A DNA stretch of 64,000 nt from Phyllobates terribilis. Its lineage: Eukaryota. A program made the translations under genes and the position numbers. Within the stretch, counting starts at the first letter, position 1. Every line of letters begins with the position of its first letter. The DNA lies in contig NW_027362769.1 in the NCBI RefSeq assembly GCF_046119375.1, positions 278,442,001 through 278,506,000 of the forward strand, in the 5' to 3' direction. The notes beneath the pieces are model-generated. The model did no database searches and had not been told where the DNA came from. It saw nothing but the letters and a program-made list of their open reading frames with translations. This document shows positions 1-64,000 of this stretch, one piece after another.

Positions 1-3000
1 GCCTGTGGGAGAATACTCTGTACACACTACTGGTGATGGCACCTGCCGTCATGGAGCCTGTGACTGAATACTCTGTACACACTACTGGTGATGGCACCTG
101 CCGTCATGGAGCCTGTGACTGAATACTCTGTACACACTACAGGTGATAGCACCTGCCGCCATGGAGCCTGTGACCGAATACTCTGTACACACGACTGGTG
201 ATGGCACCTGCCGTCATGGAGCCTGTGACTGAATACTCTTTACACACTACTGGTGATGGCACCTGCCGTCATGGAGCCTGTGACTGAATACTCTGTACAC
301 ACTACAGGTGATAGCACCTGCCGCCATGGAGCCTGTGACCGAATACTCTGTACACACTACTGGTGATGGCACCTGCCGTCATGGAGTCTGTGGGAGAATA
401 CTCTGTACACAGCAATGGTGATAGCACCTGCCGTCATGGAGCCTGTGGGAGAATACTCTGTACACACTGCTGGTGATAGCACCTGCCGTCATGGAGCCTG
501 TGGGAGAATACTCTGTACACACTACTGGTGATGGCACCTGCCGTCATAGAGCCTGTGACTGAATACTCGGTACACGCTACAGGTGATAGCACCTGCCGCC
601 ATGGAGCCTGTGACCGAATACTCTGTACACACTACAGGTGATAGCACCTGCCGTGATGGAGCCTGTGACTGAATACTCTGTACACACTACTGGTGATGGC
701 ACCTGCCGTCATGGAGATTGTGGGAGAATACTCTGTACACACTACTGGTGATGGCACCTGCCGTCATGGAGATTGTGGGAGAATACTCTGTACACAGTAA
801 TGGTGATAGCACCTGCCGTCATTGAGCCTGTGACTGAATACTCTGTACACACTACAGGTGATAGCACCTGCCGTTATGGAGCCTGTGACTGAATACTCTG
901 TACACACTACTGGTGATGGCACCTGCCGTCATGGAGCCTGTGACTGAATACTCTGTACACGCTACAGGTGATGGCACCTGCCGTCATGGAGCTTGTGACT
1001 GAATACTCTGTACACACCACAGGTGATAGCACCTGCCGTCATGGAGCATGTGACCGAATACTCTGTACACACTACAGGTGATAGCACCTGCCGTCATGGA
1101 GCCTGTGGGAGAATACTCTGTACACAGCAATGGTGATAGCACCTGCCGTCATGGAGCCTGTGGGAGAATACTCTGTACACACTACTGGTGATGGCACCTG
1201 CCGCCATGGAGCCTGTGGGAGAATACTCTGTACACACTACTGGTGATGGCACCTGCCGCCATGGAGCCTGTGGGAGAATACTCTGTACACAGCAATGGTG
1301 ATAGCTCCTGCCGTCATGGAGCCTGTGGGAGAATACTCTGTACACAGCAATGGTGATAGCACCTGCTGTCATGGAGCCTGTGGGAGAATACTCTGTACAC
1401 ACTACTGGTGATGGCACCTGCCGTCATGGAGCCTGTGGGAGAATACTCTGTACACAACAATGGTGATAGCACCTGCCGTCATGGAGCCTGTGGGAGAATA
1501 CTCTGTACACACTACTGGTGATGGCACCTGCCGCCATGGAGCCTGTGACTGAATACTCTGTACAAACTACTGGTGATGGCACCTGCCGTCATGGAGCCTG
1601 TGACTGAATACTCTGTACACACTACAGGTGATAGCACCTGCCGCCATGGAGCCTGTGACCGAATACTCTGTACACACTACTGGTGATGGCACCTGCCGTC
1701 ATGGAGCCTGTGGGAGAATACTCTGTACACAGCAATGGTGATAGCACCTGCCGTCATGGAGCCTGTGGGAGAATACTCTGTACACACTACTGGTGATAGC
1801 ACCTGCCGTCATGGAGCCTGTGGGAGAATACTCTGTACACACTACTGGTGATGGCACCTGCCGTCATGGAGCCTGTGGGAGAATACTCTGTACACACTAC
1901 TGGTGATGGCACCTGCCGTCATGGAGCCTGTGACTGAATACTCTGTACACGCTACAGGTGATGGCACCTGCCGTCATGGAGCATGTGACCGAATACTCTG
2001 TACACACTACAGGTGATAGCACCTGCCGCCATGGAGCCTGTGGGAGAATACTCTGTACACACTACTGGTGATGGCACCTGCCGTCATGGAGCCTGTGACT
2101 GAATACTCTGTACACACTACTGGTGATGGCACCTGCCGTCATGGAGCCTGTGACTGAATACTCTGTACACACTACAGGTGATAGCACCTGCCGCCATGGA
2201 GCCTGTGACCGAATACTCTGTACACACTACTGGTGATGGCACCTGCCGTCATGGAGCCTGTGGGAGAATACTCTGTACACAGCAATGGTGATAGCACCTG
2301 CCGTCATGGAGCCTGTGGGAGAATACTCTGTACACACTACTGGTGATGGCACCTGCCGCCATGCAGCCTGTGGGAGAATACTCTGTACACACTACTGGTG
2401 ATGGCACCTGCCGTCATGGAGCCTGTGGGAGAATACTCTGTACACAACAATGGTGATAGCACCTGCCGTCATGGAGCCTGTGGGAGAATACTCTGTACAC
2501 ACTACTGGTGATGGCACCTGCCGTCATGGAGCCTGTGGGAGAATACTCTGTACACAGCAATGGTGATAGCACCTGCCGTCATGGAGCCTGTGGGAGAATA
2601 CTCTGTACACAGCAATGGTGATAGCACCTGCCGTCATGGAGCCTGTGGGAAAATACTCTGTACACAGCAATGGTGATAGCACCTGCCGCCATGGAGCCTG
2701 TGGGAGAATACTCTGTACACAGTAATGGTGATAGCACCTGCCGTCATGGAGCCTGTGACTGAATACTCTGTACACACTACAGGTGATAGCACCTGCCGCC
2801 ATGGAGCCTGTGGGAGAATACTCTGTACACACTACTGGTGATGGCACCTGCCGCCATGGAGCCTGTGGGAGAATACTCTGTACACAGTAATGGTGATAGC
2901 ACCTGCCGTCATGGAGCCTGTGACTGAATACTCTGTACACACTACAGGTGATAGCACCTGCCGCCATGGAGCCTGTGACCGAATACTCTGTACACACTAC

Positions 3001-6000
3001 TGGTGATGGCACCTGCCGTCATGGAGCCTGTGGGAGAATACTCTGTACACAGCAATGGTGATAGCACCTGCCGTCATGGAGCCTGTGGGAGAATACTCTG
3101 TACACACTACTGGTGATGGCACCTGCCGCCATGGAGCCTGTGGGAGAATACTCTGTACACACTACTGGTGATGGCACCTGCCGTCATGGAGCCTGTGGGA
3201 GAATACTCTGTACACAGCAATGGTGATAGCACCTGCCGTCATGGAGCCTGTGGGAGAATACTCTGTACACACTACTGGTGATGGCACCTGCCGCCATGGA
3301 GCCTGTGGGTGAATACTCTGTACACACTACTGGTGATGGCACCTGCCGTCATGGAGCCTGTGACTGAATACTCTGTACACACTACTGGTGATGGCACCTG
3401 CCGCCATGGAGCTTGTGACTGAATACTCTGTACACACTACTGGTGATAGCACCTGCCGCCATGGAGCTTGTGACTGAATACTCTGTACACACTACTGGTG
3501 ATAGCACCTGCCGTCATGGAGCCTGTGACTGAATACTCTGTACACACTACTGGTGATAGCACATGCCGTCATGGAGCCTGTGACTGAATACTCTGTACAC
3601 ACTACAGGTGATAGCACCTGCCATCATGGTGCCTGTGGGAGAATACTCTGTACACACTACTGGTGATAGCACTTGCCGCCATGGAGCTTGTGACTGAATA
3701 CTCTGTACACACTACTGGTGATGGCACCTGCCGTCATGGAGTCTGTGGGAGAATACTCTGTACACAGCAATGGTGATAGCACCTGCCGTCATGGAGCCTG
3801 TGGGAGAATACTCTGTACACACTACAGGTGATAGCACCTGCCGTCATGGAGCTTGTGACTGAATACTCTGTACATACTACTGGTGATAGCACATGCCATC
3901 ATGGAGCCTGTGACTGAATACTCTGTACACACTACTGGTGATAGCACATGCCGTCATGGAGCCTGTGACTGAATACTCTGTACACACTACAGGTGATAGC
4001 ACATGCCGTCATGGAGCCTGTGACTGAATACTCTGTACACACTACAGGTGATAGCACCTGCCATCATGGAGCCTGTGGGAGAATACTCTGTACACACTAC
4101 TGGTGATAGCACCTGCCGTCATGGAGCCTGTGACTGAATACTCTGTACACACTACTGGTGATAGCACCTGCCGCCATGGAGCTTGTGACTGAATACTCTG
4201 TACACACTACTGGTGATAGCACCTGCCGCCATGGAGCTTGTGACTGAATACTCTGTACACACTACTGGTGATAGCACCTGCCGCCATGGAGCTTGTGACT
4301 GAATCCTCTGTACACACTACTGGTGATAGCACCTGCCGCCATGGAGCTTGTGACTGAATCCTCTGTACACACTACTGGTGATAGCACCTGCCGTCATGGA
4401 GCCTGTGGGAGAATACTCTGTACACACTACTGGTGATGGCACCTGCCGCCATGGAGCCTGTGGGAGAATACTCTGTACACAGCAATGGTGATAGCACCTG
4501 CCGTCATGGAGCCTGTGGGAAAATACTCTGTACACACTACTGGTGATAGCACCTGCCGTCATGGAGATTGTGGGAGAATACTCTGTACACACTACTGGTG
4601 ATAGCACCTGCCATCATGGAGCCTGTGACTGAATACTCTGTACACACTACAGGTGATAGCACCTGCCGTCATGGAGCTTGTGACTGAATACTCTGTACAC
4701 ACCACAGGTGATAGCACCTGCCGTCATGGAGCATGTGACCGAATACTCTGTACACACTACAGGTGATAGCACCTGCCGCCATGGAGCCTGTGGGAGAATA
4801 CTCTGTACACACTACTGGTGATGGCACCTGCCGTCATGGAGCCTGTGACTGAATACTCTGTACACACTACAGGTGATAGCACCTGCCGCCATGGAGCCTG
4901 TGACCGAATACTCTGTACACACTACTGGTGATGGCACCTGCCGTCATGGAGCCTGTGGGAGAATACTCTGTACACAGCAATGGTGATAGCACCTGCCGTC
5001 ATGGAGCCTGTGGGAGAATACTCTGTACACACTACTGGTGATAGCACCTGCCGTCATGGAGCCTGTGGGAGAATACTCTGTACACACTACTGGTGATGGC
5101 ACCTGCCGTCATGGAGCCTGTGACTGAATACTCTGTACACACTACTGGTGATGGCACCTGCCGTCATGGAGCCTGTGACTGAATACTCTGTACACACTAC
5201 AGGTGATAGCACCTGCCGCCATGGAGCCTGTGACCGAATACTCTGTACACACGACTGGTGATGGCACCTGCCGTCATCGAGCCTGTGACTGAATACTCTT
5301 TACACACTACTGGTGATGGCACCTGCCGTCATTGAGCCTGTGACTGAATACTCTGTACACACTACAGGTGATAGCACCTGCCGCCATGGAGCCTGTGACC
5401 GAATACTCTGTACACACTACTGGTGATGGCACCTGCCGTCATGGAGTCTGTGGGAGAATACTCTGTACACAGCAATGGTGATAGCACCTGCCGTCATGGA
5501 GCCTGTGGGAGAATACTCTGTACACACTACTGGTGATAGCACCTGCCGTCATGGAGCCTGTGGGAGAATACTCTGTACACACTACTGGTGATGGCACCTG
5601 CCGTCATAGAGCCTGTGACCGAATACTCTGTACACACTACAGGTGATAGCACCTGCCGTCATGTAGCCTGTGACTGAATACTCTGTACACACTACTGGTG
5701 ATGGCACCTGCCGTCATGGAGATTGTGGGAGAATACTCTGTACACACTACTGGTGATGGCACCTGCCGTCATTGAGCCTGTGACTGAATACTCTGTACAC
5801 ACTACAGGTGATAGCACCTGCCGTCATGGAGCATGTGACCGAATACTCTGTACACACTACTGGTGATAGCACCTGCCGTCATGGAGATTGTGGGAGAATA
5901 CTCTGTACACACTACTGGTGATGGCACCTGCCGTCATTGAGCATGTGACCGAATACTCTGTACACACTACTGGTGATGGCACCTGCCGTCATGGAGATTG

Positions 6001-9000
6001 TGGGAGAATACTCTGTACACACTACTGGTGATAGCACCTGCCGTCATGGAGCCTGTGACCGAATACTCTGCACACACTACTGGTGATAGCACCTGCCGTC
6101 ATGGAGATTGTGGGAGAATACTCTGTACACACTACTGGTGATGGCACCTGCCGTCATTGAGCATGTGACCGAATACTCTGTACACACTACTGGTGATGGC
6201 ACCTGCCGTCATGGAGATTGTGGGAGAATACTCTGTACACACTACTGGTGATGGCACCTGCCGTCATGGAGCATGTGACCGAATACTCTGTACACACTAC
6301 AGGTGATAGCACCTGCCGCCATGGAGCCTGTGGGAGAATACTCTGTACACACTACTGGTGATGGCACCTGCCGTCATGGAGCCTGTGACTGAATACTCTG
6401 TACACACTACTGGTGATGGCACCTGCCGTCATGGAGCCTGTGACTGAATACTCTGTACACACTACAGGTGATAGCACCTGCCGCCATGGAGCCTGTGACC
6501 GAATACTCTGTACACACTACTGGTGATGGCACCTGCCGTCATGGAGCCTGTGACTGAATACTCTTTACACACTACTGGTGATGGCACCTGCCGTCATGGA
6601 GCCTGTGACTGAATACTCTGTACACACTACAGGTGATAGCACCTGCCGCCATGGAGCCTGTGACCGAATACTCTGTACACACTACTGGTGATGGCACCTG
6701 CCGTCATGGAGTCTGTGGGAGAATACTCTGTACACAGCAATGGTGATAGCACCTGCCGTCATGGAGCCTGTGGGAGAATACTCTGTACACACTACTGGTG
6801 ATAGCACCTGCCGTCATGGAGCCTGTGGGAGAATACTCTGTACACACTACTGGTGATGGCACCTGCCGTCATGGAGCCTGTGACTGAATACTCTGTACAC
6901 GCTACAGGTGATAGCACCTGCCGCCATGGAGCCTGTGACCGAATACTCTGTACACACTACAGGTGATAGCACCTGCCGTCATGGAGCCTGTGACTGAATA
7001 CTCTGTACACACTACTGGTGATGGCACCTGCCGTCATGGAGATTGTGGGAGAATACTCTGTACACACTAGTGGTGATGGCACCTGCCGTCATTGAGCCTG
7101 TGACTGAATACTCTGTACACACTACAGGTGATAGCACCTGCCGTCATGGAGCATGTGACCGAATACTCTGTACACACTACTGGTGATAGCACCTGCCGTC
7201 ATGGAGATTGTGGGAGAATACTCTGTACACACTACTGGTGATAGCACCTGCCATCATGGAGCCTGTGACTGAATACTCTGTACACACTACTGGTGATGGC
7301 ACCTGCCGTCATGGAGTCTGTGGGAGAATACTCTGTACACACTACAGGTGATAGCACCTGCCATCATGGAGATTGTGGGAGAATACTCTGTACACACTAC
7401 TGGTGATGGCACCTGCCGTCATGGAGATTGTGGGAGAATACTCTGTACACACTACTGGTGATGGCACCTGCCGTCATTGAGCCTGTGACTGAATACTCTG
7501 TACACACTACAGGTGATAGCACCTGCCGTCATGGAGCATGTGACCGAATACTCTGTACACACTACTGGTGATAGCACCTGCCGTCATGGAGTCTGTGGGA
7601 GAATACTCTGTACACACTATAGGTGATAGCACCTGCCGTCATGGAGCATGTGACCGAATACTCTGTACACACTACTGGTGATAGCACCTGCCGTCATGGA
7701 GTCTGTGGGAGAATACTCTGTACACACTACTGGTGATGGCACCTGCCGTCATTGAGCATGTGACCGAATACTCTGTACACACTACTGGTGATAGCACCTG
7801 CCGTCATGGAGTCTGTGGGAGAATACTCTGTACACACTACAGGTGATAGCACCTGCCGTCATGGAGCATGTGACCGAATACTCTGTACACACTACTGGTG
7901 ATAGCACCTGCCGTCATGGAGTCTGTGGGAGAATACTCTGTACACACTACAGGTGATAGCACCTGCCGTCATGGAGCATGTGACCGAATACTCTGTACAC
8001 ACTACTGGTGATAGCACCTGCCGTCATGGAGTCTGTGGGAGAATACTCTGTACACACTACAGGTGATAGCACCTGCCGTCATGGAGCATGTGACCGAATA
8101 CTCTGTACACACTACTGGTGATAGCACCTGCCGTCATGGAGTCTGTGGGAGAATACTCTGTACACACTACAGGTGATAGCACCTGCCATCATGGAGATTG
8201 TGGGAGAATACTCTGTACACACTACTGGTGATGGCACCTGCCGTCATGGAGATTGTGGGAGAATACTCTGTACACACTACTGGTGATGGCACCTGCCGTC
8301 ATTGAGCCTGTGACTGAATGCTCTGTACACACTACAGGTGATAGCACCTGCCGTCATGGAGCATGTGACCGAATACTCTGTACACACTACTGGTGATAGC
8401 ACCTGCCGTCATGGAGATTGTGGGAGAATACTCTGTACACACTACTGGTGATGGCACCTGCCGTCATTGAGCATGTGACCGAATACTCTGTACACACTAC
8501 TGGTGATAGCACCTGCCGTCATGGAGATTGTGGGAGAATACTCTGTAGACACTACTGGTGATAGCACCTGCCGTCATGGAGTCTGTGGGAGAATACTCTG
8601 TACACACTACAGGTGATAGCACCTGCCGTCATGGAGCATGTGACCGAATACTCTGTACACACTACTGGTGATAGCACCTGCCGTCATGGAGTCTGTGGGA
8701 GAATACTCTGTACACACTACAGGTGATAGCACCTGCCGTCATGGAGCATGTGACCGAATACTCTGTACACACTACTGGTGATAGCACCTGCCGTCATGGA
8801 GTCTGTGGGAGAATACTCTGTACACACTACAGGTGATAGCACCTGCCGTCATGGAGCATGTGACCGAATACTCTGTACACACTACTGGTGATAGCACCTG
8901 CCGTCATGGAGATTGTGGGAGAATACTCTGTACACACTACTGGTGATGGCACCTGCCGTCATGGAGCCTGTGACCGAATCCTCTGTACACACTACTGGTG

Positions 9001-10623
9001 ATAGCACCAGCCGTCATGGAGATTGTGGGAGAATACTCTGTACACACTACTGGTGATAGCACCTGCCATCATGGAGCCTGTGACTGAATACTCTGTACAC
9101 ACTACTGGTGATGGCACCTGCCGTCATGGAGTCTGTGGGAGAATACTCTGTACACACTACAGGTGATAGCACCTGCCATCATGGAGATTGTGGGAGAATA
9201 CTCTGTACACACTACTGGTGATGGCACCTGCCGTCATGGAGATTGTGGGAGAATACTCTGTACACACTACTGGTGATGGCACCTGCCGTCATTGAGCCTG
9301 TGACTGAATACTCTGTACACACTACAGGTGATAGCACCTGCCGTCATGGAGCATGTGACCGAATACTCTGTACACACTACTGGTGATAGCACCTGCCGTC
9401 ATGGAGATTGTGGGAGAATACTCTGTACACACTACTGGTGATAGCACCTGCCGTCATGGAGATTGTGGGAGAATACTCTGTACACACTACTGGTGATGGC
9501 ACCTGCCGTCATTGAGCATGTGACCGAATACTCTGTACACACTACTGGTGATAGCACCTGCCGTCATGGAGTCTGTGGGAGAATACTCTGTACACACTAC
9601 AGGTGATAGCACCTGCCATCATGGAGATTGTGGGAGAATACTCTGTACACACTACTGGTGATGGCACCTGCCGTCATGGAGATTGTGGGAGAATACTCTG
9701 TACACACTACTGGTGATGGCACCTGCCGTCATTGAGCCTGTGACTGAATACTCTGTACACACTACAGGTGATAGCACCTGCCGTCATGGAGCATGTGACC
9801 GAATACTCTGTACACACTACTGGTGATAGCACCTGCCGTCATGGAGATTGTGGGAGAATACTCTACACACTACTGGTGATGGCACCTGCCGTCATTGAGC
9901 ATGTGACCGAATACTCTGTACACACTACTGGTGATAGCACCTGCCGTCATGGAGATTGTGGGAGAATACTCTGTAGACACTACTGGTGATAGCACCTGCC
10001 GTCATGGAGTCTGTGGGAGAATACTCTGTACACACTACAGGTGATAGCACCTGCCGTCATGGAGCATGTGACCGAATACTCTGTACACACTACTGGTGAT
10101 AGCACCTGCCGTCATGGAGTCTGTGGGAGAATACTCTGTACACACTACAGGTGATAGCACCTGCCGTCATGGAGCATGTGACCGAATACTCTGTACACAC
10201 TACTGGTGATAGCACCTGCCGTCATGGAGTCTGTGGGAGAATACTCTGTACACACTACAGGTGATAGCACCTGCCGTCATGGAGCATGTGACCGAATACT
10301 CTGTACACACTACTGGTGATAGCACCTGCCGTCATGGAGTCTGTGGGAGAATACTCTGTACACACTACTGGTGATAGCACCTGCCGTCATGGAGCATGTG
10401 ACCGAATACTCTGTACACACTACTGGTGATAGCACATGCCGTCATGGAGATTGTGGGAGAATACTCTGTACACACTACTGGTGATGGCACCTGCCGTCAT
10501 GGAGCCTGTGACCGAATCCTCTGTACACACTACTGGTGATAGCACCAGCCGTCATGGAGATTGTGGGAGAATACTCTGTACACAGTAATGGTGATGGCAC
10601 CTGCCGCCATGGAGCCTGTGACC
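1..10623. repeat. 55-bp tandem satellite, ~193 units, open at the left window edge
   Basis: Consensus gcctgtg(gga/act/acc)gaatactctgtacacactac(t/a)ggtgat(g/a)gcacctgccgtcatgga. Unit starts stay in register at 1, 661, 1321 ... 9241 (multiples of 55) until one 2-bp deletion at ~9865. Array ends at ...gcctgtgacc 10623. Confidence 0.98.
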
Positions 10624-11404
10624 ACCCTGCGGGCAGGCAGACGTCCCCTGCACTGATGGCCAGCTCCTCACCATCCTGTCCGCAGGCGGCTGATGCTATA
10701 TGTCTCCGGCCTCCACTGTGCACTGTGAATGGTTCTCATCTCTTCCATGACACAGTGGCTGGAGGCGCGGACATGAAGGAGGGCCTGTGCTCTGCACTCA
10801 TCTATGGAGGGAGACATTTAGTAGGCGGGATTGGAAATGCATCCTGTTTTCTGCCGCCTGCCCTCTGTGCCGTGACTGACGTGATTCAGGCGCTGTCCTT
10901 TGTCCTGACGGTAAGATACCGGGGCTCGTCCCCAGCTCGTCCGCTGTTCTCTGCAGAAAGTAGCAGCTGCTGGACTACGTCTTGTCAGTAATGGCAGGCT
11001 GTATATGTGGCTGCCGGTGGCGAGTGGCCGATAGCGCGCTAATATGTGGGCGACGCTCAACAGATGGCCGGAGCTGGTGCTACACAGCCGGGTGCTGTCC
11101 GCCCGGGATGGGCGAGCATGGGAGACAGGGAGACGCTGGGCTCTGAAGCATTTGTTGGTTACATCAGGTTATTGCCGCAACATTTCATGTTTGTGCAGAA
11201 GATGGCACCTGTATGAGAGGCGCCTCCTGCCTCTGTCCCCGCCAGACGCTCCGGCCATACTACAGCAGGAAAGATGAAAGTCACCAGAGCGGGTGGTCCG
11301 GGAGGGTACAGGGGTATAGCTCCCACCCATAGTCCTAGGTGTGTGTGTAACGTGGCGCGGGGTAGTAGCCATGGGCGATGTGCTCATCTCTTACGCCCAG
11401 CACA
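10624..11404. promoter_or_regulatory. CpG-rich unique island between two arrays, with promoter-like motifs
   Basis: Many CpGs. GGCGGG then ATTGG (reverse CCAAT) at ~10824-10834, TGACGTGA (CRE-like) at ~10877-10884, and a + strand donor-like acg|gtaaga at 10910/10911. Function not demonstrable from sequence. Confidence 0.3.
10672..10801 (-). CDS. Candidate 130-nt internal exon, unidentified protein (D)ECRAQALLHVRASSHCVMEEMRTIHSAQWRPETYSISRLRTG
   Basis: Minus-strand acceptor ctactaaatgtctccctccatag| and donor G|GTGAGG. Only one of three frames is open (phase 1 to phase 2). No family recognised. Confidence 0.25.
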
Positions 11405-14112
11405 TTACATGAAGGTGGGGGTGCTGGCTGAGTGTGCGCTAGATGAAGGTGGGGTCCTGGGTGTCCGTTATATAAAGGTAGGGGTCCTGGCTGAGTGTCC
11501 GCTAGATGAAGTTGGGGTCCTGGGTGTCCGTTATATAAAGGTGGGTGTCCGTTATATAAAGGTGGGGGTCCTGGCTGAGTGTCCGCTAGATGAAGGTGGG
11601 GTCCTGGGTGTCCGTTATATAAAGGTGGGGGTCCTGGCTGAGTGTGCGCTAGATGAAGGTGGGGTCCTGGGTGTCCGTTATATAAAGGTGGGGGTCCTGG
11701 ATGAGTGTCCGCTACATGAAGGTGGGGTCCTGGGTGTGTCATTACATAAAGGTGGGGGTCCTGGATGAGTGTCCGCTACATGAAGGTGGGGTCCTGGGTG
11801 TGTCATTACATAAAGGTGGGGGTCCTGGCTGAGTGTCCGCTACATGAAGGTGGGGTCCTGGTTGTCCGTTACATAAAGGTGGGGTTCCTGGCTGAGTGTG
11901 CGCTAGATGAAGGTGGGGTCCTGGTTGTCCGTTACATAAAGGTGGGGGTCCTGGCTGAGTGTCCGCTAGATGAAGTTGGGGTCCTGGGTGTCCGTTATAT
12001 AAAGGTGGGGGTCCTGGCTGAGTGTCGGCTAGATGAAGGTGGGGTCCTGGTTGTCCGTTACATAAAGGTGGTGTCCTGGCTGAGTGTCCGCTACATGAAG
12101 GTGGGGTCCTGGTTGTCCGTTACATAAAGGTGGGGGTTCTGACTGAGTGTCCGCTAGATGAAGTTGGGGTCCTGGGTGTCCGTTATATAAAGGTGGGGGT
12201 CCTGGCTGAGTGTCCGCTAGATGAAGGTAGGGTCCTGGGTGTGTCATTACATAAAGGTGGGGGTCCTGGATGAGTGTCCGCTACATGAAGGTGGGGTCCT
12301 GGGTGTGTCATTACATAAAGGTGGGGGTCCTGGCTGAGTGTCCGCTACATGAAGGTGGGGTCCTGGTTGTCCGTTACATAAAGGTGGGGGTTCTGACTGA
12401 GTGTCCGCTAGATGAAGGTGGGGTCCTGGGTGTCCGTTACATAAAGGTGGGGGTCCTGGCTGAGTGTGCGCTACATGAAGGTGGGGTCCTGGGTGTGTCA
12501 TTACATAAAGGTGTGGGTCCTGGCTGAGTGTCCGCTACATGAAGGTGGGGTCCTGGTTGTCCGTTACATAAAGGTGGGGGTTCTGACTGAGTGTCCGCTA
12601 GATGAAGGTGGGGTCCTGGGTGTCCGTTACATAAAGGTGGGGGTCCTGGCTGAGTGTCCGCTACATGAAGGTGGGGTCCTGGTTGTCCGTTACATAAAGG
12701 TGGGGGTTCTGACTGAGTGTCCGCTACATGAAGGTGGGGTCCTGGTTGTCCGTTACATAAAGGTGGGGGTCCTGGCTGAGTGTCCGCTAGATGAAGGTGG
12801 GGTCCTGGGTGTCCGTTACATAAAGGTGGGGGTCCTGGCTGAGTGTCCGCTACATGAAGGTGGGGTCCTGGGTGTCCGTTATATAAAGGTGGGGGCCCTG
12901 GCTGAGTGTCCGCCACATGAAGATGGGGTCCTGGGTGTGTCATTACATAAAGGTGTGGGTCCTGGCTGAGTGTCCGCTACATGAAGGTGGGGTCCTGGGT
13001 GTCCGTTACATAAAGGTGGGGGTCCTGGCTGAGTGTCCGCTACATGAAGATGGGGTCCTGGGTGTGTCGTTACATGAAGGTGTGGGTCCTGGCTGAGTGT
13101 CCGCTACATGAAGGTGGGGTCCTGGGTGTCCGTTACATAAAGGTTGGGGTCCTGGCTGAGTGTCCGCTACATGAAGGTGGGGTCCTGGGTGTCCGTTACA
13201 TAAAGGTGGGGGTCCTGGCTGAGTGTCCGCTACATGAAGATGGGGTCCTGGGTGTCCGTTACATGAAAGTGGGGTTCTGGGTGTCCGTTACATAAACGTG
13301 GGGGTCCTGGCTGAGTGTCCTCTACATGAAGTTGGGGTCCTGGGTGTCCGTTACATGAAGGTGGGGGTCCTGGGTGTCCGTTACATGAAGGTGGGGCTCT
13401 GGGTGTCCGTTACATAAAGCTGGGGGTCCTGGCTGAGTGTCCACTCCATGAAGGTGGGGTCCTGGGTGTCCGTTACATGAAAGTGGGGTTCTGGGTGTCC
13501 GTTACATAAAGGTGGGGGTCCTGGCTGAGTGTCCTCTACATGAAGGTGGGGATCCTGTGTGTCCGTTACATGAAGGTGGGGGTCCTGGCTGGGTGTCCGT
13601 TACATGAAGGTGGGGATCCTGTGTGTCCTTTACATGAAGTTGGGGGTCGGGGGTCCTGGCTGGGTGTGCGTTACATGAATGTGGGGATCCTGGATGTCCT
13701 TTACATGAAGGTGCGGGTCCTGGCTGGGTGTCCATTACATGAAGGTGCGGGTCCTGGCTGGGTGTCCATTACATGAAGGTGGGGATCCTGGGTGTCCATT
13801 AATGAAGGTAGGGATCCTGGGTGTCCGTTACATGAAGGTGGGGGTTCTGGCTGGGTGTCCGTTACATGAAGGTGGGAATCCTAGGTGTCTGTTACATGAA
13901 GGTGGGGTCCTGGATGGGTGACCGTTGCATGAAGGTGGGGATCCTAGGTGTCAGCTACATGAAGGTGGGGTCCTGGGTGTCCGTTACATGAAGGTGGGGA
14001 TCCCAGGTGTTTGTCACATGAAGGTAGGGGTCCTGACTGGGTGTCCATTGCATGAAGGTGGGAGTCCTGGCTGGGTGTCCATTACATGAATGTGGGGGTC
14101 CTGGCTGGATGT
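11405..14112. repeat. 63-bp dimeric minisatellite (34+29-bp related monomers), G-rich on + strand
   Basis: Alternating ataaaggtgggggtcctggctgagtgtccgctag / atgaaggtggggtcctgggtgtccgttat. Regular to ~13300, then degenerate variable-length monomers. Confidence 0.96.
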
Positions 14113-14496
14113 GTCAGACTGTTCAGATACAGCAACTCTCGTTCCATAAACTAGTGATCTTTATTAAAGGGAACCTGTCAGGTTCAGCTTGGTGTACGTG
14201 ACCCGGCTTCAGAGGCTCAATGCAGTGAAGGAAAGAAGCTGCGCTCATGTTCAATGTTTGTATAGCGCTAGCGATGACGCTGACGATTGTAAGTTATGTA
14301 CATGCTAAGTGAGCGACTAGTCTGGGGACAGTTTATTATAAATCGGTGGACGGCACTTTGGTCAAGGGTGCTCGAGAAAGGATTCCAACCCGTAACTAAA
14401 ATAATTCTAGTTACTCGGCACTCAATAACATTTTTAAATTATTTAATTTTCAAGAAAATACTTTATTTTTGGCTTTTTTCATATGCAATCCAAAAT

Positions 14497-14533
14497 TACG
14501 TAACGTTTCGACCTTTATATTGGTCTTCCTCAA
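14497..14533 (-). ncRNA. Minimal hammerhead-ribozyme-like motif (mirror of 24730-24766)
   Basis: Minus strand TTGAGGA-A-GACC-aatataaa-GGTC-GAAA-CGTTACGTA. Position 3 is U rather than C. Confidence 0.45.
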
Positions 14534-15167
14534 ACACTGTGTATACATAATGAACAAAAGAAAATCACATTACCATCCATGTCAAAAATACATCAGTTTA
14601 GTCACACAAAAAAAATGTCTGTTCAAAAAAATACAATTTCTATATTCTCAAAGAATTGATATGTGGTAGAAATCATAGTATACAAATGGATATACATCAA
14701 GCACAAATACACATATATGTATCTATAAATATACACAAGCAGGAAGTTCAGTGTCATAGTCAATTGTATCACATATTATCTAACATCACTTATTGTACCA
14801 ATATCAAGAGTATAACTTCTCAAGCGGTATCATTAGTATTTTTTATAAATAAATGAAAAATGCCAAAAAAGGAATTAATCTCCATCCGAACTTAAGATGG
14901 TAGTGGACCCTTCAAACTTCAGGAAACCTTCACCAGAGATAAGCTAGGAAAAAAAAATCAAGAGAGACAGATAGAACAGGTTATAAAAGATATGAGCTTA
15001 CCAGATTGGTAGGGAAATACCTCCTGGATTCTGCACTCTTGTGAAAAACGTGTACCACGTGTGAATCAGTGCTACCTGTTACCTTGCCCAGCTCGTGTTT
15101 TATGCTCTAGCCCCGGAAATAGATGTGTATGACTACATTACCTGATCAAAGTCCCACCCCATTGTGT

Positions 15168-15370
15168 GTCACATGACCAGTACCTCTGGCGTTATCTCAT
15201 TCAGCAGAGAGCTCCACCCCCCAACATGTATATCTCCCACTTATAGTGTCATATGACGCTCCTAATAGTACCTCACCCCATTCGCGTCACATGACGCTCC
15301 TAGATAATACCTCCCCGGTCGCGTCATCTGACGCTCACAATAGCGCCTCCTCCCACTCGCGTCATACGAC
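15168..15370. promoter_or_regulatory. Cluster of palindromic gcgtca(n2)tgacgc / gtcacatgac motifs in the Penelope 3' repeat (mirrored at ~23900-24100)
   Basis: Motifs at 15168, 15248, 15284, 15321 and 15359; last four spaced 36-38 bp. ATF/CRE and E-box hybrid appearance. Confidence 0.4.
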
Positions 15371-15476
15371 TCTCTCGGAGATGATTCCCTCCCGCCTCAT
15401 GATTTTATGCTACAGGAAAGCGCTCACATATAACGCCCCTTATGTATCTGGCTGAAATTCTATATTGAAAGATATC

Positions 15477-17073
15477 CAGTACAGACCAAAGTTTGGACAC
15501 ACCTTCTCATTTAAAGATTTTTCTGTATTTTCATGACTATGAAAATTGTACATTCACACTGAAGGCATCAAAACTATGAATTAACACATGTGGAATTATA
15601 TACTTAACAAAAAAGTGTGAAACAACTGAAAATATGTCTTATATTCTAGGTTCTTCAAAGTAGCCACCTTTTGCTTTGATGACTGCTTTGCGCACACTCT
15701 TAGCATTCTCTTGATGAGCTTCAAGAGGTAGTCACCGGAAATGGTCTTCCAACAATCTCGAAGGCATTCCCAGAGATGCTTAGCACTTGTGGGCCCCTTT
15801 GCCTTCACTCTGCGGTCCAGCTCACCCCAAACCATCTCGATTGGGTTCAGGTCTGGTGACTGTGGAGGCCAGGTCATCTGGCGTAGCACCCCATCACTCT
15901 CCTTGTTGGTCAAATAGCCCTTACACAGCCTGGAGGTGTGTTTGGGGTCATTGTCCTGTTGAAAAATAAATGATGGTCCAACTAAACGCAACCCGGATGG
16001 AATAGCATGCCGCCGCAAGATGCTGTGGTAGCCATGCTGGTTCAATTTTGAATAAATCCCCAACAGTGTCACCAGCAAAGCACCCCCACACCATCACACC
16101 TCCTCCTCCATGCTTCATGGTGGGAACCAGGCATGTAGAGTCCATCCGTTCACCTTTTCTGCGTCGCACAAAGACACGGTGGTTGGAACCAAAGATCTCA
16201 AATTTGGACTCATCAGACCAAAGCACAGATTTCCACTGGTCTAATGTTCATTCCTTGTGTTCTTTAGCCCAAACAAGTCTCTTCTGCTTGTTGCCTGTCC
16301 TTAGCAGTGGTTTCCTAGCAGCTATTTTACCATGAAAGCCTGCTGCACAAAGTCTCCTCTTAACAGTTGTTGAAGAGATGTGTCTGCTGCTAGAACGCTG
16401 TGTGGCATTGACCTGGTCTCTAATCTGAGCTGCTGTTAACCTGCGATTTCTGAGGCTGGTGACTCAGATAAACTTATCCTCAGAAGCAGAGGTGACTCTT
16501 GGTCTTCCTTTCCTGGGGCGGTCCTGATGTGAGGCAGTTTCTTTGTAGCGCTTGATGTTTTTTGCAACTGCACTTGGGGACACTTTTATAGTTTTCCCAA
16601 CTTTTTCGCACTGACTGACCTTCATTTCTTAAAGTAATGAGCTGCTTTTTTCTTGCCATAATACAAATTCTAACCGTCTATTTAGTAGGACTATCAGCTG
16701 TGTATCCACCAGACTTCTGCACAACACAACTGATGGTCCCAACCCCATTTATAAGGCAAGAAATCCCACTTATTAAACCTGACAGGGCACACCTGTGAAG
16801 TGAAAACCATTTCCGGTGACTACCTCTTGAAGCTCATCAAGAGAATGCCAAGAGTGTGCAAAGCAGTCATCAAAGCAAAAGGTGGCTACTTTGAAGAACC
16901 TAGAATATTAGACATATTTTCAGTTGTTTCACACTTCTTTGTTAAGTATATAATTCCACATGTGTTAATTCATAGTTTTGATGCCTTCAGTGTGAATGTA
17001 CAATTTTCATAGTCATGAAAATACAGAAAAATCTTTAATTGAGAAGGTGTGTCCAAACTTTTGGTCTGTACGG
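15477..17073 (-). mobile_element. Tc1-family DD38E (Intruder-type) transposon, frameshifted
   Basis: TIR cagtacagaccaaagtttggacac / gtgtccaaacttttggtctgtacgg. [12 protein letters not shown] and SPDLNPIE motifs lie in split ORFs 15596-16226. Absent from the mirror arm (empty site ~23785). Confidence 0.93.
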
Positions 17074-17513
17074 TATACATATGTACTACCCCTAACAGTG
17101 TGACATTATCTTAATTGGGATCATTGTGGTACCTCTCTAGATAAAATATCCTCACATCAATTGATTGTCAGCAAGCTATATAGAAGGGGAGGACAAAAGG
17201 AAAAATAAAGTGGAAGAAACGCAGGAGAAAAAACGTAAAAGAAAATAAAGGAAACTAGAGAGAGAGGAGGGGGAGAAAATGGAAGAAAGGCGGGAAAGAA
17301 AGGGAGGAGGAGGGGGAAAGGAGGAAGACACGGGGGGGAGTGGAGGGGGAGAACGAGGGAGGGGCCGGTGATGGGGGGGGGATTCTTTAAAGATATATAA
17401 ACAGAGGAAACCAAAGGAGAGGAAAAAATAGTTACATACCCATATGTGAAGATCACCACCACCACAACCTTTTAACAATTCTGAAAAAGAAAAGAATCAA
17501 ATTAGAACGTGAA

Positions 17514-20060
17514 TCACAGATAACTGGAAACATCATATTCCTTATTAAGCCCTTTCTGGCGTAATGTTTAAAGGCGAAAAATCCAAAAGGCTTTGTTTTA
17601 ATGTTTTTATTCGGTTACCCCCTCGTCTGGGAACTCCAATTTGTTCCAGTACCTGAAATGTGAGTTGAGTTATTGTATGTTTTGGCTCAATAAAGTGGCA
17701 AGATAGTAGCAGACCGATTTTTTTTACACCGTGTACTCGACTTATGTTGAGATATTCTATCACGTATATGTTGTGTGGTCTCCCACACATACATCAAACC
17801 ACAAGGACATTTTATGCCATAGACCACATAGGATATCTCACATGTAAACAATCCCTTAATGGGTATCCCTTCACCTGTGTGCGGATGATATACTTTATCA
17901 CCTTTCAATATGTGGTTACATTGAAAGCACTGAAGACGTGGAAAAGTTCCGTTTCTCCTAGATGACAAAAACCGTTGTGTAGGTAATTTAATTCCCGAAC
18001 CTACATCGGCTTTGACTAACCTGTCTTTTAAATTTGTTGGTCTCCTGAAACAGGGTAAAACAGGACTCTGGAATTCCTCTACTCCTGGACAGCCTTGTGC
18101 CAAAATGTGCTAATATCTACGGATTTGGCGATGTATTTTATATGCAAAAGGGTGGAAATCGTGGACAAATGCCAGTCGTTTACCCAGTATCCTCATTGGT
18201 ACCTGGTCAGTTTCTCCTGCTATAGAGAGTGTTTGTTCCGGATATCCCCTACTGCGAAATTTACTCTGCATTTCTTATCTCATTTCTTGCTGAACGGGGT
18301 CGGAAACTATTCTTTCTACTCTTTTAAATTGGGACTTTGGAATGGCTTTTTTAGTGGCTGTGGGATGGCAACTTTCATAATATAGAAGACTATTGCGATC
18401 TGTTTCTTTAGTGTATAAATCAAAAGTCAAAGAGCTTTCCCTCTTAATGACTGTAGTATCTAAGAAATTCACTTGATTCTCACTATATTGAATAGTGAAC
18501 TTGATTTCTGGCCACACATCATTCAAAAACTCATGAAAGATCAAAAGGGAGTTTAATGGGCCCCCCATATGCAAAAAATATCGTCTATAAATCTTTTCCA
18601 CATCACCGCATGTTGTTTAAATAATGGATGTACATACATGAAAGACTCCTCGAAACTCGCTATATAACAATTTGCATATGGGGGGTCCACATTGGACCCC
18701 ATTGCTGTTCCCCGTTTCTGTTGATAAAACGTATCCTGAAACAGAATTTTTTTTCATACAATACAATTTTGAGTATGTCCATATAAAAAGATCTGACCAA
18801 ACCAGCATGTCCTGTTCGTTTAAGTAGATCATCTACCGCTGAGAGTCCCTTATCATGCACTATAGAGGTATACAAACTTTTACCGTTACGGGTCCGGATG
18901 GTGGAACCATCTGGAGGGACCAGAGGGGCGTAACGAAGTGCCTACCCGGACCGACCCTGGCTATACGACGGCTTAGTCGACTCCTTGAACCAAGGAGGGA
19001 CCGGGAAGGTTAACCAGGTGCCACTCTGGGACCGACCTCATGTAAGAGCAGGCGACTCCCACAGGGCTGACAGCCGAAGCAGACTGGCACGACAGATGGG
19101 CTGACAGATGTGCAAAATCTCATTAACATAATACTTAGTGTCCATAATCTCGATTGCTCCCCCCTTATCCGCAGGTTTTATGGTCAAATCCTTATCCTCC
19201 ATCAATGAATCAAGGGCTTGTTTATCCAAACTACTCAAATTTGATGTACAATGTAAATGGCCCTTATCAATTTCCCGTTTAAAACTGGCAACCTCACTTT
19301 CTAGCAAAGAAATAAACATTTGCACAGGGTGATTATTTTTTGGTGGCATAAAGCTACTTTTCACTCTAAGACCAAATGATTATATAGAAACTAATGCCTT
19401 ACTAGGTTCGCTGGTGTTCAAATGTCCATTCTCTTTATTGAAAAATGCCCTCAATCTTATATTCCTATAAAATCTTTATAAATCCATGTCCAACTTAAAG
19501 AAATTAAACCTATATGATGGACAAAAAGATAATCCTTTTTGTAATACTGCTAATTGTGCAGGGCCTAAAGTTTTAGGCGAAATATTAACCGGAAGTAGAG
19601 TTCTTATACCTGTGATCTGGTTACTCTTTGAAAAGTCATGTCTTCTCCTCCCTTGTCCTCCCCGTCGCAATTTCTTCTTCGATTGTACCTGTGTTTTGAT
19701 CCTAAAAAAGTCGGTTGTTGATGATTTTCTCTTGTATACCTTTCGCTGTCCGTACTGGAGTATGAAGTGTCTGGTGAAACTCATCGACCTCGGGAGAAGA
19801 AGCGTCTGGTTTCCTGCCTTCTGTAAACTCAGTTCTGTATATAGTCCTTGGCGTCTCTAATAAACTTGGACTGTTTCCTCTTTTCCGATTCTTGATGATG
19901 GTTTACAAGATTATTCTCTATCTTTTCCTTCAAAGAGGTAAAATCCTCTGCTTTCAACGTTGTTTTTAGTTGGGATTCAATTTCATCTATTTTGGACTTA
20001 GTTGATATTGATTTCTGGAGATGATCAACCGTTAAGACCATTAAATCATGAGCATTTTTA
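17514..20060 (-). pseudogene. Penelope-like ORF remnant (N-terminal region, RT, GIY-YIG endonuclease)
   Basis: Peptides VNISPKTLGPAQLAVLQKGLSFCP, IKPADKGGAI, VNFLDTTV, SLLYYESCHP, VVYGIKCPCGLMYV-ETT, GLNKEY. Multiple frameshifts and stops. Confidence 0.92.
18880..19108. mobile_element. ~230-bp LTR-derived filler replacing ~390 bp of Penelope RT
   Basis: gaggggcgtaac...cgacggc...ggaggga aligns loosely with the LTRs at 41110-41270 and (reverse) 61060-61275. The corresponding RT segment is present in the + arm (20268-20655). Confidence 0.6.
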
Positions 20061-21464
20061 TTTCTTTAAGTTGATAGAAAGTGAAGTTGCCAGTTTTAAA
20101 CGGGAAATTGATAAGGGCCATTTACATTGTACATCAAATTTGAGTAGTTTGGATAAACAAGCCCTTGATTCATTGATGGAGGATAAGGATTTGACCATAA
20201 AACCTGTGGATAAGGGGGGAGCAATCGTGATTATGGACACTAAGTGTTATGTTATTGAGATTTTATCACAATTACAGGATGATAATGTGTACTTACCTTT
20301 GAAATGTGATCCATCTTCGAATATTTCAAGAAAAATAGAGTGTACTTTACAACAATATCTGGGTTTAGGAGTGATAGATATGAAAACATATGAATTTTTG
20401 ACTAAAAGTAATCCTATTACTCCCGTTTTTTACACTCTTCCAAAAATACATAAACGATTAAATAATCCCCCTGGACGACCAATTATTGCATAAACTGAAT
20501 CCATATTATCCCCATTATCTATACTACTAGAGAAAGCACTTACACCTCTAATTTGGGGTACTAAATCATTTATTTGAAACACAGGTGATTTTATAGGATC
20601 GATCAAGAATTTGGATATTCCCGCTGAGAGTATCCTGGTGACGTGGGATATAAATAGTTTGTATACCTCTATAGTGCTTGATAACGGACTCTCAGAAGTA
20701 AATGATCTACTTAAATGAACAGGACATGCTGGTTTGGTCAGATCTTTTTATATGGACATGCTCAAAATTGTATTGTATGAATAATTTTTTTTTTGACTTT
20801 TGATTCATACACTAAGGAAACAGATCGCAATAGTCTGCTATATTATGAAAGTTGCCATCCCACAGCCATTAAAAAGGCATTCCAAAGTCCCAATTTAAAA
20901 GAGTGGAAAGAATAGTTTCAGACAGAACCTGTTCAGCGAGAAATAAGGTTGAAGGAAATGCAGAGTAAATTTCGCAGTAGGGGATATCCGGAACAAACAC
21001 TCTCTATAGCAGGAGAAGCTGACCAGGCACCAATGAGGATACTAGGTAAACGACTGGCATTTATCCACGATTTCCACCCTTTTGCATATAAAATACATCA
21101 CCAAATCCGTAGATATTAGCACATTTTGGCACGAGGCTGTCCAGGAGTAGAGGAGTTCCAGAGTCCTGTTTTACCCTGTTTCAGGAGACCAACAAATTTA
21201 AAAGACAGGTTAGTCAAAGCAGATGTAGGTTCGGGAATTAAATTACCCACACAACGGTTTTTGTCATCTAGGAGAAATGGAACTTTTCCATGTCTTCAGT
21301 GCCTTCAATGTTACCACATATAGAAACATGATAAAGTATATCATCCGCACACAGGTGAAGGGATACCCATTAAGGGATTTTTTACATGTGAGATATCCTA
21401 TGTGGTCTATAGCATAAAATGTCCTTGTGGCTTGATGTATGTGGGGGAGACCACACAACATATA

Positions 21465-23099
21465 CAGTGGGTACGGAAAGTATTCAGACCCCTTTAAATT
21501 GTTCACTCTTTGTTTCATTGCAAACATTTGGTAAATTCTAAAAAGTTAATTTTTTTTTCTCATTAAAGTACAATCTGCACCCCATCTTGACTGAAAAAAA
21601 AACAGAAATGTAGAAATTTTTGCAAAATTTATTAAAAAACTAAAGCTGAAATATCACATGGTCATAAGTATTCAGACCCTTTGCTCAGACACTCATATTT
21701 AAGTCACATGCTGTCCATTTCCTTGCAATCCTCCTTGAGATTGTTCTACTCCTTCATTGGAGTCCAGCTGTGTTTAATTAAACTGATAGGACTTGATTTG
21801 GAAAGGCACACACCTGTCTATATAAGACCTCACAGTTCACAGTGCATGTCAGACCAAATGAGAATCATGAACTCAAAGGAACTGCCCAAGGAGCTCAGAG
21901 GCAGAATTGTGGCAAGGCACATATCTGGCCAAGGTTATAAAAGAATTTCTGCATTACTCAAGGTTCCTAAGAGCACAGTGGCCTCCATAATCCTTAAATG
22001 GAAGAAGTTTGGGACCACCAGAAGTCTTCCTAGACCTGGCCGTCCAGCCAAACTGAGCAATCGTGGGAGAAGATCCTTGGTGAGAGAGGTAAAGAAGAAC
22101 CCCAAGATGACTGTGGCTGAGCTCCAGAGATGCAGTAGGGAGATGGAAGAAAGTTCCACAAAGTCAACTATCACTGCAGCCCTCCACCAGTCAGGCTTTT
22201 ATGGCCGAGTGGCCCAACGGAAGCCTCTCCTCAGTGCAAGACATATGAAAGCCTGCATAGAGTTTGCTCAGAAACACAAGAAGGACTCCAAGAGTATGAG
22301 AAATAAGATTCTCTGGTCTGATGAGACAAAGAAAGAACTTTTTGGTGATAATTCTAAGCAGTATGTGTGGAGAAAACCAGGCACCGCTCATGACCTGCCC
22401 AATACAATCCCAACAGTGAAACGTGGTGGCAGCATCATGCTATGGGGGTGTTTTTCAGCTTCAGGGACAGGACGACTGGTTGCAATTGAAGGAAACATGA
22501 ATGCGGCCAATAACAGAGATATCCTGGATGAAAACCTCTTCAAAAGTGCTCTGGACCTCAGACTTGGCCGAAGGTTCACCTTCCAACAAGACAATGACCC
22601 TAAGCACACAGCTAAAATAACAAAGGAGTGGCTTCAGAACAACTATGTGACCATTCTTGTCTGGCCCAGCCAGAGCCCTGACCTAAACCCAATTGAGCAT
22701 CTCTGGAGAGACCTGAAAATGGCTGTCCACCAACGTTCACCTTCCAACCTAACGGAACTGGAGAGGATCTGCAAGGAAGAGTGGCAGAGGATCCCCAAAT
22801 CTAGGTGTGAAAAACGTGTTGCATCATTCCCAAGAAGACTCATGGCTGTACTAGCTCAAAAGGGTGCTTCTACTCAATACTGAGCAAAGGGTCTGAATAC
22901 TTATGACCATGTGATATTTCAGTTTTTCTTTTTTAATAAATTTGTGAAAATTTCTACATTTCTGTTTTTTTTCAATCAAGATGGGGTGCAGAGTGTACTT
23001 TAATGAGAAAAAAATGAACTTTTTAGAATTTACCAAATGGCTGCAATGAAACAAAGAGTAAAAAATTTAAAGGAGTCTGAATACTTTCCGTACCCACTG
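21465..23099 (+). mobile_element. Tc1 DD34E transposon, 1635 bp, TA TSD
   Basis: TA|cagtgggtacggaaagtattcagac ... gtctgaatactttccgtacccactg|TA. Long TIRs; absent from the mirror arm (~17765). Confidence 0.97.
21867..22883 (+). CDS. Tc1 transposase, 338 aa, open frame
   Basis: MNSKELPKELR..., [23 protein letters not shown] with D-34-E spacing. No stop from ATG 21867. Lacks one residue in the usual HGGG-S motif (KRGGS). Confidence 0.9.
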   Translation: MNSKELPKELRGRIVARHISGQGYKRISALLKVPKSTVASIILKWKKFGTTRSLPRPGRPAKLSNRGRRSLVREVKKNPKMTVAELQRCSREMEESSTKSTITAALHQSGFYGRVAQRKPLLSARHMKACIEFAQKHKKDSKSMRNKILWSDETKKELFGDNSKQYVWRKPGTAHDLPNTIPTVKRGGSIMLWGCFSASGTGRLVAIEGNMNAANNRDILDENLFKSALDLRLGRRFTFQQDNDPKHTAKITKEWLQNNYVTILVWPSQSPDLNPIEHLWRDLKMAVHQRSPSNLTELERICKEEWQRIPKSRCEKRVASFPRRLMAVLAQKGASTQY

Positions 23100-24729
23100 T
23101 ACGTGATAGAATATTTCAACATAAGTCGAGTATACGGTGTAAAACAATCGGTCTGCCACTACCTTGCCACTTTATTGAGGCAAAACATACAATATCTCAA
23201 CTCACATTTCAGGTACTGGAACAAATTGGAGTTCCCAGACGAGGGAGTAGCCGAATAAAAACATTAAAACAACGGGAAGCCTTTTGGATTTTTTCGCCTC
23301 CAAACGTTACACCTGAAAGGGCTTAATAAGGAATATGATGTTTCAAGTTATCTGTGATTCACGTTCTAATTTGGTTCTTTTCTTTTTCAGAATCGTTAAA
23401 AGGTGGTGGTGATCTTCACATATGGGTATGCAACTATTTTTTCCCCTCCTTTGGTTTCCTCTGTTTATACATCTTTAAAGTCTCCCCCTCTCTCCAGCCC
23501 CTCCCTCGTTCTTCCCCTCCACTACCCACCTGTGAATTCCTCCTTTCCCCCTCCTCCTCCCTTTCTTTCCCGCCTTTCTTCCATTTTCTCCCCCTCCTCT
23601 CTCTCTAGTTTCCCTTTTTTCTTTTGCGTTTTTTCTCCTGCGTTTCTTCCCCTTTATTTTTCCTTTTGTCCTCCACTTCTATATAGCTTGCTGACAATCA
23701 ATTGATGTGAGGATATTTTATCCAGAGAGGTACCACAATGATCCCAATTAAGATAATGTCACACTGTTAGGGGTAGTACATACATATATATCTGTCAATA
23801 TAGAATTTCGGCCAGATACATAAGGGGCGTTATATGTGAGCGCTTTCCTGTAGCATAAGATCATGAGGCGGGAGGGAATCATCTCCGAGAGAGTCGTATA
23901 ACGTGAGTGGGAGGAGGCGCTATTATGAGCGTCAGATGACGCGACCGGGGAGGTATTATCTTGGAACGTCATGTGACGCGAATGGGGTAAGGTACTATTA
24001 GGAGCGTCATATGACACTATAAGTGGGAGATATACATGTTGGGGGGTGGAGCTCTCTGCTGAATGAGATAACGCCAGAGGTACTGGTCATGTGACACACA
24101 ATGGGGTGGGGCTTTGATCAGGTAATGTCGTCATACACATCTATTTCCGGGGCTAGAGCATAAAACACGAGCTGGGCAAGGTAACAGGTAGCACTGATCC
24201 ACACGTGGTACACGTTTTTCACATGAGTGCAGAATCCAGGAGGTATTTCCCTACCAATCTGGTAAGCTCATATCTTTTATAACCTGTTCTATCTGCCTCT
24301 CTTGATTTCTTTTCCTAGCAAATCTCTGGTGAAGGTTTCCTGAAGTTTGAAGGGTCCACTACCATATTAAATTTGGATGGAGATTAATTCCTTTTTTGCC
24401 ATTTTTCATTTATTTATAAAAAATACTAATGATACCGCTTGAGAAGTTATACTCTTGATATTGGTACAATAAGTGATGTTAGATAATATGTGATACAATT
24501 GACTATGACACTGAACTTCCTGCTTGTGTATATTTATAGATACATATATGTGTATTTGTGCTTGATGTATATCCATTTGGATACTATGATTTCTACCACA
24601 TATCAATTCTTTGAGAATATAGAAATTGTATTTTTTTGAACAGACATTTTTTTTTGTGTGACTAAACTGATGTATTTTTGACATGGATGGTAATGTGATT
24701 TTCTTTTGTTCATTATGTATACACAGTGT

Positions 24730-24766
24730 TTGAGGAAGACCAATATAAAGGTCGAAACGTTACGTA
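24730..24766 (+). ncRNA. Minimal hammerhead-ribozyme-like motif near Penelope 3' end
   Basis: TTGAGGA-A-GACC-aatataaa-GGTC-GAAA-CGT-T-ACGT-A. Stem II 4 bp, palindromic stem III, GUA triplet; stem I weak. Confidence 0.45.
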
Positions 24767-25764
24767 ATTTTGGATCGCATATGAAAAAATAAATAATATT
24801 CTTGAAAATTAAATAATTTAAAAATTTTATTGAGTTGAATTAGTCTGGGGACAGTAACGCCACATCCACTAGTCTAAGGCCTCATTTACATATCATAAAC
24901 AGACTTTAAAAATAGTGTTTCGAAAGATCTGTTTTTGTGTGTAATGTAATATAGCGACTGTTAGGAAGGGTGTTTATATATGCAGACCCAACTGCCGGTG
25001 GTTCTGGGGGTACATGGAACCTGACAGGCTGCCTTTAAGCAGTTAACACAGTATGGAAAGTGTGACTTCAAATAAAAGACTTTTCAGCTCATCCCGAGCC
25101 TTGTTCTGATAGCCACTAGAAAAATTGTAAAAGTTGTGAGGCAGTGAGAGGGATCATATGCGAGGGACGGTACGTATTCCCCAGGATGTGCATATAAGCA
25201 TATTGAACCCGCTGGAGTGCATTACAATCACAGAAACCGCTTTGGTTGCAGTGCAGAATAAAAGTAAAGTTTGGACTTGGTCAAACTATTTGGCTAATTT
25301 GGATTTAAGAAAGTCGGCATGGGTTTTTATTTTGGGAGTGAACTATAGGTGGCAGTGGGGCAGTCCACTCCCTCCAGCCCGGGTCTTGCATGTGGCTCAT
25401 GGCAACAGATTCCATTTAAAAACCTGCAGCAAAGGTTTGGGTGTGTCAGTGTTGGGATTGCTAGCAGCAGAGCAGGAAGCTCTGCACTGCAAGCCTGTGT
25501 AAAGCTGAGCACAGGCCTGTGAAGGCGACGTATCTGATGCACCCTAAGTGACACGGCACGGCCGTCTCCAACGGCAGCAGGTTTATACTGTATGGATATC
25601 CCGGCTGCGATCCGGAGGACAGCTTTTGCATTTGAGTTGTGAGTTTTTGGCAATTAAAGATGTTTAAGTTGGACTTTCTTTGGGTCACTGCTCATTACTG
25701 CACAGTGAGAACATCGCCACACTACAAAGTATAGATCAGAGACATAGCATAATAAATTAAAGAT

Positions 25765-25771
25765 ATGTATA

Positions 25772-25829
<58 letters not shown>
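25765..25829. repeat. (TA)n microsatellite
   Basis: Direct inspection. Confidence 0.95.
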
Positions 25830-25833
<4 letters not shown>

Positions 25834-28529
25834 AATAAATAAAAAAATATATATATTCAGTGGGGAAAATAAGTATTAGATACACTGCCGATTTTACAAG
25901 TTTTCCCACCTACAAAGAATGGAGAGGTCTGTAATTGTTATCATAGGTACACTTCAGCTGTGAGACACAGAATCTAAAAAAAAATCCTGAAAATTATATT
26001 GTATAATTTTTACATAATTAATTAGCATTTTATTGCATGAAATAAGTATTTGACACAATAGAAAAACAGAACTTAATATTTGTTTGCAATTACAGAAGTC
26101 CGACGTTTCCCGTAGTTCTTGACCAAGTTTGCACACACTGCAGCAGGGATTTTGGCCCACTCCTCCATACAGATCTGCTCCAAATCTTTCAGGTTTCGAG
26201 GCTGTCGCTGGGCGACATTGAGTTTCAGCTGCCTCCAAAGATTTTCTATTGGGTTCAGTTCTGTAGACTGGCTAGGCCACTCCAGGACCTGAAATGCTTC
26301 TTAAGGAGCCACTCCTTAGTTTCTCTGGCTGTGGGTTTCGGGTCATTGTCATGCTGAAAGACCCAGCCACGACCTAACTTCAATGCTCTTACTGAGGAAA
26401 GGAGGTAGTTGGACAAAATGTCGCGATACATGACCACATCCATCCTCCCTTCAATATGGTGCAGTCGTCCTGACCTCTTTGTAGAAAAGCCCCCCCAAAG
26501 TAAGATGCTTCCCCACCATGCTACATGGTTGGGACAGTATTCTTGGAGTTGTACTCATGCTCCTTCTTTGTTCAAACATGGCGAGTGGAGTTCATACCAG
26601 AAAGTTCTATTTTTGTCTCATCTGACCACATGACTTTCTCCCATGCCTCCTCTGGAGCATCCAGATAGTCATTGGTGACCTACAAACAGGCCTTGACATG
26701 TGCTGACATGAGCAGGGGGACCTTGTGTGCCGTTCAGGATTTTAATCCATGACGGCGTAGTGTATTACTAACTGTAATGTTTGAGATGTGGGCCCAGCTC
26801 TCTTCAGGTTATTGACCATGCCCTACCGTGTAGTTCTGTGTTGATTCCTGACCTTTCTCAGAATCATCCTTCCCACCCAAGTCGAGATCTTGCATAGAGC
26901 CCCAGACTGAGGAAGATTGACAGTCATCTTGTGTTTCTTCCATTTTCTAATAATTGTGCCAACAGCTGTTGCCTTCTCACAAAGCTCTTTGCCTATTGTC
27001 CTGTAGCTCATCCCAGCTTTGTGCAGGTCTACAATTTTGACAGCTCTTTGGTCTTGGCCATGGTAGAGAGGTTGGAGTGTCATTGATTATGTGGACAGAT
27101 GTCGTTTATACAGGTAACAAGTTCAAACAGGTGCAATTAATACTGGTAAAACAGGTAATGAGTGCAGAGTAGGAGGGCTTCTTAACCCCTTTCTGATGCA
27201 GGGAGTACTAATACGTACCTGCGCCCTGTGACTTAATGACCAGGTACGTATTATTACGCCTTGGTGATAGCGCCGGCACAGAGGCTGTGCTGGCGCGATC
27301 TCCGCCAGGTGTCAGCTGATTTTGCATCAATTTATGATCAGCCGAGGTTCAGCACGCGGCACCCTCGCCAATCTGCTGTTATCGGTGCTGGCGGCCGGAA
27401 GTGTTTACCTGTGATGCTTGGCCGTCCACCTGTAGTGGCCGTCGCGGGGTACTGCACATCCGCCTCCTATTCAATTGAAGTGGACCGCTCCTTTAACTCC
27501 CCAAATGCTGTGATGAAAGTCGATTGCAGCATTTCCGGGGCAGGCAGAGGTAAGAGCGCCCCTCTTACCTTGGATCGGAGACCCCGTGCTGTGAGCACGG
27601 GGTCCGATCTTTGCCATGGTGACCCAATGTTGTCATGACGACATCCGGGTCACCAGGCACCAGCAAGTTAGATAGATCGAGCTCAGTGCACAATCTATCT
27701 AACTTGTGTCTGCAGGGCTGACAGACTGCATAGCATAGGGGATGCTACTGCATCCCCATGCTATGCAAGCGATCAGCCTGCAAAAAATGAAAGTCCCATA
27801 GTGGGATAAAGTGGAAAAACATCAGAAAGTGAAAAAATTTTTTTTTTGTAAAAATATAAAAAAAAAATGAAAAAATAATCCAAAAAATATATATACTGTA
27901 CCCATAAATAAATATTACTATGAAAAAAATAAAATAAAAGTAGACATATTTGGTATCGCTGCGTCTGGAACGACGTGACCTATAAAACTGTCCCACTAGT
28001 TAACCCCTTTAATGAGCACGGTAAAAAATAAAAAACGTAGCATAAAAGGATACTTTATCATCATACAGCCAAACAAAAAATGGAATAAAACGCGATCAAA
28101 AAGGCGAATGTAAATAAAAATAGTACCGCTGAAAACGTCATCTTGTCCCGCAAAAAAACAAGCTGCCATATAGCTCCATCAGCCGAAAAATAAAAAAGTA
28201 CTAGCTCTCAGAATAAAGCAATGCAAAAAAATTTATTTTTTCTATAAAATAGTTTTTATCGTGTAAAAACACCAAAACATAAAAAAAGATATAAATGTAG
28301 TATTGCTGTAAACGTACTGACCCTAAGAATAACGCTGCCTTATCAATTTTACCACACGCAGAACGGCATAAAAAAAAAAAAAAAAAACAATTCTTGAATT
28401 GTTGGTTTTTGTTTATTCTGCCTCCCAAAAATCGGAATAGAAAGCGATCAAAAAATGTCACGCGTCCGAAAATGGTACAAAAAAACTCCTTCAATTTGTC
28501 CTGCGAAAAACAAGCCTTTACATGACTCT

Positions 28530-28794
28530 CAGCCACGTACAAATGCACGGGGTGGCACACTGGATGAGGTAAAAATCTTCTTTAATTCACATAACGATTA
28601 AAACATGGATGCGGGGTAGCTGGTCCACAGTCGGACGATGGCCGTTTCGCATGCCAAGCACGCTTCTACGGGTCCAGGTAAGGCCTTTGAAGATGCTACA
28701 CCTGCTAACGAGGGTAGCTGCTTCAGCTGTCACTGACTTCGGAGCTCCGCACTGAAAGGTACGCTCTGCACACGTGGTGCCGGTTATCACTCTC
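28530..28794 (-). mobile_element. 265-bp non-coding Penelope-derived insert with 12-bp TSD and decayed hammerhead scaffold
   Basis: ttacatgactct at 28518-28529 and 28795-28806; hammerhead scaffold at 28633-28675. Confidence 0.65.
28633..28675 (-). ncRNA. Decayed type I hammerhead scaffold
   Basis: GGAC-CCGTAGA-A-GCGTGC-ttg-GCATGC-GAAA-CGGCCATC-GTCC. Stems I and II intact; core has U4C and A6U changes, stem III has G16.2A. Confidence 0.45.
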
Positions 28795-29057
28795 TTACAT
28801 GACTCTGTAATATGGAAAAATTATAGCTCTCAAAATATGGCGATGCAAAAACTAGCCTTTGCAAAAAAAAAGTTTTTTTTAGTGTGTGACAGCTGTCAAT
28901 TATAAAAACCCGATATACATCTGGCATCGCTGTAATTGCACCGACCCGAAGAATAAAGTTGTCTAATCACTTATGCCGCACGAGGAACGGCATAAAAAAT
29001 AAACTGTAGGGTTAGGTTTGTGCTAGGGTTAGGATTACATAGTAACATAGTAATGTA

Positions 29058-30685
29058 CAGTACAGACCAAAAGTTTGGACACACCTTCTCATTTAAAGAT
29101 TTTTCTGTATTTTCATGACTTTGAAAATTGTACATTCACACTGAAGGCATCAAAACTATGAATTAACACATGTGGAATTATATACTTAACAAAAAAGTGT
29201 GAAACAACTGAAAATATGTCTTATATTCTAGGTTCTTCAAAGCAGCCACCTTTTGCTTTGATGACTGCTTTGCACACTCTTGGCATTCTCTTGATGAGCT
29301 TCAAGAGGTAGTCACCGGAAATGGTCTTCCAACAATCTTGAAGGAGTTGCCAGAGATGCTTAGCACTTGTTGGCCCTTTTGCCTTCACTCTGCGGTCCAG
29401 CTCACCCCAAACCATCTCGATTGGGTTCAGGTCTGGTGACTGTGGAGACCAGGTCATCTGGTGTAGCACTCCATCACTCTCCGTCTTGATCAAATAGCCC
29501 TTACACGGCCTGGAGGTGTGTTTGGGGTCATTGTCCTGTTGAAAAATAAATGATGGTCCAACTAAACGCAAACCGGATGGAATAGCATGCCGCTGCAAGA
29601 TGCTTTGGTAGCCATGCTGGTTCAGTATGCCTTCAATTTTGAATAAATCCCCAACAGTGTCACCAGCAAAGCACCCCCACACCATCACACCTCCTCCTCC
29701 ATGCTTCATGGTGGGAACCAGGCATGTAGAATCCATCCGTTCACCTTTTCTGCGTCGCACAAAGACACGGTGATTGGAACCAAAGATCTCAAATTTGGAC
29801 TCATCAGACCAAAGCACAGATTTCCACTGGTCTAATGTCCATTCCTTGTGTTCTTTAGCCCAAACTTGTCTCTTCTGCTTGTTGCCTGTCCTTAGCAGTG
29901 GTTTCCTAGCAGCTATTTTACCATGAAGGCCTGCTGCACAAAGTCTCCTCTTAACAGTTGTTGTAGAGATGTGTCTGATGCTAGAACGCTGTGTGGCATT
30001 GTCCTGGTCACAAATCCGAGCTGCTGTTAACCTGCGATTTCTGAGGCTGGTGACTCGGATAAACTTATCCTCAGAAGCAGAGGTGACTCTTGGTCTTCCT
30101 TTCCTGGGGCGGTCCTCATATGAGCCAGTTTCTTTGTAGCGCTTGATGGTTTTTGCAACTGCACTTGGGGACACTTTCAAAGTTTGCCCAATTTTTCAGA
30201 CTGACTGACCTTCATTTCTTAAAGTAATGATGGCCACTCGTTTTTTCTTTACTTAGCTTTTTTCTTGCCATAATACAAATTCTAACAGTCTATTCAGTAG
30301 GACTATCAGCTTTGTATCCACCTGACTTCTGCACAACACAACTGATGGTCCCAACCCCATTTATAAGGCAAGAAATCCCACTTATTAAACCTGACAGGGC
30401 ACACCTGTGAAGAGAAAACCATTTCTGGTGACTACCTCTTGAAGCTCATCAAGAGAATGCCAAGAGTGTGCAAAGCAGTCATCAAAGCAAAAGGTGGTTA
30501 CTTTGAAGAACCTAGAATATAAGACATATTTTCAGTTGTTTCACACTTTTTTGTTAAGTATATAATTCCACATGTGTTAGTTCATAGTTTTGATGCCTTC
30601 AGTGTGAATGTACAATTTTCAAAGTCATGAAAATACAGAAAAATCTTTAAATGAGAAGGTGTGTCCAAACTTTTGGTCTGTACTG
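29058..30685 (-). mobile_element. Tc1-family DD38E (Intruder-type) transposon, 1628 bp, TA TSD, ~270-bp TIRs
   Basis: TA|cagtacagaccaaaagtttgg ... ccaaacttttggtctgtactg|TA. Same family as 15477-17073. Confidence 0.96.
29221..30271 (-). pseudogene. DD38E transposase; 319 codons open, N-terminus broken by frameshift and stop
   Basis: WSDE; QQD-(38 residues)-E counted in QQDNDPKH...SPDLNPIE. Probable original ATG at 30271 is followed by an indel and TGA. Confidence 0.88.
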
Positions 30686-31376
30686 TAGGTTGAATAAAGA
30701 CCTAGGTCCATCCAGTTCAACCTTTCTCCCCGAATTGTACTCCCTGCATAACATACTAACTTACTGGGACTAGGAATCACAAACTTATTATTACCGTTTT
30801 TATTATTGCTGCACTATTACAATTAAAGATGTGCCCGCTTATAATTTTTTAATTAGTTTTATATTTTGTATTACTCTTATGTTTCTAATAGTGGTATTAC
30901 TTAAATCCCTATTCTTAAATCTGTTGATCCAGAAGAAGGCAAAAACCCCAGGACACATTCAGCCAATTTGCATTACGGGGAAAAATTCCTTCTTGACCCC
31001 GAGAAAAGGCGATCAGTCTTAGAACCCTGGATCAAACCTAATTATGATACTAGTTATGTAATTACTATTATCGTATTATTGTACTACTATAGGTGTAATA
31101 TTTTGTCTAATTTAACTGTAACTCACAATGTTATGTGTATCGAGGAAATCATCCAGACCTTTTTTGAAAGCTGTTATAGTGTCGGCCATCACTACCTCTT
31201 GTGGTAGGGCATTGCACAGTCCAACTGCTCTGACTGTAAAGAACCTTTTCCTGTTTCAGTGCCGGAATCGCCTTTCTTCCACTCGTAATGAGTGCCCCCT
31301 TGTCCTTAGTATGATCTTTGGAAGGAATAAGTCATGTGCTAGTTCTTTGTACTGACCACAAATATATTTATACATG

Positions 31377-32560
31377 GCACACACTCTTTTTCCACAGGAA
31401 ATTGATCCCCAAAAAAAGAATTTATACGAGTATATTGTTGGACCATAAAATAAACTTTATTATATCAAAAATGAATTAAAAACTGTAAAATACAATGCTT
31501 CACAAAAAAGAGCGGGCAAAAAATTAATTGACATGCACAAACAATTAATAGGAAAATACTTTATCAAAAAAAATAGAATATATGATATGAAGAGGACTTG
31601 ACCCTAATAGGTTGTTCAACAATCCCCCCCCCCCCAATTTTTTTTTGCTACTAAAATAGCCTATAGGATGTAAACAAAGCCAATTTGTGACTGAATCACA
31701 TATTATGTGCATATAATAAAGAATGTATTGAAAATTGAGTACCACCTGTGTAATACAGGAATAAATAGGTATAGACTGACATGTTTATAGAATAAATAAC
31801 TGTCCATCAGAGACACTTATGCAGAAAAAATTAAAATATATAGATGAATGAATAAATAAAAGAATAAATACTGAAAAGTTTTTACCTTAATAAAGTGCTA
31901 TGTGCAAAAGACCGCCCGTCACCCAGACGCGCGTTTCGTCTAGCCTTCTTCAGGGAGCACCTAGAAGGCTAGAGGAAATAAAAGGTAAAAAACTTTTCAG
32001 TATTTATTTTTTTATTTAATTCATTCATCTATATATTTGAAAGTTTTGTGCATAAGTGTCTCTGATTGACAGTTGTTTATTCTATAAACATGTCAGTCTA
32101 TACCTTTTTATTCCTGTATTACACAGGTGGTACTCAACTTTCAATACATTCTTTATTATATGCACATAACATGTGATTCAGTCACAAATTGGGTTTGTTT
32201 ACATAATATAGGCTATTTTAGTAGGAATTTTTTTTTTTTTGGGGGGGGGGATTGTTGAACAACCTATTAGGGTCACGTCCTCTTCATATTATATATTCTA
32301 TTTTTTTAATAAAGTATTTTCCTATTGTTTGTGTATGTCAATTAATTCTTTGCCCTCTCTTTTTGTGAAGCATTGTATTTTACAGTTTTTAATTCATTTT
32401 TTGATATAATAAAGTTTATTTTATGGTCCAACAATATACTCGTATAAATTCTTTTTTTGTGGATCAATTTCCTGTGGAAAAAGAGTGTGTGCCATGTTAA
32501 TATTGAGTTTACGACCAGAATTACCATATAGGATTCCATTGGTGGAACTCTGTAGTTAAT
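31377..32560. mobile_element. 1.18-kb non-coding fold-back Penelope-derived insert with 15-bp TSD, inside CR1
   Basis: atatatttatacatg at 31362-31376 and 32561-32575. Arms ~31377-31887 and ~31981-32496 are reverse complements; a hammerhead-like motif lies at the centre. Confidence 0.85.
31921..31958 (-). ncRNA. Minimal hammerhead-like motif at the fold-back centre
   Basis: cc-CTGAAGA-A-ggctagac-GAAA-CGCGCGTC-tgggt. Intact core and GUC triplet, palindromic stem III loop, poor stem II. Confidence 0.5.
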
Positions 32561-32589
32561 ATATATTTATACATGTAAATGAGATCTCC

Positions 32590-32825
32590 AGTTGCATGGA
32601 TTTATATTGTGTGACCAACTTGTCAAGCCCTTTTCCAAGTGATGCTCAAAATCGCTTGTAAAAGTGCTTGAAAATACGCATGCTTAAAACGCATGTAAAA
32701 AAGCTAAAATGCTTCTCCCTGGCAGAAAAAAACGCATGTCAATTCCGCATGCTTTTTTTCTGCCAGGGAGAGAAAAAGACGCATGCGGATTTTGGCGGGA
32801 ATTTCCGCATCATGTGCACATAGCC
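32590..32825. mobile_element. Right-end remnant of a Harbinger-type MITE; left end lost with adjacent CR1 RT
   Basis: Ends tgtgcacatagcc|TTA. Internal sequence matches the 34179-35053 family. CR1 jumps from DLIY to AFDTVPH. Confidence 0.7.
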
Positions 32826-34178
32826 TTAGGCTGTTATGCGGTACAGTATCGAATGCTTTTGCAAATTCCAGATAAATCACATCAGCCGCATTACCAACAT
32901 CCAGATTTGCACTTACCTCCTCATAGAACACCAACATGTAGGTTAGATACTACCTATTTTTCATGAATCCGTGCTGATTATCATTTATTATATTACTCTC
33001 TGCGATATAACTCTGCAGGTCATCTCTTATGATGCCCTCAAAAACTTTGCACACTACTGATGTCAGACTTACCGGACGGTAGTTACCTTAATCCACCTTC
33101 TTACCTTTCTTAAATATCGGTACCACATCAGCTATCCTCCAATCCTGTGGCACTACCCCTGTTACAAGAGAGTCTAAGAATGAGATACAGTGGTTTGTGA
33201 ATTACTGAGCTCAATTCCCTCAGTATCCGTGGATGAATACCATCTGGGCAGGGGGATTTGTCAATGTTTAAGTTGCTCAGTCGCAGGCGGACTTCTTTTT
33301 GTGTTAAAATAGTTATATTAGGTTGTGAACTTTGATTTTTGCCCTGTTGAAAGATCCCTGGAACGGACGGTTTGTTGGTGAACATGGATAAAAAGTGCCT
33401 GTTTAATATCTCAACCTTTTCTTTGTCCTCTATAATTATCTTATTATCATCTTTTAAGGGGCCGATACCATCTGATTTTTTCATTTTGGCATTGATGTAT
33501 GTATAAAAATTTTTGGAATTTATTTTAATGTCGCTGGCGATTTGTTACTCTGTAGATAATTTTGGTAGCTTGATTTCTTTTTTACATTTCTTATTTAGGT
33601 CTTTATACTCCTGAAATGCTACTTCTGTATTCTCGGCCTTCAAGATTTTGAATGCCCTTTGTTTTTGTCTTATTAAACTATGTACTGTCTTATTTATTCA
33701 TAATGGTTTCTTTTTATTCCTGGACATTTTATTACCAGAGAGTATACATTTTCTACAGGATTCTAATAGTATTTCCTTAAACATGCCCCATTTACGTTTG
33801 GTTTCCCCAGTTACCATGACATGGTCCCAGTCTACACGATTAAGTTCTTCCCTTAATTTGTTGAAATCAGCTTTCCTAAAGTTACAGGTTTTTGCATTTC
33901 CTTTTTGAAATGTTTTATTGAATATTACATTGAAACTTACCATATTGTGGTCAGTGTTTCCCAAATGTTCCTGGACCTGTAGATCTGAAACTGTATCTGG
34001 TCTATTTGACAGCGCCAGATCCAGCAGATTACCTCCCCTGGTTGGTTCATCTACCAGCTGAGAGAGGTAATTGTCCTGAGCTATGGATAAGAACTTGCAG
34101 CTTTTAGCACAATTGGACAATTCTATGTCCCATTGAATATCTTGATAGTTAAAATCCCCCATAATAAGAACCCTATTA

Positions 34179-35053
34179 GGCTATGTGCCCACGATGCAGA
34201 AATGCTCAGGATTTTTTCCTGAGTGTTTCTGCATCTCCCTGGCAGAAAAAAACGCATGCGGATTGTACATGCGTTTTCCTGCCAGGGACATGCGGAAGTG
34301 AAGCGTTCTTAACTTGCATTTCCGCATGCGGATTGACAAGCGCTTTCCAAGCAATTTTAGCATCACTTTGAAAGTGCTTGTCAACTTGGTCACACTATAA
34401 AAATCCATGCAAACAGCATGGATTTATATAGTGTGACCCGAGAGAATGTCAAAAAATAAAAAATAAATCTATACTTACCTTCTGATGGCCCCCGCAGTCT
34501 TGCTTCACCGTCCCGGCTCCCGGCAGATCGCGTTACACTGAAGGACCTGCCGACGTCAGCGTCGTGTGACCCGTCACATGACTATGACGTCAGCGCAGGT
34601 CCTTCAGTCCATCGCAAAGTGCCGGCATGAGAGGAGGAGTGCAGTGGGGGCTGCCAGAAGGTAAGTATATATTTATTTTTTATCTTATTCTTTTTTTTTA
34701 CAGTTTTCTATGGTACCCAGGTCCGGAGGAGAGTCTCCTCTTCTCTAGACCTGGATACCATCCGCACATTAGAACGCATGGAAAGCACATCTACATATAC
34801 CGTGATGCGTAATCCATGCGTTCTAATGCAAGTCAATGGCGGCGAAAACGCAGCACTTCCGCAAAATAATTGGTAGTGCTGCGTTTTTTTCCGCAATGAT
34901 AATCCGCAGCGGAAATTTCCGCAGCATGTGCACAGCACATGCGGATTATCATTGGGGAACATGGCAGGCCTTCTACCATGCGTTTTTTAAGCGTTTCTGC
35001 AGCGTTTTTGACGCTGCGGAAACGCTTAAAAAACGCATCGTGGGCACACAGCC
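34179..35053. mobile_element. Harbinger-type MITE, 875 bp, TTA TSD
   Basis: TTA|ggctatgtgcccacga ... tcgtgggcacacagcc|TTA; CR1 endonuclease sequence resumes on both sides. Confidence 0.88.
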
Positions 35054-35230
35054 TTATTGTTTGCTGCATTTTTAATTTGTTGCAGCATTTTGTCCTCTAC
35101 CAGCTATATTATGAGGCTTGTAACAAACTCCAATTAAAATCTTTCCATTATGCCCATCCCCATGTACATTAGCTCAAACTGACTCTACATTGTCGCAGCT
35201 CCCCCAATGTTGTCATTGAGCACAGGTCCA

Positions 35231-35305
35231 GGGTTGTGCTAGGGTTACTGTTAGGGTTGTATTAGGGTTGGGATTAGGGTTGGGTTAGGGATGTGTTGGG
35301 GTAGG
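35231..35305 (+). repeat. Degenerate (GGGTTA)-like tract (left remnant at 29007-29036), split by CR1
   Basis: gggttgtgctagggtta...gggattagggttgggttaggg; ggtttgtgctagggtta at the other CR1 boundary. Confidence 0.7.
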
Positions 35306-35599
35306 GATTTTTTCAAAAGTAAAGAAAAAAATGATGACGATAAAAAAAGTAAAATAAAACACACGGGTATTGCCATGCACGGGCAATCCCCGCATTTCTT
35401 TTTGGGTGTCTAACAACCGTGAAACATGCTGGGCGGGGACTCGAGCACTTGGTGCTTACTAGAGTACCCGATGCAAACTCAAGTAGCGAGCACTTGCGCT
35501 CAAGAATAATGACAACTTATTCAATATGATGACCTAATGTTATGAAATTCTGTTTTGTACCTCTGGGTTTAAAATGTTCACTATACCTCTTGATAAAAT

Positions 35600-36900
35600 C
35601 CTTGAGGGGTCTAGTTTCCAAAATGGGGTCACTTGTGGGGCGTTTCCACTGTTTAGGCGCATCAGCAGCTGTCCAAACGCGATATGGCGTCCGCTCTCGA
35701 TTCCAACCAATTTTGTGTTCAAAAAGTCACACAGTGCTCCTTCCCTTCTGAACCCCACCGTGCGTCTAAACAGTGTTTTTTCCACACATATGGGGTATCT
35801 GCATACTCAGGAGAAATTGCACAACCGTTTTTGGGGTCCATTTTCTCCTCTTACCCTTGTGAAAATAAAAAATTTGGAGCTAAAAGATCATTTTTGTGGA
35901 AAAAGTTAGATTTTTTTTATTTTCACAGCTCTATGTTATAAACTTCTGTGAAGCACCTGGGGGTTCAGGGTGCTCATCACACATCTAGATAAGTTCCTTG
36001 AGGGGTCTAGTTTCCAAAATGGGGTCAGTTGTGGGGGTTTCCACCGTTTAGGTACATCATGAGCTCCCCAAACACAACATGGTGTCCACTAATTATTCAA
36101 GTAAATTTTACATTCAAAAAGTCAAATGGAGCTTCCTCCCTTCCGAACCCTGCTATGCGCCCGAACAGTGGTTTTCTCCAACATATGGGGTATAGGCTTA
36201 CTTAGGAGAAGTTGCACAACAAATTGCATAGTGCAATTTCTCCTGTTACCCTTATACCAATTCAAAATTGGGGGCTGAAAAACATTTTTTGTGGGAAAAA
36301 TGTGAAAATTTAATTTTTTACGGCTCAATGTTATAAACATCTGTGAAGCACCTTGGGGTTCAAGGTGCTCATTACACATCTAGATAAGTTTCCTGAGGGG
36401 CCTAGTTTCCAAAATGATGTCACTTGTGGGGGATTCCGCTGTTTAGGCACATCAGGGGCTCTCCAAACGCGACATGGCGTCCGCTAATTATTCAAGCAAA
36501 TTTTACATTCAAAAAGTCAAATGGCGCTCCTTCCCTTCCGAGCCCTGCCGTGCGCCCAAACAGTGGTTTTCTTCCACATATGGGGTATCAGCGTGCTCAG
36601 GAGAAATTGGACAACAAATTTTGGGGTCTATTTTGTCCTGTTACCTTTGCGAAAATAAAAAAATTGGGTCTAAATTAATATTTTTGTGAAAAAAAGTTAA
36701 ATGTTCATTGTTTTCTTCCACATTCCAAAAATTCCTGTGAAGCACCTGAAGCGTTAATAAACTTCTTGAATGTGGTTTTGAGCACCTTGAAGGGGTGCAG
36801 TTTCTAGAATGGTGTCACTTTTGGGTATTTTCTGTCATAAAGGCCCCTCAAAATCACTTCAAATGTGATGTGGTCCCTAAAAAAATGGTTTTGTAAATTT
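35600..36900. repeat. ~395-bp tandem units (about 3.5 copies) internal to the piggyBac-like element
   Basis: ctagtttccaaaatgg-like anchors at 35611, 36007, 36402 and 36797. Confidence 0.85.
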
Positions 36901-37549
36901 TGTTGGAAAAATGAGAAATCGCTGGTCAACGTTTAACCCTTATAGCTTCCTAACAAAAAAAAAATGTTGGTTCCAAAATTGTGCTGATGTAAAGTAGACA
37001 TGTGGGAAATGTTATTTATTATCTATTTTGTTTGACATATCTCTCTGATTTAAGGGCATGAAAATTCAAATTTAGAAATTTTCACAATTTTTGCCAAATT
37101 TCCATTTTTTCCACAAATAAATGCAAGTCATATCGAATAAATTTTACCACCATCATGAAGTATAATATGTCACGAAAAAACAATTCCAGAATCAAGGGGA
37201 TCCGTTGAAGCGTTCCAGAGTTATTACCTCATAAAGTGACAGTGGTTAGAATTGTAAAAATTGGCCTGGCCATTAACGTGCAAACCACCCTCGGGGGTAA
37301 AGGGGTTAAAGAAAAACTAACAGGTCTATGAGAAACAGACTTCTTGCTGGTTGGTAGGTGATCAAATACTTATTTCATGCACTAAAATGCAATTTAATTA
37401 TGTAAAAATCATACAATGTGTTTTTCTGGATTTTTTTAGATTCTATCTGCAGACTTGAAGTGTAAATAAAAATTACAGACCTTTCCACTCTTTGAAGGTG
37501 GGAAAACTTGCAAAATCAAATGTGTATCAAATACTTATTTTCCCTACTA

Positions 37550-40515
37550 CATGTGCATCTCACTAAATTAGAATATCTTCAAAAAGTTAATTTATTTAAG
37601 TTCTTCAATACAAAAAGTGAAACTCATATATTTTATATAGTCATTACAAAGTGATCTATTTCAAGTGTTTATTTCTGTTAATGTTGATGATTATGGCTTA
37701 CAGCGAATGAAAACATAAAAGTCATTATCTCAGTTAATTAGAATACTTTATAACAACAGCTTGAGAAATGTTTTTAAAATCCAAAATGTTGGCCTACTGA
37801 AATGTATGTTCAGTAAATGCACTCAATACTTGGTCGGGGCTCCTTTTGCATCAATTACAGCATCAATGCGGCGTGGCATGGAGGCGATCAGCCTGTGGCA
37901 CTGCTGAGGTGGTATGGAAGTCCAGGTTGCTTTGATAGCAGCTTTCAGCTCGTCTGCATTGATGGGTCTGGTGTCTCATCTTCCTCTTGACAATACCCCA
38001 TAGAGTCTCTATGGGATTAAGGTCAGGCGAGTTTGCTGGCCAATCAAGCACAGTGATACTGTTTTTAAGGCTATGTGCACACGAAGCGTTTTTGATGCGT
38101 TTTTGCTGCGTTTTTTGTTAATAGGTCTGCCAGCTATAGCAATGCTTATCCTGATGTGCTGTGCACATGATGCGAAAATTTCCGCTCAGGATTAGCATTG
38201 CGGAAAAAAACGCAGCATGTCCATTATGCTAAGCGTTTCCGGAGCATTTCCCGCCCATTGACTTTAATTGAAACGCAGCAAATCCGCAGGTGTATGCGGA
38301 TTTGCTGCCTTTCAGTTAAAGCCAATGAGCAGGAAACGCTCTGGAAACGTGGTGCGGGTGGTACCCGGGTCGGTAGAGGAGGACTACAACTCCTCTCATC
38401 CAACCTGGTAACAGCAGTAGTTCTTCTCAGCAGAGGCAGGAACCAACCGGCAGTGAAAAAATAAAGAAAACCAAACCTTCATACTCACCTGACCGGCGGC
38501 CCCCGGTGTCCTCCTAGTCCCCGGCGATGTTGTCTCCCCGGTGGCTGGCAGTATACTGCGGGGAACTCGCTTGCTCCCTGCAGTATACTGTGCTTCCAGG
38601 ACCTGCGGTCATGTGATCGATCAGCTGATCGCTCAGGTGACCTCACCATAGGAACATTCAGAAGAACGTGCCCATGGTGGTAAGTTCACCGGGGCTCATC
38701 AGCTGATGAACCCCAGTGACCTCCTGCAGCAGCATGTATACTGTCAGTATACACTGCTGTTTTCTACAGCAGTGACATCAGTGATTGCTGATGTCACTGC
38801 TGTAAAAGTGTCCCAGATCGCTGTGGGACAATCGTTGACGGTACGTGGACTACGTTGTTGATGGCGGACAGGTGAGGGATATTGTTGTTTGTTATTTTAC
38901 GTTTTTTTCAGAACATCAATGGCTTTGCGGACAGAGGGTAATAAAAAAAATTGTAGAACCGCGTGTTTTTTATTTAATTAAAATACGTTATTCTGGCCGT
39001 GTCTTTTATTGATAAAGCGGCAACCATTTTACTACGCGGTTAGTAATGGGGCGTCTTATAGACGCCTCTCCATTACTAACCTGGGCTTCATGTCAGCTGC
39101 CAATACAAGACTGATGTGAACCCCAACCCCATTACCTCACTCGCCACCGCTACAGGGCAGTGGGAAGAGCGGAGGATAAGCGTCAGATTTGGCACATCTC
39201 ATTGATGCGCTATTTCTGGAACTGCTTAGGGGTGATATCAATAGCCGCGGAGGGGGCTAGTATTCATGGCCCCTTCCCTGGCTATTAATATCAGCATGCA
39301 GCTGTCTGTTCAGTTTTTGCTGGTTAGATTTTATAGGGGGACCCCACATAAATTTTTTTCTGGGGTCCCCCTCTAATCTAGTCAGTAAGGGTTAAACAAA
39401 CAGCTGTGGGCTGATATTAATAGCCAGGGAACATTGTTGGCTAATGGCCCCTTCCCCGGCTACTAATATCAGCCCCCAGCGGTCGACTTTCCCTCTGCTG
39501 GTTATAAAACTGACGCGGGAACCCACGCCAATTTTTTTTAAAATTTTAGGCTCTGTGCCCACGATCCGGACGTAGCAGCGCTTTGGACACATATTTTTGC
39601 TGCGTCCAAAACGTTGCATTCTTATGAACGCAGGTAAATTCACATGTGTTCACTGAACCGTGTGTATTTACCGCTTCCAATACATTCTAGTGATCAAATT
39701 TCTGTTGCAGAGACTAGCGACTCCGCAAGAGAATTTGACATGCTGCGGTCCTGAAAGACGCACCGCATGTCAGTGTCCACGAGTGATTCGCAGCCTCTGA
39801 TGCACGCATAGTGGACATGGGATTTCTAGAGATCCCATCAACTATGCTGTAACATCTGGACGCTGCGGGTTTGACGTTGTATAAACCCACAGCGTCAAAC
39901 CTGCAACGGCTCCTGACCATGGCCATGTACCCAAACTTACCTTCAGCATGTAAATTTCTGTAGCGGACACTCTAGTCTCCGCTGCAGATTTTGACCAATT
40001 GAAGTGTCATTATATGTGGTGGATTCACATGCACCGACATCAAAAGTGCGGCATTAAAACACCGCGTTTTAGACGCAACAAAAATACACTGCTTCCAAAG
40101 CGCTGCTGAGAGCTAATTGAGGGGAAGTAGCGCTTAACGAAACAGCTGTGAGCTGTTAATAATGGCCAGGTATTATGTTTGCCTAAAGGCACCTTCCTAG
40201 GCTAAAAATAGCAGCTCACAGCAGCCACTTAAATTACATGAATAGAAATGCTAATGAAGATTGGGTGTATGGGATCAGCTGACACCTAGCCTTTGCAAGT
40301 GTTTTTTTGTTAATTATTCTAATTTAGTGAGATAATGACATTTGTGTTTTCATTTGTTGTAAGCTATAATCATCAACAGTAACAGAAATAAACACTATAA
40401 AAATAGATAACTCTGTTTGTAATGACTCTATACAATATTTGAGTTTCACTTTTTGTATTGAAGAACTGAAATAAATTAACTTTTTGATGATATTCTAATT
40501 TAGTGAGATGCACCA

Positions 40516-40516
<1 letters not shown>
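37550..40516 (-). mobile_element. Deleted Tc1 element with nested Harbinger-type MITEs
   Basis: TIR catgtgcatctcactaaattagaatat / atattctaatttagtgagatgcaccag. C-terminal remnant DWPANSPDLNPIE at 37830-38051. Confidence 0.88.
38069..40290. mobile_element. Composite Harbinger-type non-autonomous elements (nested unit ~39549-39932)
   Basis: TAA|ggctatgtgcacacg at 38069; TTA|ggctctgtgcccacg at 39549; internal 17-bp-stem palindrome at 38765-38804. Outer right end not found. Confidence 0.65.
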
Positions 40517-40557
<41 letters not shown>

Positions 40558-41037
40558 GACTGTGCGACCATTATATATATATATACAGGGTGGTCCAAAA
40601 GTAGGTGGCCAAAATTATATTTTCTAACACAAGCATAACATTGACAATTACATTTTATTCTGAACAATAATACAAAAGCCCTTAAATTTTATCAACGCAG
40701 GCGCTCAAACTGTTTTCCATTACAGTTTGCACAGCTTTGAAGTCTGCCTCTTCCGCTTCGATAAACTTTTTTGCACAAGTCTCTTTGGGTATTAATTTCT
40801 TGAAATGCATCTTTTATGTAATTTTTCAAATCTCTGACACTTTTTGGTTTTCGACTATAAACTTTGTCCTTGAGTACTCCCCAAAAGAAAAAATCCATTG
40901 GGGTCAAGTCTGGTGAACGTGTTGGGCAATCAAGTGGGCCTCTTCGGCCAATCCATTTATTAGGAAATGTTTCATCAAGATACTCGCGGACTACTCTTGA
41001 ATAATGTGGCGGGGCCCCATCTTGTTGGAAATAAAGG

Positions 41038-43747
41038 TGTAATGCACACGCCCGGACTGACTGGCATGTGCATGTTTAGTGGTTCCACTGTGCCATGAAC
41101 CGGAGAGTGTCTGGAGGGGCGTAACTAAGTATCTGCCCGATCCAACCAAGGTCGCACGACGGCATACGACGCCAGTGCACCACGGAGGAACCGAGCAGAG
41201 GGACCAGGGTCTACTCCAGGTCAGACTCCGGACATGGCTGTTGACCCACACCGGGGAATACAGGAACAGGCAGACTAAAGCGCAGGCTGGGTAGGGTCCA
41301 GTACAGACTGGGAGACAAATTCGGAGCCGCAGATGCGGTAAACAAACAGAGTAAAGCGAAACCGCAGGTGCAGTAGTCAAGGCCGAGCAGAGCAGAACCG
41401 CAGACGCGGTAGACAAGGCTGAGCAGAGCAAAACCGCAGACGCGGTAGACAAGGCTGAGCAGAGCAAAACCGCATATGCGGTAGACAAAGCTGAGCAAAG
41501 TGAAACCGCAAACGCGGTGGACAGGACTGAGCAAAGCGAAACCGCAGACGTGGTGGACAGGGCTGAGTAAAGCGAAACTGCAGACGCGGTGGACAGAGCT
41601 GAGCGAAGCGAAACCGCAGACACGGTGAACAGGGCAGAGCAAAGCGAAACCGCAGACGCAGTGGACAGGGCTGAGCAAAGCGAAGCCGCAGACGCGGTGG
41701 ACAGGGCTGAGCAAAGCGAAACCGCAGACGCGGTGGACAGGGCTGAGCAAAGCGAAACCGCAGACGCGGTGGACAGGGCTGAGCAAAGCGAAACCGCAGA
41801 CGCGGTGGACAGGGCTGAGCAAAGCGAAACCGCAGACGCGGTGGACAGGGCTGAGCAAAGCGAAACCGCAGACGCGGTGGACAGGGCTGAGCAAAGCAAG
41901 AACCGCCGAAGCGGCAAGCAAGGCAGAGCGGAGGGAACAGGGCTCAGTTCACACGGAACAGACAGGAAGGGAAAGGCAGAACCAGATACCCACAGGGTAC
42001 TTGCAGAGAAGTTCCACTGTGCCATGAACCGGAGAGTGTCTGGAGGGGCGTAACTAAGTATCTGCCCGATCCAACCAAGGTCGCACGACGGCATACGACG
42101 CCAGTGCACCACGGAGGAACCGAGCAGAGGGACCAGGGTCTACTCCAGGTCAGACTCCGGACATGGCTGTTGACCCACACCGGGGAATACAGGAACAGGC
42201 AGACTAAAGCGCAGGCTGGGTAGGGTCCAGTACAGACTGGGAGACAAATTCGGAGCCGCAGATGCGGTAAACAAACAGAGTAAAGCGAAACCGCAGGTGC
42301 AGTAGTCAAGGCCGAGCAGAGCAGAACCGCAGACGCGGTAGACAAGGCTGAGCAGAGCAAAACCGCAGACGCGGTAGACAAGGCTGAGCAGAGCAAAACC
42401 ACATATGCGGTAGACAAAGCTGAGCAAAGTGAAACCGCAGACGCGGTGGACAGGACTGAGCAAAGCGAAACCGCAGACGCGGTGGAGAGGGCTGAGCAAA
42501 GTGAAACTGCAGACGCGGTGGACAGAGCTGAGCGAAGCGAAACCGCAGACGCGGTGAACAGGGCTGAGCAAAGCGAAACCGCAGACGCGGTGGACAGAGC
42601 TGAGCGAAGCGAAACCGCAGACGCGGTGAACAGGGCTGAGCAAAGCGAAACCGCAGACGCGGTGGACAGGGCTGAGCAAAGCGAAGCCGCAGATGCGGTG
42701 GACAGGGCTGAGCAAAGCGAAACCGCAGACGCGGTGGACAGGGCTGAGCAAAGCGAAACCGCAGACGCGGTGGACAGAGCTGAGCAAAGCTAAACTGCAG
42801 ACGCGGTGGACAAGGCTGAGCAAAGCGAAACCGCAGACGCGGTGGACAGGGCTGAGCAAAGCGAAACCGCAGACGCGGTGGACAGGGCTGAGCAAAGCGA
42901 AACCGCAGACGCGGTGGACAGGGCTGAGCAAAGTGAAACCGCAGACGCGGTGGACAGGGCTGAGCAAAGCGAAACCGCAGACGCGGTGGACAGGGCTGAG
43001 CAAAGCAAGAACCGCCGAAGCGGCAAGCAAGGCAGAGTGGAGGGAACAGGGCTCAGTTCACACGGAACAGACAGGAAGGGAAAGGCAGAACCAGATACCC
43101 ACAGGGTACTTGCAGAGAAGTAGCGAGTGGACCACAAACTCACAAACGGAAGTACAGTGACAACGAGCAGGAGTTAGGTACGAGTTCAGACTCTGCAGAA
43201 AAAGGGAAGGTACGGACATAGAGAAAAACAAAACAGGCTAGGAGAGTATTCAGACAAGAACAGACACAGCAGCAAGATACAGGAGCGGGTCTAGGTAAGC
43301 GGCCCCTAGAAGGCGGAACGAACAGGCAGGAGCGTGTTCACACAGGCCTGCAAATATAGCCTCCAGGATAGGCAGAAGACAACAGGCTAGAAGATAATAC
43401 AGACAGGACACAGTTCTGATACCGAAGGCAGGAAACATAAACGGGACCTGGCATATCAGTGACCAGAAGCCAACTGACAGAACACAATGCTCAAGCATGG
43501 GTTAATTGGAGCAGCTGGTTTAAATACCAGGTGACAGACAGCAATAGGCTGAGGACGCACAAGGGGTGTGCCTGCAGCAGGTACAAAAAGCAGGAAGTGA
43601 TCGGGCGTCGCCCTTAAGCAGCAGAAACAGAAGCAAACAGACAGCATGGAGGGAAGCCAGAGAGACATTCTGGATTGGAGATCAAGTGCGCGCTCTTGCA
43701 CAGTGGGAGATGGACCACTATGCAAGGACGCCGCCAGGTATGTTACA
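41038..43747 (-). mobile_element. Solo LTR (2710 bp) with internal tandem duplication, 5-bp TSD AAAGG; related to the LTRs at 59527 and 63531
   Basis: AAAGG|tgtaatgcacacgcc ... ggtatgttaca|AAAGG. Both ends are the reverse complement of the 59527-61347 LTR ends. Confidence 0.93.
41380..43010. repeat. Two 36-bp minisatellite blocks (41380-41900, 42310-43010) inside the duplicated LTR segment
   Basis: Unit gggctgagcaaagcgaaaccgcagacgcggtggaca. Confidence 0.95.
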
Positions 43748-44505
43748 AAAGGTCATTTGAATTAGGCTGTTGCTGTAACTGGGGAACAACTTGATTCATT
43801 AGAATTTCGAGATACTTATCTCCTGTGACTGTTCCATCAAAAAATATTGGTCCTAAAACACCAAAACTTGAAATAGCACCCCAAACATTGATACCAGGCT
43901 CATTTAGTTGTTGCTCTAATGTTAAATGCATGTTCTCATTATACCAGTAAATACAATTATGTCTGTTAATATGGCCGGATAATTTGAAAGAAGCTTCATC
44001 ACTCCACATAATGTTATCTAAAATTACTGGATTTTCTTTAATTTCGTTAAGCATAATCTCACTAAATTGCAGCTGCCTGTCTGGATCATCCTCCAATAAA
44101 CCATGAATTAGACGTGGACGATAAGCTTTCCACCCAATAGATTTCAGGATTCTCATGATAGAAGCTCGTGAAATTCCCAGTTCCAAAGAGGCTCTTCTGG
44201 TGGAATTTTTGGACTCTTAACAAATGTTTCAGCAACAAGTTGTTTATTATCTTCTGTACGGACTGTTTTGGGTCGACCAGTTTTTGGAGCATTAAGGATT
44301 GAGCCAGTGGCATTGAATTTGTCACGAATGCGGTAAATGGTTTGTCTCTTTGGGGCTTGAGTACCAAATGTTTCAACCCAATTTTCTCTAACGGTTTCAG
44401 CATTTTGAGATTTCCAATACTCTGTTAAAATCCATTTTCTTTGATCTGTATTGAAATTATTTGCCATTATGTGTTATCTGAATTATCTGAAAAGAAAACA
44501 GATTT

Positions 44506-44692
44506 GGGGGAGATCTATCTGTGAAAACTAGATCTGTGAAACTGGCTCAGTTGCCCTTAGCAACCAATCAGATTCCACCTTTCATTTTCCAAAGAGTCTG
44601 TGAGGAATGAAAAGTGGAATCTCATTGGTTGCTTAGGGCAACTGAGCCAGTTTTACTTTACAACTTTACACCATGTTTGATAAATCTCCCCC
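44506..44692. mobile_element. Short palindromic MITE upstream of the DD41D ORF
   Basis: ggggagatctatc ... gataaatctcccc termini; ~47-bp inner arms aaactggctcagttgcccttagcaaccaat / attggttgcttagggcaactgagccagttt. Confidence 0.75.
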
Positions 44693-45071
44693 TTCATAAC
44701 CTTATTACACTTTCTGTCCACCTACTTTTGGACCACCCTGTATATATATATATATTGTAAGGTGGCTAATGGTCGCGTAGTCGATGGGAGGTATGTGTCA
44801 TAGAGATGGCTGGTCTCTGTGATGTAACCTGTAGTGTTTCTCTAGTGCACATAAGCATCTGGCTGTTGGGTTACTTGTAGCTAGGAGAGAATGGGCGGGT
44901 CCAGCTACCCACATACCTCACCTCTGGCTGTGGTTAACGGCCTAAAAAATGGAGGCTGTTGTTTGACACATGGTCTGTGTGTTAGACGTGCGGGCAGCGT
45001 TCCCAACAGAGACGTGTGACTGCATGTCCTGGGTATAGTCTGTCGCAAGCCAGCAGGCATCGCCAGACAAA

Positions 45072-45659
45072 ATGGAGGACTTGCTGAAACACCTGGTCCA
45101 GTCGCAGCAGCAGGAGGCCAACAGGCTGTTGTTACAGCAGATCCAGCAGCACCAGCAGGAACAATGGCAGCAGATGCAGCTTCTGGCAACCGCCATCCAG
45201 GGCAGGACGAGCGCCCCAACCCCAAGTCCGGCTGATGACACCCACGTCCGGAAGGCGGTAAAACGGGCTTTGCAGAAAATGACCCCGGGGTATGACGTTG
45301 AGGCCTTCCTGATGGTGTTTGAAAGGGTCGCCGAGAGTGAGAAACTTCTGCAAGGGCAGTGGGCAGAGGTACTGGCGCCATACTTGCTGGGAGAGCCCCA
45401 GAAGGCGTACTGTGATTTAGCTTTGCAGGACGCCAAAAAGTATGGCAAGCTAAAAACTGAGATTCTCGCACGCTTGGGGGTGACCATGACTGTCAGGGCG
45501 CAGCGGGTTCACCGCTGGGCGTATCACCAGGACAAACCACCTCACTCCCAAATGTTTGAACTGTTGCACCTGGTCCAGAAGTGGCTGCAGCCGGAGTCCT
45601 CTACACCTGCTTGCGCAGATGGTAGAGCGGGTGGTGATGGACCGGTTTTTGCAGCATAG
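45072..45659 (+). pseudogene. Gag with SCAN-like domain, truncated
   Basis: LQKMTPGYDVEAFLMVFERVA..QWAEVLAPYLLGE..LKTEILARLG..SQMFELLHLVQKWLQPE; frameshift before ERVVMDRFL. Confidence 0.85.
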
Positions 45660-45697
45660 GACGCCGTTGTTCATATTATGCATATCCGGCCTGCAGT

Positions 45698-47136
45698 GTG
45701 AACTGTCCACCCAGCGAGGGGCCTCAAGCATGTCCTGTGAAGGTGAACTGGCAGGAGGTAACGACACTGCTAGACTCCGGGAGTCTGGTGACCCTTGTGA
45801 GGGACACCCTTCCTCTCCAAATGATCGCGAGAAAAAAATTTGGCGTTCGGTGCATTCATGGTGATGCTAAGGACTACCCTATGGCCAGAGTGGACATTGA
45901 AATGGCCCACGATACTGACTCCCACGAGGTCGGCGTCGTTCAGGACTTATTGCACCCTATTATTATAGGCCGGAACTTTTGTTTATTTTGGGATCTGTGG
46001 GGGAAGGGTTCCGGGTTCGCTGGCTCAGATAAGAGACCAGTTAACCCTGATGAGGTATCACCACACCCAGAGTCAGACAGGTTTCCCTTCTTTTGTGTCC
46101 TTGTGGGGGATGAGGAGGTAGTGCTCCCTGAGTCTGACATTCCGGAGTTAGGGGTGACTAGCGAGAATTTTGGGTTTGCTCAACATAAGGACCTAACCCT
46201 GAAGGAAGCCTTTAATAATGTCACTGTCATAAATGGGGTTGCACAGGAGCGGGAGGCTGACACAAGGTTTCTCCATTTTATGATGAGTGGGGAGTTGTTG
46301 TACCGGGTCACAAAAGTGAGGGAGGAGTGTGTGGAGCAGTTAATAGTGCCGGGCCCCTATAGACGGAAGGTGTTGGACATGGCCCATTCACATGCCTTGG
46401 GGGGATATCTGGGAGTGGAAAAAAAGCAGGAACAGATCGTGCAGAGGTTCTATTGGCCCGGATGTCACCAGGAAATATTGAAGTATTGCAGGTCTTGCCC
46501 TATGTGCCAGTTAACCGCTCCCACCTCTCACTTTCGAAGTCCCCTCGTGCCATTGCCCATTATTGAAGTGCCGTTCAAGAGAATTGCTATGGACTTGGTT
46601 GGTCCCCTGGTTAAATCTGCTCGTGGTCATCAATATATATTGGTTACCCTGGACTGTGCCACCTGCTACCCTGAAGCGATTCCACTGAGAAACTCTTCTG
46701 CAAAGAGAATAGCCCGCAAGTTGGTCCACGTTTTTTCCCGAATAGGCTTACCAAAGGAGATCCTGACTGACCAGGGAACTCCCTTTATGAGTAAGGTGAT
46801 GAGGAAGTTATGCAAAGTCCTGCAAATCTCCCAACTGATAACTTCAGTGTACAATCCTCAGACAGATGGCTTTGTGGAAAGGTTTAACAAGAATCTGAAG
46901 AGTATGCTGAGGAAGGCCATAGAAAAGGACAGTAGAGACTGGGACTGTCTCCTACCTTATTTGTTGTTCTCCATCCGAGAGGTTCCACAGGCCTCTACGG
47001 GGTTCTCGCCATTCGAACTCCTGTATGGACGTCATCCGCGGGGTCTTCTGGATGTCGCAAAGGAAACCTGGGAAGCCGATGTCACGTCCCACAGGAGCAT
47101 TTTCGAGAATGTCGCTCTGATGCAGAAGAGGATTGC
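45698..47136 (+). pseudogene. Protease + integrase
   Basis: LLDSGS; H..H/C..C zinc-binding remnant; IAMDLVGP, LTDQG, QTDGFVERFN. Confidence 0.92.
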
Positions 47137-47257
47137 AAAGGTGATGATAAATAGCATAGGGATAAAATATAACCTTTATTAGAAAATTAATTAAAAAGGC
47201 CCAAAGTGAAAATGTGCATCCATAAATACAAGACGTACCATATAGTACTAAACCGTG

Positions 47258-47913
47258 GCATCCCTTCCAACACTCTTGCACCTCTCCAATCTATCCTAAA
47301 CTCTGCTGCTCGACTAATCCACCTGTCCCCCCGCTATTCCCCGGCCTCTCCTCTCTGTCAATCCCTTCACTGGCTCCCTATTGCCCAGAGAATTCAGTTC
47401 AAAACTCTAACCATGGCATACAAAGCCATCCACAACCTGTCTCCCCCATACATCTGTGACCTAGTCTCCCGGTACTTACCTGCACGCAACCTCCGATCCT
47501 CACAAGATCTCCTGCTCTACTCCCCTCTTATCTCCTCCTCCCACAATCGTATACAAGATTTCTCCCGTGCTTCCCCCCTACTCTGGAACTCTCTACCCCA
47601 ACATATCAGACTCTCGCCGACCGTGGAAACCTTCAAAAGGAACCTGAAGACCCACCTCTTCCGACAAGCCTACAACCTGCAGTAAACACCACTGCACGAC
47701 CATCTCTACCCTCACCTAATGTATCCTCACCCATCCCTTGTAGACTGTGAGCCCTCGCGGGCAGGGTCCTCGCTCCTCCTGTACCAGTCGCTGACTCGTT
47801 TTGTTAAGATTATGTAAATGCTTTTGTTATGTATATCCCTATCACATGTAAAGCACCATGGAATAAATGGCGCTTATAATAATAAATAATAAATAATAAA
47901 TAAATAATAATAA
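47258..47913 (+). mobile_element. L2 LINE 3' fragment with (aat/aaat)n tail
   Basis: LQSILNSAARLI..LHWLPIAQRIQFK..LWNSLP..FKRNLKTHLF; agactgtgagccc 3' UTR; tail 47878-47913. Confidence 0.92.
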
Positions 47914-48356
47914 ACAAGAATGCAAACAGGAAAAATTTGCCTATAGTACAGACAATCCTGTGTACAGAATGGTCAAAACATAACTTGTGAAAGACCACTT
48001 CCCAGGTAAAGTGGTGGATTCTTTAACCGTGCTATCAATGATAGAGTCCACCAAATGACCACATCCTCTCTAGCATAGTTCCCATCAGTCAGTAAACCAA
48101 ATCAATGTACATTATATTGAACAGGTATACACCTAATATATGACTATGAGGAATAATGTAGGCTAGCTTAGTACATAAAGAAATCAGCCAAGCATATAGA
48201 AAAAATACTTTTTTCCACAGTTTTAAAGAAAGCATATAACCACATATAAACAATATCACTTTGTGGTGTAGCAGAAATATCACACAATCAAAGAGGAAAC
48301 TTCAATACTTATCTGATCCTCCATTAGTGATGGGTATGAAGTCTTATATAGGCGGG

Positions 48357-48390
48357 CTCCCAACGCGTTTCCCTTTTGTCATCAGGGGAG
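48357..48390 (-). ncRNA. Minimal type I hammerhead ribozyme candidate with intact core
   Basis: CTCCC-CTGATGA-caaaagg-GAAA-CGCGT-T-GGGAG. 5-bp stem I, palindromic ACGCGT stem III, GUU triplet, vestigial stem II. Confidence 0.6.
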
Positions 48391-48447
48391 TAAAAGTGCC
48401 CATGATCATGCCCTCATTCATTAGATATGTTAAACGGCCACAACCGG

Positions 48448-50010
48448 TCAGCCAGAGTGAGGCAATTCAATCCAGGAGACCGAGTCCTCGTGCTAATTCC
48501 TACGGTGGAGAGTAAGATCTTGGCTAAGTGGCAAGGGCCGTATGAGGTGGTGGAAAAAGTAAGTGAAGTAATTACAAGGTTCATTAACTAGGACGACATA
48601 AGCCATACGAGATATACCACGTTAACCTCATCAAGCCGTGGCAAGACAGAGAGGCTGTGGAAGCTCCCTGCTTGCTGGGCAAACCAGAAGGCGACGTTGG
48701 AGTAGTCGCAATAGTGGAAACGCTAACGAAGGCCCAGAAACAGCAGTGTCGGGAGTTGCTGTTGGAGAACCGGGATCTGTTCTCTGAATTGCCGGACTGC
48801 ACAAATGTCATAGGACATGAGGTTCTGACGGAGCCACATGTGCGGGTGAATTTGAAGCCCTATCGGATACCTGAGGCCCGACGAGAGTTGATCTCAAAAG
48901 AGGTGGCTTGTATGCTGAAGCTCGGTGTCATTGAAGAATCTAAGAGCGGTTGGTCGAGCCTGATTGTTTGGTCCCAAAGCCCGATGGTGAGTGGAGATTC
49001 TGCAACGACTATCAGAAGTTGAATGAGGTCTCCAAATTCAACGCATATCCCATGCACGTGTTGATGAGCTGATCGAGAGGCTTGGGCCAGCAAGGTACAT
49101 AACCACCTTGGATCTGACAAATAGATATTGGCTGATCCCCATGGCACAGGGAGCCAAAGAGAAAACTGCATTTTCTACACCAGACGGATGCTTTCAGTAT
49201 GTCCGGATGCGTTTAGACTGCAGGGGACCCCTGCAACCTTCCAGAGAGCCATCGATCGCATCCTTGCATCCCATAAGAAATAAGCCGCAGCATACCTGGA
49301 CGATATTGTTATCTTCAGCCCAGACTGGGAGACTCATCTGGAAAAGATCCAGGTGGTGTTTGATGCTCTGAGAAAGGCAAGGTTTTCAATAAACCCAAAG
49401 AAATGTGCCATGGGGAAAGAAGAAGCCAAGTACCTCGGATATTTTGTGGGTAGAGGCAAGATAAAACCCCAAATTACTAAAGTGGAAGCAATCCAAAATT
49501 GGCCGAGACCGCTGTCGAAAAAGCAAGTCATAGCCTTTCTAGGAATAGTGGGATATTACAGGAAGTTCACCCCAAACTTCACCATGATGGCCGCACCCCT
49601 GATTGACCTCCTTAAAGGGACAAAATCAGCCATGGCCAAGTGTACTGCAGAGGCGGAGACGGCCTTTCAAGAGTTGAAAGTGGCTCTGTGTAGGCAACCG
49701 GTCCTGGTTGCCCCCAACTTCAAGAAAGGGTTTATACTCCAGACAGATGCCTCAGATGTCTGTTTAGGAGCAGTCCTTTCCCAGGAGATACACGAGGAGG
49801 AGCACCCTGTCCTCTACCTGAGTAAAAAGCTGTCCTCCTGCGAGAAAAATTATTCGGGCATAGGGAAGGAGTGCTTGGCCATAAAGTGGGCGGTGGACAC
49901 CTTGTGGCACTATCTGTTAGATCGAAAACATTTTTAACCCTACAGGACTTCCACTTCCATGTAGAACATAGAGCAGAGAAGCTACATGGTAATGCTGATG
50001 CGCTCTCGAG
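48448..50010 (+). pseudogene. Integrase C-terminus, RT and RNase H remnants of the Gmr1-like element
   Basis: DLTNRYWLIP..KTAFSTPDG, YLDDIVI, FLGIVGYYRKF, LQTDAS, ECLAIKWAV, NADALSR; several frameshifts. Confidence 0.9.
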
Positions 50011-50206
50011 AATCCCCTGTCTGGTAGTAGAAGGTGCCAACCCAGAGGGGGAGGACCTTTACTTTGTTTGTCTGATCTAAAGGCTATTTGCTTTTCTGTT
50101 TGGCTTCTGGGTTTATGAAGCAATAAACTCACATGAACTTTTAAAGGAACAAGCCTCATGTTTTCCTCCCGTCGCACCCAAGTGAGTAAAACCCCTACAA
50201 TGTATA

Positions 50207-50252
<46 letters not shown>

Positions 50253-50932
50253 GTATTTTCCATATGGTATCTAATGTATATACAGAAGAATAATAGACTA
50301 AATCCAGACAATTTAAATTTGTACAAAGCATATAATAAAACAAAAAGAGTAACAGGAATAATATAATTGGTAAACTGACAAAACGATATAGGGAATCATA
50401 TATAAAACTTATAGAGAAATGTAAGTGTAAACCTAAAACCTGGTCAGAATAAAAGGACTCACCAGTGACAGAAAGTTACAAGAAACCACAGTAACACCAG
50501 GGCAGCTAGCATGAGAGTAGACCTGTGTGCACAGGTAATATGGCAGCTGCTTTGGAAGCATGTCATGGCGAGGGTGTTCATTTAAATGGTACAGGACCGA
50601 AAATGGGTGTGGAAAGGGAGGCAGAGCCATCTGATATTATCATAAACCATACATGTGTGGCTAGAGCTTTGTGCACCATTAAGATAAAGTAAAGGTAAAA
50701 GATATGGATCGCATTAAGAAAAGAGGATCTTATTGTAAGAGGAAGAAAAAAAAAGAGTAATCTATGTGGTAGTGATGCAAATCGCGTCATAAATGGGCGT
50801 GTCTTCAGAGGAGGAAGAACCTCCGGTATAGAGGTGTGTCTGTACAATGACAGGAGCATGCAGATACCCAGTGAAACATATTGCGTCACTTGTAGGCGTG
50901 TCAATGTTTGGTGAATGAAAAGAGGTCTGTTA

Positions 50933-51300
50933 TCATAGAATGTTAGAGTTGAAAAGGACCTTCAGGGTCATCGTGTCCATCCCCTTGTTCAATGCAGGAT
51001 TCACTAAACCATCTCAGACAGATGTCTGCCCAGCCACTGTTTTAAGACTTCCATTGAAGGAGAACTCACCGCAGCCTGTTGCACTCATTGATCACCCTCA
51101 CTGTCAAAAAGTTTTTTTCTAATATCTAATCTGTATCTTTTCCCTTTCAGTTTCATTCCATTGTTTCTCATGTTTCCATGTGCAAATGAGAATAAGGATG
51201 ATCCCTCTACACGGTGACATCCTTTCAGATATTTGTAGACAGCTCTTAAGTCTCCTCTTAGCCTTTTTTTTGCAAGCTAAACATTCCCAATACTTTAACC
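50933..51300 (-). mobile_element. CR1 3'-end fragment
   Basis: atcatagaatgttagagttgaaaaggacc... 3' UTR and RT C-terminal remnant (VYKYLKG-like). Confidence 0.75.
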
Positions 51301-52799
51301 ATGGAAACCCCCCTCAAGTGACACCATTTTGGAAACTAGACCCCACAGGAAACTTATCTAGATGTGTGATGAGCACCTTGAACCCACAGGTGCTTCACAG
51401 AAGTTTATACCATTGAGCTGTGAAAATAAAAAAAAATCACATTTTTCCCACAAAAATGTTTTTTAGCCACCATTTTTTTAAATTTCACAAGGGTACCAGA
51501 AGAAAATGCACCCACATTTTTTTGTTCAATTTCCCCTGAGTATGTAGATACCCCATATGTGGGGGAAAACTACTGTTTGGGCGCACGACAGGGCTCAAAA
51601 AGGAAGGAGTGACATTTTGGAATGCAGACTTTGATGGAATGGTCTGCGGGTGTCATGTCGTATTTGGGGTGCCCAGGCCCCTGTTGTGCCTAAGCAGTGG
51701 AAAACCCTCACAAGTGACCCCGTTTTGAAAACTAGACCTCTCAAGGAATTTAGATGTGTGGTGAGCACCTTGAACCCACAGGTACTTCACAGAATTTTAC
51801 AATTAGTTCCAATTTTTTTTTTCATTTTCACAAGCATAGCAGGATAAAATGGACTCCAAAATTTGTTGTGCAATTTCTCCTGATTATGCTGATACTCCAT
51901 ATGTGGTCGAAAACTACTTTTGAGGCTGCGTACAAAGCTCAGAAGAGAAGTAGTGCCATATTGGAATTCAGATTTTGCTGGACTGGTTTGAGGGTGACAT
52001 GTCACATTGGCAGAGCCCCTGAGGTGCCAGAACAGCAGAACCTCCCATAAGAGACCCCATTTTACAAACTACACCTCTCAATGAATTCATCTAGGCGTGC
52101 AGTGGTCATATTGACATCACAGGTAGGTCACCGAATTTTATACTATTGGGCAGTGCAGAAAAAATACATTTTTACAACAAAAAAAATAGTTTTAGCCCCA
52201 TATTTTACATTTTCACACTGAATTGGGTAAAAATGGCACCAACATTTAAAAACTATTTTTGCTGAAAAATAATTACATTTTTATTACCAAAATTTTGTTT
52301 TAGCGTCAGATTGTACATTTTCACACTGGGAAATGGGTAAAAATGGCACCAAAATTTGTCCTACAATTATGTAGAAATACATGTGGCTGTACAGTACTGC
52401 TTAGCCACACGGCAAGACTCGAGAGGGACAGAGCACTAGTTGCTTCCTGGAGCGCAGATTTTTCTAGAATAGTTTGCAGACTCTACACAGAGCCCCTACG
52501 TGCTAAAAGAGCAGAATCCCCCCTCAAGTGACCCCATTTTGGAAATTATACCCCCTTTATCTACAGGTGTAGTGACGATTTTGACTCCATGGGTGTTTTC
52601 CAGAAACAAGCAGCAGTGATTGTTGCTGAGTGAAAATTGCAAACTGCCGTTGTAGTGACCAGTACGTTGTAGTGACCAGTATGTTATGCCCAGTTCGTGC
52701 TTCAGGAGACATGCACCCGTAAATTAGGTGGGCTCTCATCGCTACAGAAATGCCAAACATGTGGACGCAAAATGTGGTTTAGGCATACTGTGGGGGCCA

Positions 52800-53600
52800 C
52801 GCTGCCAAAATTGGGGGATAAGGGGGCCACACATACCAGGCTTGGGGGATGAGGAGGCCACACATACCAGGATAGGGGGATGCGGGGGGCCATGCATACC
52901 AGGATTGGGGGATGAGGAGGCAATACATACCACGATTGGGGGCTGAGGAGGCCATGCATACCAGGATTGGGGGATGAGGGTGTCATGCATACCAGGATTA
53001 CGGGATGTGGGAGGGCCATGCATACCAGGATTTGGGGATAAGGGGGCCATGCATACCAGGATTGAGGATGAGGGGTGCCATGCATACTAGGATTGGTGGA
53101 TGAGGGGAGTCACACATACCAGGATTGGGGGATGAGGGCGCCACGCGTACCAGGATTGTGGGATGAGGGGGCCATGTATACCAGGATTGGGGGATGACAG
53201 GGGCCATGCATACCAGGATTGGGGGATGAGGAGGCCATGCATACCAGGATTGGGGGATGAGGAGGCCATACATACCAGGATTGGAGGATGAGGGGGGCCA
53301 CACATACCAGGATTGGGGGATGAGGGGGCCACGCATACCAGGATTGGGGGATGAGGAGGCCATACATACCAGGATTGGAGGATGAGGGGGGCCTCGCATA
53401 CCAGGATTTGGGGATGAGGGAGCAATACATACTAGGATTGGGGGATGAGGTGTGCCATACGTACCAGGATTGAGGGATGAGGGGTGCCATACGTATCAGG
53501 ATTGGGGGATGAGAGTGTCATTCGTACCAGGATTGGGGGATAAGGGGTGCCATACGTACCAGGATTGGGGGATGAGGGGTGCCATACATACCAGGATAGG
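52800..53600. repeat. ~31-bp minisatellite gggggatgaggaggccatgcataccaggatt
   Basis: Period 31 (e.g. 53221 to 53252). Confidence 0.92.
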
Positions 53601-53679
53601 GAAATTTACCAGTTAGACGGTATTTTAAAATCATTGAGTACGTGGTGCCCATAATACTGCAGGACAGTGGGGTGCATTA

Positions 53680-54230
53680 TACTATATGGGGGCTGCATTT
53701 TACCCTATGGGGTGTGTAATATACTGTATGGAGGACTATGGGGAGTGCATTATATTCTATGGAGGACCATGGGAAGTTCATTATACTATATGGAAGATTA
53801 TGGGGGGCACATTATACTATATGGAGGATTATGGGGGGCACATTATACTATATGGAAGGCTATGTGGGCCATTATAATATTTTGAGGGCTATGTGGGGGA
53901 CCATTATACTGAATGAAAGCAATTATACGGTGTGAAGGTTTGTGTGGGGTCCATCATACTGTTTGGAGGCCTGTGTGTGGGCCATTATGCTGTTTGGAGG
54001 GCTATTGCGGGCCATTATACTCATTATATAGTATGTAAGCATGTAAACCCATTATACTCTATGGAGGGCAGTGTGGGAGTCACAGTTGGGGGATCATACT
54101 GTGTTAGGGTCACCATACTTTGCCTTGGGAGTTGAAGTAGGGTGCAGTAGGGTCATTATACTGTGCATGTGGAGGAATGCACCATGGGGGTATCATACTG
54201 TGTTTGGGGGGCACTTTAATTGGCATCATA
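53680..54230. repeat. Degenerate ~31-bp minisatellite ggggggcacattatactatatggaggattat
   Basis: Direct inspection; diverges rightward. Confidence 0.8.
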
Positions 54231-54900
54231 CTTTATGGGGGTAATGAAAGAGGGATAAGAGGGATCTAGGACTTCAGCAGGAGGAAAATTACTAAGTAAA
54301 GGCTGGAAAGTTGTGAGATATGCTCTTCTGTGACACAGACAAGTATTTACTAATTTTTTTTTGGGGGGGGGCAATTAGACCTTCTGCTATGGGGCCCCAT
54401 GATTTCTATCTACGCCCCTGATTAGCGGTCATGTGCCCGGAAAAGTGTGGGCTCATCGCTGGAGCCCGTGCCAAAGCGCGAGACACGACATGTGCCATAC
54501 ATGTACGGCACATGTCGTGAAGGGGTTAAAGGGATATTAAAAATGTATGAGACACAAGACACTCATAGCTGATGAGAATAATGGACAGCATAATACTTAT
54601 TTTCAAATTACATGAAAATGATAAAAAATGTAAAGATAAGTAGTAATATATTATACCATATACAGTCTAGATGTTACAGATGTGTGTTTCACCAGCTAAG
54701 CTGGCTTCTAGGGGCAGAGCCTGCTGGACATGCCGTCTTTTTGTAGGTCAAATTCGGATTGACAGGTCTCACAACAAATCAGGTTGACCTGCACTATGTC
54801 AAATGAGCTAAACAAAAGAAATCTATTACTCTGTAATCAGATGAAGGATAAATTGGAGTTTTATTCTTATTTAATACCATTATGGATTAAAGTTCTTTAA

Positions 54901-55915
54901 AGCGAACCTGTCAGCAGGATTTTGCTAAGTAAACTACAGGCAATGTCATGTTGAGGCTGCTGCATTGATTAATATGATACCTGAGGTGAAGAAATCCACT
55001 ATAGAGTTCAATATAAACGCATCACCCTCACCCACAAAGCACTCCATGCTTCAGCACCGCCCTACATCTCCTCTCTCGTCTCAGTCTACCACCCTACCCG
55101 TGCCCTCTGTTCTGCTAATGACCTAAGATTAACATCCTCAATTATCCAAACCTCCCATTCCCGTTTCCAAAACTTCTCACGTGCTGCGCCAGTTCTTTGG
55201 AATGCACTACCCAGGACTCTTCGATTAATCCCCAATACCCACTGTTTTAAGCGTGCCCTAAAAACGCATTTCTTTAGACTGGCCTATCACCTCACCTCAC
55301 CTATCTAACTATCCTTTCTCCCCCCCCCCCATACAAAACTTCCTTCCAAATCAGGTCCCTCGTATCTTCTGTTCACACACCCCATTACTTAGTAGACTAC
55401 TGTGTCTGTACTTTTTCAAATACTGGTTGGTGACTGGTTCATTTAGCATTAAGTGATTACCCTTTTTATTACATTGAGTGTTGATTGTACACTACAAGCA
55501 ATTGTTACCATCCACCTTTCGTGTCTCCCCTATTTCCTCATAGATTGTAAGCTTGCGAGCAGGGTCCTCACTGATTTATGTGATTATTGTTATTTTGTAA
55601 TGTCTTTTATTGTCTGTACAAGTCCCCTCTAAAATGTAAAGTGCTGAGGAATATGTTGGCGCTATAGATATATTATTATTAAATCCGTCTTCTGGTTCTT
55701 GTGTAATCAGTGTTTGCAGTTTTGAGTTAATGATATGTCCGTGCTCCAGGTTAGGACTGTAGGCAGGGTCTTATACTGTGCTCTAGGCCAGATCAGCAAG
55801 AAAAGACCTGCCCACAGGCTCTCCCTGAAGCACAAGTATGTTCCTCATCATAGAGACAGCCAGACAGAGACAGATAAGGCTGGGCCTGTGGGAAGATCTA
55901 GGCAATGCTGACAGC
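54901..55915. mobile_element. Kolobok/T2-type MITE remnant split by L2
   Basis: TTAA|agcgaacctgtcagcagg; right end degenerate (ctgacag ~55908). Confidence 0.55.
54998..55680 (+). mobile_element. L2 LINE 3' fragment, possible aaatcc TSD
   Basis: KRITLTHKALH..LWNALP..FKRALKTHFFRLAY; agattgtaagcttgcgagcaggg; (att)n tail; aaatcc at 54992-54997 and 55681-55686. Confidence 0.85.
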
Positions 55916-56334
55916 CTCCAAACGTTTCTTGTAGCCATCTGTGACAAATGGCACCAGAGAGATCCCACAGAATCCCACCGCTGCCACCACATGTGAAGAA
56001 TGGCACCAGGGAGACCCCACAGAATCCATCCGCTGCCACCACTTGTGAAGAATGCACACCTAGCCACCTGCCTGATGTCACAGTTATGTCAGACGGATCA
56101 CGTGATCTGCCCTTTGCACCAACGTGATATTCCACAACCACAACGTGTAAAGTCAGATTGGTACAGTCCTACACAGACACCCCCTATCCACACAGGTACA
56201 GAAAGGCACCGGGAGTGAGAAGAGGTGGCCCACTCAGTCACTGACATGGCACCACACTTACTTACACCCCTGACAGGCTGAGAGGCCCCTTCACTACCCC
56301 CAGTGAAGCAGAACCTTGTTGGCCTGGTAGAGCT

Positions 56335-58580
56335 GCCACCAGTTCCTATTAAATATAATTCCCGCTAGCGGACTGGGGGATTATATCGGGCCAGGAACCA
56401 GCCCCGGTTGCGTGTTCGTGGGACCGAACAAAGGACCTGAGAGTTCATGGATCGAGATAAAAGAGCAGCCCAAGGTTAAATTATATACACTGCTCAAAAA
56501 AATAAAGGGAACCCTCAAATAACACATCCTAGATCTAAATGAATGAAATATTCTCATTGAATACTTTGTTCTGTACAAAGTTGAATGTGCTGACAACAAA
56601 ATCACGCAAAAATCATCAATGGAAATCAAATGGAGGCCTGGATTTGGAGTAACCCCCAAAATTAAAGTGGCAACACACACTACAGGCTGATCCAACTTTG
56701 ATGTAATGTCCTTGAAACAAGTCAAAATGAGGCTCAGTATTGTGCGTGGCCTCCACGTGCCTGTATGACCTCCCTACAACGCCTGGGCATGCTCCTGATG
56801 AGGTTGCGGATGGTCTCCTGTGGGATCTCCTCTCAGACCTGGACTAAAGCATCCGCCAACTCCTGGACAGTCTATGGTGCAGCGTGACGTTGGTGGATGG
56901 AGCGAGACATGATGTCCCAGATGTGCTCATTCGGATTCAGGTCTGGGGAACGAGCGACCAGTCCATAGCTTCAATGCCTTCATCTTGCAGGAACTGCTGA
57001 CACACTTCAGCCACATGAGGTCTGGCATTGTCCTGCATTAGGAGGAACCCAGGGCCAACCGCACCAGCATATGGTCTCACAAGGGGTCTGAGGATCTCAT
57101 CTCGGTACCTAATGGTAGTCAGGCTACCTCTGGCGAGCACATGGAGGGCTATGCGGCCCTCCAAAGAAATGGCACCCCACACCATTATTGACCCACTGCC
57201 AAACCGGTCATGCTGAAGGATGTTGCAAGCAGCAGATCGCTCTCCACAACGTCTCCAGACTCTGTCACGTCTGTCACATGTGCTCAGTGTGAACCTGCTT
57301 TCATCTGTGAAGAGCACAGGGCGCCAGTGGCGACTTTGCCAATCCTGGTGTTCTGTGGCAAATGCCAAGCATCCTGCACGGTGTTGGACTGTGAGCACAA
57401 CCCCCATCTGTGGACGTCGGGCCCTCATACCACCCTCATGGAGTCGGTTTCTAACCGTTTGTGCAGACACATGCACATTTGTGCCCCTTCCTGATTTTTT
57501 GTGGCCTGCTGGAGGTCATTTTGCAGGGCTCTGGCAGTGCTCCTCCTGTTCATCCTTGCACAAAGGCGGAGGTAGCGGTCCTGCTGCTGGGTTGTTGCCC
57601 TCCTACGGCCCCCTCCATGTCTCCTGGTGTACTGGCCTGTCTCCTGGTAGCGCCTCCAGCCTCTGGACACTACGCTGACAGACACAGCAAACCTTCTTGC
57701 CACAGCTCGCATTGATGTGCCATCCTTGAAAAGCTGCACTAACTGAGCAACTTCTGTGGGTTGTAGAGTCCGTCTCATGCTACCTCGAGTGTGAAAGCAC
57801 AACCAACATTCAAAAGTGACCAAAACATCAGCCTGAAAGCATTGGTACTGAGATGTGGTCTGTGGTCCCCACCTGCAGAACCACTCCTTTATTGAGGGTG
57901 TCTTGATAATTGCCAATAATTTCCATCTATTGTCTATACCATTTGCACAATAGCATGTGAAATTGATTGTCAATCAGTGTTGCTTTCTAAGTGGACAGTT
58001 TGATTTCACAGAAGTATGATTTACTTGGAGTTATATTCTGTTGTTTAAGTGATCCCTTTATTTTTTTGACCAGTGTATTTAATCGCCTTAAGTGCACACT
58101 AGACAATACACTATATACATAAGGGTTATACATACATAATGGTCAGATATGCAAGCACAATAGCAGTGGTACAAAAGATTTAAGCAGTTATTAAGAGTCA
58201 GTTACCAGTCAGATGGAAGGCATGGCTTGCGGGGGAGGGTCTGCCACATGGGAAGCTGGTGGTCCCCTTTGTTGCAGGTCTTCTCCCACACGATGTGTCG
58301 TCGCGACCTCCCAGGGAAAAAGACACTGGGCTATAGTTGCTGGAGTTCTTAACCCCTCTGGGTCAATCCCCCTCCTGCCCGCTGGCTGGACCTAAATCTC
58401 TACCCCTGGTCTCTCTCAGCTACAAACTCCAAAAACTAAAATGGGCTATACTTCCATGATGGATGGTCCTAGGCAGCCGGTTCTGGTGTCATCAGCCAGG
58501 CCCCTGCTACGCAGGGAGACCAAACACAGGGGCCCTAGGGGTTTCCGAAAGGCTGTGTTGTGTATCTCCCCATCCTTACA
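56335..58580 (-). mobile_element. Probable Gypsy LTR plus PBS remnant interrupted by Tc1
   Basis: Minus strand starts tgtaaggatgggg (58580); tggtggcagc PBS-like motif at ~56331-56341; no coding remnant recognised. Confidence 0.4.
56488..58075 (-). mobile_element. Tc1 transposon, 1588 bp, TA TSD, frameshifted transposase
   Basis: TA|cactgctcaaaaaaataaaggga ... tccctttatttttttgaccagtg|TA; FTDES, MQDNARPH, PDLNPIEH in split frames. Confidence 0.93.
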
Positions 58581-58744
58581 GGGGGTCTTCCTGTGGCAGC
58601 TCCACAGCAGATGGTGGGGGTTTTATCACTCACTATCCCTCAGCCTCCTCCCTTATTGTTTAGCTGCAAAAGTGTCCAGTTACAGGTGTACATTGTAGAC
58701 GTCTATAATCCCCTGTCAAACAGGGCACAATGATTGACGTAGGA

Positions 58745-59526
<782 letters not shown>

Positions 59527-59748
59527 TGTAACATACCTGGCGGCGCCCTTGCATGGTGGTCCATCTCCCACTGTGCAAGAGCGAGCACTTGATCTCCAGT
59601 CCAGAATGTCTCTCTGGCTTCCCTCCATGCTGTCTGTTTGTGTCTGTTTCTGCTGCTTAAGGGCGGCGCCCGATCACTTCCTGCTTTTTGTACCTGCTGT
59701 GGGTCACACCCCTTGTGCGTCCTCAGCCTATTGCTGTCTGTCACCTGG

Positions 59749-59788
59749 TATATAACCCAGCTGCTCCAATCAATCCCTGCCTGAGCAT
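59749..59788 (+). promoter_or_regulatory. LTR TATA box and predicted transcript 5' end
   Basis: TATATAA at 59749-59755; gcctgagcat begins 30 nt downstream (59779). Confidence 0.65.
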
Positions 59789-59882
59789 TGTGCTTCATTC
59801 AGTGTGTGCTTGCACTCTGAAGGTGCCAGGTCCCGTTCTGTGTTTCTCTTGTCTGCCTATCCTGGAGGCTGTATTTCCAGGC

Positions 59883-60890
59883 CTGTCTGAACACGCTCCT
59901 AGCCTGTTCCTCCCGCCTTCTAGGGGCCGATTACCTAGACTCGCTCCTGTATCTTGTCTGTCCTGTCTGAACACGCTCCTAGCCTGTTCCCCCCGCCTTC
60001 TAGGGGCCGATTACCTAGACCCGCTCCTGTATCTTGTCTGTCCTGTCTGAACACGCTCCTAGCCTGTTCCTCCCGCCTTCTAGGGGCAGATTACCTAGAC
60101 CCGCTCCTGTATCTTGTCTGTCCTGTCTGAACACGCTCCTTGCCTGTTCGTCCCGCCTCTCTGGGGGCCGTATTCCCAGACCCGCTCCTGTATCCCGCTG
60201 CAGTGTCGGTCTCTTCCGTACACTCAGTTCCAGTCTGAACTCTCTCCTATCCTTTACCTGTTTTGCCTCTATGTCCATTCCTTTCCTTTTTCTGCAGAGT
60301 CTGAACTCGTACCTAACTCCTGCTTGTTGTCTCTGTACTCCCGTTTGTGAGTTTGTGGTCCACTCGCTGCTTCACTGCGGGTGCCCTGTTGGTGTCTGGC
60401 TCTGCCTTTCCCTTCCTGTCTGTTCCGTGTGAACTGAGCCCTGTCCGTCCTGCTCTGACTCCTTGCTCACTGCTCTGGCAGCCTTGCTCCGCTCTGACCC
60501 TTTTGCTCACTGCTCCGGCAGCCTTGCTCCGCTCTGACCCTTTTGCTCACTGCTCCGGCAGCCTTGCTCCGCTCTGACCCTTTTGCTCACTGCTCCGGCA
60601 GTCTCGTCCTGCTCTGCTCTTGCTCACCGCTCCAGGCGGTCTCGTCCTGCCCTGCTCTTGCTCACCGCTCCAGGCGGTCTCGTCCTGCCCTGCTCTTGCT
60701 CACCGCTCCGGGCGGTCTCGTCCTGCCCTGCTCTTGCTCACCGCTCCGGGCGGTCTCGTCCTGCCCTGCTCTTGCTCACCGCTCCGGGCGGTCTCGTCCT
60801 GCCCTGCTCTTGCTCACCGCTCCGGGCGGTCTCGTCCTGCCCTGCTCTTGCTCACCGCTCCGGGCGGTCTCGTCCTGCCCTGCTCTCGCT
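59883..60890. repeat. Tandem repeats within the LTR: 80-bp x4 (59883-60190), 40-bp x3 and 38-bp x~7 (60480-60890)
   Basis: Anchors at 59883/59963/60043/60123; 60481/60521/60561; 60601/60639/60677... Confidence 0.9.
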
Positions 60891-61349
60891 CACCTCTCTG
60901 GGCGGCCTCACTCTGCTGTGTTTGTCCGCCACATCTGTGGTTCTGTTCCAGAGTCCCAGTGTGTACTGGGTCCTATCCCGCCTGTGTTCCTACCTGCTAG
61001 TGCCTTCCTGTCTGCACTCTAGCCGTGCTTGCCTGTACCCCCCTGCCTGCATACCCGCCTGCCTGCATACCAGTCGTGCCTGCCTATTCCCACCAGTCTG
61101 TGTGTCAGCCTAACCAGTCTGTTCCTGTATTCCCCTGTGTGGGTCAACAGCCGTGTCCGGGGTCTGTCCTGGAGTAGCACCTGGTCCCTCTGCTCGGTTC
61201 CTCCTTGGTGCACTGGCGTCGTATGCCGTCGTGCGACCCTGGTCGGATCGGGTGAATACCTAGTTACGCCCCTCCAGGCATTCACTCTCCGGCACGGACC
61301 AGTGGAATCACACGCACACGCCGCTCAGCCCGGGCGTGTGCATTACAGC

Positions 61350-61359
61350 ATGCTCAGGC
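61350..61359 (+). promoter_or_regulatory. Self-priming-type PBS
   Basis: atgctcaggc, 2 nt after the LTR end, is the exact reverse complement of 59779-59788; no TGG tRNA-type PBS present. Confidence 0.7.
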
Positions 61360-61488
61360 CATGGTTCCCGTTGAGCCCCACGGCCTTCGCTCTCTGAGAC
61401 GTTTTCCAGCGAATACATGCATTAAAAATAAATAAATACAATTTTTTTTTCTCTAGCTGAGTTCCTGGCTAATTACGCACCCGTCCAG

Positions 61489-63408
61489 ATGGATCTATCT
61501 GCTCTCGTTCCTGCGGATCCGCCACGTTACTATGGGGATCCAAGACAAAGTCGTGCATCTGTGGAGCAATGCATGCTACACTTCAAGTTCTACCCTCTAT
61601 GTTTTCCCACCGATCGGGTTAAGGTGGCATTCATTATGTCTAACCTAGCGGGTGATGCCTTGGAATGGATCAACCCCCTATGGGAAACACAGGATCCTAT
61701 CGTCCTGGACATAATGGCCTTCCTGGTGGCCTTTCTAATGGTCTTCGATGATCCTAACCCGGAGGCTCCTGCTGAAGCTTCACTTCCCAATATCCCGGAG
61801 CAGCCCCGATGGGTAATGTGTGTGGGTAGCGCAATAGTCCTCCAGCCCAATGAGACTACTGCCCACCCAGAATCCTCACAGGGTGACTACGCTCTCCGGA
61901 ATACTTCTCCCAACCTCAAGAGGCAGTCCAGACGTGCTAGACGTAGAGGCAAGCCGTCACGCCAGGGTCTGTCCTCCCTGAGACCTCCTGACCCCAACCT
62001 TGAAGTCCCTACTGAAGCTTCATCTCCCTGTATCCCGGAGAAGCCCCAACGGGTAATGTGCGTGGGTAGTGCACCAGTTCTCCTGCCCGAAGAGACTACT
62101 GCCCATCCAGACTCCACACAGGAGAACTTCCTGCACCCGGCATCAGATGCTTCACCCACTTTAATCGGTGTGCATGTCCAAGGATGCTCCGAAGCTGTGA
62201 TTACCTCAGAGTCTGTGCACCTCTACTACCTGGCGGAGGACCCCCAGTTGCCTCCTGAATCCTCCGGGATACCACTCGATGACAAATGGAGAGAGACTTC
62301 TCTACACCTGGTACTCGATACTTTGTCCGCTCCGTCCTGTGAGCCTGACAATGGGTACCCCAAAGTGGTAGATACCCCCGAGTCTCTACACCCCTCCGAC
62401 CAGGCGGAGGACCTCCAGTTGTCTCCAGAACCCTTCGGGGTACTACCTGGTAGCGAAAGGACAGAGACTCTCCTATACTCTGTACCTGATACCTCGCTCG
62501 CTTCGTCCAGTGAGTCCAACCTAGTGTACTCTGAAGCAGAGGTTACCCATGAGTCTCTACACCCCTCCGACCAGGCGGAGGACCTCCAGTTGTCTCCAGA
62601 ACCCTTCGGGGTGCTACCTGGTAGCGAAAGGACAGAGACTCTCCTATACTCTGTATCTGATACCTCGCTCGCTTCGTCCAGTGAGTCCAACCTAGTGTAC
62701 TCTGAAGCAGGGGTTACCCATGAGTCTCTACACCCCTCTGACCAGGCGGAGGACCTCCAGTTGTCTCCAGAACCCTTCGGGGTGCTACCTGGTAGCGAAA
62801 GGACAGAGACTCTCCTATACTCTGCACCTGATACCTCGCTCGCTTCGTCCAGTAAGTCCAACCTAGTGTACTCCGAAGCAGAGGATACTCCCGAGTCTCT
62901 ACACCCCTCCGACCGGGCGGAGGACATCCAGTTGTCTCCAGAACCCTTCGGGGTGCCACCTGGTGGTGAATGGACAGAGACTTTCCTATACTCGGTACCC
63001 GATACCTCGCCTGCTTCGTCCAGTGAGTCCGACCTAGTGTACTCTGAAGCAGATGTTTTCTCCGAGCCTCTGCACTCTTCTGACCCGGCGGAGGACCTCC
63101 AGTTGTTTCCTGAATCCTCCGGGGTACCACCAGATAACAAAGAGACAGTGATTTTTCCTCATCCTGTACCTGATAACCCGTCTAATTCTTCCTGTGAGCT
63201 TGACAAGATGTACCTCGAAGCAGAGTTTACCCCCAAGTCTCTGCTCCCCTCCAACCCGGTGGAGGACTTCCAGTTGTCTCCTGTACCCTCTGGGGTGCCA
63301 CCTGAAAATATGTGGAGAGAGACTTCCTTGTGTGCTGTTCTTGGTACTCCACCCGTTTCGTCTGTTGCTGAGGATGGCTGGATAGGAGGTAGCAACCTAG
63401 CTAACTAG
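61489..63408 (+). CDS. 639-aa ORF: sushi/RTL(PEG10/LDOC1)-like Gag N-terminal capsid segment + acidic P/S/E-rich tandem repeats
   Basis: PPRYYGDPRQSRASVEQCMLHF..FPTDRVKVAFIMSNLAGDALEWINPLWE..FLMVFDDP resembles the DUF4939/retrotransposon-gag motif; then an 80-aa-spaced duplication and seven 57-aa units; no stop. Confidence 0.8.
   Translation: MDLSALVPADPPRYYGDPRQSRASVEQCMLHFKFYPLCFPTDRVKVAFIMSNLAGDALEWINPLWETQDPIVLDIMAFLVAFLMVFDDPNPEAPAEASLPNIPEQPRWVMCVGSAIVLQPNETTAHPESSQGDYALRNTSPNLKRQSRRARRRGKPSRQGLSSLRPPDPNLEVPTEASSPCIPEKPQRVMCVGSAPVLLPEETTAHPDSTQENFLHPASDASPTLIGVHVQGCSEAVITSESVHLYYLAEDPQLPPESSGIPLDDKWRETSLHLVLDTLSAPSCEPDNGYPKVVDTPESLHPSDQAEDLQLSPEPFGVLPGSERTETLLYSVPDTSLASSSESNLVYSEAEVTHESLHPSDQAEDLQLSPEPFGVLPGSERTETLLYSVSDTSLASSSESNLVYSEAGVTHESLHPSDQAEDLQLSPEPFGVLPGSERTETLLYSAPDTSLASSSKSNLVYSEAEDTPESLHPSDRAEDIQLSPEPFGVPPGGEWTETFLYSVPDTSPASSSESDLVYSEADVFSEPLHSSDPAEDLQLFPESSGVPPDNKETVIFPHPVPDNPSNSSCELDKMYLEAEFTPKSLLPSNPVEDFQLSPVPSGVPPENMWRETSLCAVLGTPPVSSVAEDGWIGGSNLAN
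62209..63350 (+). repeat. 171-bp (57-codon) in-frame tandem repeat, about 7 units
   Basis: Anchors at 62209, 62380, 62551, 62722, 62893, 63064 and 63235 (all +171). Confidence 0.95.
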
Positions 63409-63500
63409 ATGAGACCAGTTTTTCCTGTGGACAGTGGGAGTGATCTCCTTAAAGTGAAGGATTGGCCCTCGAATTCCCTGCGGAAGATTCTGGCAGGCCT

Positions 63501-63527
63501 GAAGAAGAGGGGGCGTAAGGGGGGGGG
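63501..63527 (+). other. Polypurine tract
   Basis: gaagaagagggggcgtaaggggggggg ending 3 nt before the 3' LTR TG. Confidence 0.85.
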
Positions 63528-64000
63528 TACTGTAACATACCTGGCGGCGCCCTTGCATGGTGGTCCATCTCCCACTGTGCAAGAGCGCGCACTTGATCTC
63601 CAGTCCAGAATGTCTCTCTGGCTTCCCTCCATGCTGTCTGTTTGTGTCTGTTTCTGCTGCTTAAGGGCGGCGCCCGATCACTTCCTGCTTTTTGTACCTG
63701 CTGTGGGTCACACCCCTTGTGCGTCCTCAGCCTATTGCTGTCTGTCACCTGGTATATAACCCAGCTGCTCCAATCAATCCCTGCCTGAGCATTGTGCTTC
63801 ATTCAGTGTGTGCTTGCACTCTGAAGGTGCCAGGTCCCGTTCTGTGTTTCTCTTGTCTGCCTATCCTGGAGGCTGTATTTCCAGGCCTGTCTGAACACGC
63901 TCCTAGCCTGTTCCTCCCGCCTTCTAGGGGCCGATTACCTAGACTCGCTCCTGTATCTTGTCTGTCCTGTCTGAACACGCTCCTAGCCTGTTCCCCCCGC

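Follow-up and report, generated by a model that had tools for sequence, protein, structure and literature searches.

A 5.7-kb LTR element that interrupts a Tc1 transposase gene in the analyzed window (the whole stretch of 64,000 nucleotides of frog DNA) belongs to a family which, judged by its sequence, is a non-autonomous Tf1/sushi chromovirus (Ty3/gypsy) LTR retrotransposon of large copy number. The evidence as a whole is probably best explained by a sushi element that lost gag-pol through stepwise deletion and whose RNA is under selection, in cis, to be translated.

Structure of the element and its insertion site

All features lie on the forward strand unless stated otherwise. The element follows the left copy of a target-site duplication, CCTTC (59522–59526); the right copy falls beyond the window, and the downstream sequence contains these 5 bp immediately past the end of the 3′ LTR (window-equivalent about 65235), as the initial annotation had predicted. 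The 5′ LTR (59527–61347; 1,821 bp, TG..CA) has a short U3 (about 250 bp) and a long R-U5 with 80-, 40-, and 38-bp tandem arrays. A TATA box (59749–59755) stands 30 nt 5′ of the predicted transcript start, and the predicted first 10 nt of the RNA (59779–59788) complement a primer binding site at 61348–61359 that lacks the tRNA-type TGG start, suggesting self-priming.

The interior (61348–63530; 2,183 bp) contains, behind the primer site, the ancestral gag start, today a 24-codon upstream ORF (61361–61435), and carries one long ORF of 639 aa (61489–63408). Its codons 1–102 form a capsid N-lobe (DUF4939; 61489–61794) under apparent purifying selection, followed by a decayed capsid C-lobe that has lost the major homology region, an Arg-rich patch (61915–61953), and then an apparent partial duplicate and a linker (61795–62372 for the whole segment). 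Next come 5.5 units of an acidic, Ser/Pro-rich 171-bp (57-codon) tandem repeat (62373–63304), which bears out the acidic low-complexity tail noted at first inspection, and a decayed integrase chromodomain end in the ORF frame (63340–63530) overlapping the polypurine tract (PPT, 63502–63527). The first 470 of the 1,705 bp of the 3′ LTR (63531–64000) lie in the window and show 1 mismatch to the 5′ LTR over the comparable 470 bp. Re-measurement thus agrees with the LTR-ORF-PPT-LTR layout, 2.18-kb interior, and 639 codons originally reported, except that the ORF cannot be called intact: it ends 41 codons short of the LTR at a premature stop private to this copy (63406–63408), and in sister copies the frame continues as far as the LTR or enters it. 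The solo LTR described at 41038–43747 was also confirmed; it lies on the minus strand, represents a related subfamily (82–88% alike to the element's LTR across unique parts), and has an internal 833-bp duplication and its own AAAGG target duplication.

Copy number, age, and subfamilies

A search of the 10.6-Gb genome found 2,893 and 4,934 exact LTR-interior junctions and about 35,000 LTR starts for the clade, making it a visible contributor to this giant genome. We sampled about 90 full elements, with subfamily A drawn from one chromosome arm and subfamily B from a best-hit set. The interior was pol-less in 60/60 sampled copies. Among 25 pairs of LTRs lying close together on the same strand, 22 were spaced 3.0–4.3 kb apart and one 8.6 kb. 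LTR pairs differed by a median of 0.3%, 11/39 being identical across about 330 bp; the sampled copies were flanked by distinct 5-bp duplications, and most subfamily A copies are very young. These data uphold the proposal of a recently mobile, multi-copy, non-autonomous family. Divergence between subfamilies A and B is about 0.3 (0.35 in U3), and the number of repeat units differs between copies by multiples of 171 bp. The outcomes against which the initial annotation had set its reading are absent: the element is not single-copy, its relatives are not full-length, stops are not shared at the neutral rate, and a Gag HMM matches the ORF.

The ORF as a collapsed gag-pol

The DUF4939 profile scored 30.4 bits on a 133-aa piece (cut-off 29, E 3.7e-7) and 26.3 bits on the whole ORF, in line with the sushi-type Gag N-terminus recognized earlier. 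A word-index homologue search with residues 1–125 returned no match, and the full HMMER search gave matches, the best being 47–52% identical to the Gag of Gag or Gag-Pol proteins with Retrotrans_gag, protease, RT, and integrase domains. No Pfam family of protease, RT, RNase H, or integrase matched the ORF, so the claim that it is enzyme-free stands in that respect, but its last about 70 codons are the decayed integrase chromodomain, whose alignment (z = 17 against shuffles) shows descent and not function. The zinc knuckle is lost or decayed. The subfamily B ORF is colinear with gag, protease, and the RT start of siblings, at 29% identity across 460 aa and without the catalytic DSG, and in an older subfamily the frame still runs through remnants of a dead protease and RT. 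These comparisons identify the ORF as a collapsed gag-pol, not a Gag joined to foreign cargo, and trace the family to a complete element whose gag-pol was lost step by step through in-frame deletions. The earlier view that a capsid-like domain was kept and the rest replaced is thereby modified: the N-lobe was kept but not the whole capsid, and gag-pol was deleted stepwise and decayed in frame. A long ORF in an element of this type can hence represent gag-pol in decay and not a captured gene, a point for caution.

The N-lobe was spared in every deletion series, and a new Met stands directly upstream of it in both subfamilies. An alignment-based model of the N-lobe reached a pLDDT of 85, compared to 48 for a single-sequence fold; Foldseek with the N-lobe model gave weak matches only (best E 0.71, the Arc N-lobe), and searching the PDB by sequence yielded nothing beyond chance E2 matches. 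Database matches to the tail were of the composition type, the best atlas score (0.82) was not significant, and the search did not find an origin for the repeat. We rejected the integrase C-terminus as the source of the 57-aa repeat; the position of the repeat was suggestive, but the alignment scored 21 compared to 28 for shuffles. A 310-aa antisense frame, 151–411 in length across copies, is a by-product of the repeat.

Apparent purging of stops and frameshifts from transposing lineages

The ORF is open from ATG to PPT in 27/39 position-sampled copies, ranging from 16/20 in the youngest class to 3/9 in the oldest, and individual copies lose it with age; the +1 and +2 frames contain 17 and 45 stops on average. 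We found 8 private and no shared stops in subfamily A (38 copies; repeat block, codons 296–500, excluded), and likewise 8 private and none shared in subfamily B (11 copies). Pooled, stops made up 16/508 private compared to 0/344 shared variant alleles (about 11 expected; p = 0.00036), the shared alleles being non-independent events. Subfamily B also showed 9 private frameshifts, and its sole shared indel is of 3 bp. The data thus show statistically that lineages that kept transposing carry no stops or frameshifts, which appear to have been purged, and this pattern suggests, indirectly, that translation in cis may be a requirement for mobility in this family.

The same pattern bears on whether the open frame is a neutral remnant, kept by chance in a few source copies with progeny that are merely young. 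The youth of most subfamily A copies would fit, as would the smaller number of independent events implied by few master lineages, but the absence of stops among the shared alleles, the continuity of the frame across all deletion joints despite the divergence of A and B, and the fact that the frame is still open in a clade 29% identical to its gag-pol ancestor and without the catalytic site already disfavour this reading, to which we give very little credence. We infer that selection acts in cis since a trans-acting protein would allow stop-bearing copies to free-ride. This reasoning also makes it improbable, at a level barely above that of chance retention, that the half-capsid is a trans-acting or host-selected restriction factor poisoning helper particles in the manner of RTL8 on PEG10, to the benefit of the host or the family. 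The N-lobe-only architecture is like that of LDOC1 and RTL8 (PMC10516033, PMC11684626), but selection on a product acting in trans would not clear stops out of every lineage that transposes. Individual copies also lose the ORF as they age, the family continues to multiply, and we saw no orthologous locus that is fixed and lacks LTRs.

A point against translation in cis is that, in subfamily A, the ORF start lies behind a long leader (1.7 kb with 5 upstream AUGs) and that the ancestral gag start is out of frame or stopped in 39/39 A copies; translation of the ORF in this subfamily is a prediction.

Constraint on the N-lobe

In the N-lobe, the N/S ratio was 3.17 for private compared to 1.53 for shared variants (p = 0.026), whereas outside it the ratios were 2.63 and 2.49, respectively (p = 0.79). 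Between A and B, dN/dS in the N-lobe was 0.29 (0.17–0.47), with a dS of 0.39 that is near the U3 divergence; within subfamily B alone it was 0.83 (0.38–2.14). These tests show statistically that the N-lobe appears constrained and that the remaining ORF drifts. However, dN is equal in the N-lobe (0.112) and the decayed C-lobe (0.118), so the low ratio stems from a higher dS, which recombination with older haplotypes could also cause.

This equality of dN is consistent with selection at the RNA level only, where an open frame avoids nonsense-mediated decay or a long 3′ UTR and the protein is idle, N-lobe included, its constraint having been inherited or recombined from older coding lineages. The neutrality of linker and tail at the amino-acid level fits this too, and so does the last N-lobe helix, which has lost charged residues and is more hydrophobic (median peak hydropathy 1.87 vs 1.09 in 42 homologues), as decay might produce. 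Nevertheless, the synonymous enrichment of shared N-lobe variants within the non-autonomous lineages, the new Met in both subfamilies, the confidently modeled fold, and the sparing of the N-lobe by the deletions argue for a working protein, and we regard an idle one as the less likely case.

Self-priming, shared ends, and a mechanism

The initial annotation overlooked the self-priming site and the nearest precedent, IAP 1-delta-1. The 10-nt complement was present in 38/39 subfamily A and 7/11 subfamily B loci, and a compensatory change occurred in subfamily B and in one pol-bearing sibling. Primer site and 3′ end are common to the family and to pol-bearing siblings in the same genome, the last 39–43 nt of the interior being 81–92% identical. 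As the family has reached thousands of sites while keeping its cis signals but encoding no enzymes, it must obtain RT, RNase H, and integrase in trans, and the shared LTR ends, self-priming site, and PPT indicate that their source must be these siblings. A genome search located 49 chromodomain-type ends joined to an LTR beginning TGTAACAT; the 2 of these 49 that were examined carry a different U3, and the search turned up no helper whose U3 matches that of the family.

Under translation selected in cis, a complete sushi element would have passed through in-frame deletions of gag-pol to an enzyme-less element keeping all cis signals, with RT, RNase H, and integrase supplied by the siblings. The genomic RNA would need translation to near its 3′ end to serve as a good template, through RNA stability and/or routing to sites of particle assembly, and the nascent N-lobe probably aids delivery of its own RNA to helper capsids, on which the half-capsid may dock as RTL8 does on PEG10. 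More tentatively, and with the odds against it, the element could be a capsid parasite whose half-capsid, still joined on the ribosome to the RNA that encodes it through a long, disposable tail, co-assembles with the helper capsid and loads that RNA in cis. If so, mobile sushi elements would arrive by themselves at the N-lobe-only design of RTL8 and LDOC1 as a strategy, and a route to half-capsid genes would precede host domestication.

Comparison with known systems

Like IAP 1-delta-1 of the mouse, which needs gag and pol in trans and outnumbers complete elements (PMC6466679), the frog element has an in-frame ORF fusing gag to the pol end, and it appears to work like that element without being a member: IAP 1-delta-1 goes back to one recent deletion in a betaretrovirus-like ERV that uses a tRNA primer (PMC6466679), whereas the frog element is a self-priming chromovirus in which many successive deletions left deeply decayed remains and an acidic repeat was amplified. 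The IAP 1-delta-1 fusion protein is reported to act in cis (Saito et al. 2008, cited in PMC6466679), and in these sources cis selection for translation is so far shown for this one IAP subtype and absent in Ty1, whose lack of cis preference (PMC3945221) counts against the cis reading. The frog family offers a natural experiment, at high copy number, on whether selection in cis can act on LTR retrotransposons to keep their genomic RNA translated.

Plant TR-GAG elements share LTRs, PBS, PPT, a 5-bp duplication, the lack of RT, at least 2 copies, and mobility, with one Gag-like ORF, but are <4 kb and encode a Gag precursor (with a zinc finger in TR-GAG1; PMC4350172). The frog element, from an animal genome, exceeds that limit at 5.7 kb, which falls inside the 1–6 kb automatic-search filter of PMC4350172, and has pol remnants and the N-lobe alone, without the major homology region or an intact zinc knuckle, in place of a single Gag precursor. 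The ERVL-MaLR LTR elements of vertebrates likewise lack pol, reach very high numbers, and carry a gag-related ORF; they are of retroviral class III origin, and we saw no evidence for cis selection on that ORF in PMC11359688 and PMC6466679. No such family in amphibians or fish is described in the open literature searched; it may be catalogued in Repbase, Dfam, or subscription journals, which lay outside that search.

Tf1/sushi chromoviruses (PMC6317226) share the Gag family, the self-priming site (here with its complement 30 nt past the TATA box), and the 5-bp duplication, and their chromodomain end survives here as a decayed remnant that indicates descent; an autonomous sushi element has intact protease, RT, RNase H, and integrase, and the frog element has none of these in functional form, nor a functional chromodomain, C-lobe, or zinc knuckle. 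In RTL8 and LDOC1, too, the sushi-type capsid is represented by its N-lobe alone (DUF4939), to which a disordered extension is joined (PMC10516033, PMC11684626). The RTL resemblance proposed at the outset holds for this architecture, with no sign of host domestication: RTL8 and LDOC1 are host genes fixed at single syntenic loci without mobile LTRs, whereas the frog element is mobile, with thousands of dispersed young insertions and copies that decay. It represents a living intermediate from a complete sushi element to the half-capsid architecture of mammalian RTL8 and LDOC1.

Structure of the element and its insertion site

The element consists of a 5′ LTR (59527-61347, from comparison of the window sequence), an interior between the LTRs (61348-63530) with an ORF of 639 aa (61489-63408), and a 3′ LTR that starts at 63531 and runs past the window end. 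These coordinates, and the single mismatch in 470 bp between the 5′ LTR and the part of the 3′ LTR inside the window, bear out the LTR-ORF-LTR structure proposed in the initial annotation. Completing the 3′ LTR from the neighboring genome stretch gave a full length of 1705 bp (a difference of 116 bp from the 5′ LTR) and placed CCTTC, the predicted target duplication, on the left and right of the element. The insertion site is a decayed transposase frame, of Tc1 type by its motifs, that resumes on either side. The solo LTR reported as a relative likewise holds (41038-43747, minus strand, AAAGG duplication).

Also in the window are a 55-bp satellite (1-10622; 193 copies, approximately 91% alike), a long inverted duplication (14474-24789; arms approximately 14474-19307 and 20071-24789, 91-99% complementary piecewise) with a 415-codon Tc1-like frame in one arm (21636-22880), and a minus-strand Tc1-type transposase frame of 324 codons (29224-30195) bracketed by 274-bp inverted repeats (29056-29329 and 30414-30687). 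A plus-strand open frame of 514 codons (45638-47179), which begins with the retroviral-type protease motif LLDSGS, is probably another Ty3/gypsy pol piece.

Family size and age

The 10.6-Gb host genome holds 2,893 exact copies of the LTR-primer-site junction (control 0), 4,934 copies of the PPT-LTR junction (control 0), and 34,824 of the LTR start sequence (control 1). The interior was pol-less in 30/30 and 30/30 loci (the first 30 per junction search, the two samples partly overlapping). The first 100 LTR starts gave 25 close pairs on the same strand, of which 22 were spaced 3.0-4.3 kb and one 8.6 kb. Individual 5-bp duplications differ from copy to copy, and some copies form tandem LTR-interior-LTR arrays. 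Six copies on unplaced contigs (L032-L034 and L036-L038) have identical flanks, so the element there is part of a bigger repeated unit.

To sample subfamily A, the young subfamily of the window copy, we went along one contig (C1), used the 40 PPT sites encountered first (41 interiors), and removed one copy of subfamily B, an older relative, and one tandem duplicate, leaving 39 copies. LTR pairs diverged by a median of 0.3% (approximately 330 bp compared), with zero difference in 11/39. Subfamily B has 2,989 candidates; 9 of its 11 LTR pairs showed 6-13 differences per 330 bases, the remaining 2 aligning poorly. The element is mobile without enzymes of its own, its cis signals being kept.

The ORF is a collapsed gag-pol

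A Pfam search matched DUF4939 at the ORF N-terminus and no pol family in the ORF, and HMMER matched residues 9-102 to the Gag part of sushi-type proteins, both Gag and Gag-Pol (best 47-52% identity), in agreement with the sushi-type Gag N-terminus first claimed. This piece, the N-lobe half of the capsid (codons 1-102), is predicted to be a helical bundle (pLDDT 85, model from 73 sequences); its Foldseek matches were weak and almost all capsid lobes, the top being the Arc N-lobe (E 0.71). The other capsid half, the C-lobe, follows in decayed form and, compared with a pol-bearing sushi-type sibling from the same genome, lacks approximately 24 residues over the major homology region. In subfamily B, whose ORF is 29% identical to siblings over 460 aa, the frame continues unbroken across a decayed zinc knuckle, a protease that has lost its DSG, and the first RT residues (RT piece z = 11.6). 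Subfamily A has lost these pieces by deletion and has more repeat units than B; the comparisons made demonstrated no source for the 171-bp repeat. A decayed chromodomain closes the ORF in both (z = 17; 0/2000 shuffles as good), and reading across the PPT into the LTR also occurs in the pol of one sibling. Since capsid-lobe, protease/RT, and chromodomain remnants lie in frame, the ORF is a collapsed gag-pol rather than captured cargo. The earlier proposal that an acidic tail replaced the rest of gag-pol thus gives way to stepwise deletion, with in-frame decay of protease/RT (in B) and chromodomain. The ORF was also called intact, but that of the window copy ends 41 codons early at a private stop.

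At the 3′ end, 18 of 27 open copies read approximately 75 codons into U3, ending at the 3′ LTR TATA box, in a phase set by G-run length. The last N-lobe helix (61699-61755) has a median peak 19-residue hydropathy of 1.87 in subfamily A, compared with 1.54 in B and 1.09 in 42 homologues (maximum 1.69), which could reflect decay or a membrane/SRP-type signal.

Selection on the reading frame

The ATG-to-PPT frame is open in 27/39 subfamily A copies, 16/20 in the youngest class and 3/9 in the oldest, indicating that single copies decay after insertion. The allele test (38 A copies, one further copy with a large deletion excluded; codons 1-295 and 501-675) found all 8 of 8 stop alleles private and no stop among 270 shared alleles (p = 0.007). 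In a best-hit sample of subfamily B (11/12 copies, one with an insertion excluded), 8 stops and 9 frameshifts were all private, and the single shared indel was 3 bp long. The combined A and B stop test gave p = 0.00036, with approximately 11 shared stops expected, for alleles that are non-independent events in visibly recombinant copies. Shared frame-changing indels in A were confined to the 5′ leader and terminal G run. These results demonstrate that stops are purged from the lineages that spread.

Amino-acid constraint appears limited to the N-lobe, where N/S was 3.17 for private and 1.53 for shared alleles (p = 0.026), compared to 2.63 and 2.49 outside it. Between A and B, dN/dS was 0.29 (0.17-0.47) in the N-lobe, 0.57 (0.26-1.46) in the decayed C-lobe, and 0.71 (0.45-1.21) at the C-end. 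However, dN in the N-lobe equals that in the C-lobe, and N-lobe dN/dS within B is 0.83, with a wide interval.

Cis signals and helpers

The primer site is not of the tRNA type. Over 10 nt it is complementary to a stretch located 30 nt past the TATA box, and this complementarity holds in 38/39 A and 7/11 B loci. One compensatory change distinguishes A from B, and a pol-bearing sibling has a further one. Self-priming is described for the Tf1/sushi group (PMC6317226), and the complement is, on its predicted pairing, self-priming of this type. Siblings have the primer site of B in common, U5 ends approximately 70-74% alike, and the final 40 nt of the interior 81-92% alike, while their U3 differs from that of the element; at least 49 chromodomain-type ends adjoin an LTR with a start like that of the window element. 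The common primer site, U5 and 3′ ends, and chromodomain-type ends argue that helpers, giving enzymes in trans, exist as a clade of pol-bearing siblings.

The subfamily A ORF is preceded by a 1.7-kb leader holding five upstream AUGs, and in 39/39 A copies the ancestral gag start either lies out of frame or runs into a stop. Just 5′ of the ORF, a pyrimidine run and TAG (61440-61456) form a candidate splice-acceptor-like site; the aligned contigs, of uncertain type, showed no splice junction.

A possible mechanism and comparison with known systems

Because a trans-acting product would be unable to purge stops per lineage, translation of the genomic RNA would matter in cis, and we infer that it is selected there. 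At one level, translation may stabilize the RNA, which would account for the freely drifting tail. At a second, compatible level, suggested by analogy, the N-lobe may dock its translating RNA onto helper capsids, which would account for its constraint. For Ty1, PMC3945221 reports no cis preference and that RNA stability may require some translation. PMC11684626 reports that RTL8, which consists of an N-lobe only, binds to the N-lobe of PEG10 and gets into PEG10 particles.

By sequence descent the element is a sushi chromovirus. It lies outside the size and Gag-precursor criteria set out for TR-GAG in PMC4350172, and it is not a domesticated RTL gene. We found no description of the family type beyond plants and mammals in the literature, with repeat libraries and subscription journals outside the search. 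The element would work in like manner to IAP 1-delta-1, whose gag-pol fusion is, as presented in PMC6466679, the single tested precedent for cis action.

Follow-up and report, generated by a model that had tools for sequence, protein, structure and literature searches.

A recent pol-less chromovirus-type element in a frog genome with a predicted self-primer in its own LTR

The window analysed here, a stretch of 64,000 nucleotides from a 10.57-Gb vertebrate assembly, contains near its 3' end a long terminal repeat (LTR) retrotransposon. This is very probably a complete, recent, pol-less member of a chromovirus family, with a primer binding site (PBS) that complements a decamer of its own LTR, likely primed by its own RNA and copied with enzymes that likely come from a pol-bearing relative. 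Proof of self-priming exists for fission yeast alone; for vertebrate relatives it is inferred. Butler et al. are said to have inferred it for vertebrate chromoviruses in 2001. It is called a common feature of the Tf1/sushi group, vertebrate members included, in PMC6317226 and bioRxiv 10.1101/2022.12.06.519325, both citing Butler et al. 2001. Pairing with the PBS in Tf1 involves the first 11 bases, with RNase H cleavage falling between bases 11 and 12 (PMC7175516), and the PBS region is described as a three-duplex "pretzel" (bioRxiv 10.1101/2022.12.06.519325). Frog genomes are rich in Amn-san chromoviruses (PMC4131045).

The element and its primer complement

The features of the element, and a related solo LTR, are listed here by position in the window and strand.

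59522-59526 (+): 5' copy of the 5-bp target-site duplication (TSD) CCTTC, a perfect duplication
59527-61347 (+): 5' LTR, 1,821 nt, TG...CA (TGTAACA...CATTACA), ends set by the 3' LTR and the CCTTC TSD
59749-59755 (+): TATA box TATATAA, 30 nt ahead of the self-primer decamer
59779-59788 (+): predicted self-primer GCCTGAGCAT, the predicted first 10 nt of the RNA, from TATA spacing and sequence
59882-61083 (+): minisatellite arrays with 80-, 40-, 38- and 16-nt units, within R/U5
61314-61341 (+): predicted 9-bp U5 hairpin, GCACACGCC, a 10-nt loop and GGCGTGTGC, 6 nt inside the LTR end
61350-61359 (+): PBS ATGCTCAGGC, after a 2-nt spacer (GC) from the LTR, perfect complement of 59779-59788
61361-61435 (+): upstream ORF of 24 codons, starting where the pol-bearing relative L224 begins gag (CCATGG after the PBS)
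61421-61456 (+): ATTAAA/AATAAA hexamers, then a T tract and AG, candidate poly(A)-signal-like or splice-acceptor-like
61489-63408 (+): ORF of 639 aa, partial Ty3-type capsid and acidic repeats
63462-63530 (+): relic of the pol 3' end and polypurine tract (PPT), the last ~50 nt 80-87% identical to the P lineage (see below)
63531-64000 (+): start of the 3' LTR, 1,705 nt in total, ending 1,235 nt past the window, with TATA at 63753 and the decamer at 63783
After about 65235, just outside the window (+): 3' copy of CCTTC, a perfect match to the 5' copy
41038-43747 (-): solo LTR of another subfamily, ~81% identical, TSD CCTTT, with an internal duplication

The element has the features of an LTR retrotransposon: two TG...CA LTRs, here separated by 2,183 nt, a 5-bp TSD, a PPT ahead of the 3' LTR and a Ty3-type gag (a weak match to DUF4939). 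Apart from gaps in minisatellite copy number, the two LTRs have 10 mismatches in 1,705 aligned columns; the first 355 nt contain one of these and the last 230 nt are identical, which marks the insertion as recent.

The first-pass annotation had reported TATATAA at 59749 with GCCTGAGCAT 30 nt downstream, a perfect 10-bp complement ATGCTCAGGC 2 nt past the LTR, and the absence of a tRNA-type PBS. The first two motifs are present at these positions, and the complement is confirmed with the LTR end fixed by the TSD. It is exactly 10 nt long, with no extension on either side, and the only other occurrence of either decamer in the window is in the 3' LTR copy (63783). The sequence that follows the 5' LTR (59527-61347) has no TGG start, nor does any of the nine PBS variants described below, in line with the lack of a tRNA-type PBS. 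The annotation was likewise right that the signal spans a minisatellite loop of ~1.57 kb in a pol-less element; the loop between the decamer and the PBS measures 1,561 nt and consists mostly of minisatellites with 80-, 40- and 38-nt units. That the decamer at 59779 is the mRNA 5' end is a prediction from the TATA spacing.

Elsewhere in the window, satellite arrays occupy 1-10622 and 11409-14107 (a 55-nt unit repeated 193 times and a 63-nt unit repeated about 41 times), and Tc1/mariner transposase ORFs are found at 21636-22883 (+) and 29221-30195 (-), within nested inverted repeats. The internal duplication of the solo LTR is ~1 kb long, and this LTR sits in a Tc1/mariner-like transposase gene. 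A gypsy element at about 44757-50200, in which integrase precedes the reverse transcriptase (RT), a Gmr1-like order, is unrelated; it is degraded and broken by other insertions. Scans for tRNA genes in the window and for Rfam families in 59400-64000 found nothing.

Covariation of primer and PBS

Relatives were gathered by Pfam search and not by primer sequence; 20 of each were fetched, plus 15 BEL/Pao controls and five variant copies. LTR ends were called, blind to the PBS, from paired TG...CA ends and a perfect 5-bp TSD, which succeeded in 38 of 90 loci, and three families were added with ends from LTR self-alignment only. In 31 of the 35 called chromovirus-type elements the LTR perfectly complements 10 nt or more from offset +2 (9 nt or more in 33 of 35); 22 of these 35 are members of the pol-less family, picked because their PBS was intact and without regard to the 5' motif. 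In those 31 elements a TATA-like hexamer starts 27-32 nt upstream of the complement, judged by a permissive list to which one hexamer was added after the L140 family was seen. None of three BEL/Pao control elements has the complement (3 of 15 loci were callable, all of one family). These elements (L266, L272 and L277) are also without a TGG-type PBS, and the first 7 nt past the LTR are complemented within their LTRs, which is too short to judge. When offsets 0-499 were scanned in seven elements, the complement at +2 was present in all six of the chromovirus type vs none in the single BEL element, and of the 3,493 decamers outside the PBS only 3 were perfectly complemented at some place in the LTR.

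There are eight family-level decamers, namely GCCTGAGCAT, GCCCGAGCAA, GCCTGAGTAT, GCTAGAGTAT, GCTTGAGTAT, GCTTGTGTAT, GCGCTCAGAT and GCGCTCTGAT, each matched by its own PBS. A ninth, GCTCGAGCAA, is known from a single copy and is likewise complemented by its own PBS. All nine lie ~30 nt past a TATA-like hexamer and have the PBS at the same +2 offset. Seven of the ten positions vary, with up to six mismatches between families, while G1, C2 and A9 are constant. Two close family pairs, L214/L223 and L153/L137, differ by one compensated change each. Because the families are related, the 31 cases come down to few independent covariation events, about 8-10 changes.

The first-pass annotation had named covariation of the start site and the PBS across subfamilies as a check. 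Such covariation is found between families, where every decamer has its own complementary PBS at a constant offset, but not among the subfamilies of the pol-less family, in which the decamer is invariant while both flanks differ. The spacing between TATA and decamer is the same across these subfamilies. The main claim of the annotation, a putative Tf1/sushi-type self-priming signature, is well backed by the covariation, the fixed geometry, the lack of a TGG-type PBS and the chromodomain-bearing pol of the relatives.

Variants in single copies were followed as well. The solo LTR carries GCTTGAGCAT in place of the decamer (43487-43496), as the annotation had said, and 22 LTRs have the same form. 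Where both LTRs could be read, the partner LTR was unchanged in 10 of 10 copies, and a matching PBS was present in none of the nine that were readable. By these counts GCTTGAGCAT is a sporadic post-insertion change; with the partner LTRs unchanged and the PBSs unmatched, the accompanying argument that it could still pair through G-U is uninformative. Similarly, 13 copies have the PBS ATGCTCAAGC, with a matching change of the 5' LTR in none of nine readable cases. For one PBS variant of the P lineage, 30 of 59 copies were examined and 26 were readable; 25 of these were uncompensated and one (L281) was compensated. L281 (also L284) carries one primer change in both LTRs and compensates for it in the PBS. 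Within the first 100 of 223 LTR matches for that change, four elements have it in both LTRs, and only one of the four is also present in the complete list of 59 PBS variants that match; in three further two-LTR variant copies the PBS was unreadable. This pattern fits, anecdotally, a primer that enters both LTRs first and is written into the PBS one generation later. Nearly all single-copy variants are uncompensated, as expected for post-insertion mutation, and lend no support.

A large family and its pol-bearing relatives

Two exact patterns of LTR end plus PBS gave 3,448 and 5,718 matches in the genome, vs 5 and 9 for the reversed controls, so that summed over the two patterns the pol-less family has at least 9,166 copies. 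In a check of the second pattern, 30 of 30 loci carried the LTR end and the leader of the family. Head-to-tail arrays of the family, with ~4-kb spacing, are seen among the pattern matches (e.g. G000 C1:86492394-86504724). Inside the 30 full-length copies there is no pol in sense orientation, and the pol matches in five of these loci are flanking or antisense nested elements. The internal region is 1,396-2,869 nt long in the 22 called copies. Protease, RT, RNase H and integrase are all missing from what the element encodes, and in this respect it does not count as autonomous. Thousands of young copies without pol imply copying in trans, which is what the first-pass annotation had suggested for the element.

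The first ~105 aa of the 639-aa ORF resemble the N-terminal part of the Ty3 capsid (DUF4939, E 6e-6, below the curated cut-off), and the remainder is made up of acidic repeats, including 57-aa units, with neither zinc knuckle nor pol. The Gag-like part is 41-51% identical to the Gag of intact relatives that match Retrotrans_gag and Ty3_capsid. Of 98 distinct copies, a sample biased to young ones, 68 keep this half-capsid ORF (61489-63408) open over 453 codons or more, and the capsid-like part of the ORF has pN/pS of 0.45-0.62 in pairwise, non-independent comparisons. The truncated Gag seems to be under some constraint, as far as these copies tell.

TRIM, LARD and gag-only elements keep LTRs, PBS and PPT, lack pol, occur at high copy number and are mobilised in trans. 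Unlike these elements, the frog element has a putative self-primer instead of a tRNA PBS, and a long ORF with an N-terminal capsid part and acidic repeats.

The pol-bearing relatives encode RT, RNase H, integrase, a Tf2-type SH3 domain and a chromodomain. The chromodomain (PF00385) scores above the cut-off in all three that were tested (L224, L140 and L223) and so probably places them in the Tf1/sushi (chromovirus) group. The 30 best SH3_Tf2-1 matches (L154-L183) were left out of the analysis; they lie on small unplaced contigs, score above the chromosomal matches and could represent foreign DNA within the assembly. Among the pol-bearing lineages found, the closest, called P here (L224, L226 and L229), encodes protease, RT, RNase H, integrase, SH3 and chromodomain, and has 20,504 matches to a relaxed PBS pattern. 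It has in common with the pol-less family the CCATGG past the PBS, the PPT region (80-87% over ~50 nt) and, in some P copies, part of U5 (about 80% over 100 nt). Gag identity between the two is 48-51%, and a Gag tree of local families groups them with moderate support (82/83). The P-lineage primer differs from GCCTGAGCAT at two of ten positions, and no pol-bearing element with an identical PBS was found in 30 full-length loci or in the first 100 of the 20,504 relaxed-pattern matches. Since the pol-bearing relatives carry a chromodomain and the pol-less element still contains a remnant of the 3' end of P-lineage pol, this element is likely of chromovirus origin.

Leader RNA, alternative roles of the decamer and a proposed mechanism

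When the predicted 1,649-nt leader is folded, the pairing probabilities between primer and PBS are 0.76-0.94 for nine of the pairs and 0.43 for the tenth. In global folds the duplex forms in four of six elements and is absent in L153 and L224. The stem of the U5 hairpin is pairable in 90 of 98 copies, while the loop differs between subfamilies. Flanking duplexes in the style of Tf1 amount to only 4-5 bp beside the central duplex, together with the 9-bp U5 hairpin, whose loop might pair over 7 bp with 61370-61376, though without covariation. For the pairing as a whole, complementarity and covariation are seen directly in the DNA, and the RNA structure is a model prediction.

No canonical poly(A) hexamer is present in the LTR. 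ATTAAA/AATAAA occur in the element only at 73-83 nt past the 5' LTR, where they are followed by the T tract and AG just before the ORF, an arrangement found in four of five subfamily copies checked, and the transcribed LTR has a single GT[AG]AG donor-like site, at 60347. Either splicing removes U5, PBS and upstream ORF, or a short leader RNA is polyadenylated near the hexamers, if these candidate signals are used.

It is possible, if improbable, that the decamer primes but is delivered from the 3' LTR or by a second RNA, such as a cleaved or terminated transcript, and not as the element's own capped 5' end. The decamer occurs in both LTRs, and in the pol-less family 1.0-2.7 kb of loop part it from the PBS, as would suit such delivery. 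Yet in all families it sits at the start-site position, 29-32 nt past a TATA-like hexamer, and all nine variants begin with GC. The four two-LTR variants, one of them in the PBS list, are compatible with two-step inheritance of a 5' primer, but they are too few to decide.

A second reading, which we consider very unlikely, takes the duplex as a structural signal (for packaging, translation control or circularisation of the leader) and assumes that another primer is used. Sequence analysis cannot show priming, and the predicted duplex would bury both cap and PBS. This has to be set against the exact position of the duplex, which is that of the PBS in every family, against the fact that no alternative primer site is seen, and against Tf1, where the identical arrangement is the proven primer (PMC7175516).

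Priming by a tRNA or tRNA fragment is hardly credible. One candidate site is TGGTTCCC (61362-61369), an 8-nt motif starting with TGG, which we take to resemble the complement of the tRNA-Glu 3' end; however, it lies 14 nt past the LTR end that is fixed by the TSD, and its TGG belongs to the old gag start context CCATGG and is not conserved, the P lineage having ATGGAACCC there. Moreover, 0 of 9 PBS variants start with TGG and each tracks its own LTR. Finally, chance might be invoked for a match of only 10 nt within a 1.8-kb LTR, but its probability is negligible given the off-target rate of 3 in 3,493 and a fixed geometry repeated with different letters in eight families, and the covariation refutes it.

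Under self-priming from the element's own 5' end, transcription would start at about 59779, going by the TATA spacing, and the first 10 nt of the RNA (predicted primer GCCUGAGCAU) would pair with the PBS, closing the 1.56-kb R/U5 loop. By analogy with Tf1, the RNase H of the RT would cut after nucleotide 10, and the fragment would prime minus-strand DNA. RT, RNase H and integrase would have to be supplied in trans, since the family has no pol. As the helper we lean somewhat towards the abundant P lineage, going by its likeness to the family. The primer of this helper differs at two of ten positions, and recognition would therefore rest on structure and not on exact sequence. We give about an even chance to the full scenario, in which more than 9,000 pol-less half-capsid elements were copied by a helper with a different primer, whose RNase H would act on a foreign self-primer duplex that spans 1-2.7 kb of minisatellites and lacks the full Tf1 pretzel.

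By every sequence test available, the element would work like Tf1. As in Tf1 and Tf2 of Schizosaccharomyces pombe (with Tj1, Tosmo1-3 and Tcry1), there is no tRNA PBS and the PBS complements the RNA 5' end, here a predicted one, and there is a chromodomain-bearing Ty3/gypsy pol, here in the autonomous relatives. Unlike in Tf1, the complement is 10 nt and not 11, the loop contains 1.0-2.7 kb of minisatellites, the pretzel is not clearly formed, pol and half of Gag are missing, and self-priming is a prediction from sequence. The element also resembles the vertebrate V-clade of the Tf1/sushi group (sushi-ichi and Amn-ichi/ni/san), vertebrate chromoviruses with inferred self-priming, and its LTR ends (TGTAACA start) loosely fit the Sushi motif TGTYANR...CNTNACA given in PMC3601003. 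In contrast to V-clade elements the pol-less family is non-autonomous, and it is likened to them by features and not by named sushi or Amn-san sequences.

The mechanism itself is already known, and the gain is confirmatory. A literature search, covering work other than Butler 2001 and the Levin papers, gave nothing specific on self-priming in non-autonomous or amphibian elements. With eight families that have compensated primers, the comparative support in a vertebrate is unusually clear, and the system is of high copy number and recently active, in which start site and cleavage could be readable directly from germline RNA. If the proposed reading is true, a 10-bp duplex with G1, C2 and A9 fixed is all that self-priming needs, and the passage of primer mutations into the PBS is recorded in tens of thousands of genomic copies. 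The genome also suggests that the signal may act in trans and across very long loops.
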